The notes: a model not told the origin generated them from the sequence alone. 64,000 bases of DNA from Paludibacteraceae bacterium (GCA_024405895.1 JAKSNW010000004.1:32827-96826); one strand, 5' to 3'; numbered from the stretch's first letter, positions 1-64,000 are shown. Program-made: numbers and translations.

Positions 1-565
1 CTTTATGCAAAGCTGCAGCTTTCATGCACATTTGTGATGTAGGAAGATCTACGTCCAAAGTACGAGCGAAGAATGTGCCACGTGCACCAAGGAGAAGCTC
101 TGCTGGATTGAATGGACGTTCTACAGTACCGAATGGTGATGATTTACTTACGAAACCTTTTGGTGAAGTTGGTGAGTACTGACCTTTTGTCAAACCGTAG
201 ATGCGATTGTTGAAGAGGAGTACATTGATATCGATGTTACGACGTACACTATGAATGAAGTGGTTACCACCGATAGCCAAGCAGTCGCCGTCACCAGTAG
301 CCTGCCATACTGTGATTTCAGGATGAGCAGTTTTCAAACCAGTAGCAATGGCGGCGCCACGACCGTGAATGGTGTGGAAACCGTATGTATTCATATAGTA
401 TGGAAGACGGCTTGAGCAACCGATACCTGAGATAACAGCAATCTGATGAGGAGCAACGCCGATTTCAGCCATTGCCTTCTGAAGTGAATTGAGAATGGCG
501 TGGTCGCCGCAACCTGGGCACCATCTTACTGCTTGATCGCTTTTATAGTCTTTGTTTGTAAACAT
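1..565 (-). CDS. korB: 2-oxoacid:ferredoxin oxidoreductase beta subunit (TPP-binding), partial; the 3' end lies outside the window
   Basis: My own minus-strand translation from the ATG at 565 gives MFTNKDYKSDQAVRWCPGCGDHAILNSLQKAMAEIG...ATGDGDCLAIGGNHFIH...LFNNRIYGLTKGQ. These are typical KorB/OorB motifs. It lies directly downstream of the alpha subunit gene. Confidence 0.85.
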   Translation of the reverse strand, partial: MFTNKDYKSDQAVRWCPGCGDHAILNSLQKAMAEIGVAPHQIAVISGIGCSSRLPYYMNTYGFHTIHGRGAAIATGLKTAHPEITVWQATGDGDCLAIGGNHFIHSVRRNIDINVLLFNNRIYGLTKGQYSPTSPKGFVSKSSPFGTVERPFNPAELLLGARGTFFARTLDVDLPTSQMCMKAAALHK

Positions 566-570
566 GATGC

Positions 571-2403
571 TTAGAGAGTTTTAATGTGTTCTACTAATTC
601 ACCAACAGAGAATGGTTGGCCTTCAATCTTATTGTATTGGAGATATTCTCTTGGTACTTGTGAGCGGATATATGTTGCGAACTGACCGTTGTTCAACTCG
701 CAAACAACCACTTTCTTGTACTTCATCAACACATCCTTCGCATTCTTAGGAAGTGGGCAGATGTAGTTGAAGTGAGCGAATGCTGTTGGGTGACCTTCTG
801 CGTTGAGTTGGTTAACAGCGCTGAGCAGGTGACCATAGGTGCTGCCCCAACCTACTACCAAAGTATCTGCATCTTGGTTGCCAAAAACTTTCAACTCAGG
901 GAGTGAGTTAGCCACTTGTTGAACCTTTTGCTGACGCATTTTCACCATCTCAGCATGGTTGACACCGCTTGTTGAGATAGCTGCAGTCTTGTAGTCTTTC
1001 TCCAAGCCACCGTTGCGGTGCATGAAGCCTTCCATGCCAGGGAATGCCCAGTAACGTACTTTGGTCTCTTCGTCGCGAGTTATAGCTTTGAAGCCTTCGC
1101 GTTGAGCCTCTGTAGCGATATGAGGATGAATTTCTGGCAATTCGTTGATGTTTGGCAATTTCCAGAGAGCAGAACCGTTGCCAAGATAAGCATCGGTAAG
1201 GAGGATAACTGGAGTCATGTTCTCCAAAGCAATCTTAGAAGCCATATATGCATAGTGGAAGCAGTCGTCAGAAGTGCTTGCTGCAATAACTACAACTGGT
1301 GACTCACCGTTACGGCCGTAGAGGGCTTGGAGCAAGTCGGTCTGTTCTGTTTTTGTAGGAAGACCGGTTGAAGGACCGCCACGCATTACATCAATCAAGA
1401 CAACTGGAAGTTCAGCCATAACAGCCAAACCGAGAGCCTCAGATTTCAATGCCAAACCAGGACCAGAGGTGCTTGATACAGCCAAGTCGCCACCGAAAGC
1501 AGCACCGATAGCAGTACACATACCAGAGATTTCGTCCTCTACTTGGATAGCCTTAACACCGAGGTCCTTGCGAGCAGCAAGTTCTTGAAGAATATCAGTT
1601 GCTGGTGTGATAGGATAGCTACCAAGGAAGAGTTGACGACCAGAGCGGATACCTGCAGCTACCAAGCCGAAAGCAGTTGCTTTGTTACCGGCGATGATAG
1701 TGTAGCGACCGTGTGGGAGGTCGTCAGCCTCGCTTACATGGAAAGTTGAGATGTTGAGGTGGAGGTTATGACTGTAGTTGAAACCATCGGTCAACACCTT
1801 GGTATTTGCTTCGAGAAGCGCTGGCTTCTTAGCGAATTTGTTACCGAGGAAGTGGATGGCTTTATCCAATGGACGATTGAACAACCAGCAGATAACACCC
1901 AATGCAAACATGTTTTTGCATCTGTCAACTGATTTTGCGTCCATGCCGAAGTCTTTCAAGCTCTCGCGTGTGAGTTTGGTCAAGGCAATTGGCACGAGTT
2001 GAACAGTCTCGGAGATACCAAGTTCTGTGAATGGGTTGTCTGTTGTATAACCGGCTTTCTCCATCTCCTTCTCACCGAATGAGTCTGTGTCAAAGATGAG
2101 CACACTCATTGGTTTGAGCACTTTAGCGTTTACTTTAAGTGCTGCTGGATTCATGGCTACCAAAACATCGGCTTCATCACCAGGGGTGTGGATGCCAGTA
2201 CCAACGTGTACCTGGAATCCAGATACACCGCCTAATGTACCTTGTGGAGCACGGATTTCAGCAGGATAGTCTGGGAATGTCGCAATCTCGTTGCCGAGGA
2301 TTGCAGACAGGTTAGAGAATAGTGTACCGGTGAGCTGCATGCCATCACCAGAGTCGCCGCAGAAGCGGATCACTACGCTCTTACAATTTTCTGCTTGTTT
2401 CAT
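571..2403 (-). CDS. korA: 2-oxoglutarate/2-oxoacid:ferredoxin oxidoreductase alpha subunit
   Basis: 610-aa ORF with an ATG start. It has fused gamma/alpha POR-type domains (FCGDSGDGMQLTG..., GSYPITPATDI) and is adjacent to the beta subunit. Confidence 0.85.
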   Translation of the reverse strand: MKQAENCKSVVIRFCGDSGDGMQLTGTLFSNLSAILGNEIATFPDYPAEIRAPQGTLGGVSGFQVHVGTGIHTPGDEADVLVAMNPAALKVNAKVLKPMSVLIFDTDSFGEKEMEKAGYTTDNPFTELGISETVQLVPIALTKLTRESLKDFGMDAKSVDRCKNMFALGVICWLFNRPLDKAIHFLGNKFAKKPALLEANTKVLTDGFNYSHNLHLNISTFHVSEADDLPHGRYTIIAGNKATAFGLVAAGIRSGRQLFLGSYPITPATDILQELAARKDLGVKAIQVEDEISGMCTAIGAAFGGDLAVSSTSGPGLALKSEALGLAVMAELPVVLIDVMRGGPSTGLPTKTEQTDLLQALYGRNGESPVVVIAASTSDDCFHYAYMASKIALENMTPVILLTDAYLGNGSALWKLPNINELPEIHPHIATEAQREGFKAITRDEETKVRYWAFPGMEGFMHRNGGLEKDYKTAAISTSGVNHAEMVKMRQQKVQQVANSLPELKVFGNQDADTLVVGWGSTYGHLLSAVNQLNAEGHPTAFAHFNYICPLPKNAKDVLMKYKKVVVCELNNGQFATYIRSQVPREYLQYNKIEGQPFSVGELVEHIKTL

Positions 2404-2435
2404 TGTTATTTATATATGTATATTTGTTTAATTTT

Positions 2436-4106
2436 CTATTCTGTCAGTTTGCGGTAACGGACACGTTTTGGCTCTTCATCGCCAAGGCGCATGCGTTTGT
2501 TTTCCTCATATTCGCTGTATGAACCTTCAAAGAAGAATACCTGTGAGTCACCCTCATAAGCAAGGATGTGAGTACAAATACGATCCAAGAACCAACGGTC
2601 GTGGCTGATAACCACGGCGCAGCCGGCAAAGTTCACGAGACCTTCCTCCAAAGCACGAAGTGTATTCACGTCGATATCGTTGGTAGGCTCGTCAAGGAGG
2701 AGAACATTGGCTTCGCTCTTCAGAGTCAGGGCGAGGTGAAGTCTGTTACGTTCACCACCTGAAAGCATGCCACAGAGTTTCTCCTGGTCGGCACCGGTGA
2801 AGTTGAAGCGTGAGAGATAAGCACGTGCGCTGATCTCGCGACCGCCCACACGGATATATTCTGTTCCTCCGCTGACTACTTGGAAGATGGTCTTCTCTGG
2901 ATCGATATCTTTGTGCATTTGGTCAACATATCCAACCTTAACGGTTTCGCCGACTTCAAATGTACCTTTGTCCACACTTTCCATTCCCATAATCATACGG
3001 AACAATGTGGTCTTACCTGCGCCGTTAGGGCCGATGATACCAACAATGCCGTTAGGTGGAAGTGTAAAGTTCATGTTTTCAAACAACAGCTTGTCGCCGA
3101 ATGCTTTCGCTACGTCAATAGCATTGATAACCTTATTGCCGAGACGTGGACCATTAGGAATAAAGATTTCCAATTTCTCTTCACGTGCCTTCTGGTCTTC
3201 ATTCAAAAGGGCGTCGTAGGCATTCAAACGGGCTTTGCCTTTGGCATGACGTGCTGATGGAGCCATACGCACCCATTCCAACTCGCGTTCCAAAGTCTTG
3301 CGGCGTTTGCTTGCCTGCTTTTCCTCTTGGGCCATGCGTTGAGTTTTCTGCTCCAACCAACCGCTATAGTTACCTTTCCAAGGAATACCTTCGCCGCGGT
3401 CAAGTTCGAGAATCCAACCGGCCACATGATCAAGGAAGTAGCGGTCGTGGGTGATGGCAATTACAGTGCCTGCATATTGCTGCAAGTGTTGTTCCAACCA
3501 GTCGATACTCTCGGCGTCAAGGTGGTTGGTAGGCTCGTCAAGCAACAAGATATCTGGTTCCTGAAGCAACAGACGGCAGAGAGCCACGCGACGACGTTCA
3601 CCTCCGGAGAGGTTCTTCATCACAGCGTTTTCGTCTGGGCAACGAAGTGCAGTCATTGCACGTTCCAATTTATTGTCAAGATTCCATGCATCATGCTGGT
3701 CAAGCATTTCTTGAAGTTCTGTTTGACGAGCAAGCAGTTTATCAAAATCAGCATCTGGGTCAGCGAATTTCTCATTCACCTCATCAAATTCCTTAAGCAT
3801 GTCAACAATATGAGCCATGCCTTCGCGAACGACCTCGATTACTGTTTTTTCTTCATCGAATTTAGGTTCCTGTTCAAGATAACCCACAGAATAGCCAGGC
3901 GAGAAAACCACTTCACCTTCATAGCTCTTCTCTACGCCTGCAATGATTTTCATCAACGTAGATTTACCGGTACCATTCAAACCGATGATGCCGATCTTAG
4001 CGCCATAGAAGAAGGACAAGTAGATGTTCTTCAACACTTGCTTGTGCGGTGGAAACGTCTTGCTGACGTTAACCATCGAGAAAATAATTTTTTTATCGTC
4101 TGCCAT
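2436..4106 (-). CDS. ettA: ABC-F ATPase, energy-dependent translational throttle EttA-like
   Basis: 556 aa with two ABC cassettes (GLNGTGKST / GPNGAGKTT, two LSGGE signatures) and no TM domain. Length and N-terminus (FSMVNVSKTFPPHKQVLKNI) are typical of EttA. Confidence 0.85.
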   Translation of the reverse strand: MADDKKIIFSMVNVSKTFPPHKQVLKNIYLSFFYGAKIGIIGLNGTGKSTLMKIIAGVEKSYEGEVVFSPGYSVGYLEQEPKFDEEKTVIEVVREGMAHIVDMLKEFDEVNEKFADPDADFDKLLARQTELQEMLDQHDAWNLDNKLERAMTALRCPDENAVMKNLSGGERRRVALCRLLLQEPDILLLDEPTNHLDAESIDWLEQHLQQYAGTVIAITHDRYFLDHVAGWILELDRGEGIPWKGNYSGWLEQKTQRMAQEEKQASKRRKTLERELEWVRMAPSARHAKGKARLNAYDALLNEDQKAREEKLEIFIPNGPRLGNKVINAIDVAKAFGDKLLFENMNFTLPPNGIVGIIGPNGAGKTTLFRMIMGMESVDKGTFEVGETVKVGYVDQMHKDIDPEKTIFQVVSGGTEYIRVGGREISARAYLSRFNFTGADQEKLCGMLSGGERNRLHLALTLKSEANVLLLDEPTNDIDVNTLRALEEGLVNFAGCAVVISHDRWFLDRICTHILAYEGDSQVFFFEGSYSEYEENKRMRLGDEEPKRVRYRKLTE

Positions 4107-4239
4107 AATAAGTGTGCCTCACCGCTCCGAAAAAGGTCAATTTCTCGGAGGACAAAGCCGTTTTTTTATCATTAGTTTCTTTGCTATAGGCTGAATATGA
4201 AAGCAGTAACAACCACCACCTTCTCTGCCAATATTCCTA

Positions 4240-4247
4240 CAAAGATA
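4240..4247 (-). promoter_or_regulatory. Bacteroidota -7 promoter box (TATCTTTG on the minus strand) upstream of ettA
   Basis: The plus strand reads CAAAGATA, which matches TAnnTTTG on the coding strand of the downstream gene. Confidence 0.4.
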
Positions 4248-4351
4248 GCGCAACACAACCACAATACCAAATAAATTCTTGAGTTTATGCGATTATTCGA
4301 TTATAGAGAAATTCAGGCCATATTACCTACTGATTTTACAACAAAAAATCC

Positions 4352-4383
4352 GGGAAGCATTGCCTCCCGGATTCTATATATAT
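4352..4383 (-). terminator. Rho-independent terminator of the HU/SPOR gene
   Basis: Hairpin ATCCGGGA-N9-TCCCGGAT, followed on the minus strand by a T run (the A run at 4353-4358 on plus). Confidence 0.6.
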
Positions 4384-4405
4384 TATAATGTATCGTTTCT
4401 TTTGT

Positions 4406-5386
4406 TTATTGACGGAGCATCCATGCTCGTCGCATATTAGGGCGTGTCTGACGGACGTATTCAATATATCCCAGCGCCTCATCTTTCAATGAGAAGCTAC
4501 GGAGAGAAACACGATAAGTTTCTCCTTCACCAACAACAAGAACCTGTGGTTCGTCGCCCTCTTCCAAAATCAGTTGATCAATAAAATGTTCAGCAGACTG
4601 TCTACTTGGAAGACTGGCAATTATCACATGGTGACGTTTTTCGTTTTTCTGCTCAGGTTTGGTTTTAGAATTACCAGTACCATACAAAGCAGATACAGAA
4701 GGGACAACGTTGGGAGCAAGCACAAACTTTTCCACCTTCGGCATCTCTGCAACCTCCTCAACAGCCTCTTCAACAGGTGCAGAAGTTACACGCATGGTAT
4801 CACACTCCCATGTCGGCACAAAGAAACCTGCTTTCTGACTGGTTTGATTGTGAAGTGGAGCCATCGATAAGCCAAGCACAACAGCCACAATGGAAGCATA
4901 GCGAAGCATTCGCCTTGACAATGTGATATGAATCGTATCTTTTGTCTTCTCTGCTTCTGCAGCAGTCTCTACTGCAATCATTTCCGGCAATCGAAGCATA
5001 GGCATCGCCATATTCTCCGGCAGATAGACAGCAGCCATTGGAGTAAAGTCAAGATTACCTTCTGCTGTCTTAACAAACGAGCCAATACGACCAAGTTCAT
5101 ATTTCTGACCCGCATTAACTGTTTCAAGAAGTACACTCACTTCTTCTCGTACCAAAGCAGAAGCCTCAACGAATGAAATCTCGCGTTCTTGCATCAAAGA
5201 CTGAGCCAGCAATCCATCCTCATGATTCAACAAAGCATTAAATCCGACTCTGTAGGAAGGTGAATTAAGCATTCCGTCAGACACGTAAGCGCTTTGTCGC
5301 TGAGTGACGAAACCACCTAAACCAGCAACAATTACACACTCCTGTTCACGGAGCAATCGTTCGATATGTTGAGCTATCGTTTGCAT
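4406..5386 (-). CDS. HU-like N-terminal domain / C-terminal SPOR domain protein
   Basis: 326 aa. The N-terminus (IERLLREQECVIVAGLGGF) resembles bacterial HU-CCDC81-like domains. There is one central TM segment. The C-terminus (HHVIIASLPSRQSAEHFIDQL...YRVSLRSF) is SPOR-like. Confidence 0.6.
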   Translation of the reverse strand: MQTIAQHIERLLREQECVIVAGLGGFVTQRQSAYVSDGMLNSPSYRVGFNALLNHEDGLLAQSLMQEREISFVEASALVREEVSVLLETVNAGQKYELGRIGSFVKTAEGNLDFTPMAAVYLPENMAMPMLRLPEMIAVETAAEAEKTKDTIHITLSRRMLRYASIVAVVLGLSMAPLHNQTSQKAGFFVPTWECDTMRVTSAPVEEAVEEVAEMPKVEKFVLAPNVVPSVSALYGTGNSKTKPEQKNEKRHHVIIASLPSRQSAEHFIDQLILEEGDEPQVLVVGEGETYRVSLRSFSLKDEALGYIEYVRQTRPNMRRAWMLRQ

Positions 5387-5552
5387 GCCACAAAGGTAAT
5401 GTTATTCGGGGAGATAAAAAAGTGTTTGCCAGTTTTTTTATCCACAACAAAACGATTTCTATTTCAAGAGACTGAACCTTACCGAAATACACACAAAAAA
5501 AGATGGGCTACCCGACAGGGGCAGTCCATCTTATACTTTATCAGTCTGGATA

Positions 5553-5813
5553 TTAGTCAGCCAAACCTATGCAGTCGCTTTGAGCTTTGTTTACTCTTTT
5601 CTTAGTAACGCTCTTTACGCCTGGAACTTTCTTTGCATTTTCAACGTATGTGTCAACAGCGTCTTTCTCACCATAGAAGTAAGTTTTTGTTTCTACTGTT
5701 TGACCCATTACTTCTGCTTTTGTTGTTACGATGTAGCATGCATCGTCATCACATGATGTGAAACCACAAGCGCATACGGCAACGAATGCCAATACACCAA
5801 AGAATTTCTTCAT
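5553..5813 (-). CDS. small lipoprotein, unknown function
   Basis: The internal ATG at 5813 gives MKKFFGVLAFVAVCACGFTSC, a lipobox signal peptide. The longer ORF-track start has no support. Confidence 0.6.
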   Translation of the reverse strand: MKKFFGVLAFVAVCACGFTSCDDDACYIVTTKAEVMGQTVETKTYFYGEKDAVDTYVENAKKVPGVKSVTKKRVNKAQSDCIGLAD

Positions 5814-5939
5814 AATCTTTTTGTTTTTAGTTATTAAATATAGTGTTGATATTGATATAATTACTATTCGCTTTCCAATAATTGTCTCGAACTTTGACAT
5901 GTCTAAAAAGTTCATCCACAATTATTCTCTTACGCGCTG

Positions 5940-5947
5940 CAAAGATA
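5940..5947 (-). promoter_or_regulatory. -7 promoter box (TATCTTTG on the minus strand)
   Basis: CAAAGATA on plus, upstream of the small lipoprotein gene. Confidence 0.35.
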
Positions 5948-5982
5948 GCATTTTTTATTATACAATAATATCTCGAGAACTA

Positions 5983-6621
5983 TTATTTTACATTTTTCTT
6001 TACCCAAGCATCATTTATGCAATAGAAACGCAAAGGTAAATCTATCAATTTTTGTTCGCGAGCAGCACTATGAAAAGCATTATACAAATCCATCGGAAAA
6101 ACGAACGGCTGCGCTTCAGTTCCTTCCACAATTCTAACGAATACAAGGCCACTTCGAGTCAATTCTTTGAAATAGAACTCACCACCCGCAAAAGTCTGCT
6201 CCGCTCCTTCTGTATCGAAACTGCCAGCACGAAGTTCATGCTTAATAATCTCTATCACTACATCATTAAGTCCTGACTCAAAGATAAAAATCTTTTCATT
6301 CAGTTCGTCGAGTGAAGAGACTACCCTACACTTGTAATTCGCAAATTCAGGATTACCCGATAGCGAAAAACCCGGCATTTTATCGCTTGGATTTGCAACC
6401 AACCACACCATGAACTGATGATTCATATCGTGATAAAGTGTCGGATTAGGCAATATGAAATCGCCACCACATTTTTCACAGTGAAAATGGAACATGCTGC
6501 CGTCAAGAACTTTTTCACGAAGTTCCGGATTAAGGGTAGCATTTACAGACGTCCAAACTTTGAACGCACCATCCTCACCGCATTTCGGGCACTTTATCGT
6601 AATATCGTGAACCTCAGCCAT
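5983..6621 (-). CDS. CpXC domain-containing protein
   Basis: 212 aa with two CxxC pairs (CPKCG ... CEKCG) in the arrangement typical of the CpXC family. Confidence 0.6.
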   Translation of the reverse strand: MAEVHDITIKCPKCGEDGAFKVWTSVNATLNPELREKVLDGSMFHFHCEKCGGDFILPNPTLYHDMNHQFMVWLVANPSDKMPGFSLSGNPEFANYKCRVVSSLDELNEKIFIFESGLNDVVIEIIKHELRAGSFDTEGAEQTFAGGEFYFKELTRSGLVFVRIVEGTEAQPFVFPMDLYNAFHSAAREQKLIDLPLRFYCINDAWVKKNVK

Positions 6622-6640
6622 AATATTTTTTCAGCAAGTA

Positions 6641-8170
6641 TTAGTGTTTAAAGTGACGCATACCACTGAAGAGCATGCTGATGCCAAGTTCGTTAGCTTT
6701 CTTTACAGAATCTTCGTCGCGAACACTACCACCTGGTTGAACAATATCTGTTACACCATACTGATTAGCCATGGTTACAGTATCGTCGAATGGGAAGAAA
6801 GCATCAGAAGCAAGCACAAGACCCTCGGTATAGCCATTTGCTTTTGCTTGTTTCAAAGCGATTTCTGCAGAACCGACACGATTCATTTGGCCTGCGCCAA
6901 CACCAAGTGTCATGCCATTTTTAACGACAACGATAGCATTTGATTTCACGTGTTTTACGATGCGGAGACCGAATGCCATATCTTTCATAGCCTCAGCAGA
7001 AGGCTTCTTGTCTGTAACGCACATATCCAAAGAGAGTTCCGCCATCTTCTGGTCGGCATCCTGAGCGAGCAAGCCGCCGGTAACGCTGACGTAACGTTTC
7101 AAAGATTTGGTCTCTGGAGTCATGTCAACGATCATGAGACGAAGGTTTTTCTTTGTTGAGAGGAGTGCCAAAGCGTCCTCGTCAAAAGCCGGAGCGATTA
7201 CAATTTCCAAGAAAATTGGTTTCAACATCTCAGCCAATGCTTTTGTAACAGGACGGTTAACTGCCACAATGCCGCCAAAGATACTTACTTTGTCAGCCTC
7301 GTATGCTTTTTGCCATGCCTCTTCAATAGTTGCGCCAACGGCGGCACCACATGGATTCATATGTTTCAAACCTACGCAGAATGGCTCCGAAAACTCACGT
7401 GTGAGTTCCAAAGCAGCACTGGCATCTTGGATATTGTTGTAGCTAAGTTCTTTTCCTTGCAACTGTTTGCCGAAAGCAAGAGAGAAAGGATGAGCCTCAG
7501 CGCCACGATAGAATTTGGCAGATTGATGTGGGTTCTCGCCATAGCGGAGGCTTTGAACCAAATCGTACTCCAAGAAGAGTTTCTCGTTCAAGCCTGCTTT
7601 ATCGCGCATAAATGTAGCGATACACATGTCGTATTCAGCAGTATGAGTATAAGCCTCTGCGCTAAGTTGAAGACGAGTCTCTACAGTTGTGTTACCATGT
7701 TGCTTGATTTCCTCAATGATACGGTTGTAATTAGCAGGATTGCAAACTACAGTAACATCGCGATAGTTCTTTGCAGCACTACGTAACATAGAAGGACCAC
7801 CTATGTCAATATGTTCGATGGCATCTTCCATAGTTACATCAGGTTTAGCGATTGTCTCACGGAAAGGATACAGGTTAACGCAAACCATATCGATGAATTC
7901 GATTTGATTCTCCTTGAGTGCCTGGAGGTGTGAAGGTTCGTCGCGACGAGCCAAGAGACCGCCATGAACTTTTGGGTGAAGTGTTTTTACACGACCGTCA
8001 CAGATTTCAGGAAAACCTGTCACATCGCTAATGTTAATCACTTCAAGACCGGAATCACGGAGAAGTTTCATCGTACCACCAGTAGCGATGATATCCCAAC
8101 CAAGTTTTTTCAGGTTAGTGGCAAACTCCACAACACCTGTTTTATCACTTACGCTAAATAATGCTCTCAT
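6641..8170 (-). CDS. purH: bifunctional AICAR transformylase / IMP cyclohydrolase
   Basis: [17 protein letters not shown]...[10 protein letters not shown]... and the C-terminus ([30 protein letters not shown]) are diagnostic. I chose the ATG at 8170; the track start at 8200 is a TTG. Confidence 0.92.
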
Positions 8171-8209
8171 TGTATTATTGTTGTATTGTTTATTATTCAA
8201 ATCTTAGAA

Positions 8210-8782
8210 TTATCTCTTGCAGAATTCTGCCACAGCTTCGGCATAAAGCACATGCTCAATGGCATGAATCTTCGCTTCCACCTCATCGCGGTCATTACCA
8301 TGATACTCAAAACCACGTTGAGCCAAAATAGTACCACCATCCACTGTCTCGTCGATCAAGTGAACGGTAACACCAAACACTTTCACTCCAAAGTTGAAAG
8401 CATCATCAATAGCATGTGCGCCCTTGAACGAAGGCAAGAGTGCAGGATGAATGTTGATGATTTTGTTTGCATAGGCAGACAGCAATGTCTGTCCCACGAT
8501 TCTCATATAGCCTGCCAGGCAAATGAAATCAACTTTCTCACGTTGTAGTTCCTCAACAATGGCACGTTCATAATCTTCTTTCGAAGCAAATGTCTTTGGA
8601 ACGAGTACAAGACTTCTTACATTATGATTTGCAGCACGTTCAATCACATAAGCCTGAGGTTTGTCGCAGACCATAAGAACCACCTCAATAGGTAGTTGTC
8701 CGTTTTCGGAGGCTTGGACCAATGCCTCAAAATTAGTGCCACTGCCGGAAGCAAAGATGGCAACGCGTTTTTTATTATTCAT
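8210..8782 (-). CDS. purN: phosphoribosylglycinamide formyltransferase
   Basis: 190 aa with VAIFASGSGTNFEAL, CLAGYMRI and NIHPALLPSFKG motifs. It sits upstream of purH. Confidence 0.9.
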   Translation of the reverse strand: MNNKKRVAIFASGSGTNFEALVQASENGQLPIEVVLMVCDKPQAYVIERAANHNVRSLVLVPKTFASKEDYERAIVEELQREKVDFICLAGYMRIVGQTLLSAYANKIINIHPALLPSFKGAHAIDDAFNFGVKVFGVTVHLIDETVDGGTILAQRGFEYHGNDRDEVEAKIHAIEHVLYAEAVAEFCKR

Positions 8783-8809
8783 TCAGAGATATTCTTTTTC
8801 TATGACTTG

Positions 8810-8817
8810 CAAAGATA
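8810..8817 (-). promoter_or_regulatory. -7 promoter box (TATCTTTG on the minus strand) for purN-purH
   Basis: CAAAGATA on plus, about 28 nt upstream of the purN ATG. Confidence 0.45.
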
Positions 8818-8950
8818 CGAGTTTTTCCGCACTATACAATATATTATATAACCAAAAAAACGGAGCTTTCTCACGAAAGCCCCGCCTTGCTCCAAAAAAG
8901 TATAGTATATAATGAGTTAGATTTGTTCTGAAATCGGTTTTTCCATATTG

Positions 8951-9649
8951 TTATTGTTTAACATGGAAATAAGTAAGTTCCTTTGGTTTTTCCAGAGTAT
9001 TGCCATAGTGCCATACTCCCAGCACCAAACCATTTGGATGAGCAGCAACGTATTTGCTCAAGTCAAATGACAGAATCGAACGATATTCACGGCCTTGTGA
9101 GTCATTGTGAGCATTGTGACAAAGTTCCACATAAACAGTATCACCCTCATCTGCCATAACAGACATTACATTGTTATGCATCAAAGCGATACGGTGTTTA
9201 TTCAGTCCGCTTGCCGAAAGATTCATAAACACATTCAGATAGCGTCCTGTAACAAAAAGACCATTTGCATTCAATCTGTAGCGATCGGCTCCCAAAGCAT
9301 TTACCATTTCTTGCGTATTGGCTTCTACAACAGTATCAACAGCAACAGGCAAGAGTGCAATGGCATCCATGGTATAGGTGTATCCCGGAAGGGAGTGTTT
9401 GTCGTCAGCCATATAGCCTTCAACATAATAACGCATATTGACAACAGAATCCTTCACCGACAAAGAAGGAATCAATCCCATTGTCGTACTGTCATCCATC
9501 ATCAAATAGCCATCGCCCATGGCATTAGCCCTCATCTCACCGATTGCAAAAGAGAGATTTGTAGAAGACCCTTTATCGTCTGGGAAACAGGACGTCAACA
9601 CTCCTATTATCACCAAAAGTACAGATAGTTTATAAATTATTGTTCGCAT
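8951..9649 (-). CDS. lipoprotein of unknown function (possibly NigD-like)
   Basis: The ATG at 9649 gives MRTIIYKLSVLLVIIGVLTSC (lipobox). The size and two-domain feel resemble NigD-like proteins, but this was not verified. Confidence 0.55.
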   Translation of the reverse strand: MRTIIYKLSVLLVIIGVLTSCFPDDKGSSTNLSFAIGEMRANAMGDGYLMMDDSTTMGLIPSLSVKDSVVNMRYYVEGYMADDKHSLPGYTYTMDAIALLPVAVDTVVEANTQEMVNALGADRYRLNANGLFVTGRYLNVFMNLSASGLNKHRIALMHNNVMSVMADEGDTVYVELCHNAHNDSQGREYRSILSFDLSKYVAAHPNGLVLGVWHYGNTLEKPKELTYFHVKQ

Positions 9650-9820
9650 ATTTTTTCTTTTTCTGCTGCTATGACGAACGAGCAAGCCATTTCGTTGCAG
9701 CAAATATCGACTTTAACTATATTTTAACACTTCTCCACTAAATACGGCCTTCTTTCCACAACAAAAGAGTACCGAACAGTCAGTACTCTTTCATTATATA
9801 TAATATTGTAGGCCGAAAGT

Positions 9821-10768
9821 CTACAGCCAGTTTTTACGTTTGAAATAGTAAAGAATGGCTGCTACAGAGAATACCATCAAACCTATCGCCCAAACATAGC
9901 CGTAGTGCCAATGGAGTTCCGGCATGAAATCGAAGTTCATGCCATACATACTAGCCACAAGGGTTGGAGGCAAGAAGATGACAGATACGATGGTAAAGAT
10001 CTTGATAATCTTGTTCTGCTGGATATTAACAAGACCAAGGAATGTATCCTGCAGATACTCCAGACGGTCGAACGAGAATCGTGTATATTCAAACAAAGAG
10101 TTGATATCCTTGATGATTACTGAAAGTTTCTCTTTTACATCAGACGGAAGAATCAAACTCTTCAACATATTACTGCAGACACGTTGTTTATCCACGATAT
10201 TCTCACGGATAATCATTGTTTTCTCTTGCAGGTCCTTGATATCAATAAGGATATCATCCGACACATCGTCATCAGTTTTCAAACGCATAGAGAGTTTGGT
10301 AATCTCTCGCGTCATATCCTCAATCATGTCGGCATCGTAGTCAACACGAGTCTCGAGCAAGGCTACAAGCACATGGAAACCGGTAGGATAGTTGCGCGTA
10401 TTGGCAAACATCTTACGAACGGTCTCGTTGAATGAGCGCAACTGCTGACTGCGAACGGTCACCAGGATACCATTCTTAACGATAAACGAAATGGTTTCTT
10501 CCTCATAGTTCTCAAGCAGGAACTTTGAGTTAGCCACAAGAGTATCTGTTGTTTCTATGTAACGTGAGGAAATCTCAATCTCCTCCATCTCCTCTTCCTC
10601 TTGAATATAAATCTTAAGGAACTGCTCCAAAGCCTCTTCCACCTCTTCGGTTACGTCGTTGAGGTCCAGCCACAGCAGTTTCTCAATTGGAATATTCTTA
10701 ACGTTCTCCAGTGATTGTTCCACTTTCAAACGGCCTTCTTCGCGATAAAATACTTTTAATCCTGACAT
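9821..10768 (-). CDS. corA: CorA-family magnesium/cobalt transporter
   Basis: 315 aa with a C-terminal YGMNF (GMN) motif between two TM helices. Confidence 0.88.
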   Translation of the reverse strand: MSGLKVFYREEGRLKVEQSLENVKNIPIEKLLWLDLNDVTEEVEEALEQFLKIYIQEEEEMEEIEISSRYIETTDTLVANSKFLLENYEEETISFIVKNGILVTVRSQQLRSFNETVRKMFANTRNYPTGFHVLVALLETRVDYDADMIEDMTREITKLSMRLKTDDDVSDDILIDIKDLQEKTMIIRENIVDKQRVCSNMLKSLILPSDVKEKLSVIIKDINSLFEYTRFSFDRLEYLQDTFLGLVNIQQNKIIKIFTIVSVIFLPPTLVASMYGMNFDFMPELHWHYGYVWAIGLMVFSVAAILYYFKRKNWL

Positions 10769-10832
10769 CGGTCTAAATTGCTTTTTTGAGGTTTGACCTT
10801 ATCCTTGCGAAGAATATTCACTTCCGCAAGGG

Positions 10833-11615
10833 TTACTTCTTGGATTCCAGTATGCGCTCTATTTCGTTGGTCAGTTCTACAAACTGTTCTACAGAGAGGC
10901 ATTCCGGACGCTGCAGGAGATACTGTGACGGCAAAGGAGAATCGCCAGTAAGCGATTTCAAGGAGTTTCGCAGTGTCTTTCGGCGTTGGCCGAAGGCTGT
11001 TTTCACAACCTTGACAAACAACTGCTCGTTGCATGGCAAATGCTTCACCTCGTTACGCTCCATACGAATCACAGCCGATTTTACTTTCGGCGGAGGCGAG
11101 AACACGTGTTCATGAACGGTAAAGAGATATTCAATATTATAGAAAGCCTGGAGCAACACGCTGGTAATACCGTAGGTGCGACTTCCCGGAGGAGCAGCAA
11201 ATCGTTCTGCCACTTCCTTTTGAAGCATGCCGGCAGCCACAGGAATACGGTCGCGATATTCCAGGATTTTGAAGAAAATCTGCGTAGAGATATTATATGG
11301 ATAGTTACCGACCACATAGAAATCACCTTCAGGTACAATTGTCTCCAAAGGAAGACGAAGGAAATCGCCAGAAACAACATCCAACTGCGGATAGTTGAGT
11401 TTCAGGTAATCAACTGACTCACGGTCAACCTCTATGGCCGTAAGATTGATATTTGGATCTTGAAGGAGAAATTGCGTCAAGGCGCCCATACCAGGGCCTA
11501 TCTCCAATACACGGGTTGGAGATTCAACGCGAAGAGAATCGGCTACGCCCTTCGCCACAGACATATCCACAAGGAAATGCTGTCCCAAGCTTTTTTTCGC
11601 TCTTACATCTGTCAT
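10833..11615 (-). CDS. rsmA: 16S rRNA (adenine1518/1519-N6)-dimethyltransferase
   Basis: 260 aa with KSLGQHFL, VLEIGPGMGALT and NYPYNIST motifs. Confidence 0.92.
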   Translation of the reverse strand: MTDVRAKKSLGQHFLVDMSVAKGVADSLRVESPTRVLEIGPGMGALTQFLLQDPNINLTAIEVDRESVDYLKLNYPQLDVVSGDFLRLPLETIVPEGDFYVVGNYPYNISTQIFFKILEYRDRIPVAAGMLQKEVAERFAAPPGSRTYGITSVLLQAFYNIEYLFTVHEHVFSPPPKVKSAVIRMERNEVKHLPCNEQLFVKVVKTAFGQRRKTLRNSLKSLTGDSPLPSQYLLQRPECLSVEQFVELTNEIERILESKK

Positions 11616-11759
11616 GTTGCAACGGGTCGTCAGGTGCCATATACTAATTTTACTGTTACTTTTCGCAAGGGAAACATGGCAGAAACAAGCACTAAGACAC
11701 TTATTTCAAGCCAATTAGAACAAGATGCAAGTAAACTTGGAATTGTCTACAAATTGCAC

Positions 11760-11767
11760 TATCTTTG
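11760..11767 (+). promoter_or_regulatory. -7 promoter box TATCTTTG
   Basis: Matches TAnnTTTG, 42 nt upstream of the GtrA-like ATG. Confidence 0.4.
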
Positions 11768-11808
11768 CCCTTGCATTTTTGCGCTGCAAAATTAAAGAGA
11801 ATTGCGCA

Positions 11809-12354
11809 ATGACACAAATAGTTTCGCAAAAAAATAGCACTCAAATTTTCACTTTGAACAAAAAAATTGCTGCCTTCGTCACTCGAGTGGTCGATTTCTT
11901 CTATCCACCATTCCAGAAATTCGTGCCTTTGCAGGTTTTTCGCTATGCAGTCACTGGTGGCGGAAACGTGTGTCTTGACTGGATTCTCTACTTTATTTTC
12001 TACAATTTCATCTTCCGCAAAGAGATTGTACAAGTAACATCCCAACTGGCCTTCACACCGCACATTGCCTCATTCTTCATTGTTTTCCCAATCACCTTCT
12101 TTACAGGATTCTGGTTGGCAAAGTATGTAAGTTTCAGCAATTCAAACATCCGAGGACGCGTTCAACTCTTCCGCTATCTTACGGTAGTGCTGTTCAACAT
12201 TCTGCTTAACTATTTCGGTTTGAAGCTCTTGGTTGAAGTATGTCACCTCTACCCCACACCATCAAAGATGTGTATCACTGTGATTGCCACATTGATAAGT
12301 TTCGTAGCCCAAAAATACTATTCATTCAAAGTAAAAGAAGACCCAAAGAATTAG
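11809..12354 (+). CDS. GtrA-like membrane protein
   Basis: Starts at the internal ATG (MTQIVSQ...). It has four TM helices and FRYAVTGGGNVCLDW, typical of the GtrA family. Confidence 0.65.
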   Translation: MTQIVSQKNSTQIFTLNKKIAAFVTRVVDFFYPPFQKFVPLQVFRYAVTGGGNVCLDWILYFIFYNFIFRKEIVQVTSQLAFTPHIASFFIVFPITFFTGFWLAKYVSFSNSNIRGRVQLFRYLTVVLFNILLNYFGLKLLVEVCHLYPTPSKMCITVIATLISFVAQKYYSFKVKEDPKN

Positions 12355-12371
12355 TCTTCAAGCCACAACGC

Positions 12372-13340
12372 ATGATTCAGAAACGCTCCTACAGCATTCT
12401 CACCATTTTGAAATGGATTATTTCCATTGCTGCCTACGCGTTTCTTGCGTTCAAACTGATTACATTCAGCAACTATGCCGAACTGAAATATCAGTTTTCG
12501 AACATTTCTTCAAACACCTTCCTCTGGCTATTAGCCGCCCTATCGCTACTCCCACTTAACATTCTTGCTGAGAGTATCAAATGGGAAATGCTTATTCGCC
12601 CAATTCAAAACGTCAGTTTGAAAGAAGCCATCAAGATGGTGCTTTGGGGCAATGCTGGTGCATTTTTCACACCAAACCGCATAGGCGAATTTCCCACACG
12701 TGCCATGCTCTTACCTCAAGGAACACGCACATCTGCCGTATCTTTGGGATTTGTAGGCAGTTTGGCACAAACCATCGTCATAAGCACCTGCGGCATCATT
12801 GCACTAAACTACTTCATTCCGTTTTGCATTGAACATTATGCTGAGCAAACTCACATAGACTTGAACAGATACGTCATTCCATATATTATTGTCACCATAT
12901 TTCTTTTCGCATTATTCATTTCCATTCCGTTATGGATAAAAGTGCTAAACAAAATCAACAATCGGCATATAAAAAATATCGCTGCGGTTTGTCAGCAACT
13001 AAATCCGACACATTTATTACAGATTCTGTTTATCGCTGCCCTTCGCTATGGCATTTTCAGCCTACAGAGTTTTTGCATGTATCGTTTTTGTCTCGTCAAT
13101 TTCTCTTTCGAAACGGCATTGATTGCCATTCCTACATTTTTCCTTTTCGTAACCTTTACGCCTTCAATCAACGTTTCAGAAATGGCAGTCAGAAGCACAT
13201 ATGCGACATTCATAATTTCCTGTTTTTCAAACAACTTAATAGGTATCATACTGGCCAGTTCACTAACATGGGTCATCAACTATTGTTTGCCTATGCTGTT
13301 AGGTTCTTTATTTGTTAAATTCAACAATTCGAACAATTAG
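12372..13340 (+). CDS. polytopic membrane protein, lysyl-PG synthase TM-region (flippase-like, UPF0104) family
   Basis: Starts at MIQKRSYSILTILKW. It has multiple TM helices and a FFTPNRIGEFPTRAMLL motif resembling the LPG_synthase_TM family. Confidence 0.55.
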   Translation: MIQKRSYSILTILKWIISIAAYAFLAFKLITFSNYAELKYQFSNISSNTFLWLLAALSLLPLNILAESIKWEMLIRPIQNVSLKEAIKMVLWGNAGAFFTPNRIGEFPTRAMLLPQGTRTSAVSLGFVGSLAQTIVISTCGIIALNYFIPFCIEHYAEQTHIDLNRYVIPYIIVTIFLFALFISIPLWIKVLNKINNRHIKNIAAVCQQLNPTHLLQILFIAALRYGIFSLQSFCMYRFCLVNFSFETALIAIPTFFLFVTFTPSINVSEMAVRSTYATFIISCFSNNLIGIILASSLTWVINYCLPMLLGSLFVKFNNSNN

Positions 13341-13516
13341 GTTCTATTGCTTTTATCTTATTTTTCACTTATAACACGCCTACTAAAAAGTCCACAATTT
13401 TCACACACAATACTAACAGACAGTTAATTACAAAACGAAAACAAAAAAAACAAGTCAAAATTAGAAAAAATCAAATTTTTACCAAAAAACCACAACTAAA
13501 TATCAAATAAAAAACA

Positions 13517-13524
13517 TATCTTTG
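13517..13524 (+). promoter_or_regulatory. -7 promoter box TATCTTTG
   Basis: 31 nt upstream of the histidine kinase ATG. Confidence 0.45.
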
Positions 13525-13554
13525 CGGTGCCATAAAATTAAGAATGGTATTTAG

Positions 13555-15045
13555 ATGAAAAAGCACTTAGTCTGGGTAATATCAGGCTCAATTTTTGCCA
13601 TTATAATCACGCTATTTGCACTGCAAATCATGGTTATCGAACGTTCTTCGAAGCTATTGACCGATAGTTTCGATGTCAACGTGCATGCCTTGCTATACCT
13701 TGTAAATGAAGACATTCAGGCTAATGAATTGGAATATTATGCCGATTCGCTCATCGGATTACCAAAGAATGATGTTCTGATAGATGCGGAAGATTCCAAA
13801 TACAATCTCAGTTCTGCAAAGATTGACGTTGACACTTTTTCTTCCTACCATCTCACAACCCGCAATACACCCTCAAATATCACCGATTTGGTTCGCCATC
13901 GCCAAAAAATGTCGATGGAGAGTTTCCGCCATAACCAATCACTGCTGAACGATGTCATCTTCAAACTGATTTCCGACGCACCTGCCAAAAGCATCGAAGA
14001 AAGAATCAATTTCCAGGATCTTGATGCAATAGTTGCCGAGAAATTCGAACAAGCAAACATTTCGCACCCATATGTTCTCACCGTCACAAACAAGAAAACG
14101 AACAAAGAGTTATATCGTTCCTATTCAGAGAACTATACCGGAATATCCTGGCAAGGAGACTACACGAAAGTGTTTACACAACGTCTGTTCCCTACCAGCA
14201 CCTATAACGATGTCTATCTGCTGAATGTCTATTTCCGTCCGCTGTCGCAGTTGAGACAGACAATGACATTGTTTATTCCAGTATTAATTGTCACGATTCT
14301 GTTACTTATTGTAGCATCCATATCTATTTATATCATCTTCAAACAGCGTCAGTTGTCACAGATTAAAACCGATTTTGTCAACAACATGACACACGAATTG
14401 AAGACTCCTGTTGCTTCCATATCTCTGGCAACAGAGATGCTACGCGATAAGAAAATCAGCCACTCACAAGAGTCTCAAGACAACCTTTTGGGCATTATAC
14501 ACGAGGAATCCCTACGTTTAAGAATGCTCATTGACCGCACACTTCAGACCTCCATTCTGGATACAGAAAAAGCCTTTCTCCGTGCTAAAGAGGAGAATGT
14601 GCATGTCATCATACAAAATGCCGTCAAGAACTTCGCCTTCAAAGTGGAACACAACGACGGCAAAATCATCACTCGCCTCGAAGCTGAAGATGCCGAGTGC
14701 ATGGTCGACAAATCTCACTTAGAGAATGTCATCATCAATCTCATGGAGAATGCGGTAAAATATAGCCGCGAAAACCTTCTGTTGGAGATTAGCACTCACA
14801 ATGAGAACGACAACCTTATCATTACGGTTGCCGACAACGGCATTGGCATCAAGAAGGAGCACTTGAAACAGATTTTCAACCGTTTCTATCGTGTTCCAAC
14901 AGGCAACGTCCACAACGTGAAAGGTCACGGATTGGGACTTACCTATGTGAAAAAAATCGTCGAGAGCCACAATGGCACCATATCGGTGACCAGCGAATAC
15001 GGCCTCGGAACAACCTTTACAATATCAATTCCTATCATAAAATAG
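13555..15045 (+). CDS. membrane sensor histidine kinase
   Basis: 496 aa with two TM segments, an H box (FVNNMTHELKTPVASI), an N box (NLMENAVKYS) and G boxes (DNGIGI, GHGLGLTYV). Confidence 0.9.
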   Translation: MKKHLVWVISGSIFAIIITLFALQIMVIERSSKLLTDSFDVNVHALLYLVNEDIQANELEYYADSLIGLPKNDVLIDAEDSKYNLSSAKIDVDTFSSYHLTTRNTPSNITDLVRHRQKMSMESFRHNQSLLNDVIFKLISDAPAKSIEERINFQDLDAIVAEKFEQANISHPYVLTVTNKKTNKELYRSYSENYTGISWQGDYTKVFTQRLFPTSTYNDVYLLNVYFRPLSQLRQTMTLFIPVLIVTILLLIVASISIYIIFKQRQLSQIKTDFVNNMTHELKTPVASISLATEMLRDKKISHSQESQDNLLGIIHEESLRLRMLIDRTLQTSILDTEKAFLRAKEENVHVIIQNAVKNFAFKVEHNDGKIITRLEAEDAECMVDKSHLENVIINLMENAVKYSRENLLLEISTHNENDNLIITVADNGIGIKKEHLKQIFNRFYRVPTGNVHNVKGHGLGLTYVKKIVESHNGTISVTSEYGLGTTFTISIPIIK

Positions 15046-15051
15046 AAGTAT

Positions 15052-15750
15052 ATGGACAAAATTAAAATCTTACTTTGCGAAGACGACAAAAACCTTGGTA
15101 GTCTTCTCCGTGAGTACCTTATTCAAAAAGGTTATGACTGTGACCTCATCGGTGATGGTGAAGCCGGTTATCAAGCATTCATTTCTACCACCTACAACAT
15201 CTGCATCTTGGATGTTATGATGCCTAAGAAAGACGGCTTTACACTCGCCCAGGATATCCGCAGAATCAACACCAACGTGCCTATCGTATTCCTTACAGCA
15301 AAAACTTTGAAGGAAGACGTTCTCGAAGGTTTCCGCATTGGCGCCGACGACTACATCCAAAAACCATTCAGCATGGAAGAACTTCTTCTCCGTATCGAAG
15401 CTATCATGCGTCGTGTTTCAGTTCGTGGCATCAAAAACGAAATCGAGTACAAAATCGGCACCTTGGTATTCAACACACAAAAACAATTGCTCATCACTCC
15501 TACTGAGCAAAAACGTTTGACAACAAAGGAGACCGAATTGCTTACTCTCTTGGTTCAGAACGTAAACAACATTCTTGAACGCAACATTGCTTTGAAAACT
15601 ATTTGGGTAGAAGACAACTATTTCAATGCACGCAGCATGGACGTTTACATCACAAAACTCCGCAAAATGCTCCGCGTTGATCCAGACATCGAAATTATCA
15701 ACATTCACGGCAAAGGCTACAAACTCGTTGACCCAACTCACAACGAATAA
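15052..15750 (+). CDS. OmpR/PhoB-type response regulator
   Basis: 232 aa with a receiver domain (ILLCEDD, ILDVMMPKKDG) and a winged-helix output domain (LTTKETELLTLL...YITKLRKML...GKGYKL). Confidence 0.9.
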   Translation: MDKIKILLCEDDKNLGSLLREYLIQKGYDCDLIGDGEAGYQAFISTTYNICILDVMMPKKDGFTLAQDIRRINTNVPIVFLTAKTLKEDVLEGFRIGADDYIQKPFSMEELLLRIEAIMRRVSVRGIKNEIEYKIGTLVFNTQKQLLITPTEQKRLTTKETELLTLLVQNVNNILERNIALKTIWVEDNYFNARSMDVYITKLRKMLRVDPDIEIINIHGKGYKLVDPTHNE

Positions 15751-15776
15751 ACAACGGGCTAATACCTAAAAAACAG

Positions 15777-15815
15777 AAAGGTGTCTTCATTTTTATGGAG
15801 ACACCTTTTCTTTTG
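15777..15815 (+). terminator. Rho-independent terminator after the response regulator gene
   Basis: Stem AAAGGTGTCT / AGACACCTTT followed by TTTTCTTTT. Confidence 0.6.
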
Positions 15816-15824
15816 AGACGGGAC

Positions 15825-15860
15825 AAAAAAAATCTGCCTCAGAAAAATCCAAGGCAGACT
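15825..15860 (-). terminator. Rho-independent terminator of the lipocalin-like gene
   Basis: Stem TCTGCCT / AGGCAGA with an 8-nt A run on plus (a T run on the minus strand). Confidence 0.55.
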
Positions 15861-15881
15861 TTATTTATTACGAACTAAATA

Positions 15882-16346
15882 TTAGTTAGTCTTTTTGAAT
15901 ACCAAGAAACGGTCGATACCGTCTTTTGAATAGTAACAGAAACGGAGACGACCACGATCGATAGTTGCTCTGTAAGTGAATTTGTCGTAGTTAGGATCCA
16001 TTACAACGAGAGTCTCGCCATCCCATTCGTAGTTGTTAGCAAAACGGCAGCCGAGGTCAACGATATCAATTGAGAACAAAGAGTCTTCAATTTGAAGTGA
16101 GTTAGCCTTGAATACGTCAGGAGTAGCACCTTGAATGCTTGATGTAAGATCTGTTACGCAAGTATCAATAACCTCTTCAGCAGCCATAGCTTGCCATGTG
16201 CCGATCAACATAGCACGTGAAGGACCTGTGGGTGTAGTATCATTACCTGGATTTACTGGTTCACCACCATTACCACATGAAGAGAATGCCATAACGGCTG
16301 CAAAAATCATTGCAATGCCGAAAAATGATGCAAAAAATTTTTTCAT
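15882..16346 (-). CDS. lipocalin-like lipoprotein
   Basis: 154 aa with lipobox (AFSSCGNG) and an LIGTWQ motif typical of lipocalin-like domains. Confidence 0.6.
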   Translation of the reverse strand: MKKFFASFFGIAMIFAAVMAFSSCGNGGEPVNPGNDTTPTGPSRAMLIGTWQAMAAEEVIDTCVTDLTSSIQGATPDVFKANSLQIEDSLFSIDIVDLGCRFANNYEWDGETLVVMDPNYDKFTYRATIDRGRLRFCYYSKDGIDRFLVFKKTN

Positions 16347-16640
16347 AGCGTTTAACTATTAAATTGTTGTTATTATTTCCTAATCCAAAAAATTCAAGCC
16401 TATGCTTGAACGCTGCAAATTTACCATTTTTTCTTTTTCATTCTGCCTTAATTACAATATTTTTTTTACTGCTAGCACTAACACATTGATTTTATTAAGA
16501 TTACAAACACCACTTACCAACTTATATACGAAATCGTTTGACCCGTTCAAAACTTTACTGTCAAACAGATTCTTCCTTTTTCAAAAAAAATCACGGTCAA
16601 TAATCCCAACGAAATACTTTGTCATAAAGTCGTGTTGCAT

Positions 16641-16648
16641 TATCTTTG
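16641..16648 (+). promoter_or_regulatory. -7 promoter box TATCTTTG
   Basis: 36 nt upstream of the DUF2156 gene ATG. Confidence 0.45.
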
Positions 16649-16683
16649 CAAAGAAATTTCATTAAACGAGAAATCGAACTAAC

Positions 16684-17598
16684 ATGCCTGATTTTTCAAC
16701 AATTACAATAGAAACAGACATTTTTATACGTCCATTTCTCCAGCAAGATTCCGGCTGGAGCGATTGTAATTGTCTATGGGCAAATCTGTGTGGATGGCAA
16801 AGGAAATATCAGTATGCTTATGCCATACTCAACAACAACACCTTGGTTATTCGCGAGACAACAGGCACTCAGTCACGATTTCTTTTTCCGCAGCAAAACA
16901 TCACACACGAATTATTTCTATCGTTTCCATCGCTAAGTCCAAATGGCATCACACTATTCAGCTGCAGCAAATCATTTGTCAACACGCTGACCCAACTGTC
17001 TGCCCTCTACCCTCAAATAAAAATAGCCTCCATCTCACACGATGGTAGTTGGGACGATTACATATATAATACATCCAACCTTAGCCAACTGACTGGCAAA
17101 CGCTACCAACCCAAACGCAACCATATCAACAAGTTCAAGACAACATTTCCAAATTTCAACATAGAGCCATTGGAAGAAAGCGATTTTGAATCTTGTTTGA
17201 TTTTGGCAGAGAACTGGATGAAAGAAGAGTTGGCCAAGCATCCAGACAGTGAAGCCCAGAATCTTAAGGACGAACTTGAATATATCAGATATTCATTGCA
17301 ACATTTTCATCGTCTTGATCTGGAAGGTCTGACCTTGAAAGTTGGCAAAGAATTGGTTGCTTTCTGCTTCGGAGCACCACTAAACAACTCCACCTTCAAC
17401 ACTTGCATAGAGAAGGCAAGTTCTCAGTTTCCAGGGAGCTACATCGTTATCAATCAAGCGATGGCTCAAAGAGTAGCCGACCGATTTATGTTTATCAATC
17501 GCGAAGAGGACCTCGGTTTGGAAGGACTTCGACATGCCAAACAATCGTATTATCCTTGTAAAATGACAGAAAAATATGAAGTCGAACTATCATATTAA
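16684..17598 (+). CDS. DUF2156 protein (homolog of the aminoacyl-phosphatidylglycerol synthase C-terminal domain)
   Basis: 304 aa. LTGKRYQPKRNHINKF and INREEDLGLEGLRHAKQSYYP match my memory of the DUF2156/LPG_synthase_C family. Confidence 0.7.
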   Translation: MPDFSTITIETDIFIRPFLQQDSGWSDCNCLWANLCGWQRKYQYAYAILNNNTLVIRETTGTQSRFLFPQQNITHELFLSFPSLSPNGITLFSCSKSFVNTLTQLSALYPQIKIASISHDGSWDDYIYNTSNLSQLTGKRYQPKRNHINKFKTTFPNFNIEPLEESDFESCLILAENWMKEELAKHPDSEAQNLKDELEYIRYSLQHFHRLDLEGLTLKVGKELVAFCFGAPLNNSTFNTCIEKASSQFPGSYIVINQAMAQRVADRFMFINREEDLGLEGLRHAKQSYYPCKMTEKYEVELSY

Positions 17599-18391
17599 GA
17601 AAGCCACTCAGGCCCACTTGCCCCAATGCATACAGCTTTGGCACGATTGTTTCGGTGACGATGATGCCTTCATCCAAGATTTTTTCTGCCAAAATCCACT
17701 CCACGGATGGTTGATTCTGGAAGACGACCTCGTTGTATCCCAACTGTTTATTTTACAAGGAAAACATCCACACGTCCCAAATCATCCAGTCTATTATATT
17801 TACGCTTGCGCCACTGCTGAGACACACCGTAAACAAGGACTTATGACCACATTGCTGCATCAGGCAGCCCAAGAAGCCTCAGAAGAAAACGCATTGGTTT
17901 TCATTCAGCCAGCAGACAGTCATTTAGCTGATTATTACAGTCGTTGCGGATTTAAGCCAATCTATCGTTACAAAACCGAAAGTACACATACATTTTCACC
18001 GTCGAACCTCAAAATCGCATCCGGTTCGTTGGAAAAGATGCTGCAGATTCGCAACAACAGCCTCAACAGCAATCGAATAATCTGGCCTTCTGAGCACTTG
18101 GAATTAGCCACCAAGATAGCAAAAGACGAAAACGGTGATATCCTGTTCTTTACCAATGGTTTTGAAACCGGCTATATTCTTTACCGTCAGGGCGAATCTC
18201 AAGCCATTTCCATAGACGAAACAGTTTATTCCCAAGGCATCAGTTTTCAGGAAGTTTTGGACTTTCTGCACCAACAAACAGGCTGCAAAGCCATTACTTT
18301 CAAACAAACAGACTCAAATGGCATGGTTGGTGCAATGGCAATGGGAGATATTTCCCAATTGGAAATTGACTGGAGTTTAGGTTTAGACTAA
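17576..18391 (+). CDS. GNAT-family acetyltransferase-like protein
   Basis: 271 aa. The N-terminus (IKKATQAHLPQCIQLWHDCFGDD) and HRKQGLMTTLL are an acetyl-CoA-binding-like motif. It overlaps the upstream gene by 23 nt. Confidence 0.6.
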   Translation: MKSNYHIKKATQAHLPQCIQLWHDCFGDDDAFIQDFFCQNPLHGWLILEDDLVVSQLFILQGKHPHVPNHPVYYIYACATAETHRKQGLMTTLLHQAAQEASEENALVFIQPADSHLADYYSRCGFKPIYRYKTESTHTFSPSNLKIASGSLEKMLQIRNNSLNSNRIIWPSEHLELATKIAKDENGDILFFTNGFETGYILYRQGESQAISIDETVYSQGISFQEVLDFLHQQTGCKAITFKQTDSNGMVGAMAMGDISQLEIDWSLGLD

Positions 18392-18667
18392 ATGCTCTGT
18401 AACATTTTGGCAACAGTCAGTTTCCACTTGTCATTGTCAAAAGCACGACAGCATTTCGAGATTAGATTATCATCTTTTCCAAAACAAAATCAAATATTTA
18501 AGTCGCGTCTGAAAATTATCCAACACCATTTCACCGCAGCCATTTTTATGGTAGAAACATCATTTTCCAAATATGTTTTCAAGACAACAAAAACAGAACT
18601 TCTCTCCCACATTTTTCAGCTGATAAAATCAGTTCAATTCTATAGCCGTTTTTTAACAGAAAACCAT

Positions 18668-18675
18668 TATCTTTG
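18668..18675 (+). promoter_or_regulatory. -7 promoter box TATCTTTG
   Basis: 28 nt upstream of the panB ATG. Confidence 0.45.
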
Positions 18676-18702
18676 CGTGATTAAATAAAATAGAACAAAA
18701 AC

Positions 18703-19524
18703 ATGTCGGTACATCAAGCTGAAGACAGCAGAAAAGTGACTACCAGACGTTTGGTAGAGATGAAGCAACGTGGCGAGCGAATCAGCATGCTCACCTCATA
18801 CGACTATACCACAGCCGCCATCGTTGATGGCGCCGGTGTTGACGTGATTCTTGTGGGCGACTCAGCCTCCAATGTCATGGCAGGTAACGTTACCACACTT
18901 CCAATTACTCTCGACCAAATGATTTACCACGGCAAATCCGTGGTAAGAGCAGTGAAACGTGCTTTGGTTGCCGTTGACATGCCTTTCGGTACTTATCAAG
19001 GTAACTCAAAAGAGGCGTTGAGCTCTGCCATCAGAATCATGAAAGAGACTCATGCCGATGCCATCAAATTGGAAGGCGGCGAAGAAGTGATTGAGTCTGT
19101 CAACCGTATTCTCTGCGCTGGTATTCCCGTTATGGGACATCTCGGACTGATGCCACAGTCAATCAATAAATACGGCACTTACAACGTGAGAGCCAAAGAA
19201 CAGGACGAAGCAGAAAAACTGATTCGCGATGCCCACCTCTTGCAAGAAGCTGGCTGTTTTGCCATCGTTTTGGAGAAAATTCCAGCAGAATTGGGCGCTC
19301 GCGTAGCCAGAGAGTTGGAAATTCCAATCATCGGAATTGGTGCCGGTGGCGGTGTCGACGGTCAAGTGCTCGTGCTCCACGATATGCTCGGCATGACACA
19401 AGGTTTCTCTCCACGCTTCCTCCGTCGCTATGCCGACCTCAACACCGTTATTCACAACGCCGTAGCAGACTATGTGAAAGACGTGAAGACCAACGATTTT
19501 CCAAACGAAAACGAACAATACTAA
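18703..19524 (+). CDS. panB: 3-methyl-2-oxobutanoate hydroxymethyltransferase
   Basis: 273 aa with MLTSYDY, ILVGDS, DMPFG, KLEGG and GHLGLMPQS motifs. Confidence 0.92.
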
Positions 19525-19560
19525 TACACCACTATACATTCAAAAAATCAAGTAACAACT

Positions 19561-20124
19561 ATGACTTACAGATTTACAGTTAAAAGCGACGAGAACGACC
19601 AGTTTCTCCGCGAGATCCGCATCGACTCTGCTGCCACATTCATTCAGTTGAACGATGCCATCCTCGACTCTGTGAAATTTACTCACGATGAGATAACATC
19701 CTTTTTCACCGTTACCGACCGCGACGAAGACCGCGAAATGTGGGCACAGTGGAACAAAGAACAGGAAATCACCGTTATGGATATGGGTTTGAGTAGCGAC
19801 CGCGACTCTTACATCATGGACAAGACATATCTCGACGAATTCATCCACGAAGAGCACCAGCGTCTCCTTTTCGTATTCGACCAAATGACAGAACGTGCCT
19901 TCTACGTTGAACTCGAGGAGATTATCATTGGTGAAGATGTTGACAAACCAGTATGCACAAGAAAACGTGGCGATGCTCCTAAACAACAGGTAGATTTCGA
20001 CACCATGACAGCCAACATTACTACCGACTCATCCATCTTCGACGACGACAACCTCTACGGTAGCGACGGCTACAACGAGGATGAACTGAGCGAAGGTTAC
20101 GAGATTCCAATGCAAGAAGAATAA
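19561..20124 (+). CDS. acidic hypothetical protein (possibly a pRiA4b ORF-3-like fold)
   Basis: 187 aa. The N-terminal pattern (YRFTVKSDENDQFLREIRIDSAATFIQLNDAI) loosely resembles that family, and the C-terminal tail is acidic. Confidence 0.5.
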   Translation: MTYRFTVKSDENDQFLREIRIDSAATFIQLNDAILDSVKFTHDEITSFFTVTDRDEDREMWAQWNKEQEITVMDMGLSSDRDSYIMDKTYLDEFIHEEHQRLLFVFDQMTERAFYVELEEIIIGEDVDKPVCTRKRGDAPKQQVDFDTMTANITTDSSIFDDDNLYGSDGYNEDELSEGYEIPMQEE

Positions 20125-20132
20125 CGGGCACC

Positions 20133-21080
20133 TTGCATCAAGCCAACCAGACATACCCGCTTAATACCACATCCTTGGTGGTTATCGTCGGTCCTACTGG
20201 AGTGGGCAAGACAGATTTGTGCATCCAAATCGCCAAGCAGTTGAAATGCAACATCATCTCATGCGATTCACGCCAAATCTACAAGGAAATGAGCATCGGA
20301 ACAGCCTCACCAACCACAGAACAGTTGCAAGAGGTGACTCACCGTTTCATAGCCTCACGTTCCATCTTCGACGATTACAATGCCGGACAATACGAACTTG
20401 ATGCCATCCCTGTTATCGAAAGCGAATTGAAGGCGCACGGAGCAGCCATACTTACCGGCGGCTCAATGCTTTACGTCGATGCCATCTGCAAAGGCATAGA
20501 CGACATTCCCGCCATTCCGCAAGAGATTCGCGAAGAGGTCCAAACCTTTGGTCACACACATCCTATCGAAGATGTGAGAAAATGGTTGAAGATGCTCGAC
20601 CCAGAGCATTACGACCGTTCCGACCTCATGAACCTTAAGCGCATGCTCCATGCCATAGAGATTTGCCTGACAGCAGAAAAACCTTATTCTTCGCTCCGCA
20701 CTAACAGTGTGAAGCCTCGCAATTTCAATATCATAAAGATTGGTTTGGAACGCCCGAGAGAAGAACTCTACGAACGTATCAACCAACGCACACTCATCAT
20801 GATGCAAGAAGGGTTTGAAGACGAAGCCCGTTGCCTCTACCCTCTCCGTCATCTCAACGCCTTGGACACCGTTGGCTACAAGGAATTGTTCTCTTATTTC
20901 AATGGCGAAATTCCGATTGAAGAAGCCATCCGACTGATTCAACGAAACACACGCCACTATGCAAAGAAACAGACCACGTGGTTCAAGCATTATGAAGATA
21001 TGGCTTGGTTCCATCCCGACAACTACGATGAAATCATGACCTACATTATTAAACAAGTAAACAACAACGCAACAGCATGA
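20133..21080 (+). CDS. miaA: tRNA dimethylallyltransferase
   Basis: P-loop (VGPTGVGKT), SCDSRQIYKEMSIGTA and RNTRHYAKKQTTWF. The only start before the P-loop is a TTG at 20133, so the exact start is uncertain. Confidence 0.88.
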   Translation: MHQANQTYPLNTTSLVVIVGPTGVGKTDLCIQIAKQLKCNIISCDSRQIYKEMSIGTASPTTEQLQEVTHRFIASRSIFDDYNAGQYELDAIPVIESELKAHGAAILTGGSMLYVDAICKGIDDIPAIPQEIREEVQTFGHTHPIEDVRKWLKMLDPEHYDRSDLMNLKRMLHAIEICLTAEKPYSSLRTNSVKPRNFNIIKIGLERPREELYERINQRTLIMMQEGFEDEARCLYPLRHLNALDTVGYKELFSYFNGEIPIEEAIRLIQRNTRHYAKKQTTWFKHYEDMAWFHPDNYDEIMTYIIKQVNNNATA

Positions 21081-21724
21081 GTTTCATTCATCTCGTACTG
21101 AATTGTTTCATCATAGGCATTCTCACGTCCATCCCAATGGGTCCACTGGGCGTAGTCTGCATTCATCGCACACTCAGCAAAGGCCGCCAACACGGATTCG
21201 TCACCGGCCTCGGTGCTGCCACCTCCGATCTCGTCTATGCATCGCTCATCGGCTTCAGCATGAGCTATGTGCTCGACTTCATCCATAGCCACGAGATTCT
21301 AATCAAGTTCATCAGCTGCGGCATCATTCTTGCCTTCGGTTTGATTACCTTGTTCCAAGACCCCAAGAAACAACTGGAACGCCGCAAGGATGCTACCACG
21401 ACTAACGACAGCCTGCTGAAAGACTACCTCTCAGCATTCGGTCTCTGCATCACCAACCCGATGATCAGTGTGTTTTTCATCGCGTTGTTTGCCCAGTTTA
21501 ATATCTTCGCCGACAATCAGCCGTTCTACCGTAGCGTTGCTACCTTGCTGCTGATTTTCTGCGGAGCTTCAACTTGCTGGTTCACACTTTCATATTATGT
21601 CGATAAATTCCGCGAACGCATCAACGAACGCGGCACATCGATTATGAACAAAATAGCTGGAACCCTGCTCCTTACCATTGGTATTTGGGGCATTATCACT
21701 ACTATCGTAAATAACTATCTCTAA
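21077..21724 (+). CDS. LysE/RhtB-family amino-acid exporter
   Basis: 215 aa with six TM helices and an N-terminal GPLGVVCIHRTL-type motif. Its ATGA start overlaps the miaA stop. Confidence 0.65.
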   Translation: MSFIHLVLNCFIIGILTSIPMGPLGVVCIHRTLSKGRQHGFVTGLGAATSDLVYASLIGFSMSYVLDFIHSHEILIKFISCGIILAFGLITLFQDPKKQLERRKDATTTNDSLLKDYLSAFGLCITNPMISVFFIALFAQFNIFADNQPFYRSVATLLLIFCGASTCWFTLSYYVDKFRERINERGTSIMNKIAGTLLLTIGIWGIITTIVNNYL

Positions 21725-21738
21725 ACGCAACCAATTAT

Positions 21739-23658
21739 ATGACAAACTACGGATTCGTTAAAGTGGCAGCCGCTGTTCCTGTAGTGGAACCAGCCAACTG
21801 CAAAGCCAATGCAGAGCACATCATCGACATGATGAAAGAGGCAGAAAGCAAAGGAGTGGAGATAATCTGCTTCCCAGAACTTTGTATCACAGGCTATACC
21901 TGTGCCGACCTTTTTCACAACTCTCTGCTTCAAGCCAATGCAATCCGTGCGTTTGAAATGATAGTTGAGGCTTCCAAATCATGTCATAGCCTCATAGCCG
22001 TTGGTATGCCATACGCCGTTGGCAACAGCCTCTACAACTGTGCAATGGTGGTCAACAACGGAGAGATTCTTGCTGCCGTGCCTAAGACATTCCGTCCAAA
22101 CTACAACGAATTTTACGAGCAACGCTGGTTTGCCTCTTCGTTCCATAACATCGTCGACGAGATAGAAATTCTTGGCCAACAGGTTCCTTTTGGCACAGAT
22201 ACCTTAATCAATCACAACGGCACCATGGTTGCGGTGGAACTGTGCGAAGACCTTTGGACTCCAATTCCGCCAAGCAGTCTCCACTGCCTGGCTGGTGCAG
22301 AGATAGTGCTCAACCTTTCTGCTTCCAACGCCATTATCGGCAAGAACAACTATCGCCGCCAGTTGATTTCCCAACAGTCAGCCCGTTGTGTTGCCGGCAT
22401 GATATATGCCTCAGCAGGTTTCGGCGAATCAAGCACCGACCTTTTGTTTGCCGGTAGCGCCATGATTGCAGAGAACGGATCACTTCTGGCAGAAAGCGAA
22501 CGCTTCACACTGGAATCACAAATGATTCTCAGCGAAATTGATATTGAGCGTATTCGCCACGACCGCCAAAAGAACCAAGCATTTATGGAAGGTCTCCGAC
22601 CATTCCAATGCAATAAGGAATACATCATTGTAAACTCAACAAACGAGCAGAAACCGCTCAACCTAACACGTTATGTTGACCCTGCACCATTCGTGCCTCA
22701 AGGTAAAGCACTTGACGAACGCTGTCAGGAAATCATCAATATCCAATCCACTTCGTTGGTTGTCCGCCTTGCCCACACCAAGATTCGTTCCGTAGTGGTA
22801 GGCATATCAGGCGGACTCGACTCAACCCTCGCCCTTTTGGTCTGTGTGCATGCCTTCGATAAGCTTGGCTTGCCAAGAAAAGGCATCATCGGCATCACCA
22901 TGCCTGGTTTCGGTACAACCAACAGAACCAAGAGCAATGCCGAGGTGATGATGGAAGAATTAGGCGTCACATCCTATTGTATCTCAATTGCTGATGCTTG
23001 CCGTCAACATTTCAAAGACATAGACCACGACCCAAGCATCACCGATGTCACCTACGAGAACACACAAGCTCGTGAACGTACACAGATTCTGATGGATATG
23101 TCCAACAAACATAATGCACTCGTCATCGGCACTGGCGACATGTCAGAGCTTGCGTTAGGTTGGGCAACTTATAATGGCGACCACATGAGCATGTATGCTG
23201 TCAACACCGGCGTTCCAAAGACCTTGGTTCGCCACTTGGTACAATGGTATGCCGATTATGTGGCAGAGCCTAAGGTTCGCGAAGTTCTTGTCGATGTTAT
23301 CGACACGCCTATCAGCCCCGAACTTCTTCCCGCCGACGACAAAGGCAATATCGCACAAAAGACTGAAGATCTTGTCGGTCCATACGAATTGCACGATTTC
23401 TTCCTTTACTATATGCTTCGTTTTGGTTTTGCTCCAGAAAAAATCAAGATGCTTGCACTCAAAGCCTTTGAAAACAAATATAGTGAAGAGACAGTCAACC
23501 ATTGGCTCAAGACATTCATGCGCCGATTCTTCAACCAGCAATTCAAACGCAGCTGTATGCCTGATGGTCCTAAAGTTGGTAGCGTAAACCTTTCTCCACG
23601 AGGCGACTGGCGTATGCCAAGTGACGCATCATCTATGGAATGGCAAGAAAACATCTGA
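21739..23658 (+). CDS. nadE: glutamine-dependent NAD+ synthetase
   Basis: 639 aa with an N-terminal nitrilase-like CN-hydrolase domain (FPELCITGY, ELCEDLW) and a C-terminal NAD synthetase domain (GISGGLDS). Confidence 0.9.
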   Translation: MTNYGFVKVAAAVPVVEPANCKANAEHIIDMMKEAESKGVEIICFPELCITGYTCADLFHNSLLQANAIRAFEMIVEASKSCHSLIAVGMPYAVGNSLYNCAMVVNNGEILAAVPKTFRPNYNEFYEQRWFASSFHNIVDEIEILGQQVPFGTDTLINHNGTMVAVELCEDLWTPIPPSSLHCLAGAEIVLNLSASNAIIGKNNYRRQLISQQSARCVAGMIYASAGFGESSTDLLFAGSAMIAENGSLLAESERFTLESQMILSEIDIERIRHDRQKNQAFMEGLRPFQCNKEYIIVNSTNEQKPLNLTRYVDPAPFVPQGKALDERCQEIINIQSTSLVVRLAHTKIRSVVVGISGGLDSTLALLVCVHAFDKLGLPRKGIIGITMPGFGTTNRTKSNAEVMMEELGVTSYCISIADACRQHFKDIDHDPSITDVTYENTQARERTQILMDMSNKHNALVIGTGDMSELALGWATYNGDHMSMYAVNTGVPKTLVRHLVQWYADYVAEPKVREVLVDVIDTPISPELLPADDKGNIAQKTEDLVGPYELHDFFLYYMLRFGFAPEKIKMLALKAFENKYSEETVNHWLKTFMRRFFNQQFKRSCMPDGPKVGSVNLSPRGDWRMPSDASSMEWQENI

Positions 23659-23972
23659 TTTCACACAAGAAAACATCCACTTTGGCACGGTTATAGTAAA
23701 TAACCACCACACAAAATCCACCCAACTAACAACAAAAACATCAACACTCTCGCAATGAAATAACATTCCCAATCTTTCAATCTGCTTTGCCTGATGCTCC
23801 AATTCCAGGCAAAGCCAATCTCGTCATCATATTCTCTGCACATCATCAAACCGTCATGGTTTGACGATGCTGCATTTTTTCGGCAGTCTCTCAGCCCGAC
23901 TGCTTTACGTCTCGTTGCGGCAGCTTACCCACAGCTGTTTATAACCTTCACATCCCTAACAAAAATTACATT

Positions 23973-24239
23973 ATGAGCAACTTCACCACAAACAACAGCA
24001 CCAAAAAATCCGTTCAACGTCGTCGCATCATGAAACCAATGGATGTAGGCAGCAATGCAGAGTCGCAGTATAAGACTTACAGCGACAAACGCAAAGAACA
24101 CGACGCAGCCATGAAATTACTCATGCGCTTGAAAGAAAAAGAGGCAGAAAAACAGCGTCAAGCCAAAGAAGGCAAACTTGTAGTTGAATGCACCGACCTC
24201 TGCAAAGGCAAAAAAGTTGTTTACAAATCGGCAGTATAA
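23973..24239 (+). CDS. small lysine-rich hypothetical protein
   Basis: 88-aa ORF with an ATG start, followed 27 nt later by a strong terminator. No family recognised. Confidence 0.45.
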   Translation: MSNFTTNNSTKKSVQRRRIMKPMDVGSNAESQYKTYSDKRKEHDAAMKLLMRLKEKEAEKQRQAKEGKLVVECTDLCKGKKVVYKSAV

Positions 24240-24265
24240 ACGTACTTCTATGCCCTCTTTCCACA

Positions 24266-24306
24266 AGCCACCGTCTCAGACCAGGACGGTGGCTTTTTGT
24301 TTTTTC
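24266..24306 (+). terminator. Rho-independent terminator
   Basis: Perfect 10-bp stem AGCCACCGTC / GACGGTGGCT followed by TTTTTGTTTTTT. Confidence 0.75.
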
Positions 24307-24624
24307 TATATACAATATCCCAGATTTCTACCATAACCAACAAACAGCATTTGTGTTGCCTGTGAATATCCAAGCATAGCCCCACATAGACTCCCCTACA
24401 CACACATCCGCATTCAAACTTAACTACATTTATTAACAACACGATTTCAGAGATAAACCAACAATAAAATCGCGTTTATAACATTTAATAACGTTCGCAT
24501 CAAAGATTATACCAAGACAGCAATCAAGCATACCCATACACTGCAGTAACAAACATCATTGATTTTCAGACCAATCTCCGCATTGATTAATAATTATTAG
24601 CAGAATTAACAACAAAAGACTATA

Positions 24625-25150
24625 GTTAAATAAAATAATGCGAGCAAAAGGATGCAAACAGAAACATCGTTTCAACATTTTGCGGAAAGTAGTGAACGCA
24701 TCGTGCAAGTTAATTAAAATAATGCGAGTGAAAGGGTGTTAACAGAAACATGCCTTCAACATTTTGTTGAAAGCTGTGAACGCATCGTGCAAGTTAAATA
24801 AAATAATGCGAGTGAAAGGATGTTAATAGAAACATCGTTTCAACATTTTGTGGAAAGTAGCGAACGCATCGTGCACGTTAAATAAAATAATGCGAGCAAA
24901 AGGATGTTAACAGAAACATCGTTTCAACATTTTGCAGAAAGTAGTGACACGATCGTTTCATCGAAGCAACATTTTGAAGAAGCCAGAGAACGGACCGATT
25001 TGTTAAATAAAATAATGTGAGTGAAAGGATGCAAACAGAAACATGCCTTCAACATTTTGTGGAAGGTAGTGAAACAACCGTTACATCGGAAAAACATTTT
25101 GTGGAAAGTATGTAACGATGCCGTCGTGTTAAAAAACATAATTAAAATAC
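24625..25150 (+). repeat. tandem repeat array with an 84-bp unit: about 5 units plus a degenerate tail
   Basis: Unit heads GTTAA(A/T)TAAAATAATG(C/T)GAG occur at 24625, 24709, 24793, 24877 and 25002. That gives spacings of 84, 84, 84 and 125; the fourth unit carries an internal duplication. Each unit contains AACATTTTG(C/T)(G/A/T)GAAAG. Confidence 0.85.
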
Positions 25151-25720
25151 AACCATCAGGTTCGTCACATGACCATAAAATTCTGCGAAAGATATGCTGC
25201 GAACACTTACCACCTCAAAACATTTTGCGAAAAGTATATTCGCAACAAAAACATACGATTTTCATTTTGCGGAAACAACATATCGAAAAGAGTTGCGAGT
25301 AAATCACTTTGCGGAATCAATGCTAAGCATCTGTCAGAGCTTTTCACACTTTGCAGAAAGGATGTTGCTGTGGCATGATTTCAAGCAACATTATTGCGTC
25401 TTTGCCACAGACTCGAATATCAACAAATTACATTTTTGCAACGTAATACAATATATAATATACCTACATTCACAGTGTAAAGCAACAATCGTCGAGATTC
25501 ACCAGCTTCAATAAAAACATTTTTCCATCAACAAAACAGCATGAACGGCTGTTTTTCAGCAAGAAACATACATCTACATTATTCCCCATAAGACAGCAAT
25601 CAAGGAGTTTTTGGCTAACACCAATATTCCAATGCTTATGCTAATACAATAGCAACAAAACAATTCACACACCCCATCGACTATTTTTTTATAGAACGAG
25701 CACCATGTTATTTTTTTTTA

Positions 25721-25728
25721 TATCTTTG
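25721..25728 (+). promoter_or_regulatory. -7 promoter box TATCTTTG
   Basis: 46 nt upstream of the lipoprotein ATG at 25774. Confidence 0.45.
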
Positions 25729-25773
25729 TCACCGAAAAGCAATAATATTTATCCACAAAAAATTTACCTCATT

Positions 25774-26976
25774 ATGAAACAGCACACCACATCAAAAATG
25801 TTCGCATTAGTTTCTGGGATATTGTTATGTCTATTGGCCACTGGCTGTCAAAACTTAGAGGTTTCTGATGTTCAATATTATTATTTGCTTAGCGAAGGAA
25901 GCCATAAGTATCTTATCAACAATGACGTCCAAACAACACTTCCTCAAACAGTCTCAGACTATCTTATCAAGAAAAACAACCATTATGCAGTAGGCGTTGC
26001 CGATAGCCATCCGTATCTAATGATTAATGGACAAACCACGAAGACCTGGGATTTCAACAGTCATCAATCACCTCGAATCATCGATGAGGGAAAGGATTTT
26101 TATATCTGGATGGACGATGCTGCCCCAACAGGAGAGCTGGACAGATTAGGCCAGCCGATGTATGGTCACAGATATTATATTTCCAAAAATGGCGATGAAC
26201 CTTATTTAGCTTCTTTCCAGATTCACACGGAAATAGGTGGTCCGTTGACAGAGATTTCACAGATAAGGAAATGTGGTGAAAAGTTCTACATAACAGGCAA
26301 TAAAGACAAAGTAGCGGTGTTCTGTGATGCCGACAATTTGAATACACCAATGTATCTCTCGTTGGATCTGGCAACAACAACAGGTTTCGTTGCACTCGAC
26401 ACCAACACGTTCATTATCAGCGGCTATATACCAGATAATGAAAGCGGAACACAACGTGCCTGCGTTTGGCATGTAAAAGGTGTCAATGTTGAAATGGAAA
26501 TTTTGGATGGTACCGACGAGGCATACTACTCCAAAGCAGCAACCATAAAACAATTCGGCAAAGACATCTATGTCGGCGGAAGCATTGGTGATTATCCTGT
26601 CATCTGGAAGAATCAGAAAGTATGGGCAGTCAACTCCTCCTTTCCGCCATATCGACCAGAATACCGTTTGACAACCGACTTTAATAAAATTTATACTTAT
26701 CGTGGCGGTACCGTGGTTACCATGGAGAAAGTTGGTAATAAGATATATTCATTTGTTCAAACAAAAAGTACACAAGGTGGAGTCGACAGCAAGATTATGG
26801 CTGTAGAATGGGACTTGTCGCAACACCCTATCCAATTTGAATACAAATACGATTTGGTAAAAATGTTGCAAGACAAAACGATAGTTATGGATCCATACTT
26901 CTACAATTACAATCAAGACGGCAAGGAGAAGTGGGGACATACATACTTCGGACACACGAGAATCTGTCTTAACTAA
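25774..26976 (+). CDS. lipoprotein of unknown function
   Basis: The internal ATG gives MKQHTTSKMFALVSGILLCLLATGC (lipobox). About 400 aa, no family recognised. Confidence 0.6.
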   Translation: MKQHTTSKMFALVSGILLCLLATGCQNLEVSDVQYYYLLSEGSHKYLINNDVQTTLPQTVSDYLIKKNNHYAVGVADSHPYLMINGQTTKTWDFNSHQSPRIIDEGKDFYIWMDDAAPTGELDRLGQPMYGHRYYISKNGDEPYLASFQIHTEIGGPLTEISQIRKCGEKFYITGNKDKVAVFCDADNLNTPMYLSLDLATTTGFVALDTNTFIISGYIPDNESGTQRACVWHVKGVNVEMEILDGTDEAYYSKAATIKQFGKDIYVGGSIGDYPVIWKNQKVWAVNSSFPPYRPEYRLTTDFNKIYTYRGGTVVTMEKVGNKIYSFVQTKSTQGGVDSKIMAVEWDLSQHPIQFEYKYDLVKMLQDKTIVMDPYFYNYNQDGKEKWGHTYFGHTRICLN

Positions 26977-27020
26977 AACAAAGACTTACTGAAGCTAAGA
27001 ACCACTTAGATAAGAAACAA

Positions 27021-27059
27021 AACAGCAGGCAGACTCCTAAGAATCTGCCTGCTGTTTTA
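27021..27059. terminator. bidirectional hairpin terminator between convergent genes
   Basis: 13-bp stem AACAGCAGGCAGA / TCTGCCTGCTGTT, with a T tract on plus and an A-rich left flank. Confidence 0.65.
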
Positions 27060-27086
27060 TTATACAATATTGCGAAAAAATTCTGC

Positions 27087-27569
27087 TTAACAAGGAGCTA
27101 TGGCTTCAATCAAAGCAACGGCATAAGCCGACATACCCTCTTCCTTGCCAACGAAGCCAAGGTGCTCAGTAGTTGTTGCCTTGATGGATATGGCATTTTC
27201 GTCGCATCGCATAGCCTCAGCCATAGCCTTTCGCATAGCAGGAATATGTGGTGCTATCTTAGGTTGCTGAGCACAAAGTGTGCAGTCGATATTTCCCAAT
27301 CTATAACCAGCCTCAGCCAAAGCATCCATCACTTTCGACAAAAGAATCTTACTGTCAATTCCTTTGTAGGCATCGTCAGTATCTGGAAAGAGATGACCGA
27401 TATCGCCGAGATTGGCAGCACCTAACAAAGCATCGCAAACGGCATGAATCAAGACGTCGGCATCTGAATGGCCCAACAGTCCCATGGTGTGAGGAATCTC
27501 CACGCCACCAAGAAACAGTTTTCTTCCTTCCACTAATTGATGAACATCGTAACCAAAACCTACTCTCAT
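27087..27569 (-). CDS. ispF: 2-C-methyl-D-erythritol 2,4-cyclodiphosphate synthase
   Basis: MRVGFGYDVHQL...GHSDADVLIHA...DIGHLFPDTD is diagnostic. ATG at 27569. Confidence 0.92.
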   Translation of the reverse strand: MRVGFGYDVHQLVEGRKLFLGGVEIPHTMGLLGHSDADVLIHAVCDALLGAANLGDIGHLFPDTDDAYKGIDSKILLSKVMDALAEAGYRLGNIDCTLCAQQPKIAPHIPAMRKAMAEAMRCDENAISIKATTTEHLGFVGKEEGMSAYAVALIEAIAPC

Positions 27570-27658
27570 AATTTTTTCCCGATGATTAGATGATTGGTAA
27601 AAAATAGTCCACAGAAGCATGTGCTGCTGTGGACTTATCTATTGTTTGTTGAAGACAA

Positions 27659-28846
27659 TTATTTGCGGTCAGCCAAATCTTTCAAACCGTCAACATCGAA
27701 TGCGAGTGTGAAACGGAGTGTTTGGTCGAGTGGGCTGGTTTGTGCTCTTGCGATAACGTAGTTCACATCCAAGCGGAAAGCTGAAAGTTTGAAGCCAGCA
27801 CCAACGGTGAAGAACTTACGGTTACCTTTAGAAGCGTTTTCGTCGCAATAACCAGCACGAGCGAAGAATTGTTCGTTGTATGAATACTCGATACCGGCAT
27901 TCCACATTACTTCTTTGAACTCTTCTTTTGCGCCACCAGGAGCATCGTTGAATGACATGAAGATACCTTTCATTGAAGAGATATCACTGTATGCCTCTGA
28001 AGACATCATCCAAGTGCTTTGGTCGTTAGGATCGAAGCCTTCGGTTTTGTTAGACAAACGAGAAGGAACCATCATTTTGTTGCACTCGAGAGTGAACGAC
28101 ATACGGTTGTACTCGTTGAAAGGCAAGTAGTAAGATACACCCAAACGGAGGTTAGCAGGGATGAAGTTACGTGTTTGACCTTTGTCGTAAGAAATTTTTG
28201 TACCGATGTTTGAGAGGTTCAAACCAACGCCGATGCGGTGTTGACCACCGTTGTTAGCATCGAATGGTTGCATATAGAACAAAGAAACGTCAGCACCGAA
28301 AGCATGACCAGGATAGTAGTTCTCGTCTCTAACGCTGAGGTCAGAGTTGATATAACGGAGAGTTACACCCATTGAAACATACTCAGCCAATTTGCGTGAG
28401 TAGCCGAGGTCGAATGCAAACTCGTAAGGTTTTACAGTGATAGGAATTTCTTGTTCTGCAGACTCACGGAGGTTAACCTTACCGTAAGAGAAGTAACGCA
28501 AAGAAGCGCCAATGGCACCAGCAGCATCGCTGATATTATAGTAGCCAGAAAGGTAAGCTACATTAATGTCGCTAACCAATTTGTGCAACCATGGGGTATA
28601 AGAGATAGCGAAACCACCGTGGCTTTCTGCAAGAGCGTACTTTGAAGGGTTCCAGTACTGTGAGTTGATGTCTGGAAGAGTTGATACACCAACATCACCC
28701 ATACCACCACCGACAGCGTCAGGATTGACACTCAATGAAGGCACGCCAGTAATCAGTGGGTTGTAGTAATCATTGTCAGAATTTTGCGCCACAGCGAATG
28801 TAGAGCAAATTGCAACGAAAAGTGCTGATAATAAAAGTTTTTTCAT
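27659..28846 (-). CDS. porV: type IX secretion system outer-membrane protein PorV (LptO)
   Basis: 395 aa with a signal peptide, then ITGVPSLSVNPDAVGGGMGDVGV and a FadL-like beta-barrel pattern typical of PorV. Confidence 0.75.
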   Translation of the reverse strand: MKKLLLSALFVAICSTFAVAQNSDNDYYNPLITGVPSLSVNPDAVGGGMGDVGVSTLPDINSQYWNPSKYALAESHGGFAISYTPWLHKLVSDINVAYLSGYYNISDAAGAIGASLRYFSYGKVNLRESAEQEIPITVKPYEFAFDLGYSRKLAEYVSMGVTLRYINSDLSVRDENYYPGHAFGADVSLFYMQPFDANNGGQHRIGVGLNLSNIGTKISYDKGQTRNFIPANLRLGVSYYLPFNEYNRMSFTLECNKMMVPSRLSNKTEGFDPNDQSTWMMSSEAYSDISSMKGIFMSFNDAPGGAKEEFKEVMWNAGIEYSYNEQFFARAGYCDENASKGNRKFFTVGAGFKLSAFRLDVNYVIARAQTSPLDQTLRFTLAFDVDGLKDLADRK

Positions 28847-28964
28847 TTCTATTTGTGATTTGTGCGACCGAAATCGCCTATATTATTCATTGATATTGGC
28901 ACGAGGGAATACTCCCTCGCACCAATATATAACGAATATTATCGTGTTTTATTGTGCAAAAACT

Positions 28965-29858
28965 CTACTTTATTAATGATGAAATAAAGTCAATGGCTTC
29001 GATGCACCATTTGGCTGTTACATCATCATGATCGAGTGCAGGATTAAACTCTACCACATCGACTGAGCGAATGCACTGAGTTTCAAACATTGCAGTGATG
29101 AATTTTCGGAAATCGTCTTCAAAAATGCCATCAGGAACAGCAGTGCCTGTGCCAGGAACCAAAGAAGGATCCATGCCATCGATATCGATGCTGCAATGGA
29201 TATTTTTCAATCCCTGTTCTGCCATTTTCTTCTTGATATCAGCAATGACATAATCCATGCCCTTCTCGTGAACGAGTTCGGCACGATAGACATTGAGGTT
29301 TTCTGATTTAATCAGAGCCTCTTCGCCACAGTCAAGATCGCGGGTACCTACCCAGAAGATATTCTTAGGATTAACGGTACGACGAACCACACTTGCCAAG
29401 TCGGTTGTTGCCAATCCCATCAAGGCAGCACAAGGCATACCGTGAGAATTGCCGCTTGGAGAGGCAGGTTCCATATTGAAGTCGCCGTGTGCATCGAACC
29501 AGATGATACCGAAATCGTCGTAATAATGAGCAGCAGCTGCTGCACTACCCAATGACAACGAGTGGTCGCCACCGATGATGAAAGGGAAAGTGCGGCGGAG
29601 ATAAGCCGTTGTCACCATCTCATAGAGTTGGTTGCCCACTTCAACAACACCGTCAAGGTATTTCACCTTGCTGTGGTCCTTGTATTTATCGGCTTCAATG
29701 CGTTCAGAAACCTGAATATCGCCAGCGTCAAGAACTGTGTGTCCATGTTTTTCGATTACGTCCTTAACGCCCCACTGACGAAGTACAGCAGGAGCAAGTT
29801 GAGGTCCGTGGCGGTCGCACCCGAGGTCGGTAGGTACGCCTATCATTGTGATATCCAT
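28965..29858 (-). CDS. arginase-family hydrolase (arginase likely, given the adjacent rocD)
   Basis: 297 aa with ureohydrolase metal motifs (GGDHS, DAHGD, SIDIDGMDP). Co-directional with the ornithine aminotransferase gene. Confidence 0.75.
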   Translation of the reverse strand: MDITMIGVPTDLGCDRHGPQLAPAVLRQWGVKDVIEKHGHTVLDAGDIQVSERIEADKYKDHSKVKYLDGVVEVGNQLYEMVTTAYLRRTFPFIIGGDHSLSLGSAAAAAHYYDDFGIIWFDAHGDFNMEPASPSGNSHGMPCAALMGLATTDLASVVRRTVNPKNIFWVGTRDLDCGEEALIKSENLNVYRAELVHEKGMDYVIADIKKKMAEQGLKNIHCSIDIDGMDPSLVPGTGTAVPDGIFEDDFRKFITAMFETQCIRSVDVVEFNPALDHDDVTAKWCIEAIDFISSLIK

Positions 29859-29881
29859 AGTATAAGCAGATTAAGGTAAGA

Positions 29882-31093
29882 TTACAGACTATTGAAAACG
29901 TCGCGGATGATACCAACGGCTTCCATCATTTGTTCGCGTGTGATTACCAATGGTGGAGTGAAGCGGATGATGTGGTCGTGAGTTGGTTTTGCAATCAAGC
30001 CACGTTCCATCAGTTTCAAGCAGATATCCCATGCTACGAGACCATCGTGTGGCTCAGTAACAACAGCATTCAACAAACCTTTACCACGCACTTTCTTAAT
30101 CATTGGGTGGTTGAGTTTAGAGATTTCGTCACGGAAGAGTTTACCCATTTCGTAAGCATTCTCTGTCATGTGTTCGTCTTTGATAGCCTTCAAAGCAGCA
30201 ATAGCAACAGCACATGCCAATGGGTTGCCACCATAGGTTGAGCCGTGCTCACCTGGAGCGATAGTCAACATGATGTCGTCGTTGGCAAATACTGCAGAAA
30301 CAGGGGTAACACCACCTGAGAGGGCTTTACCAAGGATCAAGATATCTGGATGAACGTCTTCATAGTCACAAGCCAACATACGGCCGGTACGAGCGATACC
30401 GCATTGTACCTCGTCGGCGATGAAGAGCACGTTTTTCTCGTGACAAGCATCATAGCAAGCCTTCAAATAGCCGTCGTCAGGAACAGCCACACCAGCCTCG
30501 CCTTGGATTGGTTCGAGGAGGAAACCTACGATATTTGGATCAGAAGCCAAAGCCTCTTTCAAAGCGTCTGCATTGTTGTAAGGAATCTTGATGAAGCCGT
30601 CGGTGAAAGGACCGAAGTTAGCGTATGAGCTTGGGTCGGTACTCATAGAGATGATGGTGATGGTACGACCGTGGAAGTTCTCGGCACAAACTACGATTTT
30701 AGCCTTATCAACAGGCACATTTTTGCGAACATAGCCCCAACGGCGAGCCAGTTTCAAAGCGGTCTCAACAGCCTCGGCACCGGTGTTCATTGGCAACAAT
30801 TTGTCGTAGCCGAAATATTTACAAGCATATTCCTCATATTCGCCAAGAATGTCGGCATGGAAAGCGCGAGAAGTCAAAGTCAGTTGATCAGCCTGATCTT
30901 TCAACGCTTTTATGATTTTTGGGTGGCAGTGTCCTTGGCTCAATGCTGAGTAACCTGACAAGAAGTCGAAATAACGTTTTCCTTCTACGTCCCAGACATA
31001 GACACCTTCACCTTTAGTAAGTACTACTGGCAGTGGATGATAGTTGTGAGCACCGTATTTTTCTTCGCGCTCGATGTATTCGTTAACTTTCAT
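29882..31093 (-). CDS. rocD: ornithine--oxo-acid aminotransferase
   Basis: 403 aa. The N-terminus ([53 protein letters not shown]) and the class-III PLP motif ([11 protein letters not shown]) support the call. Confidence 0.88.
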
Positions 31094-31419
31094 AGTATAT
31101 AAGTTGTTTGTGTTCTTTTTTCCAGTCTTTCATGGAAAGCCGAACGGGTTTTTATTCTCTGGACTTTCAAAACATAGTTTTTTGTTTTTCGAAAGCGCAC
31201 AAAGTTACTTATTTCTTTCTGTTTTTTCTTCATTTTTCGGCAAGAAAATCAGTATCACACCGAAAATATAACAAAATGAAAGTAAACACCGTTTTCAGAA
31301 AGGCAAAAATAAAAGTATGAAACTGCGAGTGGGCAAAACGCGATTTTATAAAAGCAAATTACCCGAAGCAAATTTTTGAAGAAAGCGACGGGAATACAGC
31401 CAATGAGGGGAAAAATGAT

Positions 31420-32622
31420 TTATTTTTCCGATTTGTACAATTGAATCAAGGAAATCTCGGGACCCTTACCGATTCGCATAGGCACTATTGTATATCCTAT
31501 GCCTCGCGATACATATATATATTGTTCGCCCTCGCAATAGAGACCGTTCCAGAATTCAAATTCCTTCATAGCCGGAGAGAGTCCAAACAAAATCACCTGG
31601 CCACCATGCGTATGTCCCGAAACCGTCAGGTCTATCGGATAGCCAGAAGCAAGAATCAAAGGGCGCCATGCTGTTGGGTCGTGCGACAATAATATAGTGT
31701 ATGAAGCAGAATCAACAGAACTCATGGCAGCATCCAAGTCGCCATATTTCGGGAAACGACCCGTGCCCCAGTTCTCTATACCCACCACATTGATGATATT
31801 ATCTTTGTCATAAGCTATCGTAACACCCTCATTCTCGAGCAGATGAAAGCCACAAGCCTCATACATCTCACGCATACGTTCTTCATTGGCTTTCAGTTCT
31901 GTTTCGTTGTCAAAAGGGAAATAGCCGCCGTAGTCATGATTGCCCATAACGGCGTACTTGCCAACCTTTGCTTCCATGGTCTCCAAAATGGTATGAGGAC
32001 CAAGCACTTCGTTGGCATAGACATTCACGAGATCGCCAACAAAGAAGACAAAATCGGGCTGAAGGGCATTGACCCTATCCACTACAGAGCGAAGATAGTC
32101 CGACTTATTGCCAACCAGAGTGCCGAAATGCACATCACTCAGCACCACGATTTTAGCCCCATCGAAACGCTCTGGCAGACGACTACTCTCTACCTCTACC
32201 CTTTCCACCACCAAGTGATGACGATTAAAGAAACCACCAATCAACATCAAGCAGCAAATAAGCATCAAAGGCAAGCCTACGTTACGACGCAACAGCCAAT
32301 GTTTCTGTGGCTTAATCTTTTCACCAATCAAATCGATGAGATTAAAGCCACCATAAACAGCCCAAGGCAGAAAGATGGCATAGAAAAGTGCCACCACCCG
32401 ATAGACAACGGTCTCATTCAGACGCCAAAGCCAATCAATGGCATGCAGTTCCAACGCCACCATGAATGCGCCAAAGAAAATCGCAACAACAAGCACCAGA
32501 AGCTTTTGGAGCATAATTCCAAGTCCCGACATTCCCTTCTTACACAAACGCCACAAAGCAGTTGCCGACGGCAGGGCTGTCAGCAAAAATACAAAAATAG
32601 CCAAGAGGGGTTTAACGTACAT
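31420..32622 (-). CDS. membrane-anchored metallophosphoesterase
   Basis: 400 aa with N-terminal TM helices and calcineurin-like motifs (LSDVHFG, GDLVN, GNHD, SGHTHGGQ). Confidence 0.8.
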   Translation of the reverse strand: MYVKPLLAIFVFLLTALPSATALWRLCKKGMSGLGIMLQKLLVLVVAIFFGAFMVALELHAIDWLWRLNETVVYRVVALFYAIFLPWAVYGGFNLIDLIGEKIKPQKHWLLRRNVGLPLMLICCLMLIGGFFNRHHLVVERVEVESSRLPERFDGAKIVVLSDVHFGTLVGNKSDYLRSVVDRVNALQPDFVFFVGDLVNVYANEVLGPHTILETMEAKVGKYAVMGNHDYGGYFPFDNETELKANEERMREMYEACGFHLLENEGVTIAYDKDNIINVVGIENWGTGRFPKYGDLDAAMSSVDSASYTILLSHDPTAWRPLILASGYPIDLTVSGHTHGGQVILFGLSPAMKEFEFWNGLYCEGEQYIYVSRGIGYTIVPMRIGKGPEISLIQLYKSEK

Positions 32623-33039
32623 TACGAACTGGATGTTTGAGTTCGCAAAGATACATTATTTCTTTCGCATGTCTATCGGAACAAAGAGAAAATAAATGGC
32701 AGCAAGCATTCCAAATTCACACTTCAATATAACTGAATGGTTTTTCTCATTTATTTTTCGGAACCGACTATTGTAAAATTATCTGAACAGAGTTTCATTT
32801 CGAGAAAGTCCCAAACCGTCCGTATTCATCCATTCATATTTCGCAAATAGCAGATTCCGTTTGGTTTGATGCCAAATTCTTTTTGCTAACAAGAGAATCC
32901 GTTTGATTTTCTCCATTCACAAAACGAAAACGAAAGCCACCGAAACGTTTGGAGATTTTGACAAAAATTGAATCAAACAGACAAAACGTCAAGAACAAAA
33001 GTTCAAGCGAAAAAGCTTGGCAGAATCGCAAAAAGGGCG

Positions 33040-33047
33040 TAACTTTG
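33040..33047 (+). promoter_or_regulatory. -7 promoter box TAACTTTG
   Basis: 20 nt upstream of the ATG at 33067. Confidence 0.4.
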
Positions 33048-33066
33048 CTCGTAGATTAAATACACT

Positions 33067-33648
33067 ATGGCATACACAAGAGAAGAGCTGAATCAAGCAG
33101 TAAAACAAGCCGTTGACGTCATGAGAAAGGGAGGTGTCATCCTCTACCCCACCGATACGGTATGGGGATTGGGTTGCGACGCCACAAACGAGAAAGCGGT
33201 GGCAAAAATCTACGAAATCAAACAAAGAAGCGACGCCAAGGCCCTGATAACCCTGACCGACAACGACAACTGTCTGGCTTATTTCATGAAAGAGGTGCCA
33301 GAAATTGCTTACGACCTCATCGAGTGTGCCGACAAGCCATTGACAATCATCTACCCTAACGCCAGAAACCTGGCAACAAATCTGCTTGCAGAAGATGGTT
33401 CCGTAGGCATCCGTGTAACTCGAGAAGAAGTGTCTGCAGCCATTTGCCAACGCATGAGAACGCCTATTGTATCAACATCGGCAAACATCAGCGGTCAACC
33501 TACACCACACACATTCAGCGAGATAACCGACGAGGTAAGGCAACAGGTGGACTACATCATTCCACTCCGTCAAGACGACAACACACCTCATGAACCATCG
33601 GGAATTATCAAACTATTTGCCAACGGCACATTCAAAATTATCCGATAA
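33067..33648 (+). CDS. tsaC: L-threonylcarbamoyladenylate synthase (YrdC/TsaC family)
   Basis: 193 aa with YPTDTVWGLGCDA, KQRSDAKALI and STSANISGQP motifs. Confidence 0.85.
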   Translation: MAYTREELNQAVKQAVDVMRKGGVILYPTDTVWGLGCDATNEKAVAKIYEIKQRSDAKALITLTDNDNCLAYFMKEVPEIAYDLIECADKPLTIIYPNARNLATNLLAEDGSVGIRVTREEVSAAICQRMRTPIVSTSANISGQPTPHTFSEITDEVRQQVDYIIPLRQDDNTPHEPSGIIKLFANGTFKIIR

Positions 33649-33778
33649 CTACATATTGGCACAACGTTTGTATTAGTGCTACTACTAAACCCTTCGTGAA
33701 ACTGCCCTATACAACAGACAGGCACAAGGGGTTCAATGGCGTTTTTACGCTTTTCAAATTTCTGAAAATCAAGTTAGA

Positions 33779-36190
33779 ATGATAGACAACAACATAGAAT
33801 TAGACGACACCGAGATGAACAACAACGACGAACAGATTGTTCCTTTGTTTGCAGAAGGCGAAGACGACAACCGTCCACTTCAATGCAACGACGGCGACCT
33901 GCTGCCACTGTTGCCATTGCGCAATATGGTATTGGCGCCAACAGTTATCACACCAGTCAACATCGGCAGAAAGAGTTCGCTGGAGCTGGTGAAGGAAGCG
34001 TTCAAGAACAAGGGCGAAATCGTTGTCGGAACTCAGGTTCAGGCACATGTGGAAGACCCAGACAAGAGCGACATCTACACCACAGCCACAATAGCACGTG
34101 TTCTTAAAGTGATTCAACTGCCGAACCAGACAACAGCCATTCTCAGCGGAAAACGCCGTGCCGTTATCACCGATGTTGACTCAACAGGCAAATACCTCAA
34201 GGCCAACGTTACGCTGTTGCCAGAGGTAACCGAAGACCAAAGCGACAAGAAAACTTTCGCACTTCGCGACCTTATCAAAGAAGTGGCTACCAAGATTCTC
34301 AAGGAATCGGATGCGCCTTCCGAGATGCTGTTCGTTGTGAAGAACGTAAGCACGCTCAGCGAGTTGGTCAATTTCCTCATCACAAACTTCCCACTTGAGA
34401 CAAAAGATAAAATCAAGGCGCTCTCATTTGACAAACTGAACGATTGCGCAGAACATATCCTCCGACTTCTGTCAAAAGAGGCCGAGGTGCTGGACCTCAA
34501 AAACAGCATCCAAGCCAAGGCTAAGTTCAATATCGACAAGCAACAACGCGACTATCTCCTGCAACAGCAGATGCGCCAGATTCAGGAGGAATTGGGCGAG
34601 ACAGCACAGTCGGAGATTGACGATATGGTCAAGAAAGCAGCCAAGATGAAATGGGACGCTGCCACTCAGACAACTTTCGAGAAAGAACTTCACAAACTGG
34701 AGCACTATCACCCAAGCAGCCCTGAGTATGCCGTTCAGCTGAACTACCTCGAGACACTGCTTGCTTTGCCTTGGGGAATCACCACTGTCGATCACTTCGA
34801 TATCAAGAAAGCCGAAAACGTTCTCAACAAGGATCACTTCGGCCTTGACAAGGTGAAACAACGTATCCTTGAGCATCTTGCTGTTTTGAAATTCAAAGGC
34901 GACATGAAAGCACCGATCCTCTGTCTCTACGGTCCTCCAGGTGTCGGCAAGACTTCTCTCGGCAGAAGCATCGCCACAGCCATCGGCAGAAATTATGTGA
35001 GAATGTCACTCGGCGGCATTCACGACGAGGCAGAAATTCGTGGTCACCGTCGTACTTATATCGGAGCTATGCCTGGCCGTATCATCAAGAATCTTTCTAA
35101 GGCTGGCTCAAGCAACCCGGTTTTCGTGCTTGACGAGATTGACAAACTGGCAGCCGACATCAAAGGCGATCCAGCTTCAGCCCTCCTTGAGGTTCTCGAC
35201 CCAGAACAAAACAATGCATTCCACGATAACTTCCTGGATATCGATTTCGACCTCTCCAACGTATTCTTCATTGCTACAGCCAATGATGTAAACCGCATTC
35301 CACGTCCTTTGCGCGACCGTATGGAGATGATTGAAGTGAACGGCTATGACATAGACGAGAAGGTAGAGATTGCCAGCAAGCATCTGATTCCAAAGCAGAA
35401 AAAAGAGCATGCACTCACCGATATCTGTCCAACCATCACAAAAGCAACTATCAAGGAGATTGCTTCACGCTATACGATGGAAGCGGGCGTTCGTGAACTC
35501 GACCGTAAGATTGCCAAGATAATGCGCACCATAGCATTCAAGGCCTCAAGAAGCGAAGAGTTGCCAAAGAAACTCAACCCATCCGATTTGAAAGAGTATC
35601 TCGGAACACCACGCTTCGACTACGACAAGAAAGAGCCTGCTCAGGTTGGCGTTGTCAACGGCATGGCATGGAGTAGCGTCGGTGGCGACTTGCTGTTCAT
35701 CGAGTCAAGCATCAACGACGGCGAAGGCGGCAAACTGACCCTGACCGGTAATTTGGGCGATGTGATGAGCGAGTCAGCCAAACTGGCACTTGAGTTCATC
35801 AAGGCACATTGCAAAGAATACAATATAGAATACGACTATATCAAGAAACACAGCCTCCACCTCCACTTCCCTGAAGGCGCCACACCAAAAGATGGTCCAT
35901 CAGCAGGTATCGCCATCCTGACTTGCCTGCTCTCCACACTGACAGGACGAAGTGTGAAACCAAATCTTGCCATGAGCGGTGAGATTTCTCTGCGAGGCAA
36001 AGTGCTCCCAGTGGGCGGCCTAAAAGAGAAAGTGCTGGCAGCAAAACGCGCTGGCATTACAGACATCATTCTCTGCAAGAAAAATCAGGCAGACATCGAA
36101 GAAATTGAGCAGAAATATCTCCAAGGAGTCACCTTCCACTACGTCACCGAGATGGATGAAGTGATAAAACTCGCACTCGAAGAAGCATAA
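33779..36190 (+). CDS. lon: ATP-dependent Lon protease
   Basis: 803 aa with a LON N-domain, an AAA+ module (GPPGVGKTS, VFVLDEIDK) and a protease domain (PKDGPSAGIA). Confidence 0.93.
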   Translation: MIDNNIELDDTEMNNNDEQIVPLFAEGEDDNRPLQCNDGDLLPLLPLRNMVLAPTVITPVNIGRKSSLELVKEAFKNKGEIVVGTQVQAHVEDPDKSDIYTTATIARVLKVIQLPNQTTAILSGKRRAVITDVDSTGKYLKANVTLLPEVTEDQSDKKTFALRDLIKEVATKILKESDAPSEMLFVVKNVSTLSELVNFLITNFPLETKDKIKALSFDKLNDCAEHILRLLSKEAEVLDLKNSIQAKAKFNIDKQQRDYLLQQQMRQIQEELGETAQSEIDDMVKKAAKMKWDAATQTTFEKELHKLEHYHPSSPEYAVQLNYLETLLALPWGITTVDHFDIKKAENVLNKDHFGLDKVKQRILEHLAVLKFKGDMKAPILCLYGPPGVGKTSLGRSIATAIGRNYVRMSLGGIHDEAEIRGHRRTYIGAMPGRIIKNLSKAGSSNPVFVLDEIDKLAADIKGDPASALLEVLDPEQNNAFHDNFLDIDFDLSNVFFIATANDVNRIPRPLRDRMEMIEVNGYDIDEKVEIASKHLIPKQKKEHALTDICPTITKATIKEIASRYTMEAGVRELDRKIAKIMRTIAFKASRSEELPKKLNPSDLKEYLGTPRFDYDKKEPAQVGVVNGMAWSSVGGDLLFIESSINDGEGGKLTLTGNLGDVMSESAKLALEFIKAHCKEYNIEYDYIKKHSLHLHFPEGATPKDGPSAGIAILTCLLSTLTGRSVKPNLAMSGEISLRGKVLPVGGLKEKVLAAKRAGITDIILCKKNQADIEEIEQKYLQGVTFHYVTEMDEVIKLALEEA

Positions 36191-36277
36191 ATTACTCAAA
36201 CATAGAAGATTAAAAAAAATCGGCATCTTATAAGAAAAAATATTGACTTATATGGTGCCGATTTCACATAAAAGCAG

Positions 36278-36285
36278 TACTTTTG
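36278..36285 (+). promoter_or_regulatory. -7 promoter box TACTTTTG
   Basis: 31 nt upstream of the ATG at 36316. Confidence 0.4.
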
Positions 36286-36315
36286 CACCGTTGAATTCAG
36301 AGGGAGACAACGCCT

Positions 36316-37455
36316 ATGAAACCAATCCAAATGGTTGACTTGCGTACTCAGTACGAACACATTAAGACTGATATCGACGCAGGCATCCGAGAAGTAATTG
36401 ACAGCACCGCCTTCGTAAAAGGCGCAAAAGTTACCACTTTTCAGCACCATTTGGAGGAGTACTTAGGAATAAAACATGTGATTCCTGTTGGCAACGGCAC
36501 AGATGCGCTTCAAATCGCATTGATGGCGTTGGGATTAAAACCAGGTGACGAAGTCATCACACCAACATTCACATTTATTGCTACCGCAGAGGTAGTGGCG
36601 CTTTTAGGTTTGACACCTGTGGTTGTAGATGTAGATTACGAAACATTCTGCATGACACCAGAAGCCGTAGAAAAAGCCATTACGCCAAAGACTAAGGCTA
36701 TTGTGCCAGTCAACCTTTTCGGACAAAACGCAAACCTCGAAGAACTGCAGAAGATAGCAAAGGCACACAATCTTTTCTTAATTGAAGATGCCTGCCAGTC
36801 AATGGGTTCTCACTACAAATTCAACAACGGCATCACAAAGTCATCTGGATGCGTGGGAGATATAGGATGTACATCATTCTTCCCTTCAAAAAATCTCGGA
36901 TGTTACGGAGATGGCGGAGCGCTCTTTACAGACAATGATGAATTAGCTGAAAAAATTCGTATCGTAGCTAATCACGGCATGGCCGTTAGATACTATCACG
37001 ATATCGTAGGCGTCAATTCCAGATTAGACAGCATTCAAGCTGCAGTTCTGGATGCCAAACTGCCCCATTTGAACGATTACGTCAAAGCAAGACAGGCAGC
37101 GGCACAATTCTACAACGATGCATTCAAAGATGTAGAACAATTGATTACTCCTGCGACCGCTTCTTTCACCACACACGCTTTCCACCAGTATACACTGAAA
37201 GTTGTGGGTGTTGATCGAAACAAACTGCGAGATGGTTTGGCAGAACGAAAGATTCCAGCAATGATATACTACCCTGTTCCTCTTCACATGCAGAAAGCAT
37301 ACCGAGATGACAGATACAAAGCCGGCGATTTCCCAGTTGCCGAAAAACTTTGCAACTCAGTTCTCTCCTTGCCAATGCATACAGAATTAGACAACGAGCA
37401 GTTATCCTTCATCACAGAAAACACATTGGAAATTATCAGACAACTTGATAAATAA
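36316..37455 (+). CDS. DegT/DnrJ/EryC1/StrS-family sugar aminotransferase
   Basis: 379 aa with the family pattern (GNGTDALQIAL, PTFTFIATAE, TSFFPSKNLG). Confidence 0.85.
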   Translation: MKPIQMVDLRTQYEHIKTDIDAGIREVIDSTAFVKGAKVTTFQHHLEEYLGIKHVIPVGNGTDALQIALMALGLKPGDEVITPTFTFIATAEVVALLGLTPVVVDVDYETFCMTPEAVEKAITPKTKAIVPVNLFGQNANLEELQKIAKAHNLFLIEDACQSMGSHYKFNNGITKSSGCVGDIGCTSFFPSKNLGCYGDGGALFTDNDELAEKIRIVANHGMAVRYYHDIVGVNSRLDSIQAAVLDAKLPHLNDYVKARQAAAQFYNDAFKDVEQLITPATASFTTHAFHQYTLKVVGVDRNKLRDGLAERKIPAMIYYPVPLHMQKAYRDDRYKAGDFPVAEKLCNSVLSLPMHTELDNEQLSFITENTLEIIRQLDK

Positions 37456-37456
37456 T

Positions 37457-37529
<73 letters not shown>

Positions 37530-37531
37530 CG

Positions 37532-37562
37532 AAGCGGCACTAAACGGTGCCGCTTTCTTTTT
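37532..37562 (+). terminator. Rho-independent terminator after tRNA-Lys
   Basis: 9-bp stem AAGCGGCAC / GTGCCGCTT with a 6-nt loop, followed by TCTTTTT. Confidence 0.75.
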
Positions 37563-37635
37563 GTCTAAACAATGACAATACACTTGTTTTATCAAGAAAA
37601 GAAAAGACAACACAACAACAACACATCATTTGAAT

Positions 37636-38388
37636 ATGAAGAAGATTCTTCTGCTCATCCTATTTATCGGATGTGCATTTTTCGCAAGCGCAAGAGACAT
37701 TTGTCCTGGCTACCAAGGTATCGACATCTCCGATTACTCAGGCAAGGTTGTATGGACAGAAGTAGCAAAGGACACAAACATTCAGTTTGTCTATATGCTT
37801 GCCACAGTGGGCGGTGACTCAGTCAACCCAGTTTTCAAATCATACTTAAGTGGCTGCAAAAAAACACGTCTAAAAGCAGGAGCTTACCATTGCATGACAA
37901 CTACAGCCACCATTGAAGAGCAGTTTCAAAATTTTGTTAGCCACGTACACAAAGACAGTATAAAACTTGTCCCGATGATCTACGTCTCAGAATGTGAATA
38001 TTGGACCGCCGACGAAGTAATCGACAGTTTGAAAAGATTCTGCGATCTGCTTGAGGCGCATTATGGCAAGAAACCTGCCATCTACGCCCTCAATGCCATC
38101 TACAACCGTTACCTCACACCAGTTTTCAATGACTACGCCCTTTATATCATCAAATATTCAGATGTCCGTCCTATCATCCATGGTGGCAACGATGGTATCC
38201 GCATGTTATGGCAATACACCAACAAAGGCAAGATTCGTGGCTTCGAGAAACCCGTCAACCTTGTAAAACTCTGGACAGCCCGCATGCTTGAACTAAACCT
38301 CATCATCCCGAAAAAATACGTAGTCAACCACAAAGCCCCCGCCAAAAAGAAGATAACAGCAAAACACCACATACATAATAAAGGCTGA
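37636..38388 (+). CDS. glycoside hydrolase family 25 lysozyme/muramidase-like protein
   Basis: The ATG at 37636 gives MKKILLLILFIGCAFFASA (signal peptide), then GYQGIDISDYSGKVVW...FVYMLAT...AGAYH, typical of GH25. The track start at 37630 is a TTG. Confidence 0.75.
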   Translation: MKKILLLILFIGCAFFASARDICPGYQGIDISDYSGKVVWTEVAKDTNIQFVYMLATVGGDSVNPVFKSYLSGCKKTRLKAGAYHCMTTTATIEEQFQNFVSHVHKDSIKLVPMIYVSECEYWTADEVIDSLKRFCDLLEAHYGKKPAIYALNAIYNRYLTPVFNDYALYIIKYSDVRPIIHGGNDGIRMLWQYTNKGKIRGFEKPVNLVKLWTARMLELNLIIPKKYVVNHKAPAKKKITAKHHIHNKG

Positions 38389-38409
38389 CCTCGTTAGAAG
38401 TCAGCCTTT
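38380..38409. terminator. hairpin between the convergent GH25 and helicase genes; left bracket of the accessory block
   Basis: 10-bp perfect stem AAAGGCTGAC / GTCAGCCTTT with a 10-nt loop. It overlaps the GH25 stop codon, and the T tracts are weak on both strands. Confidence 0.5.
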
Positions 38410-38427
38410 GGTGTTTGTAGACGTTTA

Positions 38428-40491
38428 CTACTGATTTTTAGAAGAGACTTCACCGAAGTCCTGAAATTTGATTCGTAAAACCAAGCTAGCAACAGACTTT
38501 GGGGCTTTTTCTCGTTCTTTTTTTAACATAGCATCAAACTCGACTTCTGGCAGATCCGAGTTGAAAGCTTCTATCAAATCGTTTTCTTGCGTTGACTCAA
38601 GTGTTAGTTTCTTACGTTTCATCAACATACGCATAATATGAATACCCTTGTCATACTTAGGACGAACTTCAATAAGTTTCTGCATAAGATTGAGTCCTGG
38701 GTCCCCAATGTGCAACTCATTAAGCACTGCTACCATATAAAGGACTTTGGCATCGGGAGTTGACATTTCAAAATTTTCACCTAAAAGACAATTCACCTCA
38801 TCGGACTCATGGTAACGCTTCAACATAGCTAATGCACGAGACTTCACAAAAAGTGCCTCTGAACAATAATGTTTGCTCAGCACACGATTGGCAAAATCGA
38901 GTGCAGTCTCATACTGTCCGGCATACAGACAAAGCATAGCAGTCAAGAACTCTGTAGTCCAATGATGAGCAGAGAATAGTTCCTTCGGAACCTCTTTAAT
39001 ACAATCTATCAAATGCTCGTCACATACCACAGTATCAAGGAAACGCTTTGCCTGCTGCACTGCTTCTTTGATATCTCCTTCTTGAACTTTTTTGTTTACT
39101 AACATCAAATACTGTCTTGCAGCTTCATCGTAGTCATATTTTCTCAGAGATTCAAAGACAGCCCTACCGCTTTCTATTTCATTATTAATAAGTCGTTTAT
39201 CATTATACCCACTAGCATAAGTTATAATCTCCCTACTAGTATGAGCATATTGTGGAATAACATCATTAGACAGAAACAAACCATCTAACGAACGAACACG
39301 ACTTAAAGCCACATAGAGTTGCCCTGCAGCAAAAAGGCCACGACTTAGATCCAATGACATCTTGTCAAAAGTCATACCCTGACTTTTATGAACTGTGATA
39401 GCCCATGCCAACTTCAGGGGATATTGGGTAAAAGTTCCAGTTACCTCCTTTTTAAGTTTACGTGCTTCACGATCATACTCATAGCTTACAGATTCCCAGG
39501 ACACACTTGGCACCACATAAACATTTCCGTCGTTGATTTCAACATGTATCTCATCTTTGACAAGCTTTACAACCTTACCAAGAGTTCCATTGGCCCAACG
39601 TTTATTTGGATCGTTGCGTGTAAAAATAACCTGAGCACCGACCTTTAAACGAAGATTCAACTCTACCGGTAATTTCTTTTCATCGAACTTACCTGAAATC
39701 GTTCCCTCATAAACAAACTCCTCCAAGTCAATCTCTGCAAGATGCTGCTGGTTTATTATTTCGGCAGTCTTATTGAGAGAAGTAAGAGTAATGACCATAC
39801 CATCCTTGCTATCTGGTTGAGCCACCCGTTGATTAAGAAGCATGATATCCTCCGGGGTCACCTTATTCATGCGCACATTCTCAAGAACACGGAGAAACTT
39901 TGGATCATCGTCTTGACGATAGACTTTCCTAAATTCAATCTTTACAAGACGCATGCGTTTGAAAACATCGGCCTTATAAAAGAAAAAATCGTTAGTTTTA
40001 TAAATATCGCGAAGCAATTCGCTCTCAGCGCCTTGTCTTACTACAGGAGGTAATTGAAACATATCACCAACAAAGATCATCTGTTTTCCACCAAAAGGCT
40101 GAGAATTACGGAGTGCCTTGCGTAAAGTATAATCTATAGCATCGATGATATCACATCTCACCATCGAGACTTCATCAATGATTATGGTGTCTGCATGCAA
40201 AAGAGTAAGTATTCGTTCACGGTTCAGTCGTCCTAATGTATTTGGCACGCAAACCTCCATAGGAAGCCCAAAGAAAGAGTGAATCGTATCACCCCCAGCC
40301 AAGATGGCAGCAACTCCTGTTGGGGCCAAGGTGATGAATTGCTTGTTGACCATCTTCTGAACATTGCGCAAGAAGGTGGTCTTGCCGGTTCCCGCACGAC
40401 CCGTGAGGAAGAAACTGCTGTTGGTGTTAGCAATGAGTTCGTAAGCGAACTTTTGCATTGGGTTTTGGTTATCAATCTGCATCTGTTCCAT
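38428..40491 (-). CDS. PIF1/RecD-like SF1B DNA helicase with a C-terminal helical-repeat (TPR-like) extension
   Basis: ATG at 40491 (MEQMQIDNQ...). It has Walker A (GRAGTGKTT), Walker B (IIIDEVSMV), FVGDMFQLPPV, AITVHKSQGMTFD and LYVALSRVRS. About 240 further residues are predicted helical. Confidence 0.85.
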   Translation of the reverse strand: MEQMQIDNQNPMQKFAYELIANTNSSFFLTGRAGTGKTTFLRNVQKMVNKQFITLAPTGVAAILAGGDTIHSFFGLPMEVCVPNTLGRLNRERILTLLHADTIIIDEVSMVRCDIIDAIDYTLRKALRNSQPFGGKQMIFVGDMFQLPPVVRQGAESELLRDIYKTNDFFFYKADVFKRMRLVKIEFRKVYRQDDDPKFLRVLENVRMNKVTPEDIMLLNQRVAQPDSKDGMVITLTSLNKTAEIINQQHLAEIDLEEFVYEGTISGKFDEKKLPVELNLRLKVGAQVIFTRNDPNKRWANGTLGKVVKLVKDEIHVEINDGNVYVVPSVSWESVSYEYDREARKLKKEVTGTFTQYPLKLAWAITVHKSQGMTFDKMSLDLSRGLFAAGQLYVALSRVRSLDGLFLSNDVIPQYAHTSREIITYASGYNDKRLINNEIESGRAVFESLRKYDYDEAARQYLMLVNKKVQEGDIKEAVQQAKRFLDTVVCDEHLIDCIKEVPKELFSAHHWTTEFLTAMLCLYAGQYETALDFANRVLSKHYCSEALFVKSRALAMLKRYHESDEVNCLLGENFEMSTPDAKVLYMVAVLNELHIGDPGLNLMQKLIEVRPKYDKGIHIMRMLMKRKKLTLESTQENDLIEAFNSDLPEVEFDAMLKKEREKAPKSVASLVLRIKFQDFGEVSSKNQ

Positions 40492-40495
40492 AGTT

Positions 40496-40999
40496 TTATT
40501 GTTCAATTGCTGGAAGTATTTGAGTAAGACGAGTATTAAAGTCACTATCCAAGAAACTCTTGTAGCAGCCATTGACGATATTTTTTGCCTGTTCTTCCAG
40601 TTGCTCTTTCGGCATGGACGAGCGCTGCGTCTTCAGTATGCCCTCAAAGAAATTGCGTACCATAGTCTCCGATTCCTGGCGTATGAACGTCTCGCTGCGG
40701 AATATCTTGTCATAATCGCGTTTCTGAACAAGTTCCAGTCTGGTGCCGTTGAAGGCATAGACTTCAATGCTGTCGATGTATGTGCAGTTGTGGTAAAGTC
40801 CGACCTTCTCCACGATGACGATACGCTCGCAGAATCGCACGCCTTTATAGTAACGATGTCCGTATCCGCTTTCGTACTCGTCGCAGATGAACATCTTTTG
40901 ACCTTCGTTCCACATAGGGATGTGAGCTCTTGTGTTGCCAAATGTTGGCAAGAACTTGTCGAACAAGTCTTTGTTAATCGCTTTTGTGAGTGATGCCAT
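40496..40999 (-). CDS. hypothetical protein, paralog of the next gene upstream
   Basis: 167-aa ORF with an ATG start. Its stop is 4 nt before the helicase ATG. It shares the pattern YYK..R...R..V......G....T....I..FA.NG with the 147-aa neighbour. Confidence 0.7.
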   Translation of the reverse strand: MASLTKAINKDLFDKFLPTFGNTRAHIPMWNEGQKMFICDEYESGYGHRYYKGVRFCERIVIVEKVGLYHNCTYIDSIEVYAFNGTRLELVQKRDYDKIFRSETFIRQESETMVRNFFEGILKTQRSSMPKEQLEEQAKNIVNGCYKSFLDSDFNTRLTQILPAIEQ

Positions 41000-41056
41000 G
41001 TCTAGTCAGTTTTTTCTTGGTTAGTAACTAAGGTTGTCTGTTTTCTGTTCTACAGC

Positions 41057-41500
41057 TTATCGGAGCATCTTTTGCTGTGTCTCTTCAATCATGGCTCTTG
41101 AGAAGTCGAGCAATTGACTGTCAGCAATGACGCTTCCCATGGCCTTTGCCTGACCTGCGAGAAAGTCCTTGAGCATGATGATGCTTTGCTCCTTCGCGAA
41201 TTGCTCAGAGAAGCATCGCCAGTTGCTGCCACCCCAGAACTTTTGGGAGATGATGTTTGCCTTCTGACCGTTCCAAGCGAAGAGCGTGATACCGTTCAAG
41301 AAGGTGTGAACGTAACCTTCGCCGAGGTGGTAGTATACGGCCAATCGGTCGGAGAGACGGATTGCCTTGTAGTAGGTGTTGCCAGCTGCGCTGGTGTAAC
41401 CAAGAGTGAGAAACACGTTCTTCTCTGGGTTGTAGGTGATAGAACTGCCCGAGAGGGCTGGGAGTGCCTTAGCGGCTACGAGTGCGAGTGATGTATTCAT
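41057..41500 (-). CDS. hypothetical protein, paralog of the 167-aa gene
   Basis: 147-aa ORF with an ATG start. The core (GNTYYKAIRLSDRLAVYYHLGEGYVHTFLNGITLFAWNGQ) aligns by eye with GHRYYKGVRFCERIVIVEKVGLYHNCTYIDSIEVYAFNGT. Confidence 0.7.
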   Translation of the reverse strand: MNTSLALVAAKALPALSGSSITYNPEKNVFLTLGYTSAAGNTYYKAIRLSDRLAVYYHLGEGYVHTFLNGITLFAWNGQKANIISQKFWGGSNWRCFSEQFAKEQSIIMLKDFLAGQAKAMGSVIADSQLLDFSRAMIEETQQKMLR

Positions 41501-41607
41501 CTGCGTGTCGTTTTTGGGTTTGTTTGTTTAGCGGAATAGGCCGCCACCTCTGTTTTGAAAAAATTAAATATTGTATAAACAAATCCAGCTCTCTCGGAAT
41601 TGCGGTG

Positions 41608-41680
41608 CAAAATTACAGTGTATTTCTCCGCCGACCTAAGAATTTCCAAAGAGTATTGGTTCTTGTATATTTGGAACCAA
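41608..41680 (-). promoter_or_regulatory. promoter P3: -7 box TAATTTTG plus the upstream inverted repeat TTGGTTC-N11-GAACCAA
   Basis: The -7 box is at 41608..41615 (CAAAATTA on plus). Half-sites are at 41656..41662 and 41674..41680, within a perfect 10-bp inverted repeat GTATTGGTTC/GAACCAATAC. The near half-site starts 41 nt from the box. Confidence 0.6.
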
Positions 41681-41698
41681 TACCTTGTTCTTGGAGCA

Positions 41699-42115
41699 TT
41701 ACGCAGCGAACCGTTTCTTGCGGATCGTTTCCATGCAACGTCTTGTGCCGACAATGGAAAAACGAATTGCGGTCAGGTCCTCTGTACGACCATTTTTCTT
41801 ATGGTTTGCTTGTGCCTGGCGTTTCTCGACAATGCGTCTTAGAATGCGGTTTTGGACTTTGGTAGATTGTGATTGAGATTTGCTGTTGAGATTCAGGAAA
41901 ATCCCGTCCAGCACTTCCGTTTCAATCTTTTTGGTTGTGACATCACACACCTCTTTCGCTGATGCAGAGCGATATCTCCTGGTTTTCTCGATTCTTTCCC
42001 AATTTTGGTTGGTTTTGTGACAGGCGTTTGCTGCGCTCTGTTTCTTCTTTGCGTTGTCTACTTTTTGGTTCATTGTCTTCATTGTGTCTTTGTTTGCGTT
42101 TGACTTTTGTTTCAT
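41699..42115 (-). CDS. small, very basic hypothetical protein
   Basis: 138 aa from the ATG at 42115 (MKQKSNANKDTMKTMNQK...). It is K/R/N/Q-rich and has its own promoter P2 upstream. Coding status is uncertain. Confidence 0.4.
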   Translation of the reverse strand: MKQKSNANKDTMKTMNQKVDNAKKKQSAANACHKTNQNWERIEKTRRYRSASAKEVCDVTTKKIETEVLDGIFLNLNSKSQSQSTKVQNRILRRIVEKRQAQANHKKNGRTEDLTAIRFSIVGTRRCMETIRKKRFAA

Positions 42116-42187
42116 AGTGTCTTGATTTATTGTCCCCCACAAAAAAATGCAGCGCCAACTCCGAGGTGGTGCCGAAGTTTGACGCTG

Positions 42188-42260
42188 CAAAAGTAGTACG
42201 TTTATTGCTAATAGAACAATGTATTTGCAACTATAATGGTACCTGTAAAATTGGAACCAT
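42188..42260 (-). promoter_or_regulatory. promoter P2: -7 box TACTTTTG plus the upstream inverted repeat ATGGTAC-N11-GAACCAT
   Basis: The -7 box is at 42188..42195. Half-sites are at 42236..42242 and 42254..42260, with the same 41-nt offset. The 18-nt block TTTGACGCTGCAAAAGTA is identical to P1. Confidence 0.6.
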
Positions 42261-42274
42261 TTAAATACAGTGAA

Positions 42275-43315
42275 TTATCTAAATAATTGTGAGAATTTAA
42301 TCTTATCTTTTATTTCCCAATTTGAAGTGTTGCCATTCACATTCGAATGTTTATTGTTGTATTCTTGATACCATAGAATAACATCGCATAATTGAAGCGC
42401 ATAGCTCTTTAGCAAATATGATGTGTTACCTACATTCTTTAAATATTCTTGAAGGTGCTTGTTCTCATCATCATCATTGGACGAAGTATGAACATCAGAA
42501 CCTGCAGTATGGATCATATGAATCATGTTATCTTGTATAATCTTTGGGAAGACCGTATGATTGACTTCAACAACAGTCGTTTTGTTTTCATCTCGTCCAT
42601 ATGTAACTGGATAACCACTTAGAATAAGATTAGAACATTTTAAGTTTATTTTTTTTTGCCGCGGAAGAAGTCCTTTTTCTATCATGGATCTGAAAATATA
42701 CTCTACGATTTGACGTACTTTTTTGTATTTATCGTTATAATCTTTATTATCAAGTTCAGGAAAATGTATTTCGGATAACAAGTCAGTAAGATAAATATCA
42801 GCATCTGTGTCAATACCTAGATTTGTTATTGCTTCAAATACAGTTTTGTACATTTCATGTATCTTCAAGTCTGCTGAGCGTGATTGACGAGTTGTATACC
42901 TAATACGACGGAATAGAAGATCTCTGTCTGTATTCTTGTCATAAAATGTTTTTTCCCAATCACCATCCCATACATTTCTTGTCTCAGGAATAAGTTCTTT
43001 GATGTCGGTCTCTGCCTGACCCGATAATACATACCACGGAATAAAACGCTGCCCATGGCAGATATTGGTGATAGCGTTCGTCGCATTAATCAGAAAGCGA
43101 GTCGCATTGTCCACACTGTCTTTATGATGCTTGCATTTTGCATCAAGTATAATGGCAGACCAGCGATTGTGGTCACGTTTAAGAGCAGCTTCTGCGTCAT
43201 CCCAACAGTCAAATGCGACTAATTCAAGACCATATTTTGCTGCTTCCATTGGGAATGTTAATCTAACTTCAGGATCATCTTCAACCCATAAAACTTGTAT
43301 GTATTCTATATTCAT
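42275..43315 (-). CDS. response-regulator receiver domain fused to an unrecognised C-terminal domain
   Basis: 346 aa. The N-terminus is CheY-like (IQVLWVEDDPEVR...WSAIILDAKC...WYVLSGQ). Residues from about 140 to 346 are helical with no family I can name. Confidence 0.8.
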   Translation of the reverse strand: MNIEYIQVLWVEDDPEVRLTFPMEAAKYGLELVAFDCWDDAEAALKRDHNRWSAIILDAKCKHHKDSVDNATRFLINATNAITNICHGQRFIPWYVLSGQAETDIKELIPETRNVWDGDWEKTFYDKNTDRDLLFRRIRYTTRQSRSADLKIHEMYKTVFEAITNLGIDTDADIYLTDLLSEIHFPELDNKDYNDKYKKVRQIVEYIFRSMIEKGLLPRQKKINLKCSNLILSGYPVTYGRDENKTTVVEVNHTVFPKIIQDNMIHMIHTAGSDVHTSSNDDDENKHLQEYLKNVGNTSYLLKSYALQLCDVILWYQEYNNKHSNVNGNTSNWEIKDKIKFSQLFR

Positions 43316-43335
43316 TTTATAATATTATAAGTGTT

Positions 43336-43363
43336 AAGGCCAGAGGAAATATCCTCCGGCCTT
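43336..43363 (-). other. intercistronic hairpin between the kinase and receiver genes
   Basis: 12-bp stem AAGGCCAGAGGA / TCCTCCGGCCTT with one mismatch and a 4-nt loop. There is no good U tract on the minus strand. Confidence 0.5.
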
Positions 43364-43376
43364 TATTTTCAAAATG

Positions 43377-45932
43377 TCAAAGTGATAACACAGTATTTGT
43401 ACGTTTGAATGTTAGTACATATTTTACTGTGTAGTCCTCGTTTGGTGACGATATGATTTTCACATCTCCATCATATTCCTTCATTATAGAAACAATCTCA
43501 GAGCAACCAATGCCATTATGACCATTGATGTTGAGTGAAGTGCTGAATCCATACTCCAAAATGTTTGATGTGTCAACCCCATCTGGTATGGATTTTCCGT
43601 TGTTTTCTATGGTAAGTACCATGTCCATACCTGTTGCTTCCCAAGAGAACTTAACCTTGTAATCCTTATTTAGAGGGTTATTAAATCCATGAGCGACAGC
43701 ATTTGCAATGATGTTGTCAAAGATTCGAGTAAGAGCTCTTTTGGGGAAATAAAAAGTGTTGATAGGTTCACCTTTTCTCAAAACAAATCCACTTTTATGA
43801 AAGTCTATTGGAGAACGATTTGTAATAAAATTCTCCCAACCTGTAAGAGCGGAAAATCCCAACCAACCAGCCTTGTTTGATTGAATATATGAGTTTATGA
43901 ACTCTATAGGTTCTATGTATTCTGGTTTACCGAAATCCTCTTCTACATCGGATATCGCAGCCAGTTTAACTTGTATGCTCTTCAACCGACTTTCTAGGTA
44001 AGCAAATGCATCAGCAACAGTTAGGTCATTTATCTCAGATAGTCTGTCGCTATCATCAAGGAAACCACTTTGTCTTCTTCGGCAATTCATCAATGCATTA
44101 AACATAGACCCAAAGGAAGAAAGAGATTGTGTAAGAGCATGTTTCCTCAGTCTCACAGACTTTCGGTAATTTTCATATTGGATCACCCCTTCTTGTTTCT
44201 GTTGCTCTATGGTTTCGTAGAGTTTTTTTTGCATTCGTTCGTGTTGTTGAAGTGTGGCTTGCTTAAACACCTCCAAACTGAATTTGAATGTGTCACTCGG
44301 TGCATTAAGAATCTCGCCTGAAGACTGGGACCCTGAACGAGGAACTGCAGCTTCAACTTGTTGTTGCAGGATTGCCTCAAACTCAAGTTTCCAATTAATG
44401 TCCTCGTGATAGAGAGGAATAACTTTAATTTTGCCAAGAAGGTTGTTGTCAAACTTTCTCATGAGTTTTCCAACACTCATTGCTATAATTTGTTTAACAA
44501 CATAGTCTTCTAATAGAAGCAAGGTCGCTGATGCAACATTAGTACTTACAACTTTAAAGCAACAAATACGTGAAGAAACAGCTACACCGGTCAGGGGGAC
44601 TTCAGATAAATAACCCACCAAAAGTTTTTCACCATTGGAACACATGAAAACGCAAGGTGTTGTAACAACTGCAAAATCTTCCTTTTTTCCGCTATCGTAT
44701 ACGGGTGATAGGTCTGCAACAGAAATGTTTGCATACTTAAACGAAGTCGTTAGGTTTTTAATGGTTACAGCAGGCATAGCATCTTTTGTAGCATGAGTGT
44801 TTAGATCTGCAATAGCCAATACATTGTTCAAGCCTATAGCAAATTTAGGTTTTTCCAACAGGTAGTGCGCTGGTAAAAGTATGTCTGCATCAACCTTGTT
44901 GTAAGGTATTCTCTTGCAAATGTCCGCATTTCCCTTTATCTCAGTATGCAGAATTGCCTCCGTAAATCTTTCAACGTCAAAACGTTTGAGGTTGGATTTT
45001 ACGCCATAGGCACGAGTTGCAAACGTTGCATCAGCCATAACAACCCCAGCGAACTCGGATTCAGTCTTATTTTTGTCAAGACACATGACAAAAAATGAGC
45101 CGTTAGATGTACTGAAAATGTCAGAAGGTAACTGTACAATTGCCTCAAGAGACTTGTCTCTTACAATCATCTTTCTGAAATCTTGCTCAATTTCTCCCAT
45201 GGCTCCTAAAGTGTGCGGTGATACAATGGCAATCATTCTGCCAGTGGGTCTCAAAGCAGCATATAGGTTATGAAGTGATGAATCAAATACATCACAATGA
45301 CTAAGAATACAGTCAACAGATTCAAATGATGGGTGTGGCATCTGTAAAGATTCCGGACTCTTAGGGTATGCTATGTCATAGTCTATACCATTTGCTTGAA
45401 GTCGAATGTTACAAAAAGCCCAAATCCTAGGAGAAGAGACATTACCAGAAATTTTGCATTGCGGAAATCTTAAAGCAAGATCACCATATTCAACATAAGG
45501 AATATAAAGTTTCTCTTCTTCTTCATAATGCAATAATTTAGTCATTAAATCGCATAACTCATTAGAATATTCAAAGAGTGAAATGTCAAGCCACCGCCAT
45601 TCATCACGAAGCGAGAAAATGTGGTTGATGGTTTCTTTATGATGAGAAACAAGATATTCCAATTCTTGTTCTGTGAGTATGTTTTTCTTGAAGGAATCTA
45701 TGAAATAAATCAACTCATTAAAAAGAAGTCCTTCCTTTGGTTCTCCGTTCACAACAGACCATAGTTTGGCAAGAAGTTGTTGGTGTGGAGCATCAACAAA
45801 ACCTAAGGGTAGGTCTACTTCTGGAATCGGCGAATTCAAATCCTTGTACTCTGGTGAGGCCTCCAATTGAGCATTTACTGCGCTTACATACTTGGCTACG
45901 ATAGCCTCTACTGAAAAGTAGTTGTTTTGCAT
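43377..45932 (-). CDS. cytoplasmic histidine kinase fused to an HsdM-like (degenerate) N6-methyltransferase and a TRD-like module
   Basis: First ATG at 45932 (MQNNYF...); the track start at 45953 is a TTG. MTase-like segments: LRPTGRMIAIVSPHTLG, LEAIVQLPSDIF..FFVMCLDKNK and VVMADATFATRAYGVKSNLKRFDVERF. A TRD-like region follows, then RLRKHALTQSL (candidate phospho-His) and GHKL boxes (NIIANAVAHG, ENNGKSIP, GHNGIGCSEI). Confidence 0.8.
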   Translation of the reverse strand: MQNNYFSVEAIVAKYVSAVNAQLEASPEYKDLNSPIPEVDLPLGFVDAPHQQLLAKLWSVVNGEPKEGLLFNELIYFIDSFKKNILTEQELEYLVSHHKETINHIFSLRDEWRWLDISLFEYSNELCDLMTKLLHYEEEEKLYIPYVEYGDLALRFPQCKISGNVSSPRIWAFCNIRLQANGIDYDIAYPKSPESLQMPHPSFESVDCILSHCDVFDSSLHNLYAALRPTGRMIAIVSPHTLGAMGEIEQDFRKMIVRDKSLEAIVQLPSDIFSTSNGSFFVMCLDKNKTESEFAGVVMADATFATRAYGVKSNLKRFDVERFTEAILHTEIKGNADICKRIPYNKVDADILLPAHYLLEKPKFAIGLNNVLAIADLNTHATKDAMPAVTIKNLTTSFKYANISVADLSPVYDSGKKEDFAVVTTPCVFMCSNGEKLLVGYLSEVPLTGVAVSSRICCFKVVSTNVASATLLLLEDYVVKQIIAMSVGKLMRKFDNNLLGKIKVIPLYHEDINWKLEFEAILQQQVEAAVPRSGSQSSGEILNAPSDTFKFSLEVFKQATLQQHERMQKKLYETIEQQKQEGVIQYENYRKSVRLRKHALTQSLSSFGSMFNALMNCRRRQSGFLDDSDRLSEINDLTVADAFAYLESRLKSIQVKLAAISDVEEDFGKPEYIEPIEFINSYIQSNKAGWLGFSALTGWENFITNRSPIDFHKSGFVLRKGEPINTFYFPKRALTRIFDNIIANAVAHGFNNPLNKDYKVKFSWEATGMDMVLTIENNGKSIPDGVDTSNILEYGFSTSLNINGHNGIGCSEIVSIMKEYDGDVKIISSPNEDYTVKYVLTFKRTNTVLSL

Positions 45933-45964
45933 AGAAAAATGTTTTTGTTTCAATTTTGACGCTG

Positions 45965-46036
45965 CAAAAGTACTTTATTTTTACAGTGCTTGTAACCAAA
46001 ATTATCGATATATTGGTTCCTATATATTGGGAACCA
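45965..46036 (-). promoter_or_regulatory. promoter P1: -7 box TACTTTTG plus the upstream inverted repeat TTGGTTC-N11-GAACCA(T)
   Basis: The -7 box is at 45965..45972. Half-sites are at 46013..46019 and 46031..46037 (the last base is a mismatch). The offset from the box is 41 nt. Confidence 0.6.
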
Positions 46037-46041
46037 TTCCT

Positions 46042-47127
46042 TTAGTTTGTTTTAGGATATAAATCAGCTAATTCATGTATACGTTGCGCCATTTTGTGGC
46101 GAATGGTATCTGGTGAAATAATCTCTAATCCTGCTCCCATCTGTATTATATGCCCATAGAATTCGTTGTTCGGCTCGACATCAACCGAGAACTCTGCATA
46201 CTCTCCATCGTCATACAAGCCAAAAGGTTTCACAACATTATAACTCTGATGAAGTGGCTTTGTGTCCATTAGTTTAAATATATATAATGTTCGAGCGCGA
46301 ATAATAATATGTTCTTTCTGGACATCCTTCATGTGGCTTACGCCAACAATATCCTTGAAGAACTCATCATAGAAATGCTTTGGTGCTGGTACATATTTTA
46401 CTTTTGATCTCTCACGAGGTTTTGATTGTATTCTATCAAGAGCTATGTTATAGCCATATACCGGTTTCTTTCCTTCAGCATGACCAAACAGATGCCATCT
46501 GCCGTTATATTCCTTCAGATAGTGCGGGTGAAACAATAGCATAACAGATTCCTCCTCAAAAGGCTTATAGTTTATCTGTAGTACCTTTTTATTAGTAATC
46601 GCTTCATATATGAAAGGCAGAAATTCTATGTTTGTCAAAATACGGTCAAGACTAGCATTGATTACCAACTCTCCTTTCTGTCGCCGAGCCTTTATGTCCA
46701 ACAAATCCTGACAATCCATGAAGAAGTATTCCAACCAAGATTTTGGGAAGAAACCAGCAGAATCCTGACAGAACTTCCAATACTGTCGAAGGTTATTGAT
46801 AGCCTTAGCGTTGCGCATGTCAGCGAGAGGATCATTGTCTTTGCCTATATAACGGAAGCATTTGTTTCGGTTGTTGCCTTCCTCTTCAAAGCAATCGTTG
46901 CCTACCTTCTCGCAAATGGCTTTCTTCAATATGCCAACAGTCTTCTTAAGTTCACCATATCCTTCACAGTTAGATAGGTTGGATGGTAGTTCATTTACAG
47001 AACAACCTAATCTGTCGGCCATAATATTAGCATAAGTAAACCACCGGCGACTTATTAACCACCGATAGGTTATTCTTGAAAATTCGGCTTTATAACTGTC
47101 GCCGTCAAAGAGGTTACTACGTTGCAT
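46042..47127 (-). CDS. WYL domain-containing putative transcriptional regulator (paralog B)
   Basis: 361 aa. VLQINYKPFEEESVMLLFHPHYLKEYNGRWHLFGH...YNIALDRIQSKPR fits the WYL-domain signature, and a C-terminal WCX-like region follows. Confidence 0.8.
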   Translation of the reverse strand: MQRSNLFDGDSYKAEFSRITYRWLISRRWFTYANIMADRLGCSVNELPSNLSNCEGYGELKKTVGILKKAICEKVGNDCFEEEGNNRNKCFRYIGKDNDPLADMRNAKAINNLRQYWKFCQDSAGFFPKSWLEYFFMDCQDLLDIKARRQKGELVINASLDRILTNIEFLPFIYEAITNKKVLQINYKPFEEESVMLLFHPHYLKEYNGRWHLFGHAEGKKPVYGYNIALDRIQSKPRERSKVKYVPAPKHFYDEFFKDIVGVSHMKDVQKEHIIIRARTLYIFKLMDTKPLHQSYNVVKPFGLYDDGEYAEFSVDVEPNNEFYGHIIQMGAGLEIISPDTIRHKMAQRIHELADLYPKTN

Positions 47128-47282
47128 TTTATTAATATTCTTAGTGAGGTGTTTTTATATTTTTCTTGTATCGATGTTAGAATCTTGTTCGTTGTAGGAT
47201 TCTTCCCTTATTGGCAGGAAAACCAGACGCCAGTTTTACCATTCCCCATTAATGCTCCTTTGATTCTATTTAGATTTTCCAT
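47128..47282 (-). pseudogene. possible decayed XRE-type HTH ORF with an in-frame TAA
   Basis: Minus-strand translation from the ATG at 47282 gives MENLNRIKGALMGNGKTGVWFSCQ*GKNPTTNKILTS... . It resembles the Bacteroidota XRE N-terminus NRIK..L.E.GKT.KWLAEQLGK.P.TVSKW. The stop at 47208..47210 sits where Leu is expected. Confidence 0.3.
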
Positions 47283-47304
47283 TTTAATAAATTAATGTTG
47301 AGTG

Positions 47305-47312
47305 CAAAGATA
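47305..47312 (-). promoter_or_regulatory. -7 promoter box (TATCTTTG on the minus strand)
   Basis: CAAAGATA on plus, upstream of the XRE-like remnant and WYL gene B. Confidence 0.35.
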
Positions 47313-47361
47313 CTAAATAATATTGTAACTACAGAACGCAAATGCTATAACGTTTCTTCGA

Positions 47362-47574
47362 TTAATTCTTGTGGTGATGTGTGTTAGAGTTCTTCAAAGT
47401 TTTCTGAGATTCCTTCGTCGATAAACTCTTCGAAACGATTTCCTTTGCATCGGAAGCAGATACCATTATCAATGTGTCAATATTCTTGGAAATATCCAGT
47501 TCCACCACATCTACTACATGGTGTCAAGTGCACTATTTGAAATTCGTCTCTCTCTAATTGTTGAGTGTAGGACA
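47362..47574 (-). pseudogene. small CxxC-CxxC zinc-ribbon-like ORF interrupted by an in-frame TGA
   Basis: My translation gives MSYTQQLERDEFQIVHLTPCSRCGGTGYFQEY*HIDNGICFRCKGNRFEEFIDEGISETLKNSNTHHHKN*. The TGA is at 47476..47478. The second Cys pair lies after the stop in the same frame. Confidence 0.45.
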
Positions 47575-47642
47575 TACCATTACAAGTTAATGATACCATT
47601 ATATAGCATTGATTTTAAGACACTTTATTTCCATTCCTGATA

Positions 47643-48728
47643 TCATTTCGTGGATTTTTTTTGATAATGTTGGTGCATTCTTGCTACTTTCGTTGCTATA
47701 GTTTGACGCAGGATATCGGGCGACACGACTTCGTAGGCTTCTCCCATCTGCAACAAGCGGCCAACGAACTCCTGGTTCGGACGAACGTGCAACTTGATTT
47801 CGCCATAGCACCGACCATCGTGCTCGCCGAAGTCAACAACAGTCTCCTGAGAGTGGTGAATACGTTTGGTTGTAGTGAGATTGAACATGTACGAACTGTG
47901 AATGCGCACAACAACGTCTTCCGGCTTGCTATTCGGGGCGATGCTCACACCATAGATATCGTTAAAGAATTTCTTGTAGTAATCGGGCGAGGCCGAGACA
48001 TATTTCTTGCCATGACAATATCTCGGTTTTCCCTGGATGCGGTCGATGGCTATATTAAAGCCTTCATGAGGGGCATCAGTAACATCTTCTTCTACATAGC
48101 CGAAGAGAAACCATCGGAGGTTAAACTCTTTCAGATACTGAGGATGAAACGTCAGCGTAAGAATCTCTTCGTATTTAGCATTGTACCTGATGGTAAGCAC
48201 CTGACGGTTGACGATGGCTTCGTGCAGGAAGGGGAGCAGTTCTATGTTGGTAAGGCTGTGGTTGAGACTGCTGCTAATGGCCTCCTTTCCCTTTTCCTTT
48301 CGGTGTCTTATCTCAAGCAATTCTTTGTCGTCCTGAAAATAGTGTTCTACCCAAGAAAAAGGAAAAAATCCGGCTGAGTCGACACAGAACTGAACGAAGC
48401 GTTTGAGGTCTTCTCGCGACTTTTGCTCACGAAGAGACCTAAGCGGATCGTCTGTCGGCCCCACATATCTATACGTTTTGTTTTTGTTGTTGCCTTTTTT
48501 CTCTATGGCATTTTCACCTAATTGTTCGACCAGCCATGAAAAGGCTTTCTTGCATTCGCCATAACCGTCTCGGTTGCTAATGGGTACCAGCTCGTCACCA
48601 TCCCAATCGGGATCTTGGCGGAAGATATCAGCATAGGAGAACTCTCTACCCGACATCAGCAAATTGTAGATGATGGCGGTATATTTCGATTTTTGGCCTT
48701 TTCCTAAAAAGCAATTACTCTCTGACAT
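47643..48728 (-). CDS. WYL domain-containing putative transcriptional regulator (paralog A)
   Basis: 361 aa and collinear with paralog B over the full length (VLTIRYNAKYEEILTLTFHPQYLKEFNLRWFLFGY...FNIAIDRIQGKPR). Confidence 0.8.
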   Translation of the reverse strand: MSESNCFLGKGQKSKYTAIIYNLLMSGREFSYADIFRQDPDWDGDELVPISNRDGYGECKKAFSWLVEQLGENAIEKKGNNKNKTYRYVGPTDDPLRSLREQKSREDLKRFVQFCVDSAGFFPFSWVEHYFQDDKELLEIRHRKEKGKEAISSSLNHSLTNIELLPFLHEAIVNRQVLTIRYNAKYEEILTLTFHPQYLKEFNLRWFLFGYVEEDVTDAPHEGFNIAIDRIQGKPRYCHGKKYVSASPDYYKKFFNDIYGVSIAPNSKPEDVVVRIHSSYMFNLTTTKRIHHSQETVVDFGEHDGRCYGEIKLHVRPNQEFVGRLLQMGEAYEVVSPDILRQTIATKVARMHQHYQKKSTK

Positions 48729-48813
48729 AAGTTTTAATTATGCGTGATTCTTTTTGTAAGGCTGAATGTAGAACTTTTATTTTCTAACACTTACGTTCCA
48801 CAACTCAACTTCG

Positions 48814-48821
48814 CAAATATA
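48814..48821 (-). promoter_or_regulatory. -7 promoter box (TATATTTG on the minus strand) upstream of WYL gene A
   Basis: CAAATATA on plus, about 86 nt upstream of the ATG at 48728. Confidence 0.35.
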
Positions 48822-48886
48822 CTTATTTTTCTTAAATAGCGAAACAATTATACACAAAATTTATCTGCGTTAGACTTTTATAAAGC

Positions 48887-48918
48887 AATGGCTGACTTCG
48901 TTTCCGAGGCCAGCCATT
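48887..48918 (-). terminator. hairpin downstream of clpC-like; right bracket of the accessory block
   Basis: 14-bp imperfect stem AATGGCTGACTTCG / CGAGGCCAGCCATT with a 4-nt loop. Its first 16 nt match the 38380 hairpin at 14 of 16 positions. Confidence 0.5.
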
Positions 48919-48943
48919 GTTAGTATTAACGTTATATATTCAA

Positions 48944-51532
48944 TTATTCTATCACTTTCAGTGTATCATTCTCTTTGTCTATGTCGAGGGTGATTGTTGT
49001 TGGATGGGTTGGATGCAAGAGAAGGTATTCCGTCAAGACGGATTCGACATGGTGTTGGATTGCTCGTTTCAGCGGACGAGCGCCAAATTGAACATCATAA
49101 CCCTTGTCTGCAAGGAAGTCTTTTGCTGCAGGTGTTAGGTCGAGTTGGAGGTTCATGGCTGAGGTTCTTGTCATGAGTTCCGCCAATTCAAGGTCTACGA
49201 TACGAAGGATTGATTCCTTGTTCAAAGAATCGAACATCACGATATCATCCACACGGTTCAAGAATTCTGGAGAGAATGTCTTACGCAATGCTTTTTGCAC
49301 AACATCATGTTCACGCAGTTTCACATCAGTACTTGACAAAGTGAAACCGACACCACGACCAAATTCTTTCAGTTGACGTGTGCCTGCATTGGATGTCATT
49401 ATAATAATTGTATTCTTGAAATCCACGCGGCGACCGAGGCTATCTGTCAAATGACCTTCATCCATCACTTGCAGCAAGAGATTGAATACATCCGAATGAG
49501 CCTTTTCTATCTCATCCAACAACAGAATTGAATATGGTTTACGACGAACCTGCTCTGTCAGTTGTCCACCCTCCTCGTAACCCACATATCCTGGAGGAGC
49601 ACCGATGAGTCTGGAGACACTGAATTTCTCCATAAACTCACTCATATCAACACGAATCAACGCATCAGCAGAGCCAAACATATATTCTGCCAGACGTTTT
49701 GCCAAGAGTGTCTTACCAATACCGGTAGGACCAAGGAAGATAAAATTGCCTATTGGTTTATTAGGATCCTTCAAACCGATTCGGCTACGTTGAATAGCGC
49801 GTACTACCGTCTCCACAGCCCCATCCTGTCCAATAACCGTTCCTTTGAGTGCATTGCCCATCTGAGCCAAGCGCTCATTCTCTGCCTGAGCTACACGTTG
49901 AACAGGCACACCAGTCATCACAGCAACCGTCTGCGCCATATCATCTTCCGTAACAGGTACGCGGTTTTCGTCTTGACGACGCATCCACTCCTTTTGCAAA
50001 GCACGAAGATTTTCGGTCATCTGCTGTTCACGGTCGCGAAGAATAGCCGCATCCTCAAAATTCTGATTACTTGCTGCAGCCTGCTTAGCTTCGGTAATCT
50101 GACGAATCTCACGTTCCAGATCCTCAAACTCGGCAGGCAGTTTTGCATTCATCACATGCATACGTGCACCAGCCTCATCCAAAGCATCAATAGCTTTGTC
50201 AGGAAATGCACGGTCGGAAACATAGCGCTCTGTCAAATCCACACAAGCAGCCAATGCTTCAGGTGTATAGACAACCTTATGATGGTCCTCATAGCGCGAT
50301 TTCACGTTCTCCAGAATCACCAAAGTCTCTTCTTTAGTTGTCGGCTCAACGAGCACCTTTTGGAAACGGCGTTCCAATGCTCCATCCTTCTCAATTTTCT
50401 GATGATATTCTCGAGAAGTCGTTGCGCCAATGCACTGGATCTTACCTCTGGAGAGAGCTGGTTTCAAGATATTTGCAGCATCAAGCGAGCCCTCTGCTCC
50501 ACCAGCACCAACTATCGTATGAATCTCATCGATGAAGAGAATTATCTCGTCATGTTCCTCGAGTTCATCCACAATCTTACGGATACGGTCCTCAAACTGA
50601 CCACGATACTTCGTACCAGCCACCAAGACAGCCATATCCAATTGTACAATTCGTTTGCCTTGAAGCACCTGACTCACTTTCTTGTCAACAATACGTTGTG
50701 CAAGGCCTTCTACAATAGCCGATTTGCCAACGCCAGGTTCACCGATGAGCACAGGATTATTCTTTTTTCTACGACTGAGAATCTGAATCACACGTTCAAG
50801 CTCGCGTTCACGGCCAACCATCGGGTCAAACTGCCCTTGCGAAGCCGCCAAAGTCATATCCTTGCTGTAGCTATCGAGCGCTGGCGTACTACCTTTCTTC
50901 TGATTCTCGCCTTTCTTATTCTCTTCAATATGAGGAATGAACGAATCGGAGCCGTCCTCTTTGTCTTCCTCGTCGAAAACCAAATCCTTCGGTTCTTCTC
51001 TCTTTTCTATTGATTTGATTTCATCAATCGGCTTCTCCTCTGGTTTCTGCTCCATTGGATGCTGTTGATTATCGTTTTCTTTCATGTTCGAATTACTTCC
51101 TTCTACTATTTGATCATAGGCATCATGCAACTGCTGTATATACGGTTGCCAAATCGGGCTGTTTTCTGCCAACTTAATGATTGCCAGTAACAGATGCACC
51201 GTATCAACCTGCTGACTGCCCATATGTAAAGCCTCCAGACAAGCCATCTTCTGTAGCGTCAGATATTCCGGCATTGCGGCACGTGCCGAAGTCTGATTGG
51301 AGGTATCATGCTTCCCGTTTTCGTCTTGCTTTGTCATCGACTGCTCTATAGTCTGCTTGATTTCGGGATATGGAACAAACAGACGACGCATTGACTCCAT
51401 GGCAGTACATTGAGGCAAACGGAGCAGAGCCAGAAAGACATGTTCTTTTCCCAGCGTTGACGACCCCAAGCGTTCTGCCTCTTGAGCAGAATAGTTGAGA
51501 ACCTCTGATGCTTCGTTTGTAAATGAATACAT
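48944..51532 (-). CDS. ClpC-like AAA+ chaperone / Clp protease ATP-binding subunit
   Basis: 862 aa with a Clp N-domain, two AAA+ modules ([18 protein letters not shown]) and a short UVR-like middle region. The N-domain to NBD1 linker is long and charged. Confidence 0.88.
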
Positions 51533-51545
51533 AGCCTACGTCAGT

Positions 51546-52202
51546 TTATGCTTTGCGTAATGTTTCCTTAAAATTATCTATCATTCCCTTGACACGCCAT
51601 TCGATAAGGTTGCGATAGCGACGGTTTGTCACGAAGATATTGAAAAACCATCCGAATGTCACATAGCAATCGAATTGCAAGGTCACGATTCCATTGTCAT
51701 TCTTTACTAAAAGTGTGCCATTTGCCTTTTTCAGCAACGAGCTGGAATAAAGAATATCCATCGTCGTAGTCGATTCGAAGTCATTGTGAAGTTTTTTCAC
51801 AATCTTACTCTTCACGGGCACATCCTTAAATGTCTTGACACCTGGCACTTCCACATTCATCCAGAGCGTTCCTACCGATGTCAGTGGGTCAAACTCTGTC
51901 TTGGTAAAATGTAATTGCACCTCTTTGCGTTCCTTCTGCTTCTGTTCATTGCCCAACCCTTTGAACACCCACTCAAACAGTAGGTCAGGGTCAGTTCTGA
52001 ACTGATATATCAACAGATCAACCAGACTGTCTGCCTTTGCTGCATCGGCTTTCACGCTACGAATACAACAGGTATGATACGTACCACTCTTATAGGTTGT
52101 ACAGAGGGTATCGCGTCGGGAAGCATGGGCAGAAGAGACCACACATAACAACACGAAAATCAATCCAAAAAGTCGGATTTTTGTAGCAGACAAGTTCAAC
52201 AT
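51546..52202 (-). CDS. secreted hypothetical protein
   Basis: 218 aa with an N-terminal signal peptide (LIFVLLCVVSSAHA). No family recognised. Confidence 0.6.
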   Translation of the reverse strand: MLNLSATKIRLFGLIFVLLCVVSSAHASRRDTLCTTYKSGTYHTCCIRSVKADAAKADSLVDLLIYQFRTDPDLLFEWVFKGLGNEQKQKERKEVQLHFTKTEFDPLTSVGTLWMNVEVPGVKTFKDVPVKSKIVKKLHNDFESTTTMDILYSSSLLKKANGTLLVKNDNGIVTLQFDCYVTFGWFFNIFVTNRRYRNLIEWRVKGMIDNFKETLRKA

Positions 52203-52311
52203 ATCTGAATTAGCCGATTATAAATCGGTCAGTTTTATAATGGCAAAAAGCAGGAGTTCACCCATTGTGTGTGCTCCCACTTTTCGTATGATTTTTTCCG
52301 TTTACGGTCAA

Positions 52312-53688
52312 TTAGAATCCGCTGTAGGAAATTTCAATTCGCATTGGCGAATAGCTGTTCGATGAGTTACGAACCGAAGCAGCACTCAACTGTTTCATCG
52401 GACGAATTGAAGAAACAGAATTTGATGTAATGCCATTGACAACAGACACAGGCAACACAGTCATCTTCAGCACCTCGTCGTAGTTGGTTGGATCTTCACG
52501 CAAGCGTTTTGCCAACAGATAGGCAAGGTCGAACTGATACTCCTTGTTAGGCACGATGGAATAATAACCCACCACCTTGTCGATATCCGAAGAGGTTGGA
52601 ACAGCATTAGATTTCACAAACTCTTCCACCTTGTCGGATGGTAACATCAGCAGATAGGAGAACATTGGAAGATTGCGTGTTGTAAGGTCTACATTAGTTA
52701 CCTCAAACGAAAGCAACGCACTGTTCATCATCATCATCTTGTTGCCGATGCTGTCGTGAATACGGCGACGCATCTCACCGATTGGAATCTCCACTTCGGT
52801 ATAAATACCGCCGGCAGCCTTGATGACATTGACGCTGTCAATCTTGTTCAGGAACTGCTCACGGTTTGGGTGCGAGATGGCATTCAACTGACGAACTTCA
52901 TGTGATGCAGGATAGGTGATATAGGTTGACATCACAGTGTCCACACCATTTTTCTTGTAGGTATAATGGTAGAACAATTGGAGATAAACCTCTCGAAGAT
53001 ACAGCATTGTAGACTGTCCGTAAGACATGGTCATGTAAATGCCCTTGAACTCGTTGAGAAATTTCTCACGCGATTCATATACCGATTTAGGCATATTGAA
53101 GAAGCGTTGCAACTGCTCGTTTGTAAACTTGTACGAGATATATGGTTGGAAATCTTCGTCGTCAATTTGTTCGTTTGTCAAGGTCTGGTCAATACTGGTG
53201 CTGATGCGCTTGCCCATCAGGATAGAACGGTCGCAATAGTCGTTGACATTGAGGTCGGAGAGATACTGCTTATTGTACTCAATATTTCCCGAAGTCATCT
53301 CATAGACAGCAATCTCAAATGGCTCGTTCTTTGAACCGCAGAAGCCGTTGTAAGTCAACGTAAGCACCAAGGAATCAGGCGTTGGGTTGAGTGCATCGGC
53401 AGGGAAGTTATAGCCCTCTGGTGGCATAAACTGCACCAACAAATCAGCCTTTGTGCCGCCATAGCGAGCGTTATAGAAATTGCCAAGCAACATAGCCGAT
53501 GTATCGCATTGGGCAGACACTGGAGGAGCTGCCACATCGCGTGAAATCACATCGAACACATCCACCACTGCAGCTATTGCGTCAGAATCCGGTTGAATCT
53601 CAATACCAACGATATTGCTGTTTTGTGAGCAGCCCATTGCTAAAAGAGCCACCACGAAAGCAACGATAGAAATATATAATTTTCTCAT
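52312..53688 (-). CDS. lipoprotein, possibly DUF4270 family
   Basis: The ATG at 53688 gives MRKLYISIVAFVVALLAMGC (lipobox). The size and Bacteroidota context suggest DUF4270; not verified. Confidence 0.6.
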   Translation of the reverse strand: MRKLYISIVAFVVALLAMGCSQNSNIVGIEIQPDSDAIAAVVDVFDVISRDVAAPPVSAQCDTSAMLLGNFYNARYGGTKADLLVQFMPPEGYNFPADALNPTPDSLVLTLTYNGFCGSKNEPFEIAVYEMTSGNIEYNKQYLSDLNVNDYCDRSILMGKRISTSIDQTLTNEQIDDEDFQPYISYKFTNEQLQRFFNMPKSVYESREKFLNEFKGIYMTMSYGQSTMLYLREVYLQLFYHYTYKKNGVDTVMSTYITYPASHEVRQLNAISHPNREQFLNKIDSVNVIKAAGGIYTEVEIPIGEMRRRIHDSIGNKMMMMNSALLSFEVTNVDLTTRNLPMFSYLLMLPSDKVEEFVKSNAVPTSSDIDKVVGYYSIVPNKEYQFDLAYLLAKRLREDPTNYDEVLKMTVLPVSVVNGITSNSVSSIRPMKQLSAASVRNSSNSYSPMRIEISYSGF

Positions 53689-53744
53689 TTTCAAAATACT
53701 TATGTGTCAGTAGGCAGCAAAGACTTCTTGCCTACACTAACGTG

Positions 53745-53752
53745 CAAAGATA
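53745..53752 (-). promoter_or_regulatory. -7 promoter box (TATCTTTG on the minus strand)
   Basis: CAAAGATA on plus, about 57 nt upstream of the ATG at 53688. Confidence 0.4.
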
Positions 53753-54285
53753 CAACATTTATTGTGGAATAGCAAATACTTTGAGGTCACAAGTTTCAAA
53801 GAAGTTTTCCACAACCCCAATATTTCCGTAAGCCTCAGCACAAGACAAAGCCATTTTGCAGCAAGAATTTCGGCAAGAAAAATCACTGCTATCATTTTGC
53901 GGAAACCATTTTCGCGATATGATTTTTCAATAACATTTTGGCAGCAAGGATTTCCGCATGCAGACTCTTCCGCACTATTTAGCGAGAACCAAATTTTGTA
54001 ATATTACACCAATAAACCATTTGGTAAACAGAACATTTGCAACAAACCCGACTCAAACATACTTGCAGAGAACAATCGCCGAATAAATTTTTACCAAACA
54101 CATTTTGCAGATGTTTTCTTGCCCAGAAAATTTTTCATTTCCGATGCGATTTATTTTCTTATTATATCCTTTCAGGCACACACCAAAAGAACCTTTCAAA
54201 AACATCCGCAAACAACAAAAAGCAGCATCCAAACACAGCAAAATATTTCAACGGACAAATCGGCAAGATTTTGCGAGATTTTTCG

Positions 54286-54293
54286 TACATTTG
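54286..54293 (+). promoter_or_regulatory. -7 promoter box TACATTTG upstream of metG
   Basis: 57 nt upstream of the ATG at 54350. Confidence 0.4.
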
Positions 54294-54349
54294 CACATTA
54301 TAAATTAGGCTCAACATGTTTGGGCGACTACACACATAAATCACAGAAA

Positions 54350-56410
54350 ATGAAATCGTTTAAGAGAACTCTTATCACATCCGCACTCCCTTATGCCAAC
54401 GGTCCTGTTCACATCGGACACTTGGCAGGTGTCTATGTACCAGCCGACATCTATGCACGTTATCTCCGTCTCAAAGGCGAAGAGGTGATGTTTGTTGGCG
54501 GCAGCGACGAGCACGGTGTGCCCATCACTATTAAAGCAAGAAAAGAGGGCGTTACCCCACAAGATATCGTTGACCGCTATCACGGCATCATCAAAAAATC
54601 ATTCGAGGGTCTCGGCATCTCATTCGATGTCTATTCACGCACAACCTCCAAAACCCACCACCAAGTAGCAGCCGACTACTTCAAGAAGCTCTATGAGAAG
54701 GGTGAGTTCATCGAGAAGACCTCTATGCAGTATTACGACGAGGAGGCTCAACAATTCCTCGCCGACCGCTATATCACCGGCGAATGTCCTCATTGTCATG
54801 CAGAAGGCGCCTATGGCGACCAATGTGAGAAATGCGGCACTTCACTCCAGCCAACCGACCTCATCAATCCTAAATCAGCCATCAGCGGCAGCAAACCGGT
54901 GATGCGTGAGACGAAACACTGGTATCTCCCTTTGGACAAGCACGAGGCTTGGCTCCGCGAATGGATTCTTGAGAATCACAAAGAGTGGAAGACCAACGTC
55001 TATGGTCAGTGCAAGAGTTGGCTTGACCTCGGCTTGCAGCCTCGTGCAGTTAGCCGCGATCTCAACTGGGGCATCCCTGTGCCAGTGGAAGGTGCAGAAG
55101 GCAAGGTGCTCTACGTATGGTTCGACGCCCCAATCGGTTATATCAGCAACACTATCGACCTCTGCAACGAACAGCCTGAGAAATTCGGCAACTGGGAGAC
55201 CTGGTGGAAAGACGAGTCAACCCGCATGATTCACTTCATCGGCAAGGACAACATCGTGTTCCACTGCATCGTATTCCCATCTATGCTGAAAGCCGACGGC
55301 AGTTACAATCTCCCAGACAACGTGCCTGCCAACGAGTTCCTCAACCTCGAGGGCAACAAAATCTCTACCTCCAAGAACTGGGCCGTTTGGTTGCATGAGT
55401 TCCTTGAGGATATGCCTGGTCAGCAGGATGTGCTCCGCTATGTCTTGACAGCCAATGCACCTGAGACCAAGGACAACGACTTCACATGGAAAGACTATCA
55501 GACCCGCAACAACAGCGAGTTGGTGGCTATCTACGGCAACTTCGTCAACCGCGCTCTCGTGCTCACCCACAAATACTTCGAGGGTAAAGTGCCAGCCCGT
55601 GGCGAAATGACCGACTACGACAAAGAGACTCTTGCCGAGTTTGCCAAGACCATCGAGAGCATTGCTGCCAATATCGATAACTTCCGTTTCCGTGAGGCAC
55701 AACGTGAGGCTATGAATCTCGCCCGCATCGGCAACAAATACCTTGCCGACATGGAGCCTTGGAAACTTGCCAAGACCGATATGGAGCGTACTGCTACCAT
55801 CATGAATATCGCACTTCAGATTGCAGCCAACCTCTCTATCGCCTTCGAGCCATTCCTCCCATTCAGTTCTAAGAAACTGCGCGATATGCTCCACCTCGGC
55901 GATATCGACTGGACCATGCTCGGCGACTTCGACCTCATGGCTACAGGCGCTGAGATTGCACAGCCTGAGTTGCTGTTCAACAAGATTGAAGACGACCTCA
56001 TCAACTTCCAACTCCAGAAACTCGAGGAGAAGAAGAAAGCCAACGAGTTGGCAGCCTTCCAACCAGACCCTATCAAGGCGAACACCACCTTCGAGGAGTG
56101 GGAGAAAAACGATATCCGTGTAGCCACCGTCAAGGCTTGCATCAAAGTGCCTAAAGCAGACAAATTGCTGCAGTTCACCCTCGACGACGGCACAGGCACC
56201 GACCGCACCATCGTTTCAGGCATCGCCCAAAGCTATCCTAACCCAGAAGAGTTGGTTGGCATGCAGGTGCTCTTCATCGCCAACTTCCCTCCACGCAAGT
56301 TGAAAGGTGTGGAGAGCCAAGGCATGATTCTCTCTGCCGTTGATGCCGATGGCAAACTCGTGCTCGTCACCCCATCCAAACCAGTTCACGCTGGCGTAAC
56401 AGTAGGATAA
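54350..56410 (+). CDS. metG: methionine--tRNA ligase
   Basis: Starts at [27 protein letters not shown] (HIGH motif). It has a zinc knuckle ([18 protein letters not shown]), KISTSK (KMSKS) and a C-terminal tRNA-binding domain. The longer track ORF is an upstream extension. Confidence 0.93.
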
Positions 56411-56437
56411 CATCTTTGATTCAACACCTTGGTAACT

Positions 56438-56707
56438 ATGAAAGCAAAGAAGAAGGGAAGCAAGAAAGAACCGTTGATGCGTCATACTCTGAAACGTGAG
56501 CACCGACTCTGCATTCTCCTCAACGATCAGGAGAAGAAGATGTTGGAACTCTATGTGAAGCGTTTCCGCATCCGCAACACGTCGAAGTGTGTGCGTGAGA
56601 TTCTGATGAAGACGGTGTTCGAGCAGATGGACTCCGCCTGCCCTACCCTCTTCGACCAAGGTGATTTGACTCAACCTATAGATTCAACAAATAAATTAAC
56701 GAATTAA
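56438..56707 (+). CDS. small ribbon-helix-helix-like hypothetical protein
   Basis: ATG at 56438 with a basic N-terminus. HRLCILLNDQEKKMLELYVKRFRIRNTSKCVREILMK fits a CopG/MobC-like RHH pattern. Confidence 0.5.
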   Translation: MKAKKKGSKKEPLMRHTLKREHRLCILLNDQEKKMLELYVKRFRIRNTSKCVREILMKTVFEQMDSACPTLFDQGDLTQPIDSTNKLTN

Positions 56708-56710
56708 GTG

Positions 56711-57064
56711 ATGAAAAAAGTTATCATTGCCATCTGCTTGATGCTATTGGGCTTCATGCCTACAGTCAAAGCCAGCGGAGTTCCAGCCCCTCCATATCCT
56801 ATTGAGGTGACACTTCCTGATGGTTCAACGCTCATCATCCGACTTATTGGCGATGAACGAGGCCACAAGAAATACACCGTCGACGGCTGGCAAATTCTGC
56901 AAGGCGAAGACGAATATTACTATTATGTAACAGAGGAAAAAGACGGCACCGTGACGATGACAGCCACCAAGGCTCACAACGCCCAGGACCGCCGCCGACG
57001 CGAGAAGAAGTTCTTGAAGAAAAAAGGCATCTTCCGCGAGTTGCCAAAACCACGAGAAGAATAA
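56711..57064 (+). CDS. secreted hypothetical protein
   Basis: The ATG at 56711 gives MKKVIIAICLMLLGFMPTVKA (signal peptide), and the C-terminal tail is basic. Confidence 0.55.
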   Translation: MKKVIIAICLMLLGFMPTVKASGVPAPPYPIEVTLPDGSTLIIRLIGDERGHKKYTVDGWQILQGEDEYYYYVTEEKDGTVTMTATKAHNAQDRRRREKKFLKKKGIFRELPKPREE

Positions 57065-57104
57065 AATCAACTTTATAAACTAACTCTTTAAACAATTAAA
57101 TGTT

Positions 57105-57614
57105 ATGAAGAAATTATTCGCAATCATCGCGCTCTGCCTCACTATCGGCACAGCAGCAAACGCTCAATGGTATTTGGGCGGTTCAGCAGGCATCGGAACA
57201 GCAGACAGAAACTTCGCTTTCACCTTCTCTCCAATGGCTGGCTACGAGTTCAACGACATGATGGCCGTTCAAGCAGGCCTTGGTGTCATCACAACGAACT
57301 ACTTCGGCACATACGGCACTGCCCAAGCTTGGTTCCGTTTCACACCTTGGAACAACGGTACCGTTTACATCGACCTCTTGGCTGGTGGCGAACTCTTGTT
57401 CGACGATTATGCTGATATAGCTAGCATCGGTGTTCGTCCACAACTCCGCTTCCGTGTTCATCCACAAGTAGACTTCTCTGCTACAGTTGGTCTCCTTGGC
57501 ACAGTGTACAACCCAGGCTACGGTTGGGCTTTCGCTTGCGGCGTAGCAGGTCTGTCAAGCCACACCACACTATTCATGGATGACATCTCCTTGAATGTCG
57601 TTTACAGATTCTAA
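57105..57614 (+). CDS. small outer-membrane beta-barrel protein
   Basis: 169 aa with a signal peptide ending in ANAQ, alternating beta-strand patterns and a C-terminal VVYRF. Confidence 0.7.
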   Translation: MKKLFAIIALCLTIGTAANAQWYLGGSAGIGTADRNFAFTFSPMAGYEFNDMMAVQAGLGVITTNYFGTYGTAQAWFRFTPWNNGTVYIDLLAGGELLFDDYADIASIGVRPQLRFRVHPQVDFSATVGLLGTVYNPGYGWAFACGVAGLSSHTTLFMDDISLNVVYRF

Positions 57615-57628
57615 TCAACAACTTATAC

Positions 57629-57660
57629 GGGCTTATCGTCTCGGCGGTAAGCCCTTTATT
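57629..57660 (+). terminator. putative terminator
   Basis: Stem GGGCTTA / TAAGCCC followed by TTTATT. Confidence 0.4.
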
Positions 57661-57685
57661 CTTTCACTGATAAACAACTACAAGT

Positions 57686-58291
57686 ATGACTTTCACACAA
57701 CAAAGCATACAAATCTTCCGCGAAGCCATCAACAACTATCACCAAACCGATAACGTTGATACCCCGATGGCAAATCCTTATGCCGCTGCCACCATCGAGT
57801 TCCACCTCTACCACAAGGCATGGATCGACACTGTGCAATGGCACTTGGAAGACATCATCCGCGATCCAGAAATCTCACCTGCTGAGGCTTTGGTCATCAA
57901 ACGCAGAATCGACAAATCCAATCAGGACCGCACCGACCTCGTGGAGATGATTGACAGCTATTTCTGGGAGAAATATCACAACGTTGCTCCAAAAGCCAAC
58001 GCCCGTCTCAACACCGAGACACCAGCCTGGGCATTCGACCGTCTTTCTATCCTCCAACTCAAAATCTACCACATGAATGTAGAGGTGGAGCGCAAAGAGG
58101 CAACGGCTGAACACCGCGAGAAATGTCAGGCAAAACTCAACGTCTTGCTCCAACAGCAGGAAGACCTCTCTACCGCCATCCAACAACTCATGGAAAACCT
58201 CGAGAGTGGCGAGGTGGTGATGAAGGTTTACAAACAGATGAAAATGTACAACGACCCAGCCTTGAACCCTGTGCTCTACGCTGGCAAGTAA
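57686..58291 (+). CDS. DUF4254-like protein
   Basis: 201 aa. The call rests on its position immediately upstream of a GT9 heptosyltransferase-like gene, as I remember for DUF4254 in Bacteroidota, plus its helical composition. Confidence 0.55.
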   Translation: MTFTQQSIQIFREAINNYHQTDNVDTPMANPYAAATIEFHLYHKAWIDTVQWHLEDIIRDPEISPAEALVIKRRIDKSNQDRTDLVEMIDSYFWEKYHNVAPKANARLNTETPAWAFDRLSILQLKIYHMNVEVERKEATAEHREKCQAKLNVLLQQQEDLSTAIQQLMENLESGEVVMKVYKQMKMYNDPALNPVLYAGK

Positions 58292-58297
58292 CACGAT

Positions 58298-59308
58298 ATG
58301 AAGAAACTGCTCGTCATACGATTCTCTGCCCTCGGCGATGTGGCGATGTCTATACCTTTGGTATTGGCCATTGCCCGTCAGTATCCCGACACAGAGATTA
58401 CGTTTCTGAGCAAAAAGAATTGCGCCCCGCTCTTTGCCTCAATGCCCGAGAATGTCAAGTTTCTCGGAGCCGACTTCAAGGGAGAGCACAAAGGGCATTT
58501 CGGTTGGCAACGACTGATGCACGAACTGAATATCCGTCAGTTTGATGCTGTTGCCGATCTTCACGGACTGTTCCGTTCCCGTCGCATCGCCCTCAATGCC
58601 TGGTTACGAGGCAAAAAGATTGCCACCATCAACAAAGGGAAACGGGAACGCAAGCAACTCACCCGCGAGAAGGACAAAATCTTTGCCCCCATCCGTCCCG
58701 TCATCGAGTGTTATCAGTCGGTGTTTCAGAAATTGGGTTATGATATCCCATTGGATTTCCCTGACCCTATCTATCCGAGACAGACTCAAGCCGAAGGCAT
58801 TGAAATAGGCATCGCCCCGTTTGCACAACACCAAGGGAAAATCTATCCTTTGGAGAAGATGGAGAAGGTGGTGGAACTGTTGAGTCAGCAACCCAACACA
58901 CAGATTCTGTTATTCGGTGCTGGCGAGAAAGAGATGGCTGCCATCAACGACTGGTGCAGCCGCTATCCTCACACCCAATCGGCCAAACAGTTGGGTGGCA
59001 TGGAAGGAGAACTAAAACGTATGGCTCAACTCAATGTGATGCTCTCCATGGACTCTGCCAATATGCACTTCGCCGCATTGACCCACACGCCAACAGTCTC
59101 CATCTGGGGAGCCACCCATCCTTACTGCGGTTTCTTGGGTTGGCAAGCAAAAGACTCTGTCGTTCTTCAAACAGAGTTACCCTGCCGACCTTGTTCCGCT
59201 TACGGCAACAAGCCTTGTCTGCGTGGAGACTACGCCTGTCTTCATGCCATCACACCCGAACAAGTGGTTGAGGCTATCAACCAACTGATTCAACAACAAA
59301 AATCATAA
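58298..59308 (+). CDS. glycosyltransferase family 9 (heptosyltransferase-like)
   Basis: 336 aa. LLVIRFSALGDVAMSIP and the C-terminal pattern (SMDSANMHFAAL...VSIWGATHP) support the call. Confidence 0.8.
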   Translation: MKKLLVIRFSALGDVAMSIPLVLAIARQYPDTEITFLSKKNCAPLFASMPENVKFLGADFKGEHKGHFGWQRLMHELNIRQFDAVADLHGLFRSRRIALNAWLRGKKIATINKGKRERKQLTREKDKIFAPIRPVIECYQSVFQKLGYDIPLDFPDPIYPRQTQAEGIEIGIAPFAQHQGKIYPLEKMEKVVELLSQQPNTQILLFGAGEKEMAAINDWCSRYPHTQSAKQLGGMEGELKRMAQLNVMLSMDSANMHFAALTHTPTVSIWGATHPYCGFLGWQAKDSVVLQTELPCRPCSAYGNKPCLRGDYACLHAITPEQVVEAINQLIQQQKS

Positions 59309-59312
59309 TCTC

Positions 59313-61283
59313 ATGCGAATCGATACATACAGACCCCTCAGCACACAAGAGATTGCAACGTTAGAGCGACAACACTGCAAAGCCTCCGACTGGAATCTCA
59401 TTCAAGTGAAAGACGGCTTCGACGTTACACGCCTGGAAAGCGTCTCATTTATCGGTTCCAACACCATCGGCAACTTCTCAGCCTCAACGACCACTTCGGA
59501 AGGACTCGTTCTCCCAAACGGCATCTACCATGCCACATTGCAGAACTGCATCGTTGACGATGAAGTACTCATCTATAATATCGAACGGGCAATCGTTAAC
59601 TGCCACATTGAACACCATGCCGTCGTTCTCAACTGCGACACCATCGCCTGCGTAGGCACATCGTCGTTCGGCTGCGGCACCACAGTCTCCGTCCTCAACG
59701 AGACTGGCGGTCGCGAAGTAAAACTTTGTCCCGAACTCACCGCCCAGGTGGCTTATCTCCTTGCTTTCTATCGTCACGACGAAGCACTCATCCAAGCCAT
59801 CAATCACGCCATCGACCTCCAGACCAAGCAGCATCAATCTGACACACTCACCATTGGCGAGCACGCACAGGTCATCGGCTGCAAAGAGATTCGCAACGTC
59901 AACATCGGTGCCTATGCCAACATCCACAACGCCACACTGCTCCATAACGGTACCATCGTCTCCGACCAAAGCTTTCCTGCCGAAGTGGGCGACAACGTGA
60001 TTGCCCGTGATTTCATCACCCTTTGGGGAAGCCAAATCACCGAAGGAGCGTTGTTGGAACGCACCTTTGTGGGCGAAGGAAGCATCGTAGGCAAACAGTT
60101 CTCCGCTGCCGAATCGCTCATCTTTGCCAACTGCCAACTCTTTCACGGTGAGTCATGCGCCATCATCGCAGGACCATTCACCGTGAGTCATCATAAATCC
60201 ACCTTGCTCATCGGCGGCTACTACTCCTTCTTCAACGCAGGCAGTGGCAGCAATCAGAGCAACCACATGTATCGTCTCGGCGCTTCCCACCAAGGCATCT
60301 GCGAACGTGGTGTGAAAACCACCAGCGATTCCTACATTCTCTGGCCTGCCCGTTTCGGTGCTTTCTCCTTGGTGAAAGGTCGTCATCAGAGACACAGCGA
60401 CACCTCCAACTATCCGTTCTCTTTCCTCATCGAAAACAACGGCAACTACACCATGAAGTTAGGTGCTGCACTCCGTTCTGCCGGAGCCTTACGCGACGAA
60501 CGCAAGTGGAAGAAACGCGACCTCCGCAAGCCATCTCACCAGCATGACATCATCAACTTCGAGATGCTTTCCCCATACACCATCGGCAAGATAGGTCAAT
60601 CGCTTCTTTTGCTTCGGCAGTTGGACAAAACCTTAGGCAACGACACCACCATTGATATCAAGGACTACAATGTGAGTCGTCGCGGACTCACCTCCGGCAT
60701 CCAACTCTACGAAGATGCCATCAGCCGATTCTTGGCTCAAGCCATCATACAACGACTCAAAGGCAAATCGTTCTGCACGAAAACCGAATTGCTCTCATTG
60801 CTCCAACCATCCAACGGACAACAAAAGGCTTCCGAATGGATCGACCTCAACGGCATGATGACCACCACATCGGTTATCGATATGCTCTGCCAAGACATCG
60901 TTGCCAAACAACTCACGCTGAACGAAATAAACGCCGAGTTGCACCAAATCAACAGCCGTCACGACGAATACCTCTGGGAGTTTGCAGCCACTCTGCTCTC
61001 TCTCTCCGACCTCAACGCTATCGTAGCCATTCTTTCCGACTATCCACAACGCTGCCACAACCATCTTGCAGCCGTTGAACACGACGTCTGCAAGGAGTTT
61101 GCCTCTAACATGCAGGTAGGTTACGGCATCGACGGTGACGAAAAGAGACGAACAGCCGATTTCGCTGCCGTTCACGGCAACAGCAACGACGAGCCATTCC
61201 TCAAAGACTACCAACAGGAAGTGTTGACTTCCGTCAACGAAGCCCAACTCCTCCTTCAACGCATCCAATCTCTGGAATCATGA
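59313..61283 (+). CDS. DUF4954-like protein (left-handed beta-helix type)
   Basis: 656 aa with hexapeptide-like repeats in the N-terminal half. Family assignment is from memory of a Bacteroidota gene adjacent to recF. Confidence 0.55.
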   Translation: MRIDTYRPLSTQEIATLERQHCKASDWNLIQVKDGFDVTRLESVSFIGSNTIGNFSASTTTSEGLVLPNGIYHATLQNCIVDDEVLIYNIERAIVNCHIEHHAVVLNCDTIACVGTSSFGCGTTVSVLNETGGREVKLCPELTAQVAYLLAFYRHDEALIQAINHAIDLQTKQHQSDTLTIGEHAQVIGCKEIRNVNIGAYANIHNATLLHNGTIVSDQSFPAEVGDNVIARDFITLWGSQITEGALLERTFVGEGSIVGKQFSAAESLIFANCQLFHGESCAIIAGPFTVSHHKSTLLIGGYYSFFNAGSGSNQSNHMYRLGASHQGICERGVKTTSDSYILWPARFGAFSLVKGRHQRHSDTSNYPFSFLIENNGNYTMKLGAALRSAGALRDERKWKKRDLRKPSHQHDIINFEMLSPYTIGKIGQSLLLLRQLDKTLGNDTTIDIKDYNVSRRGLTSGIQLYEDAISRFLAQAIIQRLKGKSFCTKTELLSLLQPSNGQQKASEWIDLNGMMTTTSVIDMLCQDIVAKQLTLNEINAELHQINSRHDEYLWEFAATLLSLSDLNAIVAILSDYPQRCHNHLAAVEHDVCKEFASNMQVGYGIDGDEKRRTADFAAVHGNSNDEPFLKDYQQEVLTSVNEAQLLLQRIQSLES

Positions 61284-62386
61284 ACCTGACGTTGCAACAA
61301 CTCACCCTACTCAACTACCGCAACATTGCGGAGTGCACCATCGAGTTTTCCGACAAGATCAACTGCTTTGTCGGCAACAACGGCATGGGCAAGACCAACC
61401 TCATCGACGCCATCTACCATCTCTCTTTCTGCAAGAGCCGTCTCAATCCGATTGACGCACAGAACATACGTCATGGCAGCGAGGTATTCATGATTCAAGG
61501 CGAATATCTCCGTGGCGAACAGACCGAAGTCATCAACTGCGGTGTGAAACCACGCGTCAAGAAGCAATTCTCTCGCAACAAGAAACGCTACACTCGCATG
61601 GCAGACCACATCGGCTTCCTGCCGTTGGTCATCATCTCGCCAGCCGACGAAGCACTCATCAAAGACGGCAGCGAGGAACGGAGAAAATTCCTCGACATCG
61701 CTATCTCGCAATACGATGCCAACTACCTCGCATCACTCACCGCCTACAACACTGCCCTCACCAACCGCAACGCATTGATGAAGGAAGAGGTGGAACCCGA
61801 CTCCACCGTTTTGGAAATCATCGAGATGCAGATGGAACAGGCAGCCACCTATATCTATGCCCGCCGTCGCGAGTTCATCGACATGTTCACCCCGCTCTTT
61901 GAGAAATACTACCAAGCCATCTCGCAGAGCCACGAGGAGGTAACACTCAACTACGTCTCACACCTTGCCAAGCCACAACCGCTGACCGAGCAACTCAAAG
62001 AGGTCTATCTCCGCGACCGCATCCTCGGCTACACCACACGCGGCAGCCACAAAGACGACATCGAGATATTTATCAACAGTCACCCTATCAAGCACACCGC
62101 CTCACAAGGACAGAACAAAACCACACTCATTGCCATGAAGATGGCACAGTTCTCACTGCTGAAGCAACATTGCTCAGCCACCCCATTGTTCCTCCTCGAC
62201 GACATCTTCGACAAACTCGATGCCAACCGTGTGGCACATATAATAAATATAGTATCAGGCGACGAGTTCGGACAGATATTCATCACCGACACCAACCGCC
62301 TGCATATCGACCAACTGCTTCAACATGCCGACTGTCCTGCCCGACTCTTCCTCGTGGACAACGGCGAAATCACTCCTCAGAACTAA
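61280..62386 (+). CDS. recF: DNA replication and repair protein RecF
   Basis: 368 aa with Walker A (GNNGMGKTN), an SMC-like signature (ASQGQNKT) and Walker B (LFLLDDIFDKLD). Its ATGA start overlaps the upstream gene. Confidence 0.9.
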   Translation: MNLTLQQLTLLNYRNIAECTIEFSDKINCFVGNNGMGKTNLIDAIYHLSFCKSRLNPIDAQNIRHGSEVFMIQGEYLRGEQTEVINCGVKPRVKKQFSRNKKRYTRMADHIGFLPLVIISPADEALIKDGSEERRKFLDIAISQYDANYLASLTAYNTALTNRNALMKEEVEPDSTVLEIIEMQMEQAATYIYARRREFIDMFTPLFEKYYQAISQSHEEVTLNYVSHLAKPQPLTEQLKEVYLRDRILGYTTRGSHKDDIEIFINSHPIKHTASQGQNKTTLIAMKMAQFSLLKQHCSATPLFLLDDIFDKLDANRVAHIINIVSGDEFGQIFITDTNRLHIDQLLQHADCPARLFLVDNGEITPQN

Positions 62387-62399
62387 ACAACAATACACT

Positions 62400-62987
62400 A
62401 TGAGATATCCATACTTTCTATTAGCCGTTCTGTTTCTGCTGACCACAGCATGCAAACATCAGCCTACCAACGGCTCGGAAACAGCCAACGGCTCCACCGC
62501 CACCGCAGAAGAGTGGGTGGAAAACGAAAACCACGACTACATCGTGAACCTCGGCGACATGGCTCCCGACTTCACCCTCGTTGACATGGAAGGCAACGAA
62601 GTAACACTCTCCTCACTACGTGGCAAAATCGTCATGCTTCAATTCACCGCCAGTTGGTGTGGTGTTTGCCGCAAAGAGATGCCACAGATTGAACAACAGA
62701 TTTGGCAACAACACAAAGACAACCCCAACTTCGCACTCTTCGGTGTGGATCGCGAAGACGACTTCGAGACCACCACACGCTTCATCCAAAAGACAGGCAT
62801 CACCTACCCAATGCTTCGCGACACCGTTGCTGCTGCCTTCGACCTCTATGCCATCCACGACTCAGGCATCACACGCAACGTAGTGATTGACAAAGAGGGA
62901 AAAATCGTGATGATGACCCGCCTCTACGACGAAGAAGAGTTCGCACGTCTCTGCGAAACGCTCAACACACTGCTCAACGAACAATAA
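62400..62987 (+). CDS. TlpA/AhpC-family thiol-disulfide oxidoreductase lipoprotein
   Basis: The ATG at 62400 gives MRYPYFLLAVLFLLTTAC (lipobox), and there is a thioredoxin-fold motif (FTASWCGVCRKEMP). Confidence 0.8.
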   Translation: MRYPYFLLAVLFLLTTACKHQPTNGSETANGSTATAEEWVENENHDYIVNLGDMAPDFTLVDMEGNEVTLSSLRGKIVMLQFTASWCGVCRKEMPQIEQQIWQQHKDNPNFALFGVDREDDFETTTRFIQKTGITYPMLRDTVAAAFDLYAIHDSGITRNVVIDKEGKIVMMTRLYDEEEFARLCETLNTLLNEQ

Positions 62988-63015
62988 ACCCATTGCAAAA
63001 ACCTATTTTTTTTAG

Positions 63016-63023
63016 TATCTTTG
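63016..63023 (+). promoter_or_regulatory. -7 promoter box TATCTTTG
   Basis: 23 nt upstream of the ATG at 63046. Confidence 0.45.
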
Positions 63024-63045
63024 CAACATCAAAAGTAATTAGACA

Positions 63046-63471
63046 ATGGAAGAATTGCAATTCAAACATAGCGTGCCCATCCAACTGCGATTCAACGACA
63101 CCGACAGCCTCGGACACGTCAACAACTCCGTATATTTCTCATTCTACGACCTCGGCAAAACATCCTATTTCTCTGCCTTGAAAGGAGAAATCGTCACACC
63201 TCAGCGTGTTGACGTCGTAGTAGCCCATGCCGAAGTCGATTTCCTCAAACCCGTCTTCCTCGACAGCAACGTAGAGGTGCAGACCACCGTCAGCCACATC
63301 GGCAACAAGAGTTTCACCCTCGTTCAACGCATCATCGACGTGAAACACAACGATGTGAAATGCGTCTGCAAGACCATCATGGTAGGCTTCGACTACAAAA
63401 ACAACGTCACCATCCCCATCTCCGACGATTGGCGTCAGATGATCGAGAAATTCGAAGGACGCAAATACTAA
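63046..63471 (+). CDS. 4HBT/YbgC-type acyl-CoA thioesterase
   Basis: 141 aa. RFNDTDSLGHVNNSVYFSFYD is the typical hotdog-fold thioesterase motif. Confidence 0.8.
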   Translation: MEELQFKHSVPIQLRFNDTDSLGHVNNSVYFSFYDLGKTSYFSALKGEIVTPQRVDVVVAHAEVDFLKPVFLDSNVEVQTTVSHIGNKSFTLVQRIIDVKHNDVKCVCKTIMVGFDYKNNVTIPISDDWRQMIEKFEGRKY

Positions 63472-63517
63472 CCTCAGCAAAACCTTTTAGTTTACTAACC
63501 CTTAATAATCAATCACA

Positions 63518-64000
63518 ATGAAACTTACAAACAAAATGTTTGCAGAATGTCTCGGCACATTCTGGCTCGTTTTAGGCGGTTGCGGAACAGCGTTGTTCGG
63601 TCACGTTGGTTTCCTCGGCGTATCACTGGCATTCGGTCTCACCGTAGTGACAATGGCTTATGGCATCGGTCACATCTCAGGTGCTCACCTCAACCCAGCA
63701 GTATCATTCGGTTGCTTCGTTAACGGCCGCATGACAGTAACAGAAATGTTGGCCTACTGGGCAGCTCAAATCGTTGGTGCCATCATCGCAGCTGGCGTAT
63801 TGTTTGCTATTGTAAAGACAGCAGGTATGGAAGTAGGCACATTTGCTGCCAACGGTTTCGGCGACTTCTTCGGCGAGGCAGACATGGCTGCAGGCTATCT
63901 CCACACCAACGCATGCGGTGCCTTCATCGTTGAGGCAGTGCTCACCTTCGTATTCCTCTTGGTTATCCTCGGCTCAACCGACGAGCGTGCCAACACCAAA
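63518..64000 (+). CDS. aqpZ: aquaporin Z (MIP family), partial; the 3' end lies outside the window
   Basis: My translation from the ATG at 63518 gives MKLTNKMFAECLGTFWLVLGGCG...GHISGAHLNPAVSFG (first NPA box). The frame is open to the window end. It is absent from the ORF track because no stop is present. Confidence 0.88.
   Translation, partial: MKLTNKMFAECLGTFWLVLGGCGTALFGHVGFLGVSLAFGLTVVTMAYGIGHISGAHLNPAVSFGCFVNGRMTVTEMLAYWAAQIVGAIIAAGVLFAIVKTAGMEVGTFAANGFGDFFGEADMAAGYLHTNACGAFIVEAVLTFVFLLVILGSTDERANTK

Follow-up and report, generated by a model that had tools for sequence, protein, structure and literature searches.

A metagenome-assembled genome of a Paludibacteraceae bacterium carries a gene whose 851-aa product is named 'N-6 DNA methylase' at NCBI. 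What does this protein do, if its methyltransferase-like module is catalytically degenerate and kept for binding in a sensor, as a sequence-only reading had proposed? We analysed the gene in its context of 64,000 nucleotides (the window), where the translation of the open reading frame is identical to the NCBI protein from the Paludibacteraceae MAG. Sequence comparisons and structure models suggest that it is likely a soluble sensor histidine kinase, not a methyltransferase, whose input was exapted from an HsdM subunit with a target-recognition domain (TRD) and lost the SAM-binding and catalytic elements. The most likely interpretation of the locus (Table 1) is a two-component pair whose input domain is a restriction-derived pseudoenzyme, possibly used in defence.

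Table 1. Features of the pseudo-methyltransferase kinase gene and its neighbours in the window
Feature	Position (nt)	Strand	Basis
Pseudo-methyltransferase/TRD/histidine-kinase fusion gene	43377..45932	-	ORF, ATG start, 851 aa; partial Pfam N6_Mtase + HATPase_c
N-terminal helical domain, aa 1-110	45603..45932	-	Equivalent of HsdM helical N-domain; AF2 helices 8-107
Class I (gamma-type N6-adenine) methyltransferase fold, catalytically degenerate, aa 111-350	44883..45602	-	hhalign, Pfam, Foldseek
Motif X position, SLFEYSNE replacing GQYFTPRP (FxTP lost)	45558..45581	-	hhalign vs EcoKI HsdM
Motif I position, LYIPYVEYGDLA, aa 142-153, replacing VQDPAAGTAGFL; SAM G-loop lost	45474..45509	-	Profile alignments
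Motif II position, ISGNV replacing IGLEL/VYGQE; ribose-binding acid lost (E to V)	45438..45452	-	Profile alignments
Motif IV position, SVDCILSHCDVF, aa 205-216, replacing xxIVATNPPFG; PPF absent	45285..45320	-	Profile alignments
HsdS-like TRD, aa 351-510	44403..44882	-	hhalign + Foldseek
Variable E/Q/A-rich linker, aa 511-560	44253..44402	-	27% identity in close clade; repeat expansions in homologues
DHp-like helical hairpin, aa 561-665, H-box VRLRKHALTQSLSS	43938..44252	-	AF2 helices 546-620, 639-661
HATPase_c catalytic domain, aa 730-851	43380..43745	-	Pfam E 3.3e-8
346-aa partner, divergent receiver domain aa 1-140 + helical output domain aa 141-346	42275..43315	-	AF2, Foldseek, invariant residues
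147-aa conserved small ORF between partner gene and helicase	41057..41500	-	77% identical to L005 counterpart; 6/27 genome loci
167-aa conserved small ORF, distant paralogue of 147-aa ORF	40496..40999	-	65% identical to L005 counterpart
PIF1-family SF1B helicase, longest ORF	38428..40572	-	Pfam PIF1 9.8e-33; likely start M28 at 40491
Hairpin, 13-bp stem, directly after helicase stop codon	38380..38409	-	
WYL/WCX-domain regulator, proximal copy	46042..47127	-	Pfam WYL 7.9e-7, WCX 1.1e-6; PADLOC WYL 1.2e-18
WYL/WCX-domain regulator, distal paralogue	47643..48728	-	43% identical to proximal copy; Pfam WYL + WCX

The N-terminal part of the protein resembles the methylation subunits of type I restriction systems. 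Its AF2 model (pLDDT 81.5) has as top PDB matches in Foldseek the HsdM subunits 3lkd (E 3e-13), PacII M, 3khk and 2okc, and also 7vru, in alignments spanning 435-476 columns, followed by BpuSI, CamA, M.BseCI and M.TaqI. The Pfam N6_Mtase match (aa 225-348, E 3.5e-10, 40.1 bits for a cut-off of 20.4) covers only profile positions 171-291 of 311, the segment after motif IV, in line with the good preservation of the downstream structural motifs noted earlier. The score for NCBIfam hsdM (TIGR00497) is 23.3 bits for a cut-off of 242.75. The Pfam scan gave no direct match to Methylase_S in the 851-aa protein, and the TRD was assigned by hhalign to the homologue P0290, which has Pfam N6_Mtase and Methylase_S (probability 98.5%, columns 96-515), and by Foldseek alignments to CamA and M.BseCI, two enzymes with a methyltransferase and a TRD (585-632 columns). 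We rejected the idea of an HsdS-like hypervariable TRD, because in the close clade this domain is more conserved than the methyltransferase fold (66% vs 58% identity); without hypervariability, it is unlike a domain of strain-specific DNA specificity.

The state of the former SAM pocket was judged from alignments and from the placement of secondary structures. Both peptides highlighted by the sequence-only reading lie on the minus strand where it had put them, at the positions of motif I (LYIPYVEYGDLA) and motif IV (SVDCILSHCDVF). When a profile of 30 family sequences was aligned with EcoKI HsdM by hhalign (probability 95%, E 2.7e-8, 176 columns), IPYVEYG fell under DPAAGTA at motif I, and IVATNPPFG stood over ILshCDV-- at motif IV, with SHCDV under TNPPF and D214 under the Asn. 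The genuine HsdM of locus L004 gave the same register for motifs II and IV in an alignment that begins after motif I, as did the PDB chains 7vru for motif I and 3khk for motif II. In the AF2 model, the strands 141-146, 160-164 and 206-212 stop exactly before the loops of motifs I, II and IV, as expected for beta1, beta2 and beta4 in the class I methyltransferase fold. The profile alignment, the strand order and the Foldseek matches to HsdM thus uphold the register in which motifs I and IV are degenerate. Motif X, the G-loop of motif I, the acid of motif II and motif IV are all lost, and these losses are fixed across the clade. For catalytic degeneracy, this is the strongest support that sequence and a model can give. 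An HsdM-like fold with a TRD that has lost these motifs makes the module a pseudo-methyltransferase.

The residues that replaced the motifs are themselves conserved. Y143, I144, P145, E148, Y149, G150, D151, L152, A153, C213 and D214 are invariant in nine homologues of 60-73% identity, which indicates that the former pocket is still constrained and has not simply decayed. The earlier proposal that the scaffold binds a DNA sequence, its modification state or SAM has to be narrowed on one point: SAM would be the least likely of these ligands, because Glu and Tyr replace the glycines of G-x-G and the ribose-binding acid is absent. DNA or its modification state may still be bound.

Restriction partners were sought at several scales. 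As had been noted from the sequence, the window has no HsdR, HsdS or active partner methylase: Pfam found no DNA methyltransferase, HsdR or HsdS among its 47 ORFs, the unscanned ones being all shorter than 220 aa, and the sole methyltransferase matched in this set was the rRNA dimethylase KsgA (10833-11615). Neither (N/D/S/T)PP(Y/F/W) nor the C5 motif PCQxFS occurs in any stop-to-stop ORF of at least 100 aa in the window. We also gathered 27 genome loci with a 7-sequence alignment and a strict H-box pattern, a set that is biased towards degenerate clades because of this pattern. None of them has an HsdR/HsdS partner or an active HsdM within 8 kb, and (N/D)PP(F/Y/W) is found at 0/27 loci in ORFs of at least 200 aa within that distance.

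The best PDB sequence matches of the C-terminal half are sensor kinases. H598 (codon 44139-44141, in RKHALTQ) is placed on the DHp-like hairpin, and it is invariant, like N744, N777-G779 and G807/G809, in 30 diverse sequences sharing 20-72% identity. The HATPase_c domain, which Pfam matched in all 16 family members scanned, has an N-box (NIIANAVAHG), a G1 box (ENNGKSIP) and a G2 box (GHNGIGC). The DHp region matched no HisKA-type Pfam family, and this includes the 16 scanned members. GHKL ATPases normally carry an adenine-binding Asp in the G1 box, where this protein has Asn777. We rejected this substitution as proof of an inactive ATPase, since the solved PDB kinase 9m08 has the same Asn.

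The 346-aa protein encoded downstream is the putative phosphorelay partner. Its AF2 model (pLDDT 85) predicts a (beta-alpha)5 CheY-like fold, for which Foldseek finds receiver matches in PorX, DctD, PhoB, ArlR and BfmR, with TM 0.70-0.75 to isolated receivers. D13/D14, D58 (codon 43142-43144), S98 and K127 follow the DD / D / S-T / K pattern, and in 35 partner sequences E12/D14, D58, S/T98-G99 and K127 show almost no variation or none, D58 being strictly invariant. The Pfam receiver families (Response_reg, Response_reg_2) matched none of these 35 sequences at E<=1, hhalign gave no alignment with the canonical OmpR-type receiver of the window, and the 346-aa protein had no match in Pfam, PADLOC, NCBIfam or PHROG. 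The DHp and receiver assignments therefore rest on predicted fold and residue pattern, as no HisKA or receiver family matches. Foldseek searches of the PDB and BFVD matched the partner through its receiver half only; for the C-terminal output domain, a weak PDB profile match to a talin helical bundle was discarded as probably spurious. The sensor role suggested earlier gains strong support from this context: in the same polypeptide, the module is followed by a DHp-like helix bearing an invariant His and by HATPase_c, and a receiver-fold protein with an invariant Asp is encoded next in 27/27 genome loci.

These genes belong to a conserved cassette. The receiver gene lies directly downstream of the kinase at all 27 Bacteroidales genome loci, often with a 4-nt overlap, a PIF1 gene is downstream at 24 of them, and a WYL gene is upstream at 23, the remaining four being cut by contig ends. 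Seven metagenomic contexts have the same gene order, with the receiver adjoining the kinase in all. From its sequence, the hairpin after the helicase is the probable end of the transcription unit; a sigma-70 promoter scan did no better than with shuffled sequence, and Bacteroidetes promoters are in any case different. With 26-29% identity, the kinase diverges much faster than the helicase (44-71%) and the partner (45-58%). Four of the seven metagenomic contexts have defence genes next to the cassette or inserted in it: OLD-TOPRIM, TIR and DndB at L005, a type I R-M system with ApeA-HEPN at L004, AbiEii inside the cassette at L010, and Mrr_N at L003. In the window, the cassette forms a low-GC island flanked by housekeeping genes (Lon, ClpB), and no other defence genes were found there. 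No PADLOC system model fits, and only partial type I/IIG methyltransferase models (MTase_I, REase_MTase_IIG) match.

The relatives of the protein shed light on its origin. A word-indexed homologue search recovers only the close clade, even from a diverse profile, and the 851-aa protein has 20 close homologues. An exhaustive search of representatives revealed the family, which comprises 201 clusters (E<=1e-30, 50% identity clustering), which are patchily distributed and concentrated in Prevotella and other Bacteroidales from the rumen and the human gut. No plasmid carries a relative, and we did not treat as evidence of phage carriage the sole 'phage' match, an UNVERIFIED faecal scaffold. Across 122 full-length members, motif IV retains xPPx in 40, only 5 of them with NPPx, and shows no xPPx in the other 82. 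The family thus forms a gradient, from members with NPPF or TPPF to fully degenerate ones like the 851-aa protein. Type I R-M partners were found only beside xPPF-type relatives, at L004 and L041, where two members of the NPPF/TPPF type sit at complete operons. An origin in restriction systems is supported by this gradient, which leads from the members embedded in R-M to degenerate ones accompanied by PIF1.

The cassette is a conserved and so far unstudied signalling unit of gut Bacteroidales that probably senses foreign DNA or phage proteins. The analysis establishes the fold, the loss of motifs, the order of domains, the conserved H598 and D58 and the linkage of the genes; from these we infer its ligand, phosphotransfer, output and any role in defence as follows. 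The pseudo-methyltransferase and TRD would bind a macromolecular cue, most likely either DNA that bears a foreign feature or a phage protein directed against restriction methylases. The long coiled-coil/DHp helix would pass the signal to the kinase, leading to autophosphorylation on H598, and the phosphoryl group would move to D58 of the receiver protein. The novel helical domain of the latter might then act with, or upon, the co-conserved PIF1 helicase, whereas expression of the cassette would be controlled by the WYL/WCX regulators, by analogy with BREX and CBASS.

The WYL regulators, the neighbouring defence genes, the low GC and the fast divergence of the kinase are hints towards defence. 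We tentatively propose, at less than even confidence, that WYL regulator, pseudo-HsdM-TRD kinase, divergent receiver with its new helical effector and PIF1 make up an unnamed two-component system against phages or MGEs, with a restriction-methylase pseudoenzyme as its sensor. In the sharpest version of this proposal, the dead look-alike of HsdM-S may be a decoy, to which anti-restriction proteins of phages (DNA mimics such as Ocr or ArdA) or phage DNA that is unmodified or hypermodified would bind and thereby switch on the phosphorelay.

The same genes might instead form a housekeeping circuit for DNA damage or replication stress, in which the WYL regulator and the two-component pair control or assist PIF1 as a genome-maintenance helicase. 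This would fit the housekeeping flanks of the cassette in the window and PIF1, which of all its neighbours recurs most constantly and is best conserved. DNA damage is also a signal for some WYL regulators, and the one of the cassette would resemble the ssDNA-sensing DriD or PafBC. Yet, the cassette lies in a low-GC island, its family is patchily distributed over about 200 divergent clusters, and its sensor diverges fast. Furthermore, the defence genes adjacent or inserted in four of the seven metagenomic contexts and the two relatives inside type I R-M operons are at odds with housekeeping. We find this explanation unlikely, even if it deserves consideration.

Two other functions concern one half of the protein each, and both appear improbable to a similar degree. 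In the first, the module binds neither DNA nor protein but still binds a small molecule, be it SAM, SAH or a nucleoside related to them, and could thereby sense, for instance, that a phage SAM lyase has depleted SAM. The invariance of the pocket residues in the clade does imply that something is selected there, and relatives with xPPF and GxG look able to bind a ligand. However, the loop glycines became Glu and Tyr in the clade, the acid binding the ribose hydroxyls became Val, and a complete and conserved TRD, needless for such a sensor, was retained. In the second, the C-terminal GHKL domain is a MORC/paraMORC-like ATPase clamp on DNA bound by the TRD, that is, a restriction-like motor and not a signalling device. 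R-M contexts with GHKL ATPases have been described (PMC8011034), the G1 Asp is replaced by Asn, and no HisKA family was detected. But the best sequence matches are to sensor kinases and RsbW, with MORC3 and topoisomerase II appearing only near E 0.3-0.7, a long helical hairpin is predicted to carry the invariant His, the adjacent gene always encodes a receiver-fold partner whose Asp is invariant, and there is no S5-fold transducer domain, since the protein ends at the ATPase.

An active DNA methyltransferase, with unorthodox or permuted motifs missed by the alignments, is very improbable. The NCBI name suggests one, D214 lies under the position of the catalytic Asn/Asp, and a few distant family members keep NPPF together with NPFxGxG. 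Nevertheless, neither (N/D/S/T)PP(Y/F/W) nor xPxxGxG is present anywhere in the 851-aa protein, three independent alignments agree with the strand order of the model on the register, and the protein simultaneously lacks motif X, the G-loop, the acid of motif II and the PPF stacking platform. Finally, the chances of a decaying, functionless remnant of a type I/IIG system, as the loss of all catalytic motifs and the lack of R-M partners in the window could suggest, are negligible given an intact ORF of 851 codons, 20 close homologues with invariant substituted motifs, hundreds of clusters with conserved synteny and a confident AF2 model, and we rejected a pseudogene as contradicted by the conservation data.

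A sensor kinase with a pseudo-methyltransferase input can be placed among known systems. It shares with HsdM/HsdS and with single-chain enzymes such as BpuSI, CamA and M.TaqI the fold and the order of helical N-domain, gamma-class Rossmann fold and TRD. Unlike HsdM/HsdS and type IIG enzymes, it has lost motifs X, I, II and IV, has no HsdR/HsdS partner and has gained a C-terminal histidine kinase. Using a methyltransferase and TRD module not only for modification but also to recognise targets in defence is a concept shared with BREX, where PglX/BrxX is a methyltransferase doubling as a sensor of foreign DNA (bioRxiv 10.1101/2024.04.12.589305). BREX loci are likewise WYL-regulated. PglX is catalytically active and requires SAM, whereas the module described here is dead and wired to a putative phosphorelay, and the cassette lacks PglZ, BrxC and BrxL.

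Phosphorelay systems offer further parallels in layout. Detocs (DtcA, DtcB, DtcC) also pairs a soluble sensor kinase with a receiver-effector protein, and its anti-phage function requires the phosphorylatable His and Asp (bioRxiv 10.1101/2023.01.24.525353). Its TPR-based DtcA sensor, DtcB buffer receiver and DtcC PNP ATP nucleosidase are absent from the cassette, which has no third receiver gene. Ambrosia (AbrR, AbrA, AbrB, AbrC, AbrD), a defence cluster of Pseudomonas, likewise brings a HATPase sensor kinase and a receiver together with a regulator and an N6-adenine methylase, but its methylase is a separate protein whose catalytic domain is required (bioRxiv 10.1101/2025.09.30.679545), whereas here the methylase-like part is dead and fused to the kinase. 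Moreover, Ambrosia has a wHTH receiver, an XRE regulator and an HNH nuclease effector, in the place of which we find a novel helical output domain, a WYL regulator and PIF1 as constant neighbour. HEF_HK (PF19191) and Response_reg_2 (PF19192) are also soluble, divergent kinase-like and receiver-like pairs linked to R-M, but they have HATPase_c_3 (paraMORC-like) and no methyltransferase fold (PMC8011034), and neither Pfam family matches the kinase or partner proteins studied here. As in WYL-regulated defence loci of the BrxR/CapW type, a WYL+WCX regulator, with a putative regulatory role, lies immediately upstream on the same strand.

The reuse of pseudoenzymes as receptors is a recurring theme in immunity. 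The literature that we searched does not describe a dead restriction methylase that provides a histidine kinase with its input domain. Public annotation as 'N-6 DNA methylase' would mislead methylome studies and censuses of R-M systems. The cassette also offers two uncharacterised pieces, the helical output domain of the receiver and the PIF1 helicase encoded nearby, and it occurs in Prevotella and further gut and rumen Bacteroidales, whose defence systems are poorly charted. If it is a defence system, it would be the third phosphorelay-based architecture of immunity after Detocs and Ambrosia, and would show how components of R-M systems evolve into sensors. The gradient of motif loss in the family would then trace how a restriction methylase was turned, step by step, into an immune receptor.

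The 851-aa kinase has an HsdM/TRD fold that lacks every cofactor and catalytic motif. The sequence-only reading had claimed degenerate motifs I and IV at 45285-45509, an interval that falls within the minus-strand kinase ORF and whose two ends are formed by LYIPYVEYGDLA and SVDCILSHCDVF. The length of 851 aa is counted from the ATG; an alternative TTG start (45953) would add seven codons, and the NCBI protein from a Paludibacteraceae MAG has the 851-aa form. With Pfam N6_Mtase, the match is confined to residues 225-348 (profile positions 171-291 of 311, i.e., after motif IV). The NCBIfam hsdM score, 23 bits, is below the cut-off of 243, and PADLOC gives only partial MTase_I matches. A profile built from 30 members of the family aligns with EcoKI HsdM (hhalign probability 95%, E 2.7e-8), and there the EcoKI motifs X (GQYFTPRP), I (VQDPAAGTAGFL), II (IGLEL) and IV (IVATNPPFG) face SLFEYSNE, LYIPYVEYGDLA, ISGNV and ILshCDV-- in the kinase. 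The register of motifs II and IV is identical with the genuine HsdM of a related locus, L004, and HMMER alignments concur for motif I (PDB 7vru) and motif II (3khk). The AlphaFold2 model of the kinase (mean pLDDT 81.5, above 90 across most of residues 130-260) has strands at residues 141-146, 160-164 and 206-212, so that the loops of motifs I, II and IV come after beta1, beta2 and beta4, as they always do in class I methyltransferases. In a Foldseek search of the PDB, the model matches HsdM subunits best (3lkd with E 3e-13, PacII M1/M2, 3khk, 2okc) and, after them, the single-chain MTase+TRD enzymes BpuSI, CamA, M.BseCI and M.TaqI. Since these alignments, strands and structural matches agree, the registration stands: neither alignment nor model revealed the shifted motifs that might have undone the earlier claim, and the degeneracy of motifs I and IV is borne out. 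Motif X and the acid of motif II, which that claim did not include, are lost as well. The module is very probably catalytically dead. Four features that define an active N6-adenine methyltransferase at the sequence level are missing from the kinase, which should not be filed as one.

Features of the cassette and of the kinase and receiver proteins
Feature	Coordinates	Strand	Residues	Remarks
WYL/WCX regulator	47643-48728	-		upstream of kinase; tandem paralogue, 43% mutual identity
WYL/WCX regulator	46042-47127	-		upstream of kinase; tandem paralogue, 43% mutual identity
Kinase	43377-45932	-	851 aa	
Motif I position	45474-45509	-	142-153	LYIPYVEYGDLA
Motif IV position	45285-45320	-	205-216	SVDCILSHCDVF
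Variable linker, TRD to kinase	44253-44402	-	511-560	E/Q/A-rich
HATPase_c domain			730-851	E 3.3e-8; N-box, G2 box, G1 box
G1 box	43584-43607	-	776-783	E-N-N-G-K-S
Receiver protein	42275-43315	-	346 aa	next gene after kinase
Helical C-terminal domain of receiver protein	42275-42895	-	141-346	
Small ORF	41057-41500	-	147 aa	downstream
Small ORF	40496-40999	-	167 aa	downstream
PIF1-family helicase	38428-40572	-		longest ORF; downstream

An exhaustive search reached 1227 cluster representatives with a cut-off of E<=1e-3 and 201 with E<=1e-30, the majority of them 770-830 aa long. Motif IV is without xPPx in 82 of 122 full-length members; xPP(F/Y/W/...) is kept in 40, with Asn as first residue in only 5 (Thr in 12, Phe in 9). 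Members with xPPF usually retain NPFxGxG and the Gly-x-Glu of motif II as well. Two such relatives each have a complete type I R-M operon directly 3' of them. After the one in L004 (TPPF, 5634-7979), the operon, from 9118 onward, has HsdM, HsdS, an ApeA-HEPN gene and HsdR; after the one in the related locus L041 (CPPF, 8926-11298), the operon, at 12664-18698, has HsdM (DPAMGSA/NPPF), HsdS and a 1120-aa ORF. Fully degenerate relatives have a PIF1 helicase next instead of such an operon, and this arrangement suggests that the family arose inside type I R-M loci. L041 (MT835483.1), the sole match in the phage collection, is an unannotated 82-kb scaffold from human faeces labelled 'UNVERIFIED Bacteriophage sp.' that may not be phage; on it, the R-M operon comes after the genes of a WYL regulator, a kinase and a receiver protein. 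The clade of the window lies at the fully degenerate end of the series, and its substituted residues are themselves invariant (Y143-P145, E148-A153, C213, D214). The former cofactor pocket is thus still under constraint, not just eroded. SAM sensing by this clade is unlikely.

The pseudo-HsdM/TRD is fused to a kinase-type GHKL domain via a helix bearing a histidine. Residues 351-510 match the TRD part of P0290 (hhalign probability 98.5%, 400 columns), a protein that is N6_Mtase plus Methylase_S by Pfam. The linker that follows is lengthened in homologues (P0002, P0013) by tandem peptide repeats, e.g., EAQAREEELQDAAFEASL, an expansion that makes the length of the coiled coil differ between strains. 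AlphaFold2 predicts residues 546-620 and 639-661 to form a long helical hairpin bearing VRLRKHALTQSLSS, in which H598 is invariant among 30 sequences at only 20-72% identity. Pfam scans of the kinase and of family members detected no HisKA-type family in this region, and the DHp assignment therefore rests on the model and the invariant His. In the G1 box, Asn777 replaces the adenine-contacting Asp throughout the family; the solved histidine kinase 9m08 has Asn at the same position. When the profile of the C-terminal 290 residues was compared with the PDB, sensor kinases came first (9m08, WalK/YycG, VicK, HK853), with MORC3 and topoisomerase II only near E 0.3-0.7.

Obligatorily linked to the kinase is a protein of receiver fold that has an invariant Asp. 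The full-length receiver protein has no match in Pfam, PADLOC, NCBIfam or PHROGs, and all of its 574 homologues lack annotation. Its sequence begins VLWVEDDP...AIILDAKC, and 35 homologues show little or no variation at E12/D14, D58, S/T98-G99 and K127. In the AF2 model (pLDDT 85), the first ~140 residues resemble receiver domains (Foldseek TM 0.70-0.75 to PhoB, ArlR, BfmR and DctD; PorX match at E 2e-5). At the sequence level, no Pfam receiver family was found in the 35 members and hhalign to a canonical receiver gave nothing. A canonical comparator, an ordinary HisKA/HATPase_c kinase with an OmpR-type response regulator, is encoded at 13555-15750 (+) and is unrelated to the cassette. The C-terminal helical domain is confidently modelled (pLDDT mostly >88) and has invariant R201, E205, H276 and D311. 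Searches of PDB, BFVD, Pfam, PADLOC, NCBIfam and PHROGs turned up nothing that convincingly resembles it. H276 is at the margin of the domain's sole low-confidence loop.

The wider conserved cassette includes WYL regulators and PIF1. The order WYL, kinase, receiver protein was found in all seven metagenomic contexts examined, three of which have PIF1. A scan with one genome per species gave 27 loci, nearly all from Prevotella, Prevotellaceae, Muribaculaceae or other Bacteroidales MAGs. The receiver gene is immediately 3' of the kinase in 27/27, WYL is 5' of it in 23 (the remaining four are cut off by contig ends), and a PIF1 gene of the same strand lies 3' of it in 24. The motifs are degenerate in all 27 kinases, a set fished with a strict H-box pattern and hence biased to degenerate clades, and no ORF of at least 200 aa within 8 kb in these loci has (N/D)PP(F/Y/W). 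When cassettes are compared, the kinase has diverged far faster than the receiver protein and PIF1: identity to the window copies is 26-29%, 45-58% and 44-71%, respectively.

In the window, the two WYL/WCX genes are 515 bp apart; related cassettes carry one. In one lineage (loci L010/L011, 3921-5535), an inserted AbiEii (with DUF6088) toxin-antitoxin module separates the WYL gene from the kinase. The small ORFs have no family match and occur in 6 of the 27 loci. They are distant paralogues (24% mutual identity) and share 65-77% identity with the corresponding ORFs of locus L005, though the kinases are just 26% identical. The longest PIF1 ORF overlaps the 167-aa ORF by 77 nt; a start at Met28 (40491) gives 687 aa, in line with homologues of 682-686 aa. 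Some 260 residues C-terminal to the helicase core lack annotation, and a strong hairpin lies just past the stop codon.

The cassette differs from known systems. Detocs relies on a TPR-based sensor, a PNP effector and a buffer receiver (bioRxiv 10.1101/2023.01.24.525353). Ambrosia keeps its active methylase as a protein of its own and has a receiver with wHTH, an XRE-type regulator and an HNH nuclease (bioRxiv 10.1101/2025.09.30.679545). The HEF_HK/Response_reg_2 pair is paraMORC-like (PMC8011034), and neither Pfam family matches the cassette proteins. The full-text literature searched contained no description of the pseudo-methylase/kinase fusion or of the cassette.

What might such a cassette do? 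A defence role is possible, at somewhat less than even odds. Pointing to it are the presence of WYL regulators, a sensor that evolves fast and an island low in GC, together with the neighbours found elsewhere (OLD-TOPRIM, TIR, DndB, Mrr_N, type I R-M) and the AbiEii inside one cassette. The island (38428-48728) has a GC of 0.40 (0.35 in the receiver gene, 0.38 in the kinase) vs 0.44-0.48 in the flanks, which is consistent with horizontal acquisition. The cassette would answer to foreign DNA or phage proteins. Against a defence role, the TRD is not hypervariable and housekeeping genes flank the cassette on either side in the window (among them Lon, an aminotransferase, a GH25-like hydrolase, ClpB, a DUF4270 protein and MetRS). 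A genome-maintenance circuit would also fit, given the constant helicase partner.

The idea of a non-catalytic scaffold with a sensor role, also part of the sequence-only reading, is supported by the fusion of the HsdM/TRD fold to a kinase-type GHKL domain and by the receiver-fold neighbour. Its statement that no R-M partner is present holds too: Pfam scans of 47 ORFs and motif scans found no DNA methyltransferase, HsdR or HsdS in the window. The dead module probably serves as input domain for a working kinase-receiver pair, in which kinase and receiver protein would carry out His-to-Asp phosphotransfer. Resembling HsdM, the 851-aa protein is predicted to work as a sensor kinase, and the pair would be a two-component system with a restriction-methylase pseudoenzyme as its sensor.
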